DNA of 60,396 nt, filler included, from Basidiobolus ranarum (GCA_040143965.1; 4 parts of 4 records of this genome joined end to end with filler, not necessarily neighbours in it); one strand, 5' to 3'; counted from the first letter of the whole stretch, positions 1-60,396 are shown. Notes: generated by a model not told the origin, from the letters alone. Program-made: numbers and translations.

Positions 1-1215
1 TGATACATTATGGTTATATTCAGTGGTGTTATGTAACTTGGATACCGGATGCACCCCTCTAGCAGCCAGTTGGAGTTCTAGATTGTTGTAAAGATGCTCG
101 GCCGCTTTGCGAACACGATATGGGTGTCGGAAGATGTTCAAAACGAAGTTATCATACTTGTTACGATTCTCTTCGGTAGCAAAATGGAATTGACGTCGAG
201 GAAACCAATGAATGTATCGTCCAGTAAAGTGTAAAAGTTGTTGTGGGTACTTGTTGGTGCCAAATTCTTGAGCGAAACCCATCAGATTAGGTATGTCGTC
301 TAATGAGATGGTTTTCGTAGTGAATTCACGGACACTGTAATTGGGTTCATCGGGGTAACCATACAAATCTATACTTGTCTGGCCAGCCTGACGTAGCTTT
401 TTCTCCTTGGCTAGTATGGGACTCAAATCATCCACCGAATTCTCCTGCCCACAAATAGTATGGACACGATCCGTCCCAACATAGCTTAGACTTGGGAAAG
501 CCACTGTAAAATTAGAGGCGCTACCATCTTCAAAAGTTATACCACGTTGATCGCGTAAATATTCAATTGGATCAATAGCATCCCAATATTGGATTAGATT
601 TCTCTGATCAGTGTTCCCCTTTCGATCCAAGTCTTGGTAATACAATTGTAAACGAAGGAAATCTTGCATACGTATCATGGTGCCTCCGCTTTTCTCCACC
701 ATTCGGTTCATATCAATGAACTCTTCAATTGGTAAACTCCACCGATGCTTACCTTCTTTTCCATTTGGACTATCTACAAGTTGTGAATCATCTACTGGTC
801 TCCCTAGGACCCGACAATACCCCTCGTGAAGGCAAGAACGGCAATGCACTCTGTGTGGTAGTATAACGGTACGGTTGATAAGATAACCGTAGTAGTATGC
901 ATGCTCAATCATATAACGTATATTGTTGAAACCCAGAAAACTAAGCCAATTGTATAGGAAATAGTTGGTATCTTTGGGATATTGTTGAATGAGAGTTTTC
1001 AAGGGTATTCTTTGAAATTCTGTAGGCTCACCATCTTCTACGAACTTCTTGTGGGACTCGGTTGATGTTATAGTCTCGGTAACACTCGGGTTAGCGGATT
1101 TCTGTACAATAAATGCGATACAGAGAAGGAGTCCATGTATACATAGGAGTATTAATAATCGACTACGGTTCATTCGGAAAAAATCCCTCCGTATGTTATG
1201 GTTACTCTCCTTCAT
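1..1215 (-). CDS. GDP-fucose protein O-fucosyltransferase-family protein (type II membrane), 3'-truncated at the window edge; paralog of 2293..4044
   Basis: Absent from the ORF track because it has no stop in the window. Manual minus-strand translation from ATG 1215 gives MKESNHNIRRDFFRMNRSRLLILLCIHGLLLCIAFIV...YPKDTNYFLYNWLSFLGFNNIRYMIEHAYYYGYLINRTVILPHRVHCRSCLHEGYC...RWSLPIEEFIDMNRMVE..., colinear with the + strand paralog and open to base 1. Confidence 0.85.
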   Translation of the reverse strand, partial: MKESNHNIRRDFFRMNRSRLLILLCIHGLLLCIAFIVQKSANPSVTETITSTESHKKFVEDGEPTEFQRIPLKTLIQQYPKDTNYFLYNWLSFLGFNNIRYMIEHAYYYGYLINRTVILPHRVHCRSCLHEGYCRVLGRPVDDSQLVDSPNGKEGKHRWSLPIEEFIDMNRMVEKSGGTMIRMQDFLRLQLYYQDLDRKGNTDQRNLIQYWDAIDPIEYLRDQRGITFEDGSASNFTVAFPSLSYVGTDRVHTICGQENSVDDLSPILAKEKKLRQAGQTSIDLYGYPDEPNYSVREFTTKTISLDDIPNLMGFAQEFGTNKYPQQLLHFTGRYIHWFPRRQFHFATEENRNKYDNFVLNIFRHPYRVRKAAEHLYNNLELQLAARGVHPVSKLHNTTEYNHNVS

Positions 1216-2292
1216 CTGTGGAATAGTGATATGTACAAGTTTAAAGGGGTACAGAAACATGTTTGTGATTGAGGTGCCCACTTTATATGTCAACCTCGAA
1301 AAAAATTCATGATTCATACTTGATTGCCTGGATTATGGTCAATGTGAGATAATTACCAAATTAGTCTCTCCTAAAGTGGGAATGAACTCCATGATAATGG
1401 TAGAAACTTTAGATGGATCCAAGATTTGATGGCAATGGTGTTGACTTCAAATAAATATTGTTGATGTATTGTTCGTTTATACCTCAGCCCGACAGTTATA
1501 TGTATTGAGTTTATGAGTTATGGGAAAGCTATCTCCAATACTCTGACGTGAGAATTAAACCAGGGTAGATCATTCTAGAATCAAGATGAAGAAATTAATC
1601 ACGAAGATAACTAACTTCACTTAGAAAGTTGATTTATAAAATGGTTAACGGAATCACATGATCGAAATCCAGTTCGCCAAAGTAAAGTAGATATGAATAG
1701 CAACATCAGTATATTAAAAATGTCCCCAATAGAGTGCTAAATATATATTAACTCAACCAGTTATATCTACATATATCCCTCAATTAATGCTTGGGTTAAT
1801 GCATTCATTTCGTATTTCGTAGTTTGTATTTTCCGTGGGTGGAGTGGTAATATGATGAAAGACCTAAGGGCTAAAAACATCCCATTACCTTATTAAACAA
1901 ACCAAAGTTACTTACGTTATTGGAGGTTATTTACGTATGGATCGGGGAAGGACCTCAATGTAGAATGGGATAAAAATAACTGCAAGTAGCTTTGATTGGT
2001 AAGTGCATAACTCAAAGATAAACATGGCTAGAATCAGGGCCTACAACTTTTCCCAGGTCCCATAACGGTAAACTGAAATATACACATCCATTGACAATCG
2101 GGTGGTGAAATGTGGTCAACCTAAAAGTGATTTGCTAGATAAGGAAATCCACTGTGTAGAAATAAACCTCTTCTCAACCTATCAATGAGAACCTTTGTCT
2201 TCTCCAAATTGCCCCTCATATGGGGGTTTACGGGGCTGGTCATCAGTATATATATGTAGTTGGATATTCCCCAGTTAGAGTTATTGTTCAAA

Positions 2293-4044
2293 ATGACAAT
2301 TACTCCAATTCACCTAACCAAGCACACTGCAAAACGTATGTCTACTCCTCGTTACAGACCATGTTTTAATTGGAGATGGTTAAAGATGGTGAAGTACCTA
2401 ATCATCATACTCTTCCTTGCATTGTTGAGTACAACTATGATGCTTTTAAACTCTACCAAATTATCCGAGAATGGTACATCCTTCTTGGGTTCCATTTGTA
2501 CGAAATTAGATGCATCTAATTCCTCCACTTTACCTAACCCAGAGGAATCCCTTCACTACAAAGAAATTCATCTAAAGAATCTCTTACACATGTTCCCTAA
2601 AGATACGAATTATCTCATTCATAATTGGCCCGCTTTTCTTGGCTTTAATAATGTTCGTTACATGATAGAACACGCCTATTATTACGCATACGTATTGAAT
2701 CGCACTGTCGTATTACCTGATCGAGTACACTGTCGCTCATGTCTTCATGAAGGCTTCTGTCACTTGATGGGTGCACCCGCTGATGATTCCAAAACCATGG
2801 ACAGTCCGGCTGGAAGAGATGGTAAAGACCGTTGGAGTGTTCCCATTGAAGAGTTCATTGATATGAATAGAATGGTAGAACGAAGTGAAGGTACGGTGAT
2901 TCGAATGCAGGATTTCCTTAGGGTTCAGCTCTATTATCAAGATTTACAAAAACAACAGTCTAATCATACGGAGAGTACCCCAAGTGGAGATTTGGATAAT
3001 GAGTTGATCGAATATTGGAATCCTATCGATCCAGTGGTCTATCTTAGCAAAGAACGCGGAATCACCTTTCAAGATTGTAGTGCACAGAACTTTACCTTGG
3101 CATTCCCAGAGCTAACTTATGGACAAACTAATGAACTAAATAAGGTGTGCTTTGAACAGGAGTCTATGGATGATTTGGAGCCAATCATGAGGCAAGAAAT
3201 GAAACCCAATTCTACCTCTATAGAAGTGTACGGTTACTCGGAAGAACCTAATTATAGTGTGCGTGAATTCAAGCAAAAAATCATTCCACTCAGTGATATT
3301 CCTAAACTTCGAGGTTTCAAACAATCATTCGGATTTTCCGTGTTTCCACAACAATTACTTCACGTCACTTCCCGATATTTTCATAGATTTCCTCGTAGAC
3401 CTTTCTATTTTACTACGAAAGAAGGAAGGGAAAAGTATGATAATTTCGCATTGAATATTCTGGCTCCTCCCTTGAAGGTTATTAAAGCTAGTGAGCATCT
3501 ATACGCGAATTTACAACGAAAATTGTCGGAAATGGGCGTGGAATCACTGGAACAGAACGTCACCATGTCTGGTAGTGGTAAACATGTGATGCTTGGATCG
3601 TACATTGGTTTTCATGGTCGTCGTGGAGATTTTATAAGATACAATTGGGTGAATAATCTCGCTACTCCCGATGCTTGGCAGAATGCCATGATCAAAATGA
3701 TCGAACATGTTAAAACTGACAAGAAATTGTCCGTCTTCTATCTAGCTTCCGATGAAAACTCCTCTGAAGCCCTGGAGAAGCTCTACGAACATAACATGAT
3801 ACGAGTGTATGACTTGATGGATAGCGAATTTCTCCATGAATATGGTGATTTGGCTGCATTCGGGGATTGGTTGGCCCTTCTAGATCAACGCATCATGGCC
3901 AAGAGTAAATTCTTCATCGGTACTTGGTTAAGTTCGGTAACTGGGGGAGTTCTTAATTATCGTAAATCTGCAGGTGTGGATGACACTAGGGAGATGAGAA
4001 ATTGGATGAGAGACGTGCTAAAAGAAGTTAATATGGCTTTGTAA
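2293..4044 (+). CDS. GDP-fucose protein O-fucosyltransferase-family (O-FucT/POFUT-like) glycosyltransferase
   Basis: Intronless ORF with first ATG at 2293 and an N-terminal TM anchor. Motifs GFNNVR, NRTVVLP, FHGRRGDF, FYLASDE and LLDQRIMAKSKFFIGTWLSSVT are typical of GT-B fucosyltransferases. TATA-like run near 2248. Confidence 0.82.
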   Translation: MTITPIHLTKHTAKRMSTPRYRPCFNWRWLKMVKYLIIILFLALLSTTMMLLNSTKLSENGTSFLGSICTKLDASNSSTLPNPEESLHYKEIHLKNLLHMFPKDTNYLIHNWPAFLGFNNVRYMIEHAYYYAYVLNRTVVLPDRVHCRSCLHEGFCHLMGAPADDSKTMDSPAGRDGKDRWSVPIEEFIDMNRMVERSEGTVIRMQDFLRVQLYYQDLQKQQSNHTESTPSGDLDNELIEYWNPIDPVVYLSKERGITFQDCSAQNFTLAFPELTYGQTNELNKVCFEQESMDDLEPIMRQEMKPNSTSIEVYGYSEEPNYSVREFKQKIIPLSDIPKLRGFKQSFGFSVFPQQLLHVTSRYFHRFPRRPFYFTTKEGREKYDNFALNILAPPLKVIKASEHLYANLQRKLSEMGVESLEQNVTMSGSGKHVMLGSYIGFHGRRGDFIRYNWVNNLATPDAWQNAMIKMIEHVKTDKKLSVFYLASDENSSEALEKLYEHNMIRVYDLMDSEFLHEYGDLAAFGDWLALLDQRIMAKSKFFIGTWLSSVTGGVLNYRKSAGVDDTREMRNWMRDVLKEVNMAL

Positions 4045-4357
4045 ACTTTTGTATTTAAACTTGTAATAAATAATCCATCAATTCAATAGAATCCCATCCA
4101 TTGAGAGACAATCCCATGAATTTCAATATCAATGGATGAATAATCCGATCCATTTCTAATCCAAAAGAAAAGATCTGATAAAAATATTCTAGCATTTTCT
4201 TATAGCAAGTATATCAGATTGGAGGAAATTCCACGTGGTTACGTTGTTGAGTTGCATCATCTAAATACCAAAATTTTCATTCATCTTTAAAGACTATTTA
4301 ATCGTTGAATTTTTGTTCCTTACTTTCTCTATTTCATAACGAGATATTATTATAAAC

Positions 4358-5340
4358 ATGGCTAAGAAATTCAAGGGAGAAAACACTAAAGGTATGAATA
4401 TGTTGCAATTTCCCTTCTCTTCATTCATATCGCAACTTGAAATATGTTTGCATATATTAAACTACTCCTTTCTTGGTGTTAACGAAATCTATACAACCCT
4501 TAAATTAGTGATTTCATACTCATCTTAATATTATGTGCTTTTTAGTGGCTGCTGCTAAAGACCGTAAAGCAAAGGGCGCTTCTGAAGCGAAAGCTAAAAA
4601 AGATGCTCAGATAGAGGCTCGTGAATCTGCTGAATGGTCTAAGGGTGCCAAGAAAGGAGATAAGAAAGAAGAGGAGGCAGCCAAGAAGGTACAGTTATTA
4701 TTTTGTAGGAAGAGAACCCCTCCCGACCCTCATAAATCCAAACTAACTTTTCTTTAGGCAGAAAAACTTCAAAAGAAATTGGAAGCTCAGGCTCTTCTTG
4801 ACCAAGAAACTAAAGAATTTTCCAAGCAGAAACCTATTGCCCCTCCTCGTTTGAGTGGTGCTGAGGTAAGTTATCATATGTTGTGTGTTGATATGCAAAG
4901 ATTATTCCTCATTTATTTCGATTTTTAAGAAAAAAGCAGTTAAGAAAACTCAAGCAGTGGAACAATTCCAAGTGGAGAACCGTCAGCCCGTTATTGAACT
5001 TGCTGCCACTAACATTGACGATGCTTTGGATCTTTTGGATACTGTGAATGACCCCAGCGGTAGCTCAGCCACTACAAAGAAGGTTCTACTAGACCGTCAT
5101 CCAGAAAGACGCGCTAAAGCAGCATATACCGCATATGAGGAGCGTGAATTGCCTAAATTAAAGCAAGAATATAAGGGATTACGTTTAACTCAATTGAAGC
5201 AAATTCTCTGGAAAGACTGGCAAAAATCACCGGAAAATCCATTCAATCAAGCCTCCTTGGCTTATGATTCTACTCAAAAGGATCAAGTGGACTTGGTGGA
5301 ACAACAACGTCTAGCTGTCGAAGAAAGATTGAGAATCTAA
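4358..5340 (+). CDS. CCDC124: CCDC124/Lso2/Oxs1-family coiled-coil protein, 4 exons (4358-4391, 4546-4688, 4758-4866, 4930-5340)
   Basis: Spliced translation MAKKFKGENTKVAAAKDRKA...W...ATNIDDALDLL...DRHPERRAKAAYTAYEERELPKLKQEYKGLRLTQLKQILWKDWQKSPENPFNQ. GT-AG introns restore the frame. Confidence 0.88.
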
Positions 5341-5598
5341 AGACAAGTTCGATGTAGTTTGCTTTACATATGTCCGTCCCGTAGTCACCATAGATGAAAT
5401 GTATGCCCTGTTTGTGGGATCCCTTCAACCACCTTGAATTGTATCGATATCATGATGGGATCCACATTTACGCTCTCCATGTAAAACTAGTTATCTCATT
5501 TTCACCAGCCATTCTTGTTACTAAAGTGAAGGCTATCAGAATGGAAGTAAACACGAAACTTTATTCGTATCATAAAATTCGGATTCACAAATAATCAT

Positions 5599-7044
5599 TT
5601 ATAAATTCGATCGAATTTTGTCGGACTTGGTTGATTGCTTGAAGAAAGTGGTGACAAACTTGCTAATAATTTGGGCTATTCAAATTAATCAATATGTTAG
5701 TACAGGTGTCAGAATCCTATATACAGTATTGGAGTATTACCAGTGTTTTCAGGCTGTTCTTGTGGGATCTGTAGGAGTTAAAGTGCATTAGAGATCAGAG
5801 ACGACAGGAAGGGGGCTGAATTAAAGCTTACCAAGTGTTGTCCTGGTATGATACGTGAGATACCTCTATTACATTGCTTTGCGTATACAGATATCATATC
5901 AGAGGGGCTAAAATTGGAGGTTAATTAGTGTATAGATAATGTAGCCTCTGAAGTCCTTTACATACACAGTATTACTGCTACTACCGCCCACAAAGAGTAC
6001 CGGTACTTGGATGCTATTTAAATGTTTAAAGCAATATTCAGAGGTCTCTAATGAACCAGCAAAAGTAGCCTAGTAAAAAGGAAAGGTACGATTGTATGAA
6101 TATAGTTGTAGTGGGATATTCATTGTAATGATGTACCCACTGATTCTTGCTTTGGTGAACATTTAAGTTCAATTTTCCCTTCAGGATTAAGATAGGTACC
6201 GTGATTCTTTATAAAGGATGAGTATGAGAAAGTCCCATAAAATCATACAATAAAATCTTACCACATATTCATCTAGTACTTGTGCATCCCAAGAATCAAA
6301 GAATTTCCGGGATTCGAAATACTCTTTAACCGATTGTCTAATAAAACCAATAAAGTTTGAGGTGAGTTTCTTGTTAACTGATAAGTATATGAGATATTTA
6401 CCTAGTTTCCCATACACTTCTACGTTTTCTCGCTGATTCTACAAGAAGCTTGCCAGCCTTTGGGAATAGACCTGCACGAAGAACAGGCTCTAAAGCAATA
6501 ATTCCATCAAACGTATTAGGCTTCAACTCTTCCGCTAATAAACTAAAAATGAAAAGAGTTAGGATATGGATGGCAATACGACACCGGGTTGGATATATGT
6601 TTTACGTTGTACAACCCCCCATCGAATGTCCAACACCAATCAAAGGTCTCTTCACTTTTATCTGTTCAAGAAATTCCAACATATCTTCAGAAAGAATTCT
6701 CCATTCACCTATTATATAAATTCATGTTTAGAAAAGTCGACTTCACTTTCATATATCTTCTCTACATAATGAATATAGTGAAATAACATACACTTTTCTG
6801 ATAATAAAGATAGATTTTCTAACGCACTATCACCATGGTTACGAACGTCATAAGTGATGAAATTGTACTTTATAGCGGCGTCCTTTAAATGAAGTAGTGT
6901 AGGATTCCAAATTTCTTTATGAAAACCAGTGGCGTGGGCGAATATTATGGTTCCAACTGCCTCGGAGGTAGTCCAAAAATTGGTGGATACTTTAACACCT
7001 GTGGTGGGGTTAACAAATAGTTGAGTGGTCACTTGATATTCCAT
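5599..7044 (-). CDS. Alpha/beta-hydrolase (Lpx1-like/Abhydrolase_6), many short exons, probable peroxisomal C-terminus (-SNL)
   Basis: IIFAHATGFHKEIW, YDVRNHGDSA, nucleophile elbow LIGVGHSMGG (about 6615-6645). The last exon reads KFVTTFFKQSTKSDKIRSNL*. Several GT-AG introns; not every exon boundary was resolved. Confidence 0.8.
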
Positions 7045-7368
7045 AATGATTTCCTTTAGCCAACCCTTCCGTCCTCTTTCTCCGCACTTTTATGTCAGCA
7101 GAAATTCAGGCATGGGAAGTAATCAAGTAAAAAGGTTACCCATCAGATATGGTATTAGTAAGCCCATATATATCACATGTTACATGCATACTACTCTGTA
7201 AGATAATCAAAGTGTGACCGTTCTGTGAATGGTTAGGGTTAATTTAGTAACTGTTACATATTTATTAGATATCCCAAAGCAAATTACATGTGAGAAAAAT
7301 AAACAAATAAATAAATCAATGATTAAATGAGGAGAGGGAAGAAAGGTTGATTTTTAAACTTGGGTTTC

Positions 7369-8640
7369 TTAGGCATAATAGCTTGGTGAGACTAACAAGT
7401 CACTTAGTATATCTAGCTGTTCCTCGGTAAACACCAATTTATCTATAACCCATGTTTCTTGATGAGTTCGTCGAAAATCTAGGAATGTCTTTTTGGCAGT
7501 GGTCGAAATGGGAATTGGATCCGAAATAAACGGTACCAAGGAAATTAAAGCATCCGGCATCCACTTGGGAATGGCCCCAGGCTCACCACCGTATGGGAAT
7601 GCTTGAATCAAGGCGGCAACTCCAGAAACACCAGCGTGTCTACGAAGAATGGCTTCACTTTCCGTAAATCCTGATGGTGTGGAGGTTCGACTTGGAGTGG
7701 GGGAAGAAGTGGTGGACGTATTTCCATTGCGTTTGTTGCGTCTCATAAAGGGAGTAGCCAAGAGTTCACTGAATCGTTTCATCAAGTAATCAATAGACCC
7801 ACGTTGGGAACATCTTACCAATCCACTGATGGTGTTCGAGGCCATAGTGCGCACTTCAAGTTGTGAATCGAGCAGTGCTTTAATCAGAATATCCATCACT
7901 TCTTTCCACGATTGCTCATCGATACTAAACAGATTTCGGAACAGGAAGATTTGTAGTACCGGAAGAGACTTGGATCTCAGATGCCATGATGATGATGTCA
8001 ACAAAGTACGGAACAGTTCAATGATCTCACCAAGCATCTCTGGGGGGAAATTATTTTGAAATAGAAGCTCCAAAGCACCCGTGGCGAATTTTTGCAATTC
8101 TTGGTCGTCGTCATCCTGCATATAAAACATTTCTGGTACCAGTTGAATTAAGTAGGGTAGGATTGGGGTGATTCGACTGCTTGTAGCAACAATTCTAACC
8201 AGAGTGAGGACGGACTTGCTCATACTCACGTAGACAGAATGGTCCTCCTTACTCTCGGTTTTGCGTGCCTCACGAAGAGAAGGAAGTGTCTCGAATAGTT
8301 CATTCATAAATTCATCCACGAGAGCTCGATCTTGTTTAGCATACTGACCTAAGGGATCCTCTTCAACGGAGAATGGTCGCCAGAAAAGCTGGAAAACATC
8401 GGCAATAATTGTTGCTGCCATGTCCCGTATCTCTTTGTAAGGGTGCTTTATCATGGTGACACATCGAGAGAATATTATACGCGCATACGGAAGGCAACGC
8501 CAGTTAAAAATAACCAGGACAGTTCGCATGGAGATCAGGCGCTTCACCTGAGAGAGCGGGTTCGATGTTTCCAAATTCAATGGATATTCCATCAGACGCT
8601 CAATAATAGTAGAGAAGCGACGTGGGTCTCTGTTTGTCAT
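7369..8640 (-). CDS. BLM10: Proteasome activator Blm10/PA200, C-terminal part only (423 aa)
   Basis: NRDPRR, SWHLR..LPVLQIF, DSQLEVR..AS.TISGLVRC, RRHAGVSG.ALIQAFPY, F.DFRRTHQETW and the terminal SPSYYA (HbYX motif). Homology stops just upstream of 8640. Confidence 0.85.
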   Translation of the reverse strand: MTNRDPRRFSTIIERLMEYPLNLETSNPLSQVKRLISMRTVLVIFNWRCLPYARIIFSRCVTMIKHPYKEIRDMAATIIADVFQLFWRPFSVEEDPLGQYAKQDRALVDEFMNELFETLPSLREARKTESKEDHSVYVSMSKSVLTLVRIVATSSRITPILPYLIQLVPEMFYMQDDDDQELQKFATGALELLFQNNFPPEMLGEIIELFRTLLTSSSWHLRSKSLPVLQIFLFRNLFSIDEQSWKEVMDILIKALLDSQLEVRTMASNTISGLVRCSQRGSIDYLMKRFSELLATPFMRRNKRNGNTSTTSSPTPSRTSTPSGFTESEAILRRHAGVSGVAALIQAFPYGGEPGAIPKWMPDALISLVPFISDPIPISTTAKKTFLDFRRTHQETWVIDKLVFTEEQLDILSDLLVSPSYYA

Positions 8641-9007
8641 GGCCCACTGCGATTCCGGTAGAAGGGGTATTTTTGCTTGATAAAGAGCCAGATTTGAAGA
8701 AATTCTGCAAGCCAGAAACTAAGCCGCTTTTTTTTGGATTGCTAAATTTCTTTGATTCTATTTCTTTCTCTTTCTCTTTCTCTACTTTGCTGAATTGCTT
8801 TGAACCTAATTTTCCAAGGAATCTAGTTGACGACTTTTGTTTGGTCTTTTTGGGTGAATTGGATAATGCTGAGCCTTGTAAGGTATCACCAACTGACAAA
8901 TTGGCTGCCCCTATTATTTCAGTCTTTAGTGTAGTTAGGTCCGAAGTTGATTTGCTCTTGGAATCCAGGCTAATAGGAGCATCAGATGGTGGCTCAGGGG
9001 AGGACAT
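8600..9007 (-). pseudogene. Ser/Lys-rich 5' portion of an unrelated gene, cut off at the junction with the Blm10 fragment
   Basis: Natural-looking low-complexity frame, open from about 9185, preceded by a pyrimidine-rich leader (about 9250-9450). It runs out of frame into Blm10 sequence at about 8650. Confidence 0.4.
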
Positions 9008-12000
9008 TGTAAATAAATTGTTACTATGTGCGTTGACTTCAGGAGAAGACTGTAGAACTAAAGGGATTTTGATTCCCGGGCGTAAATCAATGGTAGAATC
9101 AATAATAGGAGTTAGAAATGTTGGTGTAAACTTGAGGCTTATAGGATAATAATAAGGGACATTTTTTGTAGGCTTTAATGAGTTCTAGAGAGTCCCGAAG
9201 AGTCGTGTTTGACAAACTCAAGGAGAACAGTGATTAGTCCCTAGAGTGCCTCTTGACGTAGACAAAAAAAGTCAAGGGTACTAAGAATAATTTCAAAGTT
9301 AAAAGCTCAATAGAACAAAATAAATAATCTGTAGAAAGCAAGTTCTAAGGTAAAGCGATTAAAGTGGTAAAAGCGTCTAGAATATAAAATCGATTAATAA
9401 AGTAGAGCAAGGGAGCTAGCTAAAAGTAATATCGAGGATGACCAAGCATGTCAGCGGGCATTTAACAAGAGCAAAACATAGATCTATCGAATGATTTCCA
9501 TATTTGGCCGGAACATAGGATAGAGTGAAATATAATGGATAGTTTAGTCTCCATCAACTAAGAAACAGTCTGACATTGCTCTTCGAAGAGAATCAAATTT
9601 GCTCATCAAATATCACTTAATCCCATCAAAATAAGCAGTACAGCTCTTAACAACATCCTAGACCGCCAACCCATCAATTCGTTCGCACAAGCAGTCACAA
9701 TCACGCTCTCCGTCAACAGTAACGTCACATGGCTATCTCTGGATACTTGGCGGCAAGATGGAGCAGCAAATAGTAATGAGCAAGTCAAAGTGCCCCAAAG
9801 TGAGAGGTGTGATGGAGGGGGAAGCTAGCGTGGACTTGGTTGGTTCTTTCCGTGGCAGACATGAGGTTGTGCTATTCACACTATCAAGGCAATACAACTG
9901 TTGGGGTTGTATACATACTCACACTGATTTTACCAGCATAGGAGAGACAAATAGGGAGAATAGATCGAGGCGACTGGAATCTGACCGGATCTCGGTCATG
10001 AGAAAATAGAGCGGTTGGCAGCCATGTGATGAAACCCAAGGCAAGTTTGTTTGAGTCATTCCACCAGTTTGACTTACTCTAAACACCTTTTGATTCAACA
10101 TTTAATTTGAGTCTATTAGTCCATTTTACTGAACCAATCTCCCCATTTACTGATGTGATTTTAAACCTTTCTATGATTGATTGTGCCATTCCCTCCACCT
10201 ACTCTTTCGTGAACATGCATTCGAGCAGTATGCCTCGCACTGTGCTTGATGCAGCTTGAGCTAGATCTAGCGGTACGGCAGGTGCTTGGATTTGTTCATT
10301 GAAACAGGAACACTCCCATGTAGCCAAGCATGCATATGCTACATCAATACCAAAGCCCTAGTGAACTTTGACTTAATTAATCATAAATCAGGCATTCTTG
10401 CCTTCTTATTGGATTTGAAATGCTTCAGAAGGGGACCTAGATGTACAGCCTATTAGCACCCTCATGTGTACGACATATTGACTTGGGTTGGACTCATCAC
10501 ATCTACAGTATCCAGAGCATGATCGAGGTAGCCACACCGTACCAATCAGGATGCTAGGTGAGTTTAAAGTTGCCAAAAGTAGGCCAAGAACAAGATTTTG
10601 ATGAGTTGATATGGTGGAGATTTATGGAGTTTCCTGAAAATAGCTGGTTCTAACATCGAATGTCAATAATATAGCTAGCTTAGCTACGTGGTTTGAAAAA
10701 ATCTCGAAAGGATTTAGAAGGCCTCCAATAGCTAGAGACAGAGCTTTGAAAATTCAAATTAGATATCGAAATATGCTTGAGGGTGTAAGTGAAGGAAGAC
10801 TAGCAAGCGTGGTGTATTTTTACGTGGTGTTTACAACCCGTTACCACTTGGCAGTGTCAGATCTAGCTAGGCACTACTGCCAAGTTCAGTTGAGCTGATC
10901 ACACATAGGCCCTTCAGTAGCAATTTCAATGCACAATTTGAAGTCGAATCGAAATATTTTCTGTAATATTAATCTAATAGACATAGCTAGCATTTGTTAA
11001 TGTAGAACCAAAGAACCTCACTACAAGTAAAATGATAACACAAGTAAATTATTGATTAAACAGGCTCCTTGCTGTAATGAATCTGCCCCCTCCCTGCTTT
11101 GCTTTTCTCTTCTTGTAACCTTGCCTATCAGTACTGTCAATCATGAGTCAAACACTTGGCTGTTATCACCAAGTAACTATAAAATTCTGAGGCATAAGTA
11201 TGTCGCCACTATCTATAAATTTTAAACTTGAATCACTAGCTTTTATGCTATAGCTCAAAGGATTAACTTGATCCGATAAGCCTTTGATGAAAAGGTTCTA
11301 AATACGACAAATGTGATTAATCACTGGAAACTAACCTCTAGTACCCAAAAACAACAGGCGGTGCCTTTTTTTCGCCGCTTCCCCTCGGCAAGAATTAATG
11401 ATCTCGCTTTCTTTAGCTCACACTGCTTCAAAGAGAGGTCAAGAAACTAAAGTTACAATTAGACAAAACGTCCAGATTCATAATAAACATTAATGCCAAC
11501 GGACGTGTTCTCATGACTTCTCGAAATACCTCCGCAGATGGGTGCGGTATTTAGGCCTTTCTATTGACTATTGCTACCTAACAATGAAATAATGTGTAGG
11601 ACCTGCAGTTTAAAGTATTCAAGAGTACAGTCTTGATCAAAGTATTTTATTTTAAGTATTACTAATATATAGGGCAGACAATTTTACAGATGCTGCGAGA
11701 AGATCCCCAGACTCTTGTGTTTATGCCTGAGTTAGAGAAAACATACTTGAGTGAATTCAAGAAGGAACTGAGTCTAGGAACAAATCCTGAGGAAGATTTT
11801 TCTGTGACATCAAAGATCTATGACCAGAGTCAGATAACCTGTCTGTAGCTGAATATATGATCCTGTTATTATACTATGTGCTAGAGTGTTAAAGCTCATA
11901 TTGATATTTTTACTAGGTGCCGCATAATGGAGGTGAGCAACGGAACGATGATCTAGCAATCAACTAAACTGCCGATTTAACACTCTTATGCTAAGGGCTA

Positions 12001-13454
12001 CATCTTAGTTTTTAGTAACAGATGATGAGACTTCTTATCTTGAAAATTTGCTACCTTTCTCTGATTCTGAATCCAAAACAGAATCATTGAAAATGAGCCT
12101 CAACATTGGTCACAACTCGTGCATGATCAAGATGATAACTGGAACGAATCTGGTACAGCTATTACCTCTGATACGATCAAATTTCAGATGTAGACATCAT
12201 AGAAGAACCGAACCACTACTGGAGCATCTTCGCTAAAAGAACCTTTTTCACCATTTAAATGAAGGTCTTAAACTCAGTGCTTATGCGAGTCAACTTCCCG
12301 CCAGCTATGGGTATTGGTAACTCCTTCGAAACCTCTTCTAAATGCCTTGTCTCAAATCAACTACGTCGAAAGAGCTCATCCCCTTATATGTGAATAGAAA
12401 GTCTATTTGTGTACGGTGTAGACCAGGACGATCTCCAACCGAACAATACGCATTGTCAAAAGTCAAACATACCTGCATCGAGACCTCACAGGGCAATATC
12501 ACTGGCCCAGTCAATAGCAAGCGAGCTTAATAAACCCAAGTTCCTTATTCGCGTATTAATAGAACTTCTCAGCATCATGCTCCTCAAGGCCAAACAAACG
12601 TCTTCTCTCCAGCTATTATTAAATGATAAAGCCTTATTTGGATGAGTACTGTAGCAATTATAAATCAAACAGCTAGTCAACTCTAGTAATGTAAAATCCA
12701 AACACCAAACTAGCCGTAAGTACTCTTAAACATGATTCGCATTTGGTAGATATAATGAAGCCTACATGTTTCATGTCATAGATGTTGTCAACACATCTCT
12801 TCCTCAAGCTGAGAATCTTATGAAGGAACTAATTCAGGAACCATCTTTGCTTCTCCCTATCCTGAAGATGCTCCAGAAGCCAAAATGAGTGGATAATGCG
12901 CTCGATAAATAAGATCAAGATAATAAAGCTATATACTAGTTTGCTTAAGAATCTACTAATTCATGAACTGTACCCATCACGTTACTAAGACTATGCGAGT
13001 GATACAGTTAATCATGTTTTAGAATCCGCACTACAACCATTGAATACCGGCTCCTCATATAATGCAGTCAAATGTGTAAGACAACTGAGCATGTAGCTCG
13101 ATTGCACGTCCCAAATATCCTGAAGAACCCGTAGTTTGAGGGATGTTTATTACAAAAGAACAGTAGTTAGTTGTAGCTGACAGAATAATCTGATTGGTTT
13201 CTCCAAGCCAAAATACCAAATCACACCATAACTGCGTCCAGTAGATTGCGCAATGAATTCAAACCTCCGAGATAAAAGGCTGCTTTGTTGAGAACAGGAT
13301 ATGCATACAGATTTTGGTGCCATTGTTCGTGGACAATATGCGACTCACTAGACAGATACCAACCCTTCTTGGTGACAATTGCCCAGCAGGTCACATGCCT
13401 ACATGTTGTACAATGTAACCAGAGATGTCATCATCATCAGTATTTTATATAGTC

Positions 13455-13479
13455 ATATATATAATATATATATATATAT
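13455..13479. repeat. (TA)n microsatellite
   Basis: atatatataatatatatatatatat. Confidence 0.7.
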
Positions 13480-14445
13480 GACTCTGGGATATCTTTCTTG
13501 CTGGGTTCATCTGCTTTACCTCGTCAACAAGATCGATATTCTCACAGCTTTACATTGCACTAGAATGACACTAGGAGTGTTCTCTAGCGATACCACCATT
13601 GTTCTAGCTTTTATTGCTTTTCCTCTTCGTCGTCATATTGGTGTTGTAGCCACGATTTGCCCTTCCCGCAATTTTCACCAGTAGTATGATCCTTCCTAAT
13701 TCAGCTTTACTTGTGACTACTCTAGTTACCATCGGCTTTATTTAGGCACATGGCTTCTTCAGCTCCAATGGTTCATTGATCTCACCTGCGGTCGTTAAGC
13801 TCGTTTTACCCAGGCGAAGATGTAGATGAGAATATGCATTCTATATAATCGAATGAGTACTTTAATACTATTCAATCAATCTGACCTAATGACTATCAAA
13901 TGAGGAATACTGACTCACTGGTTAAATGACAATCAGTAACATTTACACAACATCTGACTCTTCCTTATCAATTGGTGTGGAGCCTAATTCTTTAGAGTAT
14001 AGTATGGAGATCGGCATGTAATTTTTGGTGTCACACCAGGCATTGTTCACATTGGTTTCTGCATGTGAAGTCTTATCTATCCATCTATCGATTCCCATAA
14101 TTTTGTTTGTGGAATACGTGTGTTTGCTATGTTTCGTTTCCACGAATCGCCTATAGTGTGACTTGTATATCATTGTATACCATGTTACAATCGATGACTA
14201 AAGTGTATACTATATGAGATTGGTTTTAAAGTTGCACAGTGGTATGCGACTTGTGCGCATCCCATGGATAGATTTGATTGAGCCTCTTGTCTATTTATCG
14301 ACCATCAAGGTTGTGTTTCACTCTTGTGCGATTGCTTCATACCTTTCCTCTTTCCCTTTGCCTGAGGTTTTCTTCGAGTTAGAAAGATCTGCTTTCATCT
14401 GAAAAAGACACACACATAGTTTCATATTTACTTGTTTGATTCGCA

Positions 14446-15059
14446 ATGTCCACTCTCCGCCATATCACTTTTCTTTCTTCAAGGCATTCTCGGAAAGCTG
14501 TAACTTCTTCTATTTTTTTATTGAGTTCGAAACATGCCAGACTAACACACTTTTTGATAGTACTGTTTTATAGTGACTGCAGCACGATCTTATAATACTG
14601 CCACAAATCAAGCACATTTCTACAACAACCGTGTTCTTGATAAGTACCTCCTACAACCTACTCGGAAACTTACCTTGCGTCAATTGGTATTCTACGGTCG
14701 TCATTTAACGGAAGAGCGCGTCATTAATAGTGGTAACTATGTTAGGACGGAATTACCTGTAAGATTAGCTCATAGAATTAGAGATATGCAAAACCTCCCG
14801 TTTATCACAGCAACGAATCCTCACTTAGAAACCGTGTACAATCTTTATTGGCATGCATTTGATAATTTCCGTAACGTACCTGAAATCAAAAGTATGGAAG
14901 ATAATCGTCAATTTTGTGAGCTTCTAAAATCTCTATTGGAGGAACATCTATCTGTAATTCCCAAGTTGGCCATGTTTTGTTCAGAAAGTTCTCAATACCT
15001 GGCACAGATACAGTTGGTCCAATTTATGAATGAAATTCTTCGCTCTCGTATTTCTCGCC
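14446..15059 (+). CDS. Mitochondrial alpha-ketoacid dehydrogenase kinase (PDK/BCKDK, Pkp2-like), 5' part, truncated by contig end
   Basis: Exon 1 (14446-14499) is a basic presequence-like MSTLRHITFLSSRHSRKA. Intron to 14560 with an ACTAAC branch. Then LTLRQLVFYG...NYVRTELPVRLAHRIRDMQNLPF...LRSRISR. Confidence 0.85.
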
Positions 15060-15159
15060 NNNNNNNNNNNNNNNNNNNNNNNNNNNNNNNNNNNNNNNNN
15101 NNNTTAATTAATTAANNNNNNNNNNNNNNNNNNNNNNNNNNNNNNNNNNNNNNNNNNNN
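15060..15159. other. Artificial contig linker (N-run with TTAATTAATTAA)
   Basis: 100-nt N44-TTAATTAATTAA-N44 spacer; a gene is truncated at its edge. Confidence 0.98.
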
Positions 15160-15481
15160 CTATATAGTCATATATAGCTTTGTACTTAGTTATCTTATAA
15201 TTCACTAAGATATTATCAGTTATTCTCAATTGGAATATAGTTGGAATATTTTTACCAACTTAGAAGTTCTCAGATATATAGATTTTTCAAACTTGTGCCA
15301 GAAGCCCCAAACATTGCACACATGTTCTTGGGACCTTCCTTAGCACATCCTACAAGTTATTTTGCCTAAACTTTGACAAAACTATCAACATCAACTTTTA
15401 ACTCAATAAATCAATAAGAGAAAATCACCAATTCCTCTAATTCTCCAAACCATTTCCATCAGGCTCCCAAATACTTTAACA
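15160..15481 (+). mobile_element. Ty1/copia-family LTR copy (5'-truncated by contig start)
   Basis: Aligns by eye along its length with 43259-43580 and 15545-15863; ends ...TTTAACA. Confidence 0.85.
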
Positions 15482-15529
15482 AAAACACAATCATAAGTTG
15501 CCTCTAGTATTCAAAGGCTACCCCCATTA

Positions 15530-15863
15530 TGTTAAGATCCTCCAACAGTCATATATAACTTAGTATTTAGATATGGTATATCTCACTAAGATATTACCCA
15601 TTATTCCCAATTGGGATTTAATTGCAATATGTTCACCAACTTAGAAGTTCTGAGGTATATGGATTACTTGAAACTTGTGCAAGAAGCCCCAAACTTTGGA
15701 CTTATGTTCCTGGGCCCTTACTCAACACATACCTCATGTCAGTTTGCTTGTATCTTGACAAAACTATAAATGTCAACTTTCCACTCAATGCAGCTATAAA
15801 TGAAAGCCACCAATTTCTCAATTTTTCCAAGCCACTTCCAACAGGCTCCCAGATACTTCAACA
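15530..15863 (+). mobile_element. Second LTR copy (solo-LTR-like, TG...CA)
   Basis: Begins TGTTAAG, ends CTTCAACA, same family as the neighbours. No matching target-site duplication seen. Confidence 0.8.
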
Positions 15864-15909
15864 CACAAATCTTTAAGCAAAAGCTACCAATTCCAGTAGG
15901 TTCCCAAAA

Positions 15910-16393
15910 TACTATAACATTTAGCAGCTTGGCTCTTTAACATTAAATTTGCAATGGATCCTTGACATTCAGACATATTGTATTTAAACCTCTTTGTTCT
16001 TGCATCACCTGGAGCTAAACTATAGCATCAGATGGCTTTGCCTTATTTTTCTCTCCTACAACAGCATCTATCCCAGAGTCCTTTTTTCTTATTGCATTAT
16101 TTTCATTTTAATATTTCAAACTTGACAATTGTTTCCATTAAATTTTCCATAGGAGGGAAAATGCAGCAGAAATTTGTGAAGTAAACAATACAGAGAGTGC
16201 AAGCTCAGGGCTCATAACCTGATAAAGTATCTTGGTAGGTTATTGGAAGTAGTTTGGAGAACTAGAAGAATTAATGGACTTCACCTATTGATAGAGTGAG
16301 TTGAAAGTTGAAATTGATTGTTTTGTCAACATGTTAGTAAACAAATGTAATGAGTGTGTTAAACAAGGTCCTAGGAATTTGTGTTCAAGGTTT
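15910..16393 (-). mobile_element. Inverted copia fragment: LTR 3' half (16220-16393), PBS (16206-16219), decayed gag 5' end
   Basis: Minus strand reads ...TACTTTATCA|GGTTATGAGCCCTG, followed by sequence homologous to 43600-43870. Confidence 0.8.
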
Positions 16394-16394
16394 A

Positions 16395-16740
16395 ATTTTA
16401 TGTTCCAGAGTCAAAACTGACAAGAAGGTTTGGAAAGCCTTGGAAGATGCCTACCAAATAAGTTCTGCTTCTAACAAGTTGCTTCCAAGTATACAGTTCT
16501 TTAGCTTAAAACTGAAGCCAGGAAAAGACAAAAAATCAATAATAAAAGGGTTACTATTTTTGTGGATGATATGGAATGCATTGGAGTACCTACTACTGAT
16601 CTGGATATCCTAGTCACAGTTCTGAATAGCCTGCTAGATGAGCTCAGAGCCTAGTAGTGGCTCAAGAATCCAGAACTGATAATTTGACCTTGAATTATGT
16701 ATATAGCAGACTCTTGAATGAAGATGTACGCAAATTAGGA
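16395..16740 (+). mobile_element. Decayed copia gag (UBN2-like) fragment
   Basis: CSRVKTDKKVWKALEDAYQISSASNKL and VTVLNSL; homologous to 43850-44180. Confidence 0.7.
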
Positions 16741-17152
16741 TTAGTTTAGGCTATGCTGGCAGCTCAAAACTTGTGGTTAAGGTTGCAATTGTAGAAATCA
16801 GTTGGTATGCCTCTAGCAACCTCTCCATCTTTCAAATGTGGATTTCATTTCAATATGACTCTTTTATGAGTAGTGTGGTAATCATTCATTTGGTGGAATT
16901 TTTTTACTCGGTTTATTTGATTAGTGGATTTCCTTGACTTCACGGTGGTGTACAATATAACTAGTAACCATGGTTAAGATGAAGCTAACTTGTTTAATAA
17001 ATATCTTGAATTATTAATTGTTGAATAACGACATAGTTAGGGATGGAGAAGAGATAATTCTTTTAATGAATATTTACACGTAGGGTCGGCATGCCAACAT
17101 TAGGGTTATTTGAAAATTTACAACTGGTGAATTATAGGTAAGATTTTATGAA

Positions 17153-17332
17153 TTATTTTGTATATTGATTGTTTTGTTGGTCAACCATTGATTGTAGTAA
17201 GATATAACGGTAGCGAATGGCTAATGCTCGATGGTATTCAACTCGAAGTTCCTTAGCAGTGGTTTGGTAATACGGAGATGGATCGGTGGTGGCGCTCATA
17301 GTAGATAGGGCAGGTTTTTCACAAAGAGTCAT
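17153..17332 (-). CDS. YH-YRY microprotein A (59 aa; 48 aa if started at ATG 17299)
   Basis: ...TTAKELRVEYHRALAIRYRYILLQSMVDQQNNQYTK*. TATA-like element at about 17386-17395. Motif shared with three other small ORFs. Confidence 0.75.
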   Translation of the reverse strand: MTLCEKPALSTMSATTDPSPYYQTTAKELRVEYHRALAIRYRYILLQSMVDQQNNQYTK

Positions 17333-18492
17333 TGGTAACGTCAGGCAAATTGAATGATAAAGATGGAGCTTTGTGGAAACCACTAAATATATATTGTTCT
17401 GGCTGTTAGATCCTGATATGTTGATGGCGCAGGGACCTCTTACGTTAGACCAAAACAATCATCATGACATCATTTTGAAATGAACCATCACATTACATCA
17501 TAGCGCATTGGTCTGCTTACTAACCATTTATGGGGAGCTGCATTGGCCAACTAACAAGTCCAGATTCAGTATCAGGTCAACTAGGATTCCAATTGAAATG
17601 GATGGGTTCAGCCTAAACCGGGCAATTTCTCCAAATTATTCGATTTTCTTTTATTTCTATTCATTCCGATCTAGCTCAATTGAAAACGGATGACGATTAA
17701 CTTGGTTTAGGGTCAGTTGGTTCGACAATGACAAGGGTTACGATTCTATTGGTGGTTTCAGGAACGGATCTGTGATCGTTACTCATCAACAGTTTCTTTT
17801 TCTTTAATTCTTTCACGAATTCCACCGCTTCATCAATAGAGCCGATCTAAACTTATTTCAAACTCCACACCTTTCTGAATCCATTCGATGAGCCTAATGA
17901 GTGTCTATCTTTACGAATATGAGAGGTAGACAGTATATACATATTTAGCTACGCTTCTACAAAACTTTCTAATCAGCATGCTTTGAGGTACAATTGAATA
18001 AGAGATAGCAAGCATACACTACCATCCTAAGTGTCAAGTCCCCTCACATTCTGACATTGCTTACTTTGTAACGTCATTTCAGTATTCTGAACCATTTGAT
18101 ATATCTTATTTGGGAGAGGATCAGGGGTAGCGAGAGGGATGCGGATTGAAACTGTCTTAATATTACTCGATGTATGATACTTCGATTTATACCTATTAGG
18201 TAAGTGTCTTTTCATGGTCACGATAAGCAAAGTTGCAAATCATGGTTTTAAATGGATAAAAGGATATTCCCTTAGTGGAGGCATTGGTACAGATTGTTTA
18301 AGGGGAGTTTCCGGTCTTTATGGGTGGCGAATCACCTTCTCTTTATTAAAAGAAAGTAATTTCACCTTTCGGAGGTTCAGGTAAAATAAGATGCTTAGAA
18401 GTATATATTAGGTCTTGGCAGGATTGAAACGAAATGGTGTATTCAATGGGAGGGTTGAGCAGGTGGTTCAATTATTAGGATTAGTTTGTGGC

Positions 18493-19558
18493 TTATATGG
18501 ACTCCTGTACATTGGGAATATCAAGTCCTTTTAACCCAGTCACCGCCGAACTCCATGAGTCAAACTGTTGTATAGGGGTGATATTGCTCCATCCATGTTT
18601 CCAAATTATCACATACACTTCAGACAAACTTGTAGTGAATCCCCACACTAAACTCAGCCAGAATGAAACAGATGCGCTCATAAATGTGTGGACAGCCATG
18701 AGAGGAAAGTTGTAAAAGGTAGGGTTGGATAGTTGGATGACACGACTGACCACCCCCGGCCCCCAGCAAATAAAGAAAGTAATCACATAAAGTACATAAC
18801 GGCCTACCATCTTTTCGTATGGGTGGTGTATCTTTCTTTCCGCATATGCAGCAGTATTTCGAATTCTGCACAAATGCAGTAAAATCAGACTCAGAAAGCA
18901 TAGGCACATAAAAGATGAAAGCAATAGCCAGCCATAAAAGATTCCCATTCGAAGACCGTCAGACAGAATCCAACACCTGTATAGCGCTTATTTAGCAAAT
19001 TCCTCAAAGTGGATGTTTGTCGTGCTGCACTTACCATGGGCCGACGTTGCCAATGTAATTCAATTGAGCAACCAGCGGAATCATCAAAACCATTGGAATC
19101 CCAAAAGAGAAGAGCATAAATTTGCAAGTGATATTGCGGCGCAGGAACAACAAGCTCTCTGGTGGAAGCAGTATTAGATAGCTAGGTACCAATTGGTTAG
19201 AATCCAAGGCCAGAGTCATTATATGATAAATGGCTTACACATTAAGGCAAATACAAGCACCCCAAAGCGAGTTGACCAAGTTGAAAAAAGTCATGTGCAA
19301 GCCTTGAAAAATACATATCACTTTGATTTCTTTCCAATTCAGTAAGGAATAGGTCAACCCGCCAGAGCTTAGAATAGCATTGTTGATGGAAAGTAATAAT
19401 AATGAGGTGTGGTGGACTTTAATCGAGTCAGAGGCGTTGATAAGAAAGCGTCGATATATCAAGTAATAATTGACTATCACAAACATACACCCAAAAAGCG
19501 ATAAAGCGTTCGATATCCTGTTCAGGTTATCAAGAACTTCGCTATTAGTTAACGCCAT
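18493..19558 (-). CDS. 7TM G-protein-coupled receptor, cAMP-receptor-like (Dicty CAR/Crl, Git3-like); exons 19558-19239, 19181-19035, 18976-18493 (316 aa)
   Basis: Two short GT-AG introns (57 and 58 nt) join the split ORFs in frame. LSLFGC in TM1, CIFQG in TM3, GPWCWI in ECL2, YVITFFICWGP in TM6; seven hydrophobic segments. Confidence 0.85.
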
Positions 19559-20947
19559 TGTATCATGTATTGTTAGTGCTTCACAGCTCAATAAGGGTCA
19601 GAGCTATGGACGACGAAGTTAACTAATTTTCTGGTTGAATAATATGGGGATAGAGAGAAGTAATGCGTTGACTGAGACCAAAAGAAAAGTACTTTCCGAG
19701 CAGTCCCACATAATATATAATTGGAATCCCGAGCACTTTGGGGGTTGAATTCAGGTGTATGAGACAAGCGCTATTTAAATTGGAGTTGCACACAGTGAAC
19801 CCCAAGAACTATTTCCTTTTACTGGTTAGTAGCTACTACTGGTTATATATATGCTGCGAACTCTCATCCACTAACTGTTTCAATATTTTAGATATTCTTC
19901 ATTAGCATTTCTTGATTTGGAATTGGCCACGTTTCTATTTTTACAAATCTGTATCCAGACTGAATCCATACAATCAACATTCAATTGTAGTTGACTAACT
20001 GTTAGTGCTATCACAATTTCTAGGCCAGTGATTGGTGGGAATACAGAGTATGTCGCAAACTACCGAAGGTTGCACCAAGTTGTTTTTTGGGGAGAGACAC
20101 TCATTTTGGAATGATAGAAGCTTACGTGATTACCTTATTACCTTCGAAAAAGGGTTAGGGTTCAAGAAATCCCATGCAATACGAACTTGGTATTGTTCTG
20201 ATTTTCCAAGAACCATTGATTAGTCATCATCGATAGATGTGGTAAAACCATGATTTGTGATGCTTCTTGTTGTATCCGCAACTTCAAAGACGCCAAGGAT
20301 GTACTCTACATACAGCAAGAATCGTTTATAAGCGTGATACTTATAATTCATTTGGAGTGTGGCAAATGCAGCTCCAGCATTCGTGATAATGTGGTAATCT
20401 CTCTACAATCAATCGTTGCGCAGTTCCGCCTAAAACGGCGACTCTAGGCCAAACTTTAATGAGCTGGTAGGTTGGTGCTTTTTGACTGCCTGAAACCATG
20501 CTTATTATGATGCATCCGTTAAATCCTTCATATTTACGAATACTTTATCATACCATTGACTTCTCACCACTATCTGAAGCGTCTATCACGTGCTCAAAGA
20601 TTTGACATCTGTTAACAAAAATCCAAGAACTATTGTTCCTTCGACCTCTGATTGGCTACTACCTGCTTGATGTTACAGCAGCTCTCAACTATGGATTTTC
20701 ACGAGTCAACAATACAACTATGGCTGCCGGACCAAACTCTCGATCATTTGTATGGCCTTAGCAAGAAACGAGTCATGGAATCAAGTCAAGCCATCAAATG
20801 TCTACTAAAGGACTGTTGCCCAAATGGAGTTGCTATATCATTAAGAAGCGGTGCTTGCAATCTTACATATAAATATACCTCAGTCACAAACATAAATCCT
20901 GAAAACTACAATAACTTCTCGATATCTTGGAAGTGTCTTTAACTACA

Positions 20948-21730
20948 ATGAGGTTTCAATTTGCAACCCTGGTGGCTCTTTTAGTTTTTTATTCTCAAAG
21001 CGTCCTTGCTCAAGTTCCAACAATCACTTTCTCTGACGATACTGCTATTTTCACTCCAACTGCGACTGTGACTTCTTCAGAGACAGATCCCACGCCGATA
21101 GCGACTATAACCAAAACTAGTTCAGTAATCTCTACGGAAACTATTGCTTCACCATCAGCTACCGATACCCTTACAGTTACGGAGACGTTAGTGTCCACTG
21201 AACCTATTACATCTACTGGAGCTGCTACCAACACCGGAGCCGTTACTCCTACAAAGTCTGTTACACCCATCGCTTCCGAGACTGTTACCTCTACCAGTAC
21301 AGTAGTTCCTACGGAGATAGTTACCTCTACTACCCCCGAGACTGCTATATCTACTGGCACAGTGGCTCCTACCGAGACTGTTACTGCTACCCGTATAGAA
21401 ACCCCTACTGAAACCGTTACCTCTACTGACACAATAGTTCCCATCGAGACTCCCACTCCTATAGGATCCGTTGCATCCACGACCTCTGAGATTATTACTT
21501 CCACCAGTATAGTAATTCCTACTGAAACTGTTACACCCACTGCCTCTGAGACTATTCCCTCTACTAGAACAGTAAACCCTACCAAAACTAGCACTGATTC
21601 AGTAGTCCCTACCGAAATCACCTGCACCTCCATAACAGTAACGGCTACGGTTACCAAAACCGTTACAGCTAGTGATTGTCCTTCCGTCCCAACCAACACG
21701 GATTGTGTGTCTGGAACTTTTGAATGTTAA
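20948..21730 (+). CDS. Secreted Thr/Ser/Pro-rich mucin-like protein with a C-terminal CBM19-like chitin-binding module interrupted by a stop codon
   Basis: Signal peptide MRFQFATLVALLVFYSQSVLA and degenerate (V/I)PTETVTST repeats. CVSGTFEC* continues in frame as GVNQQEFNWCVYGKWIIASWVDGTVCKPYGTAIICDWPEHIG* to 21859. Confidence 0.8.
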   Translation: MRFQFATLVALLVFYSQSVLAQVPTITFSDDTAIFTPTATVTSSETDPTPIATITKTSSVISTETIASPSATDTLTVTETLVSTEPITSTGAATNTGAVTPTKSVTPIASETVTSTSTVVPTEIVTSTTPETAISTGTVAPTETVTATRIETPTETVTSTDTIVPIETPTPIGSVASTTSEIITSTSIVIPTETVTPTASETIPSTRTVNPTKTSTDSVVPTEITCTSITVTATVTKTVTASDCPSVPTNTDCVSGTFEC

Positions 21731-22588
21731 GGTGTAAACCAACAGGAGTTCAATTGGTGCGTCTATGGTAAGTGGATAATAGCGTCATGGGTTGATGGTA
21801 CCGTATGTAAACCATATGGTACTGCGATCATTTGTGACTGGCCAGAGCATATTGGATAATCAATGAAATGAATGGAATTCCCCCTTGAAATACCATATTC
21901 ATATAACACTTTTCAATCAATTCACAATTCCCCCTTCTCTTTTTCTGACATGAAATCAATCGAATGTTACTTTGATTTCTTATAAATTCTTTTGGGTTTA
22001 ACTTGCAAATATACGATATAGTTCATAATACTCTTACTTTGGTTTATATATACTGCGGTTAGATCATGAAACCCCTCGATTTAGACGGCTGATATGATTG
22101 AGGTGTTCAGAACTCTAGAATTAACCCATTATCATCGTGTTTAATATTCTATATACCATGCTTAAATCAAGAATTTTGAGATAAATATCATCCGAGTTAC
22201 TTGCAATGACACGATATACGCAGATTGGTGTAGGGGGAAGTGACGTTAATTACATATCATCATGGTTAGTTCACACCTTACCGTTTAACCAAGAACTGAG
22301 ATTCCTTTAGGGAATTATTAAAACCATAAATCAAATATATATTTACTGTTAGTCACTTCAATATAGAATAGGCTCTAGGTACAATTCGATGAATTTCAAT
22401 GGATTAGAATATACCCCATTTTTCGAGAATTAATCATGGAAAATTTACAAAATCAATTGGAATTTAGAAATCATTGGATATGAAAGTGAGAATTGGGAAA
22501 ATATATATAGACTTTACAATTAACTGAACAACATATTAGGATTCGAAGAATTGTTTGTACATGTTAGCAAGTGCCAGTTAATCCGATC

Positions 22589-22822
22589 CTAATTGCTTTG
22601 GTCAATGGGGTGGTTTTCCGCACATGAGGTGGTCTGTGCCAAGACGTATAGTAAGCAGTACCGGTATTGAATGGCTAAACCCTGGTGATATTCTTTGATA
22701 GCCAGTTTCATGCTTTTCTCTCTCATACTTGAAGAATTCGGATGTTGAGGATTGAAGTTGGAAGAATTCTTAATTTCGCAAGTAGTAGTGCTCATGGATT
22801 CAGAGGTCATTCTACTACTCAT
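22589..22822 (-). CDS. YH-YRY microprotein B (up to 77 aa; several in-frame ATGs)
   Basis: ...MKLAIKEYHQGLAIQYRYCLLYVLAQTTSCAENHPIDQSN*. TATAAATA at about 22891-22898 on the minus strand. Confidence 0.75.
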   Translation of the reverse strand: MSSRMTSESMSTTTCEIKNSSNFNPQHPNSSSMREKSMKLAIKEYHQGLAIQYRYCLLYVLAQTTSCAENHPIDQSN

Positions 22823-22984
22823 CAGCTGCTTTGGTGTTAGACAGATGGTGGGGATTGAGTTCGAAAAAAAAAGAACAACCGACAGTTTATTATTTATACG
22901 TTCCAGGCAAACTTGGTGTAATTCAAACGAGTTTATAGCCATGGAAAAATATCGACCCCAACTTCCTTTAACCTTAAGAACTTC

Positions 22985-23315
22985 ATGACCTCATCGTGCA
23001 TCCTTCATTAGTCAAATGATAGGAGTTTCAATGACCGAATCCTGATTTCTCAGCAAATTGAACTAACCGGATATGTACATTCCTAGGAAATGGGTCTAGA
23101 TCTTTCAATCGAAACTGCCAATAATAGTTAGATTCTCCCACTAGTGATGTCATGATTGTGGAGATATAGGGAATTTTTGGTGCAAAACCTAAATTTAGGT
23201 TAGTCTGGAGTTGTTTCACCCAGTAACTCACGGGAGATACCAAGAGCAAAAGTTGATCAAGCCACACAAAACAAGCTGTGGTCAGTATGATGTCATAGAG
23301 AAGTTGTGTATAAAA
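22985..23315. promoter_or_regulatory. Divergent promoter between microproteins B and C with CRE/ATF-like sites
   Basis: ATGACCTCAT 22985-22994, GTGATGTCAT 23144-23153, ATGATGTCAT 23287-23296; TATA boxes on both sides. Confidence 0.5.
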
Positions 23316-23372
23316 CCAAGTGGATGATTCAACATGGAATTATTCAAGATTACTGACACTACTATTAAAACC

Positions 23373-23498
23373 ATGGCTTCGTTTAACTCATCGGATGATC
23401 TCCATAGCACCGACGCCTATCTCTACCATCAGGAGCTGGCTTTACACTACCGGTACATTATTCTCCGCCTTATGCTTCAACAAGTCCAGGAGTCTTAG
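23373..23498 (+). CDS. YH-YRY microprotein C (41 aa), not in the ORF track
   Basis: MASFNSSDDLHSTDAYLYHQELALHYRYIILRLMLQQVQES*. Strong context ACCATGG. TATAAAA at 23309-23315. Confidence 0.78.
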   Translation: MASFNSSDDLHSTDAYLYHQELALHYRYIILRLMLQQVQES

Positions 23499-23999
23499 AA
23501 GACACATATAATTACATCTAATAACCTAGCCGAGACATTCCGCTGCACTGTCAAATACTCCTGTAATATAATACTATAAATACCTTTGCAATACGGGTAG
23601 ATTGCAGAATAATAACATATAAATTTCATTTAACATTATGCTACCTTAAAACTGTTCCATTATAAAGTGACTTGCGATATGAACGCTAAATTGAAATACA
23701 CAATTTCTACAATTCTATGATTGATATGACAAGGCTATGACCACTTTTCATTACCATTTGAAAGCATTTCCTGCGATCCTTATGAGCATCGGCCGATCGA
23801 ACCATTTTCATCGGGAGCGTCAACGAATTTGGATGCAAATAAGGAACATAATATCCCTCGATTAAGGATTTGATCATCATACGATATGAGTAGGATTTCT
23901 TATAAAAGCGACACGTTCAATAATGGCAAGTTTACTTACTCATTCTCATTCTCCCTATCACTCACAGAATTCCAACCGATTGATTATATTGTTTTTCAC

Positions 24000-24143
24000 A
24001 TGGATCAAATATACACTACACCAGAAGCTTGCACCGAAAAGGCCAAGAACGCAAGCACCTTGGTAATTCAAGAATATCATCAAGCCCTGTGCCTCCGATA
24101 TAGATATTTCCTACTAAAGTGTATGGTTGCTGACTCTACATAG
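24000..24143 (+). CDS. YH-YRY microprotein D (47 aa)
   Basis: MDQIYTTPEACTEKAKNASTLVIQEYHQALCLRYRYFLLKCMVADST*. Context CACATGG. TATAAAA at 23901-23907. Confidence 0.78.
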   Translation: MDQIYTTPEACTEKAKNASTLVIQEYHQALCLRYRYFLLKCMVADST

Positions 24144-25569
24144 CACTCTCAATAATCGGAGCATATATCATAGTGACCGATGTAAATATATGGACTTTGT
24201 GGTATCAAAGTGAAATTAATTCATAATAAACCCCCTGTTAAATAAACCTTACTCGACCAGTAAAATACTTTCAATTGACGGAAGATAAGTCATCATGAAA
24301 TGAAAGCCGAGTTCTGGGGGAAAGTGAGCAAATATGCTGTAGTGGTTTTTGACCTTTGAATCACATCAATATGTGGAATTCCTATTGCTTGCTTGTAAAC
24401 TTTATTGGAGCAAGTAGTTGATTGCCAACCATTGCTAAGGTGCATGGTTAACTAATAAAATGAGAAATCTACTAATTGCCATTGATGTTAATTCGATGGT
24501 AGTGATGAAGCATTATTTCTATTCAAGATATGATATTCTTTATACCATGTAGTTTATACCTCTAGCAATTCTCCCCCATATTAATTGCGTATTTTCATCA
24601 ACATTTCAACCGATATCAAATCATCAAAAACTCACCATAACCTACAAACACTAATTGGATGCTTATTAGTAGTGTTACAAATTGATGTTGATTTAGAAAT
24701 ACTTGAATAGCTTGGTCTTCATGTTCTATCTAAGTAGTCTTATATTAATTGAAAATTGAGATTCAAGCTTCATACTACAGAGTTCAAGCCCATTTCACCC
24801 TCCCAAACAGTCACCAAAGATGAGGAATAGTGATTTGGAGGGAGAATATTATGTGAATTTTCATCAAGATAAATATATCCATGATAAATTAACTAAAAAT
24901 AGCGCGATTAATGATTGGTAGGTGTCGCTTTCTACTCTAAAATACATATGAATTGATATATGTTTAAAATAGGATCAACCAATCATAACCCTAGATTCCA
25001 GTGATTTCACTCACTGATAAATCGAGTAAAGTACACGTGTACTTGAAGTTTAAACCTTCATTTGATTCCTAGAATGGATAATTCATTGAAAAAATATCCA
25101 TCATTTGGGTTTATGTTTAACGATATAATATACGTATATATATTGAATCGAGAAAGTCTTGGTAACAATGAAATGTAAAGAGCTAAACGGGAGGAAGAGG
25201 ATTGAAAACAAAGCCAAGAATGAATGTTGCATGAGAAGAGGGTGAAGATTATATACTTTTTAAAGAAGAAAATATCGGACATCATAATCACAAACTGAAG
25301 CCCTCTCAATTTTCTATGGACCGACGTCGATTATTTCATTTCATTTTGTTTCGCTGCGCTGCGTTGCATGGCGTGGCGTTTTTTGTCTGCATGTTGAAGT
25401 GGTGCGGTTAACGGGAATTCATATGGTAGATGATATGTTAAAATGACCAAAGTAACTATAAAAAGTAGGTTGATGTCAAGGTTGGGTAGTAGAGTCGAGT
25501 AAGGGAAATTTCATTAATAATGTTAATTGGAATAAGGAAGAAACTAGAAAGATAAGGATGAATGTTCTT

Positions 25570-26316
25570 TCATAGCGTTATTAAACTTGATGTTTCTGCG
25601 GCCTCTTGGATCAACTTTGGTTCCAGACCAAGTACCTCCCGCCAAGGTTTGGAAGTTTGTCGGTCCGTTAACGGATTCTGGAGTAAATGACAACTTTGGG
25701 AGATTGCCACTCCCGCAAGTACTTTCGATGAATACAGTAAACACAACGGACTTCGTACAAAATCGCTGACAATTCTGGTCGCTAACAATGAGTGCTTTTG
25801 CGTGGCTCCACACCGCTTCAATGCCTCAAAGAGATATCGATGAGGTAAATCCAAGTGCAGATCGAAACAGAGCGTTTCCAAAAGAATCTCTTCATGGTAA
25901 TAAATCGTCTCTTTCCACCGTCTTATATTTTCACTCAAATTCTCTGTCTTGTGACGATCGGCGGATTTCGAAGATACCATAGTACACTCTTGAAACAATC
26001 GAGATATTTGTTTCGCTATTTCCTCAGGGTAGTAGCTGAGAAAGTCTTCTTCCTCTTTAATGGCCACAAATAGACAAGTTCCGGCCAGATCATATTGATG
26101 GAATACCCGGAAGCTCTGTCGCATGTAAAATCGATGAAAATATAGCCCAGCTGCATATATTGTTGTCGGTAAAAGTTGTAGATTATGCCCAACTTTGACA
26201 ATAAAGTTGACACCTTTCTGTCGTAACCGTTGCTCCTTTTCCCAGGTAGAACCATCACGTATTGAAGGAGTATGCGCCAAATCGTCTTGAGTGAATGTCC
26301 AATCGTTAAGCTCCAT
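25570..26316 (-). CDS. Transcriptional cyclin (cyclin K/T, Pch1-like), intronless
   Basis: WTFTQDDLAHTPSIRDG...E..LRQKGVNFI...TIYAAGLYFHRFYMRQSF...LFVAIKEEE...EEILLETLCFDL; first ATG at 26316. Confidence 0.88.
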   Translation of the reverse strand: MELNDWTFTQDDLAHTPSIRDGSTWEKEQRLRQKGVNFIVKVGHNLQLLPTTIYAAGLYFHRFYMRQSFRVFHQYDLAGTCLFVAIKEEEDFLSYYPEEIAKQISRLFQECTMVSSKSADRHKTENLSENIRRWKETIYYHEEILLETLCFDLHLDLPHRYLFEALKRCGATQKHSLLATRIVSDFVRSPLCLLYSSKVLAGVAISQSCHLLQNPLTDRQTSKPWREVLGLEPKLIQEAAETSSLITL

Positions 26317-27757
26317 GTTAAACGATAAAAACAACCGAGGGAAAAATAACAGAAAGTATAAAGAGAGGGAAGGGGAGAGATAACTAAGTCTAGGGTGAAA
26401 ATCACTGAAATATTCAAAAAGCCAAGTCTATATTCTCTTGGAAAGAAAGTGGGTTATACTCAAGGAAGTATTTTTGGAAAGTTGGTTTGATTTTTTCAGC
26501 AGTTATAGCGTTTTGAATGTGGTTTAAACTGCTTGTTATAGAACTGCTACAAGCTGTGTGCTTTTTCTGGTTTTTTCTTTTTTTTGGAATAAAAAGAAAG
26601 TGGTTGAAAGGAAAACTAAACGAATAAAAAACGTAAGAAAGCTTATAATACAATAAACTTACACTAGACTTCTGATGCTAGAAAGTTGACCACTGGCTTA
26701 CTTTAGAGCTGGATACAACAAGTGAGTGTGTGTTGGTCGTTATTTGACTCGGTAAAATAATAATATAAAAGACAAAGAAAGACGGGACAATATACAAAAA
26801 GAAAGCAATTTGAACTGAGGGAATAGACTAAGCAACTCAACTGCAAAGAAAGGAAAACTACAAACAAAAAGTCGAAGGAAGTGAAAGGGTTTTGAAATCA
26901 AGGTAAATTTATCGGCAAAAAGTTCAATATTAGTCGAAAAAGTTCAACCAGCAAGTAAACTTGAGTAAGGTGGATGTGGTTGAGAGAAGGTAAATATCGG
27001 AATATTCGACCGAAACTAGACCAAATCTTACTTATCAAAAATCCAAGCTTCGCATGCAAAACGTTAGAAACGTTTTGATGTTTTGTATTCCTCTTCTGGG
27101 ATAAAAGAGTAGTCGAGACGCACAATTAAGATTGTCTACTTCTCTATGAAAGGTTAAGTGTATGATTATTGACTTTCTTCCCGAAAAGAGTTTCGTTCAG
27201 TTAAACCTGAGTCAAGAGAAACAGACGAAAGTTAAATGATAAACTGATATTGGTTCCTTGGATAATGAAAATTGTAAAAGAAAACTATGATCGTGAAAGA
27301 ATATATTATCACATTTAATGATTTGTCGATAATACTCTACCAAACAGAGCCCAATAATGTATTATCAGCAGCAAATCGTCATCGTTGAAATGTCGGCAGA
27401 ACAGCTGAATTTTTCCAGATGGAGCGTAACAGGATCCAGACATATTCATAGCACAAACAAATCAATAGGATTGTGATAAGAGTGTAAGGAATACTCTGAA
27501 GCAATTGGACACGGCTTGCCTCAATGTCTCATAAAGTCTATAAATGGAGAGATGAATACAATATTTAACCAATAATAACACTTGTAAATATCGAGAATTA
27601 ATTTTGGAGAGGCTATCGTTTCTTGTGGTTAGCCCTTCATTGATTCGATCACTATTTTTATTAATTTAGTTAATTAAAACTAGCATTGACGGTTGGTGGG
27701 TAAAGTTATGCAATCAATGAAAAATATGGAATTCAATAATTTGTCTACATCGCAACC

Positions 27758-27802
27758 ATCTATTGGCCGAAGTGTCTGATCTATGGGCCGAAGTGTCTGA
27801 TC
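27758..27802. repeat. 21-bp tandem duplication
   Basis: ATCTATTGGCCGAAGTGTCTG ATCTATGGGCCGAAGTGTCTG ATC. Confidence 0.8.
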
Positions 27803-29056
27803 ACAATCGGCCAGCACAACAGGCCGAATTTGGATCGACAAACAGCAGCCAAAGAAGTCTCCGCGGTAATTACCTCCAGTAATTTATCCGATCGCCCTCA
27901 ATGGTACAGCTACTAGTTCCAATTTTTATTGGTTGGTCCTACTTGAAATTCAAGGATAATCTCTGTTTTGGGTTTAATCTATCATTATGGTAAGAATTCC
28001 GATAGTCACGAAACCTTATGTATAGCATGTCCTACACATTCAGTTATCGTTCATTGATTCATATACAATCGTTGTATCGCAGGCCCAGTATTTTTAATAC
28101 CTATGATTCCCAATATACCAGAATTGGTATACTATCTTTGATAAGGCTTCCATTATCCGATTGTAGATTGTATTAGGGCTATTATGAAATAGCTATATAT
28201 CTACTTGAGATTTTGTAATTGTGAGGCTACATACGAGATTCTAAACGGTGATTACATATATATGTATAATAAAATAGTATTATAAAGCCAACTTTGAAGA
28301 AACACAAGTCTGAATGGCTCATCAACCACATTAACATTATGTACAACTTCCGGATTGATCATTATCACAGATGGAGGGGCCAAATCAGGTTGTAAATAAC
28401 CCGAACACAAAGGTCAAGTTAATCTTTTCTTACCAATTATCAAGTTGCGATTGATAACCTAGTTGATAGCGCGGATGCTCCATATCGTTAGGTTATTGAA
28501 GGCGACGAGATCGATTCACACCAAGAGCCTTTTTTCATTTATTTGATTTGACCGAATTCCCGGATTCCGCCCAATATCCGTAGCACATGGGACCCTTGGA
28601 AAGTGACGCTGCAAACCCTGATAATCTCATGGGGTCTTACTGGTTTATCTTATTAAAATTTTTCATTGGTTCATATCGATATCTTTTTTGAAAGTTGTCC
28701 AATCAAAGACAAATGTTTCATCCTTTTGCCGAATACTCCACTCCAATTTAGAATGTGTTGCATGGTGGGGCTTGAGCGACTGGGGTCGGAGGTGAGTGAT
28801 GGACCTCAGTTGCACAAAGGAAAAAAAGTTTGGCAGAGTGCCAGTTGTATAAATATGGGACGATGGTTGCTGGATCGGTTTAGACTTTGCAAATTCCACC
28901 TTGCAACGCAGTCACTTTCGCCTTACCTTACCAGTCTATTATTATAGATTCAAAATTCAATTTATATTATACATTCATATCTTGTAGATAAAAAATCAAA
29001 AATTACACTCATCAAGAGCATCTGTTAATCCGCACATCTCTAAAGAAACTGCTACC

Positions 29057-30185
29057 ATGTCCGCTGAACACACCACTGAAATTATCAACAAGAACCTCCT
29101 TGTGACTCCTGAGCAGCACATTGTCCCAATGTCCCCTAGACTTCCTTGTCCACCGGTTACCGCTCCCTCTTCTTGTGAACAAGACTCCGTGATTGCTACT
29201 TTGTTCCTTAAGGATGGATCCAGCTTCCAAGGTATCTCTTTCGGTGCTGAAACCCATTCCATCTCGGGAGAATGCGTATTTCAAACCGGTAAGTTCCCCA
29301 TCTGTCATTTTAATTTTACCATCTTTGACCTTAGTGTTGACATGTTTATCAATCATAGGTATGGTCGGGTATCCCGAGTCTTTGACTGATCCTTCATACC
29401 GTGGACAAATCCTCGTCGTTACCTATCCCTTGATTGGTAACTATGGTGTTCCTTCTCGCGAAGTTGTTGAAGAACACTTGAACAATTTACCCAAGTACTT
29501 TGAATCCAATGAGATCCACGTTGCTGGTCTTATCGTTGGCCAATACACCGAGGAATATTCTCACTATCTTGCTACCTCTTCTTTGGGCGATTGGTTAAAG
29601 GAGAACGACGTTCCTGCCATTTATGGTATCGACACCCGTGCCTTAACCAAGAAGATCCGTCAGCAAGGTGTTTTGTTAGGAAAAATGCTATTCCCCAAGT
29701 CAGTCGTTGAAAGAGATGCTGCTTTGGGAATTCAAGTACCTACCGGAGAATTGGAAGAGCCTTGGATGAAAGACTACCAAAATGTTGATTGGGTTGATCC
29801 TAATGACCGTAACTTAGTCGCTGAAGTCTCAACCAAGAAACTTCAACTTTATGTTCCTCAAGAGGCTACTGCTATCAAGAAGGCTGATGGAAAAACCATT
29901 CGTATTCTTGCTCTTGATGTTGGTATGAAGTATAACCAAATTCGTTGCTTCGTCAACCGTGGTGTTGAATTGATGGTTGCTCCATGGGATTATGATTTCC
30001 TTGCTGATACCGAGTATGATGGTCTTTTCATCTCCAACGGTCCCGGTGATCCAACCATGGTTAAAGAGACCATTGATCGTCTCAGCGTTTATTTGAAAAA
30101 CCCTCGTACCCCAGTCTTCGGTATTTGTTTAGGTCACCAGCTTACTGCATTGGCTTCCGGTGCCAAAACCATTAAGATGAAGTAT
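29057..30185 (+). CDS. URA2: URA2/CAD-type multifunctional pyrimidine synthesis protein, N-terminal glutaminase (CPSase small chain) part; intron 29289-29358; truncated by contig end
   Basis: FQTG|MVGYPESLTDPSYRGQIL, FESNEIHVAGL, YSHYLATSSLG, GIDTRALTK, SNGPGDP, FGICLGHQ. No mitochondrial presequence, which favours URA2 over CPA1/arg-2. Confidence 0.88.
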
Positions 30186-30285
30186 NNNNNNNNNNNNNNN
30201 NNNNNNNNNNNNNNNNNNNNNNNNNNNNNTTAATTAATTAANNNNNNNNNNNNNNNNNNNNNNNNNNNNNNNNNNNNNNNNNNNN
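30186..30285. other. Artificial contig linker
   Basis: 100-nt N/TTAATTAATTAA spacer. Confidence 0.98.
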
Positions 30286-30948
30286 AAGACTTGCTCGCTT
30301 TCAACCTCCGTATTAAAATGCTTGATCAGGTCTGCCAAATCATTGGAGTCCTTCTCTGCTTTCTTGCAGGATGATTTTACAGGATCAAGAGCGGATGGTT
30401 TTGCAGCTTTCGGCAACCCGCTTCGAAAACACAAAGAGAGTCTTATGAATCTAACTATAGATATTGACGCAGAATATGAATGCGGTTGGGCTTGGAGTGT
30501 ACCAGCAATCGGGTCACTAAAAGAGTTTAAGAAGCTATATGAAGTTCAAACAGCGGGACCAGTACTCTTTCCCGAAATCGAAATCAAATATCCCGGAAAT
30601 AAGAGGTCTCCACACCCGGTGTCGTTCTACAAAGATCTTCTTCCTTCTTCTCTGGAGAGAATAATTTTCACTTCAATGTCGCCCTCAACTCAGGCTCATA
30701 TATTGGCGTTGGGAATTTTCGCGTCTGATCTAAAAAGCGATACTTGTCCGGAGCTTGAGCTTGTGAAATTAACTACTGATGAATGGGCTACTTGCGAAGG
30801 GCCTGAAGAAAGAGATACTGAAGAAGAAGAATTTATGCATGAAGGATTTAGAGCGGCAGGTGTTAGGTTTAAAAGCGCTCCTTATGTTCGTGCTGGTTAC
30901 GATCCATGGGGCGACGAAGCAATGAGAGAATATCAGTCGTCGCTTTGA
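30286..30948 (+). CDS. 3' part of a hypothetical protein (LRR-like; resembles C-termini of fungal F-box-type proteins)
   Basis: Open frame from the contig start, about 220 codons, with HKESLMNLTID, IGSLKEFKKL and LLPSSLERI. The family assignment is an impression only. Confidence 0.55.
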   Translation, partial: KTCSLSTSVLKCLIRSAKSLESFSAFLQDDFTGSRADGFAAFGNPLRKHKESLMNLTIDIDAEYECGWAWSVPAIGSLKEFKKLYEVQTAGPVLFPEIEIKYPGNKRSPHPVSFYKDLLPSSLERIIFTSMSPSTQAHILALGIFASDLKSDTCPELELVKLTTDEWATCEGPEERDTEEEEFMHEGFRAAGVRFKSAPYVRAGYDPWGDEAMREYQSSL

Positions 30949-32129
30949 CCGTCAAGTGAGACGCGCAAAAAGGGAAATGGGTTATTAATGATAGGTCGCT
31001 AATCTTATATCTATTATATATAGTTATTTTATTCATATGTACAATTGCAATCTTAGTCATATGGCTAATCATTTTCATCTGATCATGCCTTACTGATGTG
31101 GCGTGGGCTATCGTTGTTTTTTTACCATCAATTTAGACCGAAAAAAGTACAAGTTTAGTTACTCTGCTGATATGGTTAATCATATTTGGCCAATATGCGA
31201 AGCATACTTTGCAGTTTGTGATGTGTAACAAACCTCCTGGAAGAATTAACTAGAACCCTTTGTGATTAGCTATATAGGTGCTGCTAAACTGGACACTAAG
31301 TATTAATACATAGATTTCATTGGCATACATTTATATGCTTTAACAATTACAGTCAGGTGTAAACGTAAGTTTGTAAGAAAGAGTGGAATTGGACTGAATG
31401 ATGCTAGAACTCCTTGAATGTATCTTATACCATTAATCCCATCTAGAGAAGGATAAGTAATTTAAAGCAACTAGTTAATGAGCTTGACTAGTGCCAGTTA
31501 CTGTAAATATGGTTGGAATATCCTAAGGTAAATCTTCAGAATGACCAGAGTTCTATCAAACCAAAACTAAGAGCTATAATAATCCGCAGGTAGTGTTGGA
31601 GCAACCTCCATGCCGCCCTCAGTTTCTTGTGGCACTTCATACACTCCTGGTGTAATATTACTATCATCATTTGATCCAGAATTCACAACTTCACCCTGGT
31701 CAGTTTCTACACCACTACCTTCAACTTCAAAGCTAGGACCGGACTGAAACTGTACGTCAGAATTTTCTCAGCCGTTGAGCCGTTGACGTTCGTATTGTTC
31801 AAGTTACTATGTGTACACTCATTTATATATATTAGCAAAGACCAGTATATCGAGCTTACAGCACTGAGTTATTGACCAAGTCGTATCAACTATTTATTTA
31901 TTAACATGGAGACTGATTTTATACAAAATAACTTGTCTTATGCTTATTCAAGTATATTACTCAACGAATGCACACAGGAATGGCACAACTTCACGTAGAA
32001 ACTATTTTCATTGTCGGTAGTAAAAGCGAATCTGAATGTAAATGAATTTGCTTAACACTTCAAATTATGAGATTTTATCAATGTAACATTATATAGAAAT
32101 AGCATACAGTTATGCCTATGTAGGAAGTC

Positions 32130-32460
32130 TGGTTGTAGATTAGGTTACGTCGTTAGTCTCGGTAGACATCTAGGCATTCTGAGTCCGAGTAGATTTGTGA
32201 GCTTCGTGAGTCTCGGTAGGTATGTGAGTTTCCTGAGCCTTTACAGATCTGGGAGTGGCATTAGTCTCATACTTGCAAGCATCCTTAGTTTCAGTAGGCT
32301 TCTGAGCATTTTGAGCTCAGGGGTTACGTTATTACAGGACAATACCTTCCTTAGAAGCTCCGTTGCAGGACAGTTGTATGCTTTTGAACATGCGTTACCG
32401 GACAATACCATGATTTCAAGCTGCGTTACATGATAATACCATGTTTACAAGCTGCATACC
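32130..32460 (-). pseudogene. Decayed repetitive coding sequence (Thr/Glu/His-rich repeats)
   Basis: Minus frame AQNAQKPTETKDA...AQETHIPTETHEAHKSTRTQNA*MSTETND with internal stops; imperfect GACAATACC-containing repeats. Confidence 0.3.
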
Positions 32461-32967
32461 AAGTAACACCATATTTATACACACTAAAACCACTATATAA
32501 CTGGTATCGAAATGGTAGATTTTTTGATATTATATCGTCAGCTTTTACAACAAATACTGCTGCATTGCATCTAAATTCAATTCTTTGTTGATTTCTGCCA
32601 ATGATTCAATCTCTTTCACTAAACAAGAAAATGTGAATTGAGATTAGATACATTTTGTTACTTTTGATTATAGCATCATGTATTTTACTTATGTTTGAAT
32701 AAGGTATTACTTATCTGGCCCATATATGCCCAGGACTCAACATTATGCAGAATCAATATTTGGAGAATAAAAGCAAAAATTAAACAAGAAAAGAAAGAAA
32801 TATCTGAACTCACATCAAGCATCACTAAATACTTGGTCCCAGACTTAATCTGAGTGTCGACTCTTAGTTAATTGGGCAAGAAAGTTTACTAAGTGCTTAT
32901 GTTCGTGAATACATATAGAAAGTAGCTATTCTTTGAAGACATTGACAGTTTTTTTTCTTTAATCCTA

Positions 32968-34266
32968 TTACGCAATTGGGTCAACAGGATTGATTCTATC
33001 AACAATTAAGGGATCTTTGGGAGTGAACGGTAGAATAGGCAGATTCTGCGAAGCGATATCAAAGGCGGCCGTAAGTGTATCTCGAGAATAACCGCTGATA
33101 GACGCTTTGTAGCCAATATCTCCGGGGGTGTTTTGATCGAAGAAAATCAGGAAGTGGATATCCCCTTGTCCAATGTTCTCAATATGATGTGGATAAGCCT
33201 TGGGAATAAAGTATACATCTCCAGTCTGGAGTAGATATGTATCTAAATCTCCACCAGGGTTCATGACCGTCATCCGTGCACTACCTTGTGCAACATAACC
33301 CATTTCGGCCGTGGTAGGGTGCCAATGCGGTTCTCGCATCCCTTTATCGGTAACTCGTACTGAGTACATGGAAATATCGTTCAATATGGGCCAGAATTGC
33401 TTACGTGCAGTTTTCGCCGACCCAGCAAGTGATGATATTGGCGCTGCCATAGCCTCAATGTCGAACTTGTGGGGATTTCCCCATCGTGCCTCAGTAGGGA
33501 TGGATGCAACAGACTGGCGATGACCAATCACTGTGTCATGTGTTGTTCGGTTAAATGGTTGGAAGGATTTTGCTGGCAGGTTGTAGGTGTTACCTAACAC
33601 TGCGTCTGACATGGCTCCAAATGCACCAGATAAACCAAAATCTTCAGGCTTTTCATGAGTAAAAGCAAGAATAACTTCCGCATCCTCCTCTCCGATGTTT
33701 TCGAGGTGGTGTAGAGCTCCCGAGGGCACATAAAACATCTGGCCAACACTTACTGTGAATGTGCTAAATTTGTTTTCATTTTCAAATACGGTAACTAGTA
33801 ATTGACCGCGTAGACAGTAGGCGAGCTCGTCACTATTGGCATGCCAATGAGGCTCGCGCACACTCCCAGGCTTCAAAAGAAGATGGCGTACTGACAACCC
33901 TTTAAGAATGGGAAAATCATCCACAGTTAGAGACAAAATTCTCCCAGCGTCTGATTGAAATTTTGGCTTTTGTGATAACAAGGACACAACATGAGATGAA
34001 CTCACAATATTCCTGTTGTTATACATTCTTCGGAATCCTTTACTAGGGAAAGCATTTCTATAGGGAACTTTGGTTAAGTTTTCTTTTCTAGTTTGGTGCT
34101 TTCCAAGGCATTCACCATCACTATTTGTAACACCAGCGCACTCCTGAGGAGAATTCTGAGCCAAGTCTGCTGCAATGGAGTTTTTGATAACACCATGTGT
34201 ACTGGCACCCTGAGCCACGATGACTGATGTAAAGGCCGTTAAAGCGAGAGATATAGAAAGTTTCAT
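32968..34266 (-). CDS. Secreted oxalate-decarboxylase-like bicupin
   Basis: Two cupin metal sites, REPHWHANSDE...HHLEN and REPHWHPTTAE...HHIEN. Signal peptide MKLSISLALTAFTSVIVAQG. TATA at about 34303-34310 favours ATG 34266. Intronless. Confidence 0.88.
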   Translation of the reverse strand: MKLSISLALTAFTSVIVAQGASTHGVIKNSIAADLAQNSPQECAGVTNSDGECLGKHQTRKENLTKVPYRNAFPSKGFRRMYNNRNIVSSSHVVSLLSQKPKFQSDAGRILSLTVDDFPILKGLSVRHLLLKPGSVREPHWHANSDELAYCLRGQLLVTVFENENKFSTFTVSVGQMFYVPSGALHHLENIGEEDAEVILAFTHEKPEDFGLSGAFGAMSDAVLGNTYNLPAKSFQPFNRTTHDTVIGHRQSVASIPTEARWGNPHKFDIEAMAAPISSLAGSAKTARKQFWPILNDISMYSVRVTDKGMREPHWHPTTAEMGYVAQGSARMTVMNPGGDLDTYLLQTGDVYFIPKAYPHHIENIGQGDIHFLIFFDQNTPGDIGYKASISGYSRDTLTAAFDIASQNLPILPFTPKDPLIVDRINPVDPIA

Positions 34267-36323
34267 TATGGAAGATAGAGTGGAGAACATGATAGAGTCG
34301 AGTTTATATAGGCATTTGCTTCTGGCTTTGGAGTACACATAGGAAAGTCGCGCTATACTGGTCGACAGCGCTATTTTTGTATATCCAACTTAAAATGATT
34401 TTCAAAGAAACGTCACATATTGCTCGTCATCGTCAATGGTCCAGTTATGGCAACTCTGATCACCCACATTTGTTTGTTTGCCCTTATCACACACAACCAT
34501 TAGGTGGATTTCGGGGTATGATGTATACACTGATTTGCACTTTGAATGATCAGATATGTAAAAATAAGATTCTCCATTCCTAATCATTAGGTGTTATATG
34601 GGGAAATCCTCATATATGGCCAATCAAGAGATATCGGTGATTATAAATAGTGGCTAGTAGTTACGGAAGGAGAGCGACCGACTCCATGTATCGTGACAGT
34701 TTATGTAACAATAAATCTAACCACTGAGTTATAATCCTTTTTCCCCCCTTAGCTTCCCCTCGCTCATTAGAGCACCCCTAGGTGGCCGGCTTCGCTCCCC
34801 CATTTTTCGCTCGGGTTGGCCCCCGCTTTGTCCGGCTCAATGATTGCTTTGAAGCAAAGGGAACCTTACCACCCAGTTACGCCACATCATATCTAACTAT
34901 CCTCTGATAACTGCACTAATTTATCAATATTAGTGGGAGCCTCCCTGTAGAAAGCGCTGGTACTTTCTATCCAAGATTGAGTTAATGTGATGTTGGCTGT
35001 AGTCTGCTTATTTTATGTGTATCAAGAAAAATTAGCAAATACATGACCCGATACAAGTTCTCTGTGCCAAAAGCTAATCACGTGCAACTTCCTTGCTAGG
35101 TATCACGGTTTAGGTTTTCGGTCACCTCTGTAAAATAGTGAGTCGTTCCTTGTGTGATTGCTTTACTAGCCTAATTACATTCCACTAGATAAACAGGGAG
35201 CAACATCAAAAGAATGATAATTACATGAAACCAACTCTGCAGTTAGTATTATTTCACCAAGGATATGCACCTACTAACATTATTCTTGAACTTCTCACTA
35301 AGCCGGGCGCACATTAAATCGGTTAGCACTGGGCGCTCTGTGAGCCTAAGGTTTCGAAAGCAGCATATGGCGCTCCTATTACTGTCGCTTCAGATCAATG
35401 AGACATGTGAGAAGCAATTATAACAAGAATAGGTACTTGAATTTGTGAAAGGCGTCATTCACTGATAATCTGTACACATATTTGGCTAGTTTATAGTTAA
35501 ATTTTGGAATACTATGGTTAAAAAATATACCATTAAACTGGGCTAAACTGAATGCTACTTAATTGAAGAACTGAACTGAAGGCAACGCCTGAGAAGGAAA
35601 TCGGATAGAATAACGTGACTGATCAATGTTCGGTGATTGGCCCTCAACTGGAATGATTCAGCTTAGCAAACTAGAATCAGCTTTGATAGAAAGTCAGGTT
35701 CTTTGGAATCATTTGCGCTTGGCACGACACCTTCTGCTCCAATAGTTCGCTGACTGCCAAAAAGTAGCTTGAATGTATGATGACAACTTGGATGGAATGT
35801 ACTAATGTTATTCAATACATTCATAGCATCCATGCCTCTCTAAAGCGAGAACAAGCTCGCAAGATACACAAGGAACGTGGAATCAGCAACACAGACAAAG
35901 ATACTTCTTGAATCACTGACTCCAGAAGCAAGCATGCTCATTTGCTGGATGTCGATCAGATTGGGATTGTCGCTGTTCTAGCTGACTTCTGTGGAGTTTT
36001 CTCTCTCATATCAGTATGTAAAGACTTCTAGAGGCAACTCTCGTTGATCAACTCCATCCAATTACCTAGACTCATACTGGAATACTTGTACACTACTTGT
36101 TGAAAGCGATCTATCCATAATAATACTGCGGATTGAAACGGAAAACCATTACAATCAGTTCACTTTATAGCTTGGCTATACTCTTTGTGACCCTATCTCG
36201 TACGTAACACAAAATAGCATGGCGACGTCTGAACTCCCAGCTTTTCTCACCTGATATTTCATATAAAACCTCAATAAGGCACTTCCCTACTTGCATAAAA
36301 ACTTAACCCACACATTCTTAACT

Positions 36324-37118
36324 ATGGTGACTAAACCTCGTGCACCAATTGTAAGTTTACTAGCGAATGCAGGATACCCTTTTTTAGTGTTTCTGTCGCT
36401 GTTCGCATTATCCTCAGTGTCTACGAATTTTGTTTATTACTTTTCCTCAGCGGATGGAAGAGCTGATATGGTTGCAGATATGAAGGCCAATAACCCGTCT
36501 ATGCTTCACCTGAATAATACTGAAGGACTTATTACACAAGAGGTCTACTTGAAAGCTCCAATCACCGTTCAGGGTTTCCATCTTGCACCAGTTCTGATAT
36601 GGTCGATAGCGTTTCCTTTACAACTATCTGCTCGGATCAGACGGCTATCACTTAAACTGCATCGATGGATAGGTCGTTTAGCTCTACTCTGTTCATTGAG
36701 TCTGAGCATCAGTGGCATTTTGATATGCTTCTGGAATGTTGCTTACTCTGTAGAAGCCGATTCCGAGATCACAACATTCTTTACTTTTGATAAAGGTTCT
36801 TACGCATTATCCGTATGGTTTCTCTTTACAAATTGGAAAGCTTTTACTTCTGCGAGAGCTCGTAAAATCACTGAGCACAAAAGATGGGTGCTTCGACACG
36901 CAGCCGGAGGTTATTCTGTGATGGTGATGAGAATATTCATGGTTATTTATACGGGAGTGGCTGAAGCTATTGACTGGGAATTCAAAACTGATGTAAATAT
37001 GAAGCAACTTTTCTTTGGCTGGTCTTTATGGGCTGGTAGCATTGTTAATATTTCCACTATGGAGTTCTATCTTCTACGAACGAATACAAACGAGACGTTC
37101 GAGAAAAGACCTAAATGA
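36324..37118 (+). CDS. DUF2306-type polytopic membrane protein
   Basis: About 6 TM segments; FHLAP, LQL..RIR...LHRWIGR, ARARKITEHKRWVLR. Confidence 0.75.
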   Translation: MVTKPRAPIVSLLANAGYPFLVFLSLFALSSVSTNFVYYFSSADGRADMVADMKANNPSMLHLNNTEGLITQEVYLKAPITVQGFHLAPVLIWSIAFPLQLSARIRRLSLKLHRWIGRLALLCSLSLSISGILICFWNVAYSVEADSEITTFFTFDKGSYALSVWFLFTNWKAFTSARARKITEHKRWVLRHAAGGYSVMVMRIFMVIYTGVAEAIDWEFKTDVNMKQLFFGWSLWAGSIVNISTMEFYLLRTNTNETFEKRPK

Positions 37119-40100
37119 TACCAACTTAATCCGGTAAATTTGAAGCTTCAAGTCCACTCACTCCCCATTCTCACATTCATGAATTAAAGAATCAATAAAC
37201 CCAAGAGTGTTTTAGTTATCGAAATCTCTACTTCTGTGACTAGGTGATGTTAAAGTCATTTGTCTGGGTTTAGACTTATGCAGCTTTAGCGGAGCTATTT
37301 GAAGCTTAACTGGATTCTCTGCAGCAGCACCTCCACCCACCACTTGGACCTAACGCTTTGTTGCATCCATGGAGTTGAAGCATATCCGTAGACCGCACAT
37401 ATGACCGTTCGATTTGGATTTACAATATGGCTAAGTCAATTAACTGAAAAATCTGGACTGATTGAGATGAAATAACATCAAAATATCTTTACTTGACTAT
37501 GACTAAATCATTCGTCTATTCTGTACTGAAAACCTTGCTTTCCAGCTGTTTCACAGTTGTGCGAGTAGGCAGTATCTAGGGGTGGTTCACAACCGCTGTC
37601 AGACATTGCTAATAGAACCAAGTTACTGACGATCACATGAGCTGCGCACATATTCGTAGTAACGCATACGCATTGGTGGAATTGATATCACGAGTCTCAT
37701 TAAGTGTATCAAAAAGATTTGGTATCATCAACTGTACTATCAACAAACCGGCGCGGACCATGGACCATATTCTGGTCTGTGAGGGAGTACTATGCAATTT
37801 CTGATGTATCAAGCTATATTTGGGTAAATATTCCGGTAAGTGTCCTAAGGATTTCCTGTTGAAACAAAGAGCTATGTAGATGACTGAAACAGGGGCATCC
37901 CTGTAATGACAATGTGTTATTTAACAATGGTAAAGCTTGGCAAGAAAATGGTTATGGAGTCACTCTACTGAGATTCACAAATAACCGTTCCTCCACGTGG
38001 ATTTCAACTCTTTCATGATTCGCTTATTTCAGTGTGCCCATTTAGCAAGGTGAGCGATTTAAATTATATTTGTTATTATCTACATCCAAAGTTCCATATA
38101 GAGTATATTGTATAGACCATGGCACCTCTACTTTTAGTGGAAATTACCACAACTGTGTACGAACTATTAAGTATACAAACGAGTAACATTGATAAAAGGT
38201 TGAGGCTACCTAATGTATACGTACAAGAAGAGGAGGAATATCTGCATTCACTTACCTATTAGTCCATAAATTGAGAATAAGACGATGTCTATTCCATCAA
38301 ACCAACTAAAGCCATCACTCCAAAAACTGACGATCTTCGCCAACAAATTGTTACAGGCAATATGTTTAAATATAATGCTACGAATTAGACTTCGAACCTT
38401 AGCACGTTTGTGCAGGTAGTGTTAAAGGAGGGAAGGGAATGACGACAATAGGTTTTCAACAGGAATCAACGTCTGATCCAATAGTCATCGAATTCTACAG
38501 AAAATACAAGCTCACTCTAATCTTTTAAGTGTGGCTACTGAAAAATAAGATTATGGTTCTACTTAGAAGCGAATTTGTTGTCTATAAGCTTTCATACTAC
38601 GATGATTCTATGGCCCCAAGTAACTCTAAAGATTCGTCTTGGTCAATATCTAACACTGAGAATGCGTGAATTTCGAGACAATATTATGGTTTTATGATAA
38701 TTGGAATTAGATGGTTCTAAATCTATGAATGACCAGATACTTAAGTATCACTAAGATGTACCAACCATATGACTTGCTTGTAATAAGTAACAGATGGTTA
38801 TGGCTTCGTTATTATTTTCCATCTTGAGTCATTATGAATCTCTTGAGGCATTCAAATCTTAAATCAGCCACTCAAATGATAGATACAGTAAATACAGAAA
38901 TTATTTAAAGTTTATTATCACGAGTTATAGTATGCAAAAGGTGAAAATATGCCCTAGAAATCTTTATTTTATCACCATTAACTTCACTTCTGGCTCAAAT
39001 GTAGAAGTTGGTACAAAAGTGTTAGCAAAGTTGAATAGATTTCCGATGATAACTGTACTAACAAAATAGGAAGCTTTCTCCAACATGGACTGTCAATAAT
39101 GACGGGAGGTTTTTGCGAAATTTCCAAGCTAGGGGTTTTGCGGATTTCCCCGATGATTGCACCGATTCGGCTAGTTACAGATAGATTAGAGTTTTCTTAT
39201 GGATGAAAAGCATCTGTGTTGCATCAAATCAAGTGTATGAAACGGTTAAATTTAAGAGATCACTTTCTACTATATATATCATTTGGGGCATTTTAGGTAG
39301 ATATTTAAGATTGGAGTGTAAGCTTATTAGTTCTTTAAACTTAGTGTTTTCATGAGGTTTTACTATGGTAGCATCATTTCGGAATGATTACGGGTAAAGG
39401 TTTACCGACCGATAACATCACATTACCACTATGATTCGGCGCAAGTGTAACGTTTTGGAGGGATGAATTTACCTTTAAGGTTCAAGCTCCAATGAAGGTA
39501 GCTATAATGGAATTAATATCATTGCCGCTTGAATTGTATTGATTTTCACAGTCTTTACATAGAAAGCCTAAGCATACACTGACTGCAAAAAAGAATTCTC
39601 GCAAGTAGGTTCCCATTCAAGTCTTTTATAACTGGACAAATGGGTCGCCTATTCATTCTTTTGATATCATTCTTAAATGATCGGTAATAAATGCTGGATG
39701 TTCAACTTTCAAATCGGGCACTCTCAGCCGCATGCTAGTGAGTCGAAGTATGTAGTATGTAGGTTAGACACTATATCCTCTACACTAATGGGGGTATTTA
39801 CAAAAAGTAAATTTGATATATCTCCTCGATAGTTAATTCTCTCAACATCTTGGTTTGCTTAGGCACTACTTTGCGTAAGTACGCAATTGGATAAAACCTA
39901 CTAACACTCGCCGTCATCGATACAATAGAAAAACCGAGTACAAAGCATGGCTTACTTGTTTTCCCTGATAAACTGGCCACTGGGAGTAAGTTATCTCGGA
40001 AAGAGAGCCGGAAAGGAAATAGAACATCGAACGTAAATGAATATAAAGTTTATTAAATAAGATAGGTAATAATGGTTAAATACCACACAATTGATGTCAA

Positions 40101-40169
40101 AAGTAAAAAGGGAATTAAAAACAAATGCGAATTAATTGCTATGAAGATATTACTAAAATATTGGCTAAA

Positions 40170-41303
40170 TTAAATGAAGAGGACACCAGAAAAAAGGGAC
40201 ATGCCTAAGAGTACTTGACCAATTCTAAGAACATCAGCACTTGACTTGGAATTAACACTAGCCTGAGCTTGACTTGAAGATTTGGTTGGGACGTTGGCGG
40301 TTGGTGCAGCAGTCTTACCGGAAGCACTGGCAGAAATGGAGGTAACCATCGAGGCAATTGAAGTAGAGGCGGAGGCAGAAACTGAGGAGACTGAGGTGGT
40401 AGAATTTGTGTTTGGAATACCTGTGGAGTTTTTGTAAGGTGCGATACCAATACATTCATGACTCAAAACGAAATGGAAACCATGTCCAGCTAACAAGGTT
40501 TGGATTTGGGGAACTTGTTTGACAGTTTCCACGTAGAGATCGTGTTGAAGTGATATGTATCCAGGGTCATTGTGTGCGTTCAAGTCAGTGCCTTTCGCGA
40601 GGGCATCTTGGAAGGATTTCAAAATAAGAGTAGGACTCTCATTCTTAGCAACAATGTCCCAGTCCAAGGTATCCATATTCCAGAGAAGATTATGGTAGCC
40701 CATAGCAGCCATTACGCCTTTTACACGATCATCGGCTTCACCATAGGGGGGACGAATGAAAGCAGGACTAACGCCAGTAATATTGAGAATAGCGTCTTCA
40801 GTCGCGCGAATCTCAGCAACAATCTGCTCATTAGAGAGTGACATTAAATGAGGATGAGACCATGTATGTTGAGCGATTTGATGGCCTTCATTGTATGCAC
40901 GCTTCACCACATCTGGGAATTTGACTGCATTGGACCCAATCATCAGGAATGTAGCCTTGACGTTGGCAGCCTTTAAAATGTCCAAAAGTTCTGCAGTATG
41001 CTCTGATGGCCCATCATCAAATGTTAGCGCCCATTGGCCTGCTTTGCAGCCATAAACATCATCTGGCTTTGCGCAGTTGCCACAGCTTTCCCAGCATTTC
41101 TCACAGTCACCAGGGCCGCAAGTTGTCTTGGCGCAAGTACCAGCACCAGGCTGCTTAAGTCCAGTATTAGGTACCTTGCTGAGGTCGTATTGCTTTGTCC
41201 ATGCCGGATTTATTGTAGCCAAACTGGCAGCAATATTGGCTTCCTGAGCAAATACTTGAGTGGCAAATACCCATGCAAAGTAAGTGGCAGTTTGATACTT
41301 CAT
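40170..41303 (-). CDS. Chitin deacetylase (CE4/NodB), secreted, Ser/Thr tail and probable GPI signal
   Basis: TFDDGP, HTWSHPHL, RPPYG, DTLDW and LQHD motifs; N-terminal signal peptide; hydrophobic C-terminus. Confidence 0.92.
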   Translation of the reverse strand: MKYQTATYFAWVFATQVFAQEANIAASLATINPAWTKQYDLSKVPNTGLKQPGAGTCAKTTCGPGDCEKCWESCGNCAKPDDVYGCKAGQWALTFDDGPSEHTAELLDILKAANVKATFLMIGSNAVKFPDVVKRAYNEGHQIAQHTWSHPHLMSLSNEQIVAEIRATEDAILNITGVSPAFIRPPYGEADDRVKGVMAAMGYHNLLWNMDTLDWDIVAKNESPTLILKSFQDALAKGTDLNAHNDPGYISLQHDLYVETVKQVPQIQTLLAGHGFHFVLSHECIGIAPYKNSTGIPNTNSTTSVSSVSASASTSIASMVTSISASASGKTAAPTANVPTKSSSQAQASVNSKSSADVLRIGQVLLGMSLFSGVLFI

Positions 41304-43232
41304 GGTAGAAAGAGATGAACTAAAAATTAGACTGACTACTAAGAAACTGAGAGAGGAGAAAGAAAGATATGATGCTATATAACGGACTGTTTGAAGTTCT
41401 TTTAAAGCTTTCTGATCCAAGCCCAATCGTTTCGTGGTTCTCTTCAGGCGTTTTCCAAGTGTTACAACAAATAGAAAGGCACAAGCCTATAATTGCTGCA
41501 AGTGGTAATATTGGATTTAATCAAATTTAATTTGTATCTTGACTTCGCATATGGTTATACAAGGTTCGCCCTCTCAATTGAAGCCATGTTCTCCACCGGT
41601 TTTAAAATCCGGATTAAACACGTAGACATTGACCTTTTTGGGTAATTCAAGGACTGATTACTGTAAGTCAATGATACACCACGATGATTGCAAGTGCACC
41701 CTGCTCAACCATTCGCGTCTCTGGCCTTGAAGTGCTTAGAATCTTTTGATAGACTTTATAATCGTAGAGCTGATGGATTAATGAGAATTACAAATGCGTG
41801 TGGGGCTAAATCCTGGCAGGTGTCTGAAGCGAAACTGACGCCGATAATTTCATCATTAATGAAATGAGATACACGACATACAAATCAGAACCTCACCCAA
41901 AATGGAATCTGCATCACACTACAACTATTGACAAATGCGAATCGAAGTATTAATTTCAGACCAGCTATAGAGGCTGGCCAATCAATACCGATTGATAATG
42001 AGTGTGCATAACAGCAGCCAGTGTGCATTGTTCAACTTCAATACGGTAATCAATCCAGGTGACTTTTCACGGCGATCAAATTGTAAGCTAAATGAAAGCT
42101 TTTGTCAAATCGAGCCAGATCTAAGCCAGATCATCCAGCAGCCGATATCTCTCGTAAGGTAGTCCATGGTCATGTGACTTCTCCTTCTTCTTTCACCCCT
42201 GATTCGAGGTTCATCGGGTGCTAAATATAGACACGAGTGTAAGTAAGTCTGTGATGAACATCGTTACTAGCGCACGGCCAAAAGGTTTTTCCTGGCAGTA
42301 AATGTCTTGCCTCCGATTTGTCCATACTGGTTTCCCAAGCATGCTTTTCCTCGCACTGCACGTTTGACTGGTAGCAATAATCTGAATTCTGATGTTGGTG
42401 ATTTATTTTTAGATGTCTTATGCTGTGGTCAGCCTATATCTACTTAATGAGTAGGCTTTTTCATCTGATGATGTTTCCGATTTGGCAAACTCATATAAAC
42501 ACCTACTCCCGTGACCTGGAGAGGAAGTTTTAAAACCCTTGGGCTTTCTTTTATGATCACACTGTGAGTGATTCTTAGGTAATTTGAAGCTTAAATGTTA
42601 GTTAGGTTAGCGCAATCATGATTTATAAGTATATCTACAAACTCCTTGTTTAACCGGTGACGTAGAATTTTATTTCAAACCTCATCCGCAGAATATCAGC
42701 ATCCCATATGGCGAGGTTCATGATCATTCTGGTAAAATAACAACATAGCCAACATTGCACTATCTAGGATTTGAGGACGGAGGGTAAATGGCTTGTATTG
42801 CGGAAGAAATATGTCCTACCGCTCTATCATAAGTACAGAACGAGTACTGGGAGTCATTCAACATCCTAGGGAGGGTCTAGCGTTGCTGGTTACTCCCATC
42901 CTTAAAATTGAATATACAAGTTAAGCTTAATGTTAGATGTGAATTAAATGTGAATGTTCGAGGGATGTTGCTGGGCGTAGTGTTCATAAAGGGGTTTTTA
43001 GATTCGAATGAGACATTGTCATGGGGGCCACATATCACGTGACTGATCTTGGATGTATTACGATTCTTTTTACAAAGAGTTGAAACGATTTTGATAAACA
43101 ATAATTCCTGAATTATTTCTAGAATTGTCATAAATTGATTGGAGTTTGTCGAAACTCTACTTAAGGAAGTCAATTAACTGCATTATTGACCCGCATGGGC
43201 TTGATATCCATTTCTGATGAATATGTATATAT

Positions 43233-45292
43233 TGTTGAAATTAGCTTTGCCTAAACACCTATATAGTCATATATAGCTTAGCATTTAGTTATCTTACATT
43301 GAACTAAGATATTACCCACTATTCTCAGTTAGAATTTACTTAGAATATTTTTACCAACTTCGAAGTTCTAAGATATATAGATTTTTCAAACTTGCGCTAG
43401 AAGCCCCAAACTTTGCATACATGTTTCTGAGACCTTCCCAAGCACATTCTACATGTTGATTTGCTTGTATCTTGACAAAACTAACAATGTCAACTTTCAA
43501 CTAAATATATCAATAACTGAAAACCACCAATTTCTCTAATTCTCCAAACCACTTCCAACTGGCTCCCATATACTCTACTAGGCTATGAGCCCCAAGCTTA
43601 CACTCCCTGTAATATCAACTTCTCAATTTTTTTTAATTTTGCCCTCTTCTGAAAAACTGGATGGTACCCAATATCAAGTTTGGAAAATTTAAATGAAAAT
43701 GCTGCTGCAAGAAAAAGAACTTTGGGACACTGTTGTAGGAGAACAAATCAATGCAAAATTATCTGAAACCAAAGTTTCACTCCAAGTTAAAAAAGAACAG
43801 AGTGATTTTTATAAAATTTGTCTTAATGTTAAAGACAAATTGCAAATTCAATGTTCAAGAGCTAAAACCACAAGAAAATATGGGAAGTCTTGGAAAACAC
43901 CTATCAAACATGGTCTGCTGCCAACAAGATGTTTCTAAGAAGATAATTCTTCAACTTCAAGATGAAGTTGGAGGAAGATATCAAATGCCTAATTATGGAG
44001 TCACTATTTTAGGGGATAGAATGAAATGCATTGGAATACCTACTATTAATCAGGATATGATAGTTACAGTCCTGAATAGCCTGCCACATAAGTTTCAGAG
44101 CCTATTAATGGCACTGGAATCAAGAACTGAATATTTGACTTCAAATTATGTATTTAGCAGACTTCTGGATAAAGATTTACATGAATTAGTATCCAACCAA
44201 AAGAATGAAGAAAATGTTTAATAGGTCATGAGAAACCTTCCTGTAAAGGTCAAAAGCACTGTAAGAGGAGAAGCAACACAATCCATGATTACTGTAAGAG
44301 AACTAGCAATATAAGCAAAGATTGCTTTAAAAGAATTGCAAAAGAAAAATGTACTAAATTTGGAAATGTAGTTATAACAGAAGACCACTTGTTCATATCT
44401 GCTCTATCTATGACTACCAACAAGGATTCTTGGATATACATACTGATTCTGGAGCCTCCCAACATTTCATCAATGAAAAACATTGGTTTGTGGATTTTGA
44501 TGAAACTCCAATTGGAAAGGTTTTCATAAAAGATGACTATACATTGGATGGCATTGGAATAGGAACAAGTTAAGTCAATTTAACTGATTGTTCTGAAGAG
44601 AAAGTATATACCTTTAAGGATGTATTACATGTTCCAGATATTGCCAACAACTCAATATCTATATCCAAGGCCATCCTAAAAGGACTCAAGTTCAATTTTT
44701 ATAAGTCACAAATCATCATCACTGATCAAAATTAGAGTTATTTTGCCCTGGAAGAAGAGGATCTGAACTTATAAAAACTACATATAAACCAAGAGGTTTA
44801 TGTGTATATATAGGTCATTTCAATTAAGAAACCATTCAACTGTGGCATAAGAGATTTGGTCATATTAGATATGATTATTTGAGCAAAAGGATCAAAAATT
44901 GCCTAATTTCTGGTTTTTGACTTACTCACCAACCAAAATAGTAACTTGTGAGGGTTTCATATATGAAAACAAGCTAGTCAGCTGCTCAAGACATCTGGTT
45001 AAATCAAATCTGTCAAAAAATAGGGTCTAATTCATTCAGATTTGTGTGAACCTAAGCAAAATTGATTGTTATGTGGAAATAGATATTTAATCACATTTAT
45101 TGATGAATATACAAGATATACTTAGGTCTTAATAGACTCTTTCTCAGACAAAAATTCTTCAATAAAAAGATGGAAAAGTCTGAGAGCATGGTGACTCATA
45201 TTGCAAATGTGAGATCTTTGGCAAAACAACTGGAAAATATTGGTGCAACTTTACAGGAAGAAGATGTTATTATGACTCTTCTAAGTAGTCTA
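43233..45292 (+). mobile_element. Degenerate Ty1/copia LTR retrotransposon: 5' LTR 43233-43580, PBS 43581-43592, gag, protease, GAG-pre-integrase, integrase start, then a second gag fragment from about 45135
   Basis: TGTTG start; GGCTATGAGCCC PBS; KMLLQEKELW; DSGASQH (about 44445); LWHKRFGH (about 44840); LIHSDLC...RYLITFIDEYTRY (about 45030-45120); QLENIG...EDVIMTLLSSL. Many stops and frameshifts. Confidence 0.92.
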
Positions 45293-45392
45293 NNNNNNNN
45301 NNNNNNNNNNNNNNNNNNNNNNNNNNNNNNNNNNNNTTAATTAATTAANNNNNNNNNNNNNNNNNNNNNNNNNNNNNNNNNNNNNNNNNNNN
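45293..45392. other. Artificial contig linker
   Basis: 100-nt N/TTAATTAATTAA spacer. Confidence 0.98.
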
Positions 45393-45423
45393 TATAAACA
45401 TCACACTTTTACAGTTATATTAG

Positions 45424-47166
45424 CTCGTGCAATCGGCCAAAGAGGCCTATGATAGAGTCTTGTCCGAAACTCCCAATCACGCAAAGGTGCTTCAGCAACT
45501 CGGTTGGCTTTTTCATCAGCAAAATGCACCTTTTTGCAACCAGGACGCTGCTATCTCGTACTTGACAAAATCTATTGAGGCTGATGGTGCTGATGCGCAA
45601 TCCTGGTATTTACTAGGGCGCTGTTACATGGCTCAACAGAAATACAACAAAGCTTATGAGGCTTACCAACAAGCGGTGTATCGAGATGGTCGCAATCCTA
45701 CATTCTGGTGCTCTATTGGTGTGCTTTATTATCAAATCCATCAATATAGAGATGCTCTAGATGCTTACAGTCGGGCTATTCGTCTTAATCCTTACATCAG
45801 TGAAGTTTGGTATGACTTGGGTACTTTGTACGAATCCTGCAATAATCAGATCAATGATGCTATTGACGCTTATCAACGTGCTGCCGAACTTGATCCTAAC
45901 AATCCTCATATCAAACAAAGACTACTATTACTTCGTAATGCACAAACCGCCGGGTCACAGCCGACTGCTCCAATACCTCAAGATGTTAATTTATCTACTT
46001 ATCAGAACAATAGCAACTTTCCATCTCAATTTCAGCAAGGTGGTGCGACTCAAGGCCCTCCTCAAGGATTTCCTGGATATCCTCCTAGATCATCTGGCGA
46101 AATGCGACCTGGAAACCCACCTCCTATGCCGCATATTTCTAATGATCGTCCCGGCCCCCCTCCACCTCACGAGTTTTCTGGCTATGGACGTCGTTCTCCC
46201 CCTCCCCTTGACCATCCCCCCGCGATAAGAGAGGAAGACGGAAGAATGGGCGAATATCCTGGTGCTCGGGGACCATATGGTGGGGGCGATAGCAGGCCTC
46301 CTTACCCACCACACATGAGTCCAAATCCTCCAATATCTAGACCATCTCAGGTTGAGTCTCCTCATCATAGCAAAGATGTGAGAATGCCGCCGGCTTCTGA
46401 AATGAATTCAGCATACGGTCGTCAGTCTGATAATCTTCCATCTATCATTGGCGAAAAAAGAGAGATAGATGATGCGGCACGAATGAGCAACGGTATTAGC
46501 AATTATCATAACAATGACAATCCAGTTTCCAATGAGCCCTCTTCTAGACCTAACGACGCCAACCTTGGTGATAGAAGAATTCAAAGTATGCATTCACCCA
46601 TCAACCATAATAGACCAAAGCCCGAAACTTACTCCCCTAGCAGTCAAAATTTCAAATACGAGCCATATGATAACAAAAGTCCAAACATTCCTGCTAATGG
46701 GAAAGATTCTAGAAAGGGAATTCCAGATGTTAGAAACGACGATGTCAAAAGTGAGAGCAGAAATATAGAAGGTAAACCAGGGGCACGAAGCGAAAGTGCC
46801 AATGAAACTGGCGGTAACACTACATACGAAAGTACCAAACCACTTGATGAAGATTATGATGGTGCGGACGCTCTTATGAGCATGATGAGTATGAGAAGTG
46901 GCAAGGAGAGCGGTGCCGTAAGCCAAGAGCCAGAAAGATTGCAATCCAATGAAACCAAAAGGAGCCACACCATGCCACCACTGCCCACGAATGATGATTC
47001 TTCAAAAACATCCTCTGTTTCCCCTCATTTGGCCCACTCTCAGAACCACCGAGCTGGAGCTCGTGCAGGCTCTGTTCCCACTGAAAATACCGGCGTTAAC
47101 CTTAGTACTCAAAGCTCCCCTCAATTGCCGACTCAATCTCCTCAACAGCCGAAAAAGCAAGCTTGA
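45424..47166 (+). CDS. SSN6: General transcriptional corepressor Ssn6/Cyc8, last exon (TPR repeats plus Pro-rich tail); 5' exons are outside the contig
   Basis: HAKVLQQLGWL, QSWYLLGRCYM, AYEAYQQAVYRDGRNPTFWCSIGVLY, SEVWYDLGTLYESCNNQ; acceptor TAG at 45421-45423. Confidence 0.93.
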   Translation, partial: LVQSAKEAYDRVLSETPNHAKVLQQLGWLFHQQNAPFCNQDAAISYLTKSIEADGADAQSWYLLGRCYMAQQKYNKAYEAYQQAVYRDGRNPTFWCSIGVLYYQIHQYRDALDAYSRAIRLNPYISEVWYDLGTLYESCNNQINDAIDAYQRAAELDPNNPHIKQRLLLLRNAQTAGSQPTAPIPQDVNLSTYQNNSNFPSQFQQGGATQGPPQGFPGYPPRSSGEMRPGNPPPMPHISNDRPGPPPPHEFSGYGRRSPPPLDHPPAIREEDGRMGEYPGARGPYGGGDSRPPYPPHMSPNPPISRPSQVESPHHSKDVRMPPASEMNSAYGRQSDNLPSIIGEKREIDDAARMSNGISNYHNNDNPVSNEPSSRPNDANLGDRRIQSMHSPINHNRPKPETYSPSSQNFKYEPYDNKSPNIPANGKDSRKGIPDVRNDDVKSESRNIEGKPGARSESANETGGNTTYESTKPLDEDYDGADALMSMMSMRSGKESGAVSQEPERLQSNETKRSHTMPPLPTNDDSSKTSSVSPHLAHSQNHRAGARAGSVPTENTGVNLSTQSSPQLPTQSPQQPKKQA

Positions 47167-48024
47167 TAACAAGCATGGCTGAGTATTTTAGACACATGAC
47201 AACTTAAATCACATATCCTTTTTTTATCTTCGTTTGTTTTGGCGATTCTTTGTAGTTTCTCTTGGTCCCCCACCCATTTTACTTACATACCATTTCTCTG
47301 ATAGTATTCAAATACGTGATATTGAATCTATTTCACTCTTTCATTGTGCAATCACTTTTCCTTTACTCAAACATATTTCCTTGACAAGAATTTACTATTC
47401 TCCCCTTTGTCGTGTCTCCCGATTTGTCCATCTCAAAGATCGTCTCTGCTATATTATTTTTTGTCCTGATTCTAAAACCAGTTGGCTAGTCGTGTAAAAC
47501 TTAAAATTAATAAAAATGCTCACTTAAAAATGGCCCTTTCTCGTGAGCCGAATTAGTCAATGAAGACAACCATGAGAAATGGTATGTGCATAAATTACTC
47601 ACTTATACTACCATAGTGAGCTTGTTAAGTGGTAAATCAAATTATTACTATAGAAGTCCCAAGGAATTTTACAATTCATTTATTAATGTTGGACGAGCTC
47701 TGTAATGCCTCTGTGATAGATTTCTCAAAGTCGAAATATGTTGTTTCTAAAGACAAACAGTAAATAAATTGTTACCAACAAAAACAAGAGTTACTCTCTC
47801 TCCTCTTACCCGTAAACGGTATTTATCAAGTAGCCATTATATCTAGGAAAGTTATGAAGGGGAGGGGGGAACAATCTTAAAACCTCTATATTACATGACA
47901 AGGAAAGATACATAAATATGAAGTTAAAAAAGGACAGAAATAAAAGGAACTAGTTAACTACGTTGCAAAATTCGTATATTGGATGAAAAATATCGTATGA
48001 AGGCAAAGTCGATTCAAAGGTGCC

Positions 48025-48833
48025 CTAATCATATTCGCGAGCATCGCGGCTTCTGCGAGAACTTCTGTGATCGCGATCTCTCCGCTCACGAGAAGGGCTA
48101 AGGCTTCGACTTTGATGTTTTTGACTTTGCCCATTCTCTTTAAGTGTAGCACGCTGTGCGGCATAGAGTTCCTTACGTAATTTACGACTGACAACCTTTA
48201 AATGCATGAAATTACAAAAACCACCGCGAGTACATTCGGAATTCTCATACTGTCGACAGCATGCTTCTCTAAAGTCAGTCACTGGGGAAAGCTCAGCGTA
48301 TAAAGGACGACCTATAGATATACAGTCAATAACGGTAATAATAACCAAATATTGAAGAAAATCTCACTTACCAGCATAGAATCTTTGATTGAGTGAATCC
48401 ACTGCTTTACCAGCATCCTCTTCGTAACGATAACGCGCATATACATTGCCTACCAAGTGATCTCCTACATTATCACAAATATTCATCTCTTCAATCTCCC
48501 CATATTTGGCTAATTCCATAAACATATCTTCATAAAACATGTCAAAGTGTTCTTGAAGCTGCTCTTTACTCATAGTACACGTAGGATCGTGAGAGGGATT
48601 TTGATAGATGTTGCTTAGCAGGATCGTTTGAGAGAATGTGGGTTTAACATGTTTACGGGAGCAACGATCTCCATGACGACATGCACCGATCTTGAAATAA
48701 AACGAGCAATTGACTCTAGATTTGAGAGAAAATAAAAGTTGTCAATAAAAAACCTTATATTCGAGATGAGATAAAAACAAAGAACGTACTTGTCTTTCTC
48801 GGTACCGTAAATTGAAGCAAGATAATCAGCCAT
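48025..48833 (-). CDS. U2AF1: Splicing factor U2AF small subunit (U2AF35); exons 48833-48790, 48715-48372, 48311-48025
   Basis: [40 protein letters not shown] domain, second CCCH finger ([17 protein letters not shown]), RS tail. Confidence 0.96.
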
Positions 48834-49169
48834 GATGGATGTGATGAGCGATAATCTCTCTCTTCAGTGATTGTTGAGTTGTGCGGATAGCAAAAAACTC
48901 TTGAGGATGTTGGCTGTCGTGTGAAAAATCGCACTCTTTTAAATACAAATTGATGATGCTTCTAGAAATTTTGGATTTCCATAGAATTTTGCTTACATAA
49001 CTTTGGAAACCATCATAACTATTTGCGCAGTTAATAAAATTATTTGATTAGTCAACTCACAAACTAATCAGAGAAACCTATTCTGATTTTAGATCCAACC
49101 ATCTCAGCATGGAGTGTATTATGAATTCTGACACCTCTCTACCCAAATAACCAATGCTTTATTTAATCG

Positions 49170-49845
49170 TAGTACTGCCATCTACCGTGAAAGGCCTCTT
49201 TGTATAATGTTTCGTCATAAACCTTGGGTTTGTCTAGTTTGACAGAACGACGGTTTTCCTAAAACTGTTCCAAGCCTGCGAGCATGACAGGCGTATACGT
49301 AGTGTTTTTATCTATTCTTGATGCGACGCTGTTACGGTGATTGGGGTGCACATCTACCTGTAGCACTAATTTTCTTCTAAAGCTGCAACTGGAGTAGAGG
49401 TCGGGTTAGACCAAGCTCGGGTATTTTAAATGAAATTTATTCCAGTTGGGGTGAGTTTTATATCAATCGCAAGTTACTACCTAAGCACCCAAATATGGTC
49501 ACGTTTCACTCTTAAATAGGAACATTTGGTTTTGCACCAACTGAGCTTTATGTAGTTATTATGTTCGGATCCTTAAGGTTATTGAGGGTTTACTAGGCAA
49601 GATGGTGGTTTACGTTCTTTCTGGATGGTCTTGTGTTGGAGTGATGTGAGAAATTTCAGTTAAAGTTCCAATACGTAATGTTAGGTTATGGATGTGCACA
49701 CAACGGAGTCATCTTCCTCTCTGTCGATTGTTTGAACATTGCATTTTATGTTTAAAGATGAACATTTCATAAGTACGGGCGAGTAAAAAGATAAGACTAT
49801 ACAGTCAACATGGCTGATTGTGAAGTAAAAGTAATGGTGGGTTCC
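49170..49845 (+). ncRNA. Candidate large structured non-coding RNA, family not identified
   Basis: No ORF of 60 aa or more. About a dozen mutually nested helices of 5-12 bp with + strand G-U pairs, and a possible U-rich/A-rich pseudoknot (see findings). Confidence 0.42.
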
Positions 49846-49919
49846 TCTAGAAATACAATTCTCATGGCGTTATAAAGCAACTCCATTTGAAAAAGGTGGG
49901 CCATGAGGTCAAAAGATAG

Positions 49920-50970
49920 TCACTTGCTTTTAGTGGCAAGTGGTGAAGATATGAACGGATTGGATTGCGTTTGTGTGGTTGTCTGAGCAGCAGTGATCTG
50001 AGGCGAGTTGGCTGGGGTGTTACGACGGATAAGCAGATTCTTTAGTGCTTTGAGGTCGTCGTGAAGACCAGCAACCATGGCGTACTGGGCTGATTTTTGA
50101 CTTTCCAACATCTAAAGGGGTGGATGTTAATAAAGAATGTTGAAGGTGTTTTAGTCATGAAATCAACGCTTCCTACTTGTGGAATGGAATGCTGAAGCTC
50201 ATCAAGCTGTTTACTTAAAGATTTAAATTCTTGGTCGCGTGTGGTCTCTTGAATCTGAAGATTTTTTACGGAGGCACCAAGTGTTTCTACATAATCCTTA
50301 AGAGCAGCAGTCTGGGAAGATACTTGAGCAAGTTGTTCTGCAGTATTTTGTGCGCTGAGGGAAGTTTCATTAGGTTGTAGACCAATAGACTTGCTCGAAC
50401 CTGCTTTCGTTGTTTCGTTCTTGAGATTTTCAGGTTGACTAGTTTCTTCTTTTTTCTTAGTACCAAAGCCCTAGAGGTTCATACATTTATATATGAATAA
50501 TAATATTTTCATCCAAATTGTCAAAAAGGAAATACCTTGACGAGTTCGTACACTCCATATACACCTCCTAAAGCACTAACAGTCGCTGTGAAATAATTCT
50601 TCCAGTGCTTTGCTTCAGGTTTGGTGAAAGTAATGGCATTTCGCCACGAATCAAGTCGACTTTTCTCTTGAATCTCAGGTACCGGCTGTCTAATAATATC
50701 TTCTGGGGATAGGATTTGAGCAGAATCCCATGCCTCGCTCTCTCGGGTTACCTTTTCATTCTGATTCCTCAAACTGGTCTCTCTGTCTTCGTAAAAATCT
50801 CTGGTAATTTGTTGCTGGGTCTCGACATGGTTCAAAGCCTCCTCTATCTCGTGACTAGATAAACCTTTGCTGTTCAAAAAAGCTTTCTTTTGTTGTAAAC
50901 TTTTACTTTGCACCTGAGGGAGTAAAAGGAACTTGATAGCACTATCAACCAACTGTTTTCGTTCTGACAT
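49920..50970 (-). CDS. PEX14: Peroxisomal membrane protein PEX14-like; exons 50970-50536, 50470-50177, 50111-49920
   Basis: Pex14_N signature RKQLVDSAIKFL..PQVQ...QQKKAFLNSKGLSSHEIEEAL, W(K)NYF..GG.YG.Y TM segment, coiled coil, DLKALKNLLI. Confidence 0.85.
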
Positions 50971-51987
50971 CGCCTTGCTTAGTAAGAAAAAGGTCAAGGA
51001 ACCACCTCCCCCTAAAACTAGGATGATAAAACAAGCTCAAGTTGGTGGGTTATTTTTCAACATATGGATAATTTTGAAGAAGTATGCATCATTTATCGCA
51101 AAAATGAATTCCAAGCGGCGATGCTAGTGAAAAATATGGGTTTAGCCCGTATCAACCCTGATTTCAATCTAATGCCTTTGCTTAGCAACTGCAGTGAATT
51201 GATTTGTACAACCCAGGACAAGACCGGTTGCACATAATTTTACCGGATACGTACACAAGGGGTGAGGAATGGGCTCCGTCTATTGGACTAGTGTATTGGA
51301 GCAATGGACACAGAAACGGGCTCAAATAAAGATGAGCTCGAGTGAGATTGGAGGGGATCTGGGTTGGAAGCATTGGATAGTTGCATATGTCTTCGCTGTT
51401 TCTGAGTAGCATCTGGCTTCTTGGCTAAGCCATCGCTGATTTTAGACCCTGGATTGTGGAACGCCCTAAATCATGTAAAAGCATGTTCAGGTTCATGGAC
51501 CAGAAGCTTAGGAATCGATCTGGAACTGTGGTGTCCAAAGTGGATCTATCATGTGTAAGACAACAAACCACAATCTTGAGGATTCAAGACATTGGTTCTT
51601 GCTTTCTCTACCAGTCAAGTTGAGCAATAGTGTGCTGGACCAATTACTCAGTATCTACAGACTGAGCCACCTTTACAAAGTTGTAGTTCAGATCCCCATA
51701 TTTAGGCTAATTGCTTGTGAAAATGAATTTATTAATAGACCGAATAGTGTGTATGCTAGGTTCTTCAAAGGATGAGAAATTATCTGCTTTCTGGCATTAA
51801 ATATCGCAATGTATCAAAATCTTGCCGATGAGTACCATAATTGGAACCTATGTCACCATGTAAGATCAACCACAAGAACTAGGGGATTGGATTCATTCCC
51901 ATAGCACATAAAGTCTGAGGGAGGTGTGAGTTGTAGGTTGACTCCTACTATTACATAATATCATTTGAGCCCGCAGGTATTTCTCTA

Positions 51988-54089
51988 ATGGCTTCAAGTA
52001 AAATACATTCCCTTCCTGTGGGTGAAGAGACTGCTACTTCTGGCAAACCTCACCGTTACTACAAAACTCCAGATGATCTAATAAAAACACCTACCTCTGA
52101 GGTCTCAACTCTGTATGAGGTTCTCCAATATTGTGTCCGTACTTATCAAGACCAAGAATCACTTGGATATCGTAAAGTGGTCAGAATAATACCAGAGGAG
52201 AAGGTTGTGAAGAAAAACGTTGGTGGTGAGATTCAAGAAGAGGTCAAAACTTGGAACTATTTCCAACTAAGTCACTACAACTGGTATTCTTACAAAGAGG
52301 TCCATAAAATCTCTAGTTCTCTTGCTGCCGGTCTGCTTCAGTTAGGTCTTGGGCCTAATACCAAACTTATTCTCTTCGCTAAAACTAGTGTTGAATGGAT
52401 GCTTATGGCCCAGGCCTGCTATATGCAAGGTATAATTGTAGTAACGGCTTATGATACGCTAGGTGAAGACGGTGTTTTACACGCAATTAATGAAGGCGAG
52501 ATTCCTGTGATGTTTACACACGCAGAATTGCTCAAAACTGCTTCAAATGTCGCCTCAAAGGCTTCCTCGTTAAAACATATTATTTATATGGAGGATGCCA
52601 CTGATGCGGCCATTGATGATTTTAAAAATACCAATTCTACCACTGAGCTTCATAGTTTTGATCAAATTAAAGAGCTTGGAGAGCAATATCCCGCTGATCA
52701 TCAACCTCCCAAGCCTGAGGATTTGGCTTGCATTATGTATACATCAGGAACCACAGGTACTCCTAAGGGAGTCATGCTAACTCATACGAACCTTGTTGCT
52801 GGAAGTAAGTATTGTTTCAATGTAAAAATCCAAAGACTCGAGGTTTTAATGATTTTAATGGATTAGTTGCCGGAACTTCCATACTTTTCAAGCACATCCT
52901 GGGCCCCGGTGATATCATCATGGCTTATCTTCCTTTAGCTCACGTTTTGGAATTTCTGGTTGAGCATGCCGTAATGTATTGGGGTGTTTCTGTTGGCTAC
53001 GGTTCCATTAGGACCCTTACTGATGCCTCTGTACGTAACTGCTCAGGCGATCTTCGTGAGTTACGCCCTACCGTTTTAACTGGAGTTCCTGCTGTCTGGG
53101 AAACCATCCGTAAAGGAGTGGTGAGCAAAGTCCATGAAGCAGGAGGAATCACCACGATGATATTCGAAACTGCTTTCTCAGTTAAAAGATTCTTTAGTAG
53201 TTATGGAATTCCTTGTCAATTTATCGACGATATTTTCTTCAAAAAAATCAAAGATCAGACCGGTGGTCGACTTCGTATCGCTTTATCCGGTGGTGCACCT
53301 ATTGCTCATGAAACTCAAGAGTTCCTTACTCTTACTTTGTGTCCGATTTTACAAGGTTACGGTATGACTGAGGCAACGGCCATGTGTGCTCTCATGAGCC
53401 CTGAATCTTTCTCCTATGGAAGCAGTGGTCCTCCTGTTCCATGTAGTGAGATTAAGCTGGTTGATGTTGAGGAAGCTGGGTACAACCATCGTAATAACCC
53501 ATCTCAAGGAGAGGTATGGGTTCGTGGTCCTTCCATTATGAAAGGCTATTTTAACAATGACGAGCTAACCAGAGAAGTCTTAACCGAAGACGGTTGGTTG
53601 AAGACTGGTGATGTCGGTGAATGGAGACCTGATGGAAGCCTCGCTATTATTGATCGTCGGAAGAACTTGGTTAAACTCTCCAATGGCGAATACATTGCCC
53701 TCGAGAGACTTGAAGCTCTTTACAAGACTTCTTTGTTTGTGCAAAACATTTGCGTGTATGGCGATTCATTCCAAAGCCATCCAGTTGCTTTGATCGTACC
53801 GATCGAAGACAAGCTACTAAAGCTGGCGCAACAAAAAGGAGTTCCTAATGCGGAGAAGCTTTCTTTACACGAACTTTGTGTGAACAAAGAAGTTAAAAAA
53901 GGTGTCTTGGAATCATTCAAGGAGATTGCGAAGAAGTCACGTCTAGTTTCAGCCGAGGTTATTCAAAATATTCATTTGTGCGATGAAGAATGGACCACAG
54001 AAAACAACTTACTAACTGCCGCACAAAAGGTAAAAAGAAGAGATGTTGTACACAAGTATCAGTCAGAAGTGGATGCCATGTACAAGTAA
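51988..54089 (+). CDS. Long-chain fatty acyl-CoA synthetase (Faa1/ACSL3-4 type); intron 52805-52866
   Basis: IMYTSGTTGTPKGV, YLPLAHVLE, QGYGMTE, GWLKTGDVG, IIDRRKNLVKL.NGEYIALE. Confidence 0.95.
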
Positions 54090-56138
54090 ACCATCGGTAA
54101 GAAATAGTACTCTCTCTTAAGTAGTACTTATGCACCTCATTATGAGGTTCAACGATTGCGATGAAGAGACCGTTTTTTATTCAGTGAAATGAATTGGTTC
54201 CTTATCATCAAGCTTATGAATTCACCGTGAATAAACTCATAATTGGCACAAACTACACAAGCAATATACAATTTAGTCTTTAGAGTGAGGGCAAAGTGGA
54301 GCATCAAACTTGCACTTTTCCTCCAGTATATATGATGAGAACTCGGTGTAAATCTACATCTCAGCAGATTTGCTAGTACTCCGTGATTAAATAGTATCTA
54401 GCAGTAACACTCGAACCTGACAAAGCGAGGATTCATTCTACAATTGTCTACGTTCCTGTATAGTCGTAACACTGGTAACTTCATAAGAGACCTAGATACA
54501 TATGATTCGAAAGCAACGAGAGTACAAAGTCGAAGTAAATCGCCATTCATGTAGAGATTATTTATTAGCTCCAGCCTGTTCATGTATATACCTAAACATA
54601 TCGCCGACTGTATAAATGAGATGCTGCGATGATCGGATGATACAGCCCAAAGATGAAAAGATGTCGCATGTCCTCTAGCACTGTTAATTAGAAAACTTAT
54701 GGCAGCGTCTCTAATAATATCCTGAGGCTTCAGCAGTAGGTGTTGAAGAGGGCTTTTTCATATCAGGATTGAGTATGTATGTTACTCAAAAAATCTGATT
54801 CCAAGCGCATATCATGATCTGGGAATTTAACAAATAAAATGGGATCCGTGTTCTGATTATTTAGAGGCTTGTATCAAAAAGATTTCCCAATTTATGTACT
54901 AAGTAAACTTTAATAATTTGTGTATATGTATAACTTAATAAGACGATGTTGTGGTTAAATATGTTATTTGATCACGCAAAAGAGAAGTTGGAATTCATCA
55001 TGAAATGGCAAATGCTTGGGAGTAAGATAGTTTCAGATAGCATTCGACTCTTATTCCATTACTTTGTACTTTGTCAAGTGGAATACGCTTTGAATATTAC
55101 TATCAGGCGAACTGAGAAAACTTACCGGGCAGAAAGAGAACATTTGGGCCTCCATTTACCGCAGGTTCCAGTTGCTGCTCTTTCAGATAATGGGATTCGT
55201 TATGTTCAATCAGATGAAGTTTTCGTGGTAGTGCAGTATTATTGCACTTATCTGGTGGGGAGTTTCTCACATTAACTGAAAATTCCCAAGTTGGATATGC
55301 GTGTAGAGAGTTCCAAAGAATCAAGCGTGCAAAGAGCCACATGCTATGCTATTGAGATAAGTTATTTATTTTTACAGTAATTCTCCAGCAATATTTTCAA
55401 CAAAGCCTACGAAAAGATACTCTAGAGATGGATTGACATTTGGTTGTATTTAAGTTATGATCAAGAATGAAAATGGATTTTTTACCTTCTGATATTGTCA
55501 CTCGTATGTTTACTGCAATATGATTTTAGGATAGCTCAAGACTTATTTAACCTTTTGTGCTTAATAGGGAAACAGCGTCTACTCAAGATTGCACTGGCTT
55601 TACCTGCCGTGCACCTGTCGAACCCAAGCTTACATTAGTTTGCACCTTGCCTCAAATCGGGGCGCCTCAACCAAACACGAGTGCTCCCAAGAAGGGAGAA
55701 CAAATGGATTGTTTTACATTTTTGATCTGCCAAATACCAAACTATCATGCTCACTGACAATTCTAATTTAGCCAACCGACAGAAACATCATATAGACATT
55801 CGTATAGATTCATTCCAACCTTCGTATTTTGTGTTGCAAGTGTGTAATTAAGGATACTTTGCTATTACAAGCCCCAAAATCAGCCCTTGCTACCTAAAAA
55901 ATGCAGTTTCTGAATTAAAAACATCAATATAGCATCTCTTCCATACAAGTAATAAGTGCTAAGCATCTTGAATGCATGTGTATAAGGTCAACGAAGAAAG
56001 ATGTTTCTCTCGACAGGTTGCAGCTTCTATAATTATATCTGTTTTTATTGAGATTGCAAGAAGCACCAATAAGACCAATGCGAATCTGCGGCATGCCAAA
56101 AAGGGCGTCCAACTTCAAGTATAGTTGAGACGATGAAC

Positions 56139-56780
56139 TTATTGGTCAGTCTTTCTTCTAGGAGCACGACGACCGCGATTAGCTCCAGGAACAAATGCTT
56201 GAGCAGGGGCGGCAACAGTAACTCCGGGAAGGTTTTCCATGTTGAGAGACTTGAGGAGCTCCTTGGTTTCGGGGTCAACTTCGATGTTGGAGATATCCAA
56301 AGCAGAGAATTCTGGAACATAGTTATCCTTACGTTCACGCTCTTCTTCTTGGAGCTTGAAGGAAATACCACGAACGGGACCACGTTGAATACGTTTCATC
56401 AAATGGGTAGTGAAACCAGCAATCTTGTTACGAAGACGCTTGGAAGCAATGATAGCGACTTCATCACAAATCTTCTTGTTGGTTTGGAAATCCAAGGTAA
56501 GACGAGGATAGTATTTCTCGATGATGACTCTGGAAGCCTTCTTAACGGTCTTGGTACGAACACGACCCTGTTGAAAAGAGCAGAATTTGCGAGTTAGATG
56601 CGTGAATTACGTGTAAATGGATCCAGTCGTGAAGTATAATTGTAATGGATGTATTTGAGTTTGTAATAAGATTAAATCAACTCGTTCCTTCGAACCGAGC
56701 TGACACTACTTTCTTGAGATATTGGGTATCAAGTTTAGATAATAAAAGGGAAGAGATTCTTCACGTAGTATACATACCAT
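56139..56780 (-). CDS. RPS17: 40S ribosomal protein S17 (eS17); exon 1 is the ATG only (56778-56780), intron 56568-56777
   Basis: [33 protein letters not shown]...[39 protein letters not shown]. Confidence 0.97.
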
Positions 56781-57518
56781 GTTAATTGATAATTAAAGCA
56801 AAGAGAATGTGTGCCCGAAAAAGTAGAAGAGAAGGAGACAAACCTTCGAGAGTACTCTGCCTTTTGAGATTCCACGCGCGATCTTCCACTAATTATTTTT
56901 TCATATTTGATCCTGATCTTCAGCCAATAGGGTGGGCTGGATTTGTTGATCCTGCATATTCTTGAAGCATGGCTGAAAATGATAGTTCACAATAATCCAA
57001 CTGGCTTTCATATCATTAGCTGCTCGGATTATAATCGTTAAATGCCGAGCGATTCAGCGCGAGTACAAATGGTCAATAAACACTAGTGCCAGCAGTAATG
57101 TTATACCCGGCCAAAGCACCTACTGGGACTCTTCATCAAAAGAAGCGCCACTACAGCTCTTGGTACAACTGTTGGCAGCTTCCGGCGCCTCGCTCCTTTG
57201 CATATGAATACAAAGAGATACTGATCGTGAGTATTTTAGTGGTCAGATGTATAGTGACTTTAATGATGAACTTGATAACAATTAGTTAACGGCTGTAGAG
57301 ACGTATGTTAAGAACATTAGTGGATCACAGGTGCAAGTATGAACGAAATAGTGGATGAGGATGTTTGATCACATTAATGGAACAAAATTGAACAATCCAA
57401 TAATCGGACTGCAAATTAGGAGTATAACTAATCAATTGAAACGAAATATCTGCATTGGTAGGAATATAACCAGGGAGTGGATTCGGATTAGCCCCTCCCT
57501 CACTAGTTGAACCTTCTA

Positions 57519-59023
57519 CTATTTCTTTATAACGGTGAAGTAGATGATTAAAACAATAACAATAATCAATATGATCACAGCGAAGAGTATGCACCATCTT
57601 TTCTAAAATTAGAAGAAAGGGTTAGATGCATGCAGAGAACTTCGAATTTACTGGAAATTGGCTGTGCAACCAACCTTTCTTGCACTCTTGGCATGATTAA
57701 TGGCTGTATCTATCTGTGTATTGGCATTGGTAGTGTGACCGACAGTGTTATTCATCTGTTGCTCAACAGTCTGGAGTTGCTCATCTTGTGCTTCAACAAG
57801 AAGTTGCATTTCCTGGAATAGATTTGCGAGTTCCTATTTCAAATGGAATGTTAGCCATATGATTGCCATGAAGCTATCTATCTACCAGACATACAATGAT
57901 ATTCTTCTCGATTTTGACAATATCTTCGTGACGGTCCTGGACGCTCTTCATTACACGTTTAGCTTCTCCACGAGATGAATTAAGTACCTGTGACAAAGCC
58001 GATTACTACAACCTCGCTTTTTATACATCTAATAAAGGGTTCTTACTCCTTGGGCAAATATCTGACCACCTTCGTCGCTGTCTAATACTTGTTGGATCTC
58101 TTCCTCAGTAGCAGTAGGATTGACTATATTAGGTACATGGTGAGTACAGTAAGGAGTGAACAGTGGATGATAGCTCAAGATACGTTACCAATTCTGTACT
58201 GACGCTCAAGCATTTGCTTGTAACGTTCTTTGTATTCTATTTCGACATATTGATATCTTTTAAGAGTCTCCATAAATTTGGTTTTAATCGCAGTATGCTG
58301 GATGGGAAGTGTAGAAGGTAATATCAATATTAGATGGCACAACTTCCCGCTCGCAATAGAAGATATCAACACCAACCCTATTTCTACGGATTTGAGCGTC
58401 AGAGGTAGGGCCAAGCTTAAGATTGTTTCTTTCCAGTCCTAACATGGAGTAAAGATATTAGCAAAGGGAGTTGGAAAAGAAATTTTCACTCAAATTACCT
58501 TTGATTTTTTCCTTTGTTCCCAAAAGCAACTGCCTAGTACCGTTAATAACCGACTCAAGCTGCTTAGAATTTGCTGTGCTACATATTAGCCACACGTACA
58601 GATATTTGGTAATTAGGAAAAGTAAGGGAAAAGATTACCATCTGACTCTTCTGCTGAAGCAGCATCCAAAGTCCTTGAATGAAGAGTCTCAATGGTGTGA
58701 ATGTTTTCGTTGGCTGTGCTTATTTCTCTGTCGATGGTTTCAATCTAGTATTGTAGTGTTATTTTTATGAGTAAGGTAGAAACCAGTTGAAGAAACAACT
58801 AACGTGGTCATAGTAGGTATTTAAAGGAATTATTCCAGTCTCAGGTTGTTTAGTTTCAATATTGCCCATCTCCAGCTCACCAAGCTCCTTACGTTGAAAG
58901 CCATTATCATACTATGTCAAGAGAGAGAATGGAAAAAGTGTATTAGAGACTCCAGTGAATATATGGGATTCGAGTAGAAGTAGGTGGAGTTACCTTTTGC
59001 TGCCCTAAACGATCTCTACTCAT
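57519..59023 (-). CDS. Plasma-membrane syntaxin (Sso1/2-like Qa-SNARE), many short exons
   Basis: MSRDRL N-peptide; Habc segment (...MLERQYRI); SNARE RHEDIVKIEKNIIELANLFQEMQLLVEAQDE; AKSARK|KRWCIL followed by a C-terminal TM segment. Confidence 0.9.
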
Positions 59024-59972
59024 GGTTGCTTGGACAAATTGGTTTTAAGGATACTTCACCTATAGTAAACCTGGCATTCCGTCTTCATATAAAGTAATTT
59101 GAGAAAAGAAGGATGAAACAGGATCCATAATGATCAATATCATTCGATGCATCCCATAAACTATGAAATAAACTGAACCTGAGGTTCGGGCGTGTTGAAA
59201 CAATCGACATTCAATTTAACAGCCAAGCTGAACATAATTAAGACTCTTGGCTATTGTACCTCTTATTGTATACCAATAAAGTTACGGAGATGAAGGATAT
59301 CAGAATACTCATTAATTGATTGAATTTTAAGGATGTAGCGGTAACCATATTGTTCACTGCTTATCCATCCCGCTTTTGTCAGAGCCTGTTCTGAATGGGA
59401 ACATTTCGCTGCTGCTGCTCAGGAGCAAGAATTAACCTGTGATCATGTCTTGGCATCACAATCAGCTATATATATATGGATTTACCATAGTAGGTGACCA
59501 TACAATGGATAGTAAGACATCATTGGCTTGCCTCACATGTACCTTTGTTACCAACCATATTGAAGAATATATCATAATGATAGACAACATAATCGGGCCA
59601 GTCCAGCCCAAACCGGGGCTACGCTATCGTCTCAATGTTCCCTAAAAACTAGTGCATTACAGTTGAATGGATAGATATATGTTGACATTGTCTCGTTGAA
59701 TGGATGAGCACTGCATATATAGATGAGAGCCCATATCCATTGCTGATTAAAAACGGCGAGTTCCTTCATCTTTCAAAGCCTCTTTCTTAACTGTCACACA
59801 GCCAATGTATTATGCTATTTCCTTTATTTACTAAAAATATGTGGAGTAAAGAGCAAAAAGTTAGGTAAAGCCTTGGGATATACGAGTAGGTGCGCCAGGT
59901 AAAATAGTCGATAATAATAGTTGAAGCGCGTATAGGCGCTAAAGTTCTTCTTGGGATGTAAGTTAGTGTTGA

Positions 59973-60269
59973 TCAGTGACACATTCTTATGCTAACTGGT
60001 CCCTCCAAATGGGTCCTTTGAGGCCGAAATCCAGTCATGGTATGCATGCGCTTAACGAGAGAGACTCTGTAGACATAGGTGTCACGAGAAAACCTCTCAG
60101 CAAGGGAGCGTGGCATGAAAGCAGAGAATCCACGGTAAACAGTGCCATATCTAAATTTCACAAACCCGTCGTATTCATTGATAATTTGTTCCAAGTGGTT
60201 TTCATAATTAGGGGGGGCATCGTCCACAATCTCGACAATATATTCGGAAAACCCAGTGCGCCTTGACAT
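59973..60269 (-). CDS. Peptidase inhibitor I9 (subtilisin-propeptide-like, Pbi2/POIA type)
   Basis: EYIVEI...G.VKFRYGTVYRGFSAFMP...V.RV pattern in a 98-aa stand-alone ORF. Confidence 0.7.
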   Translation of the reverse strand: MSRRTGFSEYIVEIVDDAPPNYENHLEQIINEYDGFVKFRYGTVYRGFSAFMPRSLAERFSRDTYVYRVSLVKRMHTMTGFRPQRTHLEGPVSIRMCH

Positions 60270-60282
60270 TACTCTCTGGTCG

Positions 60283-60396
60283 TAGGAATGTACAGAATAT
60301 TCTTGCCAACTTAGAAGTTCTCAGATATATAGATTTCCTAAACTTATTCTAGCGGCCCTTAACTTTTCACACATTCTACATGTTTATCTGCATACC
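60283..60396 (+). mobile_element. Internal fragment of the same copia LTR family
   Basis: GAATATTCTTGCCAACTTAGAAGTTCTCAGATATATAGATTT is nearly identical to 15244-15285 and 43343-43384. Confidence 0.85.

Follow-up and report, generated by a model that had tools for sequence, protein, structure and literature searches.

MicroProteins such as Id and LITTLE ZIPPER are small single-domain proteins that titrate larger proteins; in the classical cases, descent from a larger protein's interaction domain is recognisable. Fungal genes for peptide-pheromone precursors cluster with GPCR genes, as in the P/R loci of basidiomycetes. LYR proteins, as modelled in Pfam, have three helices and an L-Y-R/K tripeptide that is followed downstream by a Phe. 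Basidiobolus (Zoopagomycota), the source of the locus described here, is a little-studied fungus of the vertebrate gut that is able to infect people. We analyzed a window of 60396 bases, the whole stretch of DNA under study, which consists of four pieces of about 15 kb with N spacers between them and derives from a Basidiobolus of the ranarum clade. One piece (15160-30185) carries four small ORFs, A to D, which an earlier note had placed on one contig and described as unannotated genes with a shared motif. Their coordinates, strands and peptides were all reproduced, as was the assignment of all four to this piece.

Gene A (17153..17332, minus strand, coordinates including the stop codon) encodes 59 aa, gene B (22589..22822, minus strand, ATG at 22822) 77 aa, gene C (23373..23498, plus strand, ATG at 23373) 41 aa, and gene D (24000..24143, plus strand, ATG at 24000) 47 aa, so that the products range from 41 to 77 residues. 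Six-frame translation of all 60396 bases yielded exactly four strict matches to the motif YH..L[AC][ILV].YRY.[LI]L, all of them in ORFs A to D at the sites previously reported and none elsewhere in the window. The conserved 14-residue core is YHRALAIRYRYILL in A (17195..17236, minus strand), YHQGLAIQYRYCLL in B (22649..22690, minus strand), YHQELALHYRYIIL in C (23424..23465, plus strand) and YHQALCLRYRYFLL in D (24075..24116, plus strand). That the ORFs are unannotated was borne out by a comparison with the public collections (NCBI/UniRef), where three of five larger proteins of the window are present, against none of the eight start variants of A to D that were tested.

The core is conserved as a peptide. 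Over its 14 codons, pS was 0.66-1.24 (saturated) against a pN of 0.17-0.25 in all six pairs, and this gap was absent from 12 flanking codons. The seven invariant residues are written in differing codons, as had been pointed out (Arg CGT/CGG/CGG/AGA, Leu TTA/TTA/CTG/CTG, Tyr TAC/TAT); no direct or inverted DNA repeat covers the ORFs, and no 7-mer is common to all four 400-nt upstream regions or to all four 300-nt downstream regions. The proposal of selection on the peptide, as opposed to a DNA repeat, is upheld by the excess of pS over pN in the core and by the absence of such repeats, and the family exemplifies cleanly how a peptide of about 17 residues is kept under selection while synonymous sites become saturated.

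The stop-to-stop frames containing the motif span 101, 133, 56 and 89 codons (A, B, C and D, respectively), and a shuffled 15-kb contig held on average 1.8 frames of at least 101 codons and 0.2 frames of at least 133 codons. Codon usage ranked the claimed frame best of three in all four ORFs, and again in all four when the variable N-terminal parts were scored alone. The pooled N-terminal score was 0.184 per codon (118 codons), against a null of -0.005 +/- 0.077 (761 segments) and a range of 0.02-0.23 for the training genes that serve as reference; taken singly, the scores of B, C and D rank no higher than the top 10-13% of null values. Exact matches to public gene models exist for three proteins that single ORFs of the window encode (377, 264 and 248 aa), so intronless genes occur in this genome. 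The four ORFs are predicted to be translated in vivo.

Each gene has its own TATA box, in keeping with the claim that the genes are independent and small. The consensus TATA[AT]A[AT] occurs 61, 76, 64 and 99 nt before the proposed ATGs, as TATATAT in A (17387..17393, minus strand), TATAAAT in B (22892..22898, minus strand), TATAAAA in C (23309..23315, plus strand) and TATAAAA in D (23901..23907, plus strand). Across the window, about 5% of positions are preceded by such a box at -110 to -50, a background that is not a clean probability because the ATGs of B, C and D were picked among alternatives. Genes B and C are arranged head-to-head, as previously described, with 550 nt separating their ATGs. 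A near-palindromic element identified post hoc, ATGATGTCAT, lies in the promoter of A (17464..17473, minus strand, with a one-mismatch copy at 17492-17501, minus strand) and as an exact copy in that of C (23287..23296, plus strand, with a one-mismatch copy at 23144-23153, plus strand); the promoter of B contains ATGAGGTCAT (22985..22994, minus strand), which differs from it by one mismatch, and the element is absent before D. The pattern ATGAKGTCAT has three matches in the window against 0.42 expected, all upstream of A, B and C in gene orientation, and five of eight one-mismatch matches fall within promoters of the family. TATA promoters together with an element of the ATGATGTCAT type in three of four genes suggest joint switching-on under some condition, and A to D may be co-regulated. 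In our reading, A to D are real, intronless, separately transcribed protein-coding genes, with transcription predicted from sequence.

A profile built from the family scored A to D at 50-58 bits and the next of 3188 six-frame segments at 7.5 bits, a test that is circular. Scanning 1.84 billion representative proteins of all lengths with the profile returned two hits at E <= 0.001, namely a low-complexity repeat protein and KAK9702024.1 (P0001; hypothetical protein K7432_011448, UniRef100_A0ABR2VTU3), a 58-aa protein of Basidiobolus ranarum that provides the conservation in another genome for which the earlier note had called. Of the four products, A is its closest relative, with 46% identity over the full length; from the core onward the two are nearly identical (IRYRYILLQSM.DQQ.N), and their heads are almost unrelated. 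Used as sole query, in a search that is not circular, KAK9702024.1 retrieved A at an E value of 6.8e-12, D at 1.5e-5, B at 2.8e-4 and C at 4.5e-4, with the next of the 3188 segments at 1.6. It is a true homologue, with the architecture of A, and is the sole member to have been annotated, although under no name and with no domain or function assigned; in relation to A it may be an orthologue or a paralogue. We define the family as proteins of <120 aa with a Ser/Thr-rich head and the core YH..L[ACS][IL].YRY.[LI]L in a single predicted helix near the C-terminus, a combination found in A to D and in KAK9702024.1. The evidence for conservation, as read from sequence, comprises these five members from two closely related genomes, whose cyclins are 98% identical.

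Wider searches added no members. With A and KAK9702024.1 as joint query, the sole match was KAK9702024.1 itself. A word-index search with the four ORFs among proteins of 22-135 aa gave four candidates, none at E <= 1; because it missed KAK9702024.1, its negative outcome carries little weight. Among proteins of 136-2000 aa, 787 candidates shared words with the family and none reached E <= 10 against the profile; both this search and the profile scan would overlook a match confined to the motif (about 25 bits). The suggestion that the motif might be a detached piece of a known domain thus found no support, as no larger protein with the motif emerged from either protein search. Pfam-A, searched at E <= 10 with six ORF versions and KAK9702024.1, gave nothing at the gathering threshold; XPB_DRD for A (16 bits against a cut-off of 26, E 0.012) and DUF6470 for KAK9702024.1 (13.5 bits against 28.9) each concerned one member only and were discarded. 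Sequence searches of the PDB gave no hits with the full profile and four with the core profile (E 0.69-6.1), none of them credible. JGI metagenome contigs yielded 16 pattern matches, none confirmed by tblastn, the ESM Atlas gave no usable match, and Rfam had no matches on the contig. Six 6-letter motif strings were not found in the literature searched; among the matches listed for Basidiobolus with microprotein, smORF, micropeptide or pheromone there was no such study, and among those listed for transcriptome or RNA-seq there was no Basidiobolus expression study. The motif accordingly belongs to no named family that Pfam, the PDB or the 1.84-billion-protein scan could assign, as the earlier note had surmised.

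Several described classes were considered and set aside. Complex1_LYR and the LYR motif were rejected on the grounds that no LYR-family Pfam match appeared at E <= 10 and that AlphaFold2 gives one helix, not three. The core fits none of the consensus patterns for eIF4E-binding YxxxxL-phi, PIP box, APIM, LxxLL, MIM1, RVxF, PTS1 and PTS2, as judged by eye. A microProtein of the derived class would require a larger homologue, which was not found in the protein searches. The a-factor type of lipopeptide precursor was excluded by the absence of a CAAX box, as previously noted, from the C-termini of A to D (YTK, QSN, QES and DST), and KAK9702024.1 ends in RNS. Alpha-factor-type and other Kex2-processed precursors (KEPs, dikaritin RiPP) were likewise excluded, since by eye the peptides have no hydrophobic N-terminus, KR/RR sites or internal repeats; the reported lack of a signal peptide holds on the same by-eye judgement of the N-termini. 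A to D thus constitute, with KAK9702024.1, an undescribed family of small proteins, so far seen only in Basidiobolus.

AlphaFold2 modelled a disordered Ser/Thr-rich head (pLDDT 52-61; residues 1-25 in A) followed by a single helix of about 33 residues (core pLDDT 95-97), which extends from 26 to 58 in A and from 12 to 46 in D; the prediction is based on a five-sequence alignment, and AlphaFold2 is prone to helices for short peptides. The model agrees with the architecture proposed earlier, in which one conserved helix follows a variable leader rich in Ser/Thr. The stretch IRYRYIL has alternating polar and apolar residues, and a strand is also possible there. On a helical wheel the invariant residues fall at 60, 100, 160, 240, 280, 320 and 340 degrees, so that conservation runs all round; the core helix has a variability moment of 0.03, a hydrophobic moment of 0.10-0.23 and a mean hydrophobicity of about 0. 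A homodimer prediction for two copies of A residues 24-59, run without controls, scored 0.02 against a mark of 0.32 and is neutral as evidence.

We propose that each product consists of a fast-evolving disordered Ser/Thr-rich head (15-40 residues), a helix of about 30 residues and a short polar tail. The core of 14-17 residues, (E)YHQALAIRYRYILLxxM, is under purifying selection on every face and has almost no amphipathic moment; these two features together suggest that the helix works enclosed. It may occupy a deep groove on a conserved partner in the cell or pack in a bundle with other helices, and the variable head would serve as a spacer or as a phosphorylatable tail with a regulatory role. 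On this view the proteins would be small subunits that act as adaptors or inhibitors, as opposed to membrane-surface or secreted peptides. Their location and mode of binding are our inference; a cytosolic or nuclear location, as put forward previously, is suggested by the by-eye lack of a signal peptide only, and the roles of docking-motif inhibitor or precursor peptide are guesses. Docking of the helix on a conserved partner would make the family a handle on an unknown regulatory interaction. As a long shot, A to D may represent, in an early-diverging lineage, a new class of fungal peptide regulators whose active part is the invariant 17-mer with its aromatic and basic residues. Such regulators may be leaderless signalling peptides or Tyr-modified precursors with quickly diversifying heads, acting via a receptor, for instance the mid-cluster GPCR of the cAMP-receptor type; or they may be a set of paralogous "plug" helices, driven by the ATGATGTCAT element that their promoters share, each of which shuts down a conserved enzyme complex under stress.

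An unlikely reading, which nevertheless survives best among the alternatives, holds that A to D are precursor peptides, with the 14-17-mer as the mature bioactive peptide or as a "follower" sequence for enzyme recognition. In the latter case, an enzyme would modify either the three invariant tyrosines or the variable head, which is rich in Ser, Thr and Cys. The products would leave the cell without the aid of a signal peptide and might serve as signals. The clustered, diverged copies, each with a hypervariable part beside an invariant one, are consistent with this, as are the three Tyr, one His and one Arg among the invariant residues and the presence between A and B of a Dicty_CAR-like 7TM gene (cAMP-receptor-type GPCR; 18493-19558, minus strand, at least three coding pieces); Basidiobolus is also rich in secondary metabolism. 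However, the receptor belongs to neither the Ste2 nor the Ste3 class of pheromone receptors, and the peptides, read directly, have no signal peptide, CAAX box, dibasic Kex2 sites or repeated cores. Besides the GPCR gene and a copia gag fragment, the contig has genes for a secreted protein rich in Ser/Thr, for a cyclin and for a fragment of carbamoyl-phosphate synthase, and the 15-kb contig, which is short enough that distant enzymes are possible, holds no candidate modifying enzyme or transporter. If A to D encode processed peptides, no earlier family of peptide signals or RiPP-like products would be known from the Basidiobolus lineage.

We regard it as decidedly improbable that the ORFs are 3'-terminal exons belonging to larger genes, or encode longer proteins (B of 117 aa, D of 85 aa or more) with the motif as a C-terminal module. 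The frames are open for 42 (A), 56 (B) and 42 (D) codons 5' of the proposed ATGs, with shuffle probabilities of about 0.06, 0.02 and 0.06, respectively, and introns exist in this genome, as the coding pieces of the GPCR gene attest. Alternative in-frame ATGs lie at 22942 in B (117 aa), 23334 in C (54 aa) and 23886 in D (85 aa), and since the frames are open upstream of the proposed ATGs, the starts of B and D are provisional. Yet the TATA boxes of B and D fall inside these extensions, and A has no in-frame ATG upstream of 17332. KAK9702024.1, a called gene in B. ranarum, is annotated with 58 aa, nearly the length of A, and the Met starts of the two align. The N-terminal parts score as coding from the proposed starts onward in all four ORFs, and neither the 787 longer candidates nor the 1.84-billion scan contained a longer protein with the profile.

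That the ORFs are decaying or non-functional, being relics of mobile elements or genes, or young ORFs that are untranslated or without function, is highly unlikely: a copia gag fragment (16350-16613, plus strand) lies 540 nt from A and the distribution of the family is very narrow, but the fragment and A lie on opposite strands, none of the four frames is broken despite saturated synonymous sites where relics so old would have stops or frameshifts, the window has no further degenerate copies (next best segment 7.5 bits), no repeat or LTR structure surrounds the ORFs, and no transposon protein with the motif occurs among the 1.84 billion representatives.

Small independent genes with an enclosed helix remain our preferred reading, to which we give an even chance. 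A to D make up a well-supported orphan gene family, known from sequence and predicted structure; it is of use for re-annotation, and specialists would not yet find it surprising. The family also illustrates that small genes are routinely missed, as none of its four ORFs was called in an annotated genome and a single relative was called in the sister genome.

Among described systems, the motif is reminiscent, in its first half (L.I.EYHQALAI), of the Y..AL.I signature seen in a TPR-like PCI helix from COP9 signalosome subunit 2 (PDB 9is6_B, 209-221, KLKQLYHKALAIK), a similarity that is not significant (E 0.69, 12 bits) and leaves the RYRYxLL half unmatched; A to D have a single helix, in contrast to the repeat pair of the TPR type. 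The likeness to basidiomycete P/R loci, which comprise pheromone precursors and a GPCR, is one of arrangement, as A to D are likewise short, diverged, intronless and placed on both strands around a 7TM gene. They differ in lacking a CAAX box, signal peptide and Kex2 repeats, and in a receptor that is Dicty_CAR-like and not Ste2/Ste3; moreover, the conserved part is a long helix in A to D, whereas it is a short C-terminal lipopeptide in the pheromones of P/R loci. With the microProteins Id and LITTLE ZIPPER, A to D share their size, a lone helix of the protein-interaction type with no further domain, and the occurrence of several paralogues.

The four small open reading frames (A–D) reported in the earlier note were found at exactly the coordinates it described, namely A at 17153–17332 (−, 59 aa), B at 22589–22822 (−, 77 aa), C at 23373–23498 (+, 41 aa), and D at 24000–24143 (+, 47 aa). 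When the whole window was translated in six frames, a regular expression for their conserved core, YH..L[AC][ILV].YRY.[LI]L, matched four times, each time inside A–D. Seven core residues (Y, H, L, Y, R, Y, and L) were invariant in the alignment, as was a further Leu located 4–5 residues upstream of the core. The window is split by pairs of 44-N runs at ~15.1, 30.2, and 45.3 kb (15060–15159, 30186–30285, and 45293–45392) into four pieces of ~15 kb, including 15160–30185 (15026 nt) and 30286–45292 (15007 nt), and linkage between pieces is therefore not to be assumed. All four ORFs lie inside the piece 15160–30185, as their assignment to one contig had implied.

From left to right, this contig contains a tandem duplication of ~381 nt at its left end (15166–15863, two copies, 78–82% identical), a copia gag fragment (16350–16613, +; Retrotran_gag_2, E 2.5e-5, just under the cut-off), gene A, a Dicty_CAR-like 7TM receptor gene with at least three coding pieces between A and B (18493–19558, −), a repetitive Ser/Thr-rich secreted protein of 260 aa to the left of B, C, and D (20948–21730, +), a cyclin to their right (25570–26316, −), and lastly the start of a carbamoyl-phosphate synthase. 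The last piece of the 7TM gene matched Pfam Dicty_CAR (E 2.1e-5, 24.2 bits, cut-off 21), and the contig yielded no candidate for a peptide-modifying enzyme, a protease, or a transporter. That the products of A–D are precursor or signal peptides, which the neighboring receptor gene might suggest and the lack of such candidates nearby disfavors, is unlikely. The N-terminus of the 260-aa protein is hydrophobic, its long repeats are rich in Thr, Ser, Pro, and Val (36- and 60-nt periods in the DNA), and its C-terminus contains Cys, features suggestive of a cell-wall or mucin-type protein; the protein had no Pfam match, and its exact ORF was absent from the public protein collection. A second copia-type gag fragment occurs in a different piece (43751–44221, +; Retrotran_gag_2, E 8.1e-6, just under the cut-off), and both fragments are degraded LTR-retrotransposon remains. 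Elsewhere in the window, two paralogous genes in divergent orientation, 1–1332 (−) and 2293–4044 (+), show visible similarity along most of their extent, the latter matching Pfam O-FucT (GDP-fucose protein O-fucosyltransferase, E 3.7e-9).

The motif-bearing stop-to-stop frames of A–D span 101, 133, 56, and 89 codons, respectively, and shuffled contigs contained on average 1.8 frames of at least 101 codons and 0.2 frames of at least 133 codons. Using a codon-usage log-likelihood trained on 3861 codons from ten long ORFs of the window, the claimed frame was top of the three in all four ORFs, and again in 4/4 when the variable N-terminal parts were scored alone. Pooled, these N-terminal parts (118 codons) scored 0.184 per codon, compared with 0.02–0.23 for the training genes and −0.005 ± 0.077 for 761 null segments, against which the single ORFs ranked in the upper 2%, 10.5%, 13.1%, and 13.4%. 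Alternative in-frame upstream ATGs would extend B to 117 aa, C to 54 aa, and D to 85 aa. The TATA box falls within the extension in both B and D, which favors, without proving, the shorter forms and the start codons as chosen. That A–D are C-terminal modules belonging to longer products, in line with such extensions and at variance with TATA boxes inside them, is also improbable.

Measured upstream from the chosen ATG, TATA[AT]A[AT] lies at 61 nt in A, 76 nt in B, 64 nt in C, and 99 nt in D, with a window background of ~5% of positions for the range −110 to −50. In gene orientation, an exact 10-mer, ATGATGTCAT, is present upstream of the TATA boxes of A and C, and the B promoter contains the version ATGAGGTCAT. 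The pattern ATGAKGTCAT matched the window three times (0.42 expected; at least three matches in 2 of 100 shuffles), all being the A, B, and C promoter copies, and with one mismatch it matched eight times (8.6 expected), five of these in the promoter regions of A, B, and C. Copies of this near-palindromic element occur at 17464–17473 (−), 17492–17501 (−), 22985–22994 (−), 23144–23153 (+), and 23287–23296 (+), and none was present upstream of D, even at one mismatch. Its half-sites and spacing are reminiscent of a CRE/ATF-type bZIP site. The pattern was discovered post hoc, and co-regulation of A, B, and C through it is only a lead.

Scored with the family profile, A–D reached 50–58 bits and the next best of 3188 six-frame segments 7.5 bits, in a test that is circular because the profile was derived from the ORFs it scores. 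A non-circular test was provided by P0001, a 58-aa protein from another genome, which as sole query against the window segments recovered A (E 6.8e-12), D (1.5e-5), B (2.8e-4), and C (4.5e-4), the segment after these scoring 1.6. For the 14 core codons, the synonymous difference proportion was saturated in the six pairs (0.66–1.24) and the non-synonymous proportion was 0.17–0.25, in an alignment that was chosen on the peptide and thus gives no unbiased dN/dS estimate; over 12 flanking codons both proportions were high. The comparison does show that the core DNA has diverged to its limit while the peptide held. No direct or inverted DNA repeats were found over A–D, nor any 7-mer common to all four flanks. 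Non-functional relics, for which a peptide held in this way would be unexpected, are a very improbable explanation of A–D, which we regard, with good confidence, as real genes.

When representative proteins of every length (1.84 billion) were scored with the A–D profile, two matched at E ≤ 0.001, P0001 (E 1.3e-6) and a repeat protein dismissed as irrelevant for its low complexity. P0001 corresponds to the B. ranarum hypothetical protein K7432_011448 (KAK9702024.1), encoded on a 9-kb contig and sole member of its 90% cluster. Its nearest relative is A (46% identity overall, 69% over a 26-residue core block), with equal length and Met starts in register. Because the cyclins are 98% identical between the genomes (243/248 residues for B. 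ranarum KAK9694907.1), P0001 would be either a paralogue or a case of extremely fast head evolution. Identities to B. meristosporus were 229/248 for the window cyclin (ORX83310.1) and 226/256 for the window deacetylase (ORX95348.1). These comparisons place the window in a publicly annotated Basidiobolus belonging to the ranarum clade. Word-index protein searches gave no relatives beyond P0001, JGI metagenomes nothing, and Pfam, PDB sequences, and the ESM Atlas no credible match. The best PDB match was to COP9 signalosome subunit 2, in a TPR-like helix (KLKQLYHKALAIK, E 0.69), and shows no more than a likeness of the motif's first half to an ordinary Y..AL.I helix. None of eight start variants of A–D was in the public protein collection, which bears out the description of these ORFs as unannotated as far as exact look-ups reach; the same look-up found three single-ORF window proteins in NCBI/UniRef (chitin-deacetylase-like, 377 aa; membrane, 264 aa; cyclin, 248 aa). 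The library searched contained no paper with the motif strings of the core, and among the Basidiobolus papers listed none dealt with small proteins.

AlphaFold2, given a five-sequence alignment, predicted a single helix in A, at 26–58 (core pLDDT 95–97), behind a disordered head (pLDDT 56), and in D a helix at 12–46 (core pLDDT 88–97), with the caveats that the alignment is shallow and that IRYRYIL alternates in the manner of a strand. The heads, rich in Ser/Thr, could not be aligned. Plotted on a helical wheel, the invariant residues are spread over every side (60, 100, 160, 240, 280, 320, and 340 degrees), and the core helix has a variability moment of 0.03, a hydrophobic moment of 0.10–0.23, a mean hydrophobicity of ~0, and a net charge of +1 to +2. 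These values fit neither a membrane-surface amphipathic helix nor a transmembrane segment. Given the all-round invariance, low moments, and near-zero hydrophobicity, the modeled helix would fit enclosure by a partner or bundle.

The observation in the earlier note was confirmed, and its interpretation was supported in part. As worded, the combined statement that A–D are real genes and form a microprotein family that is undescribed and lineage-restricted, with a docking helix, is about evenly poised between right and wrong. The mechanism alone, in which a single enclosed docking helix would bind a conserved partner and a variable head might be phospho-regulated, is in our view the likeliest one, but confidence in it is rather low. 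Tests of membership placed the family outside Pfam families including LYR, CAAX pheromone precursors, signal-peptide/Kex2 precursors, and microProteins derived from a larger protein. The sequence family is new, and its general kind, the taxon-restricted one-helix microprotein, is known. Without belonging to either, the family would be most like a microprotein regulator in its working and is loosely similar in its layout to pheromone-precursor clusters around a receptor gene.
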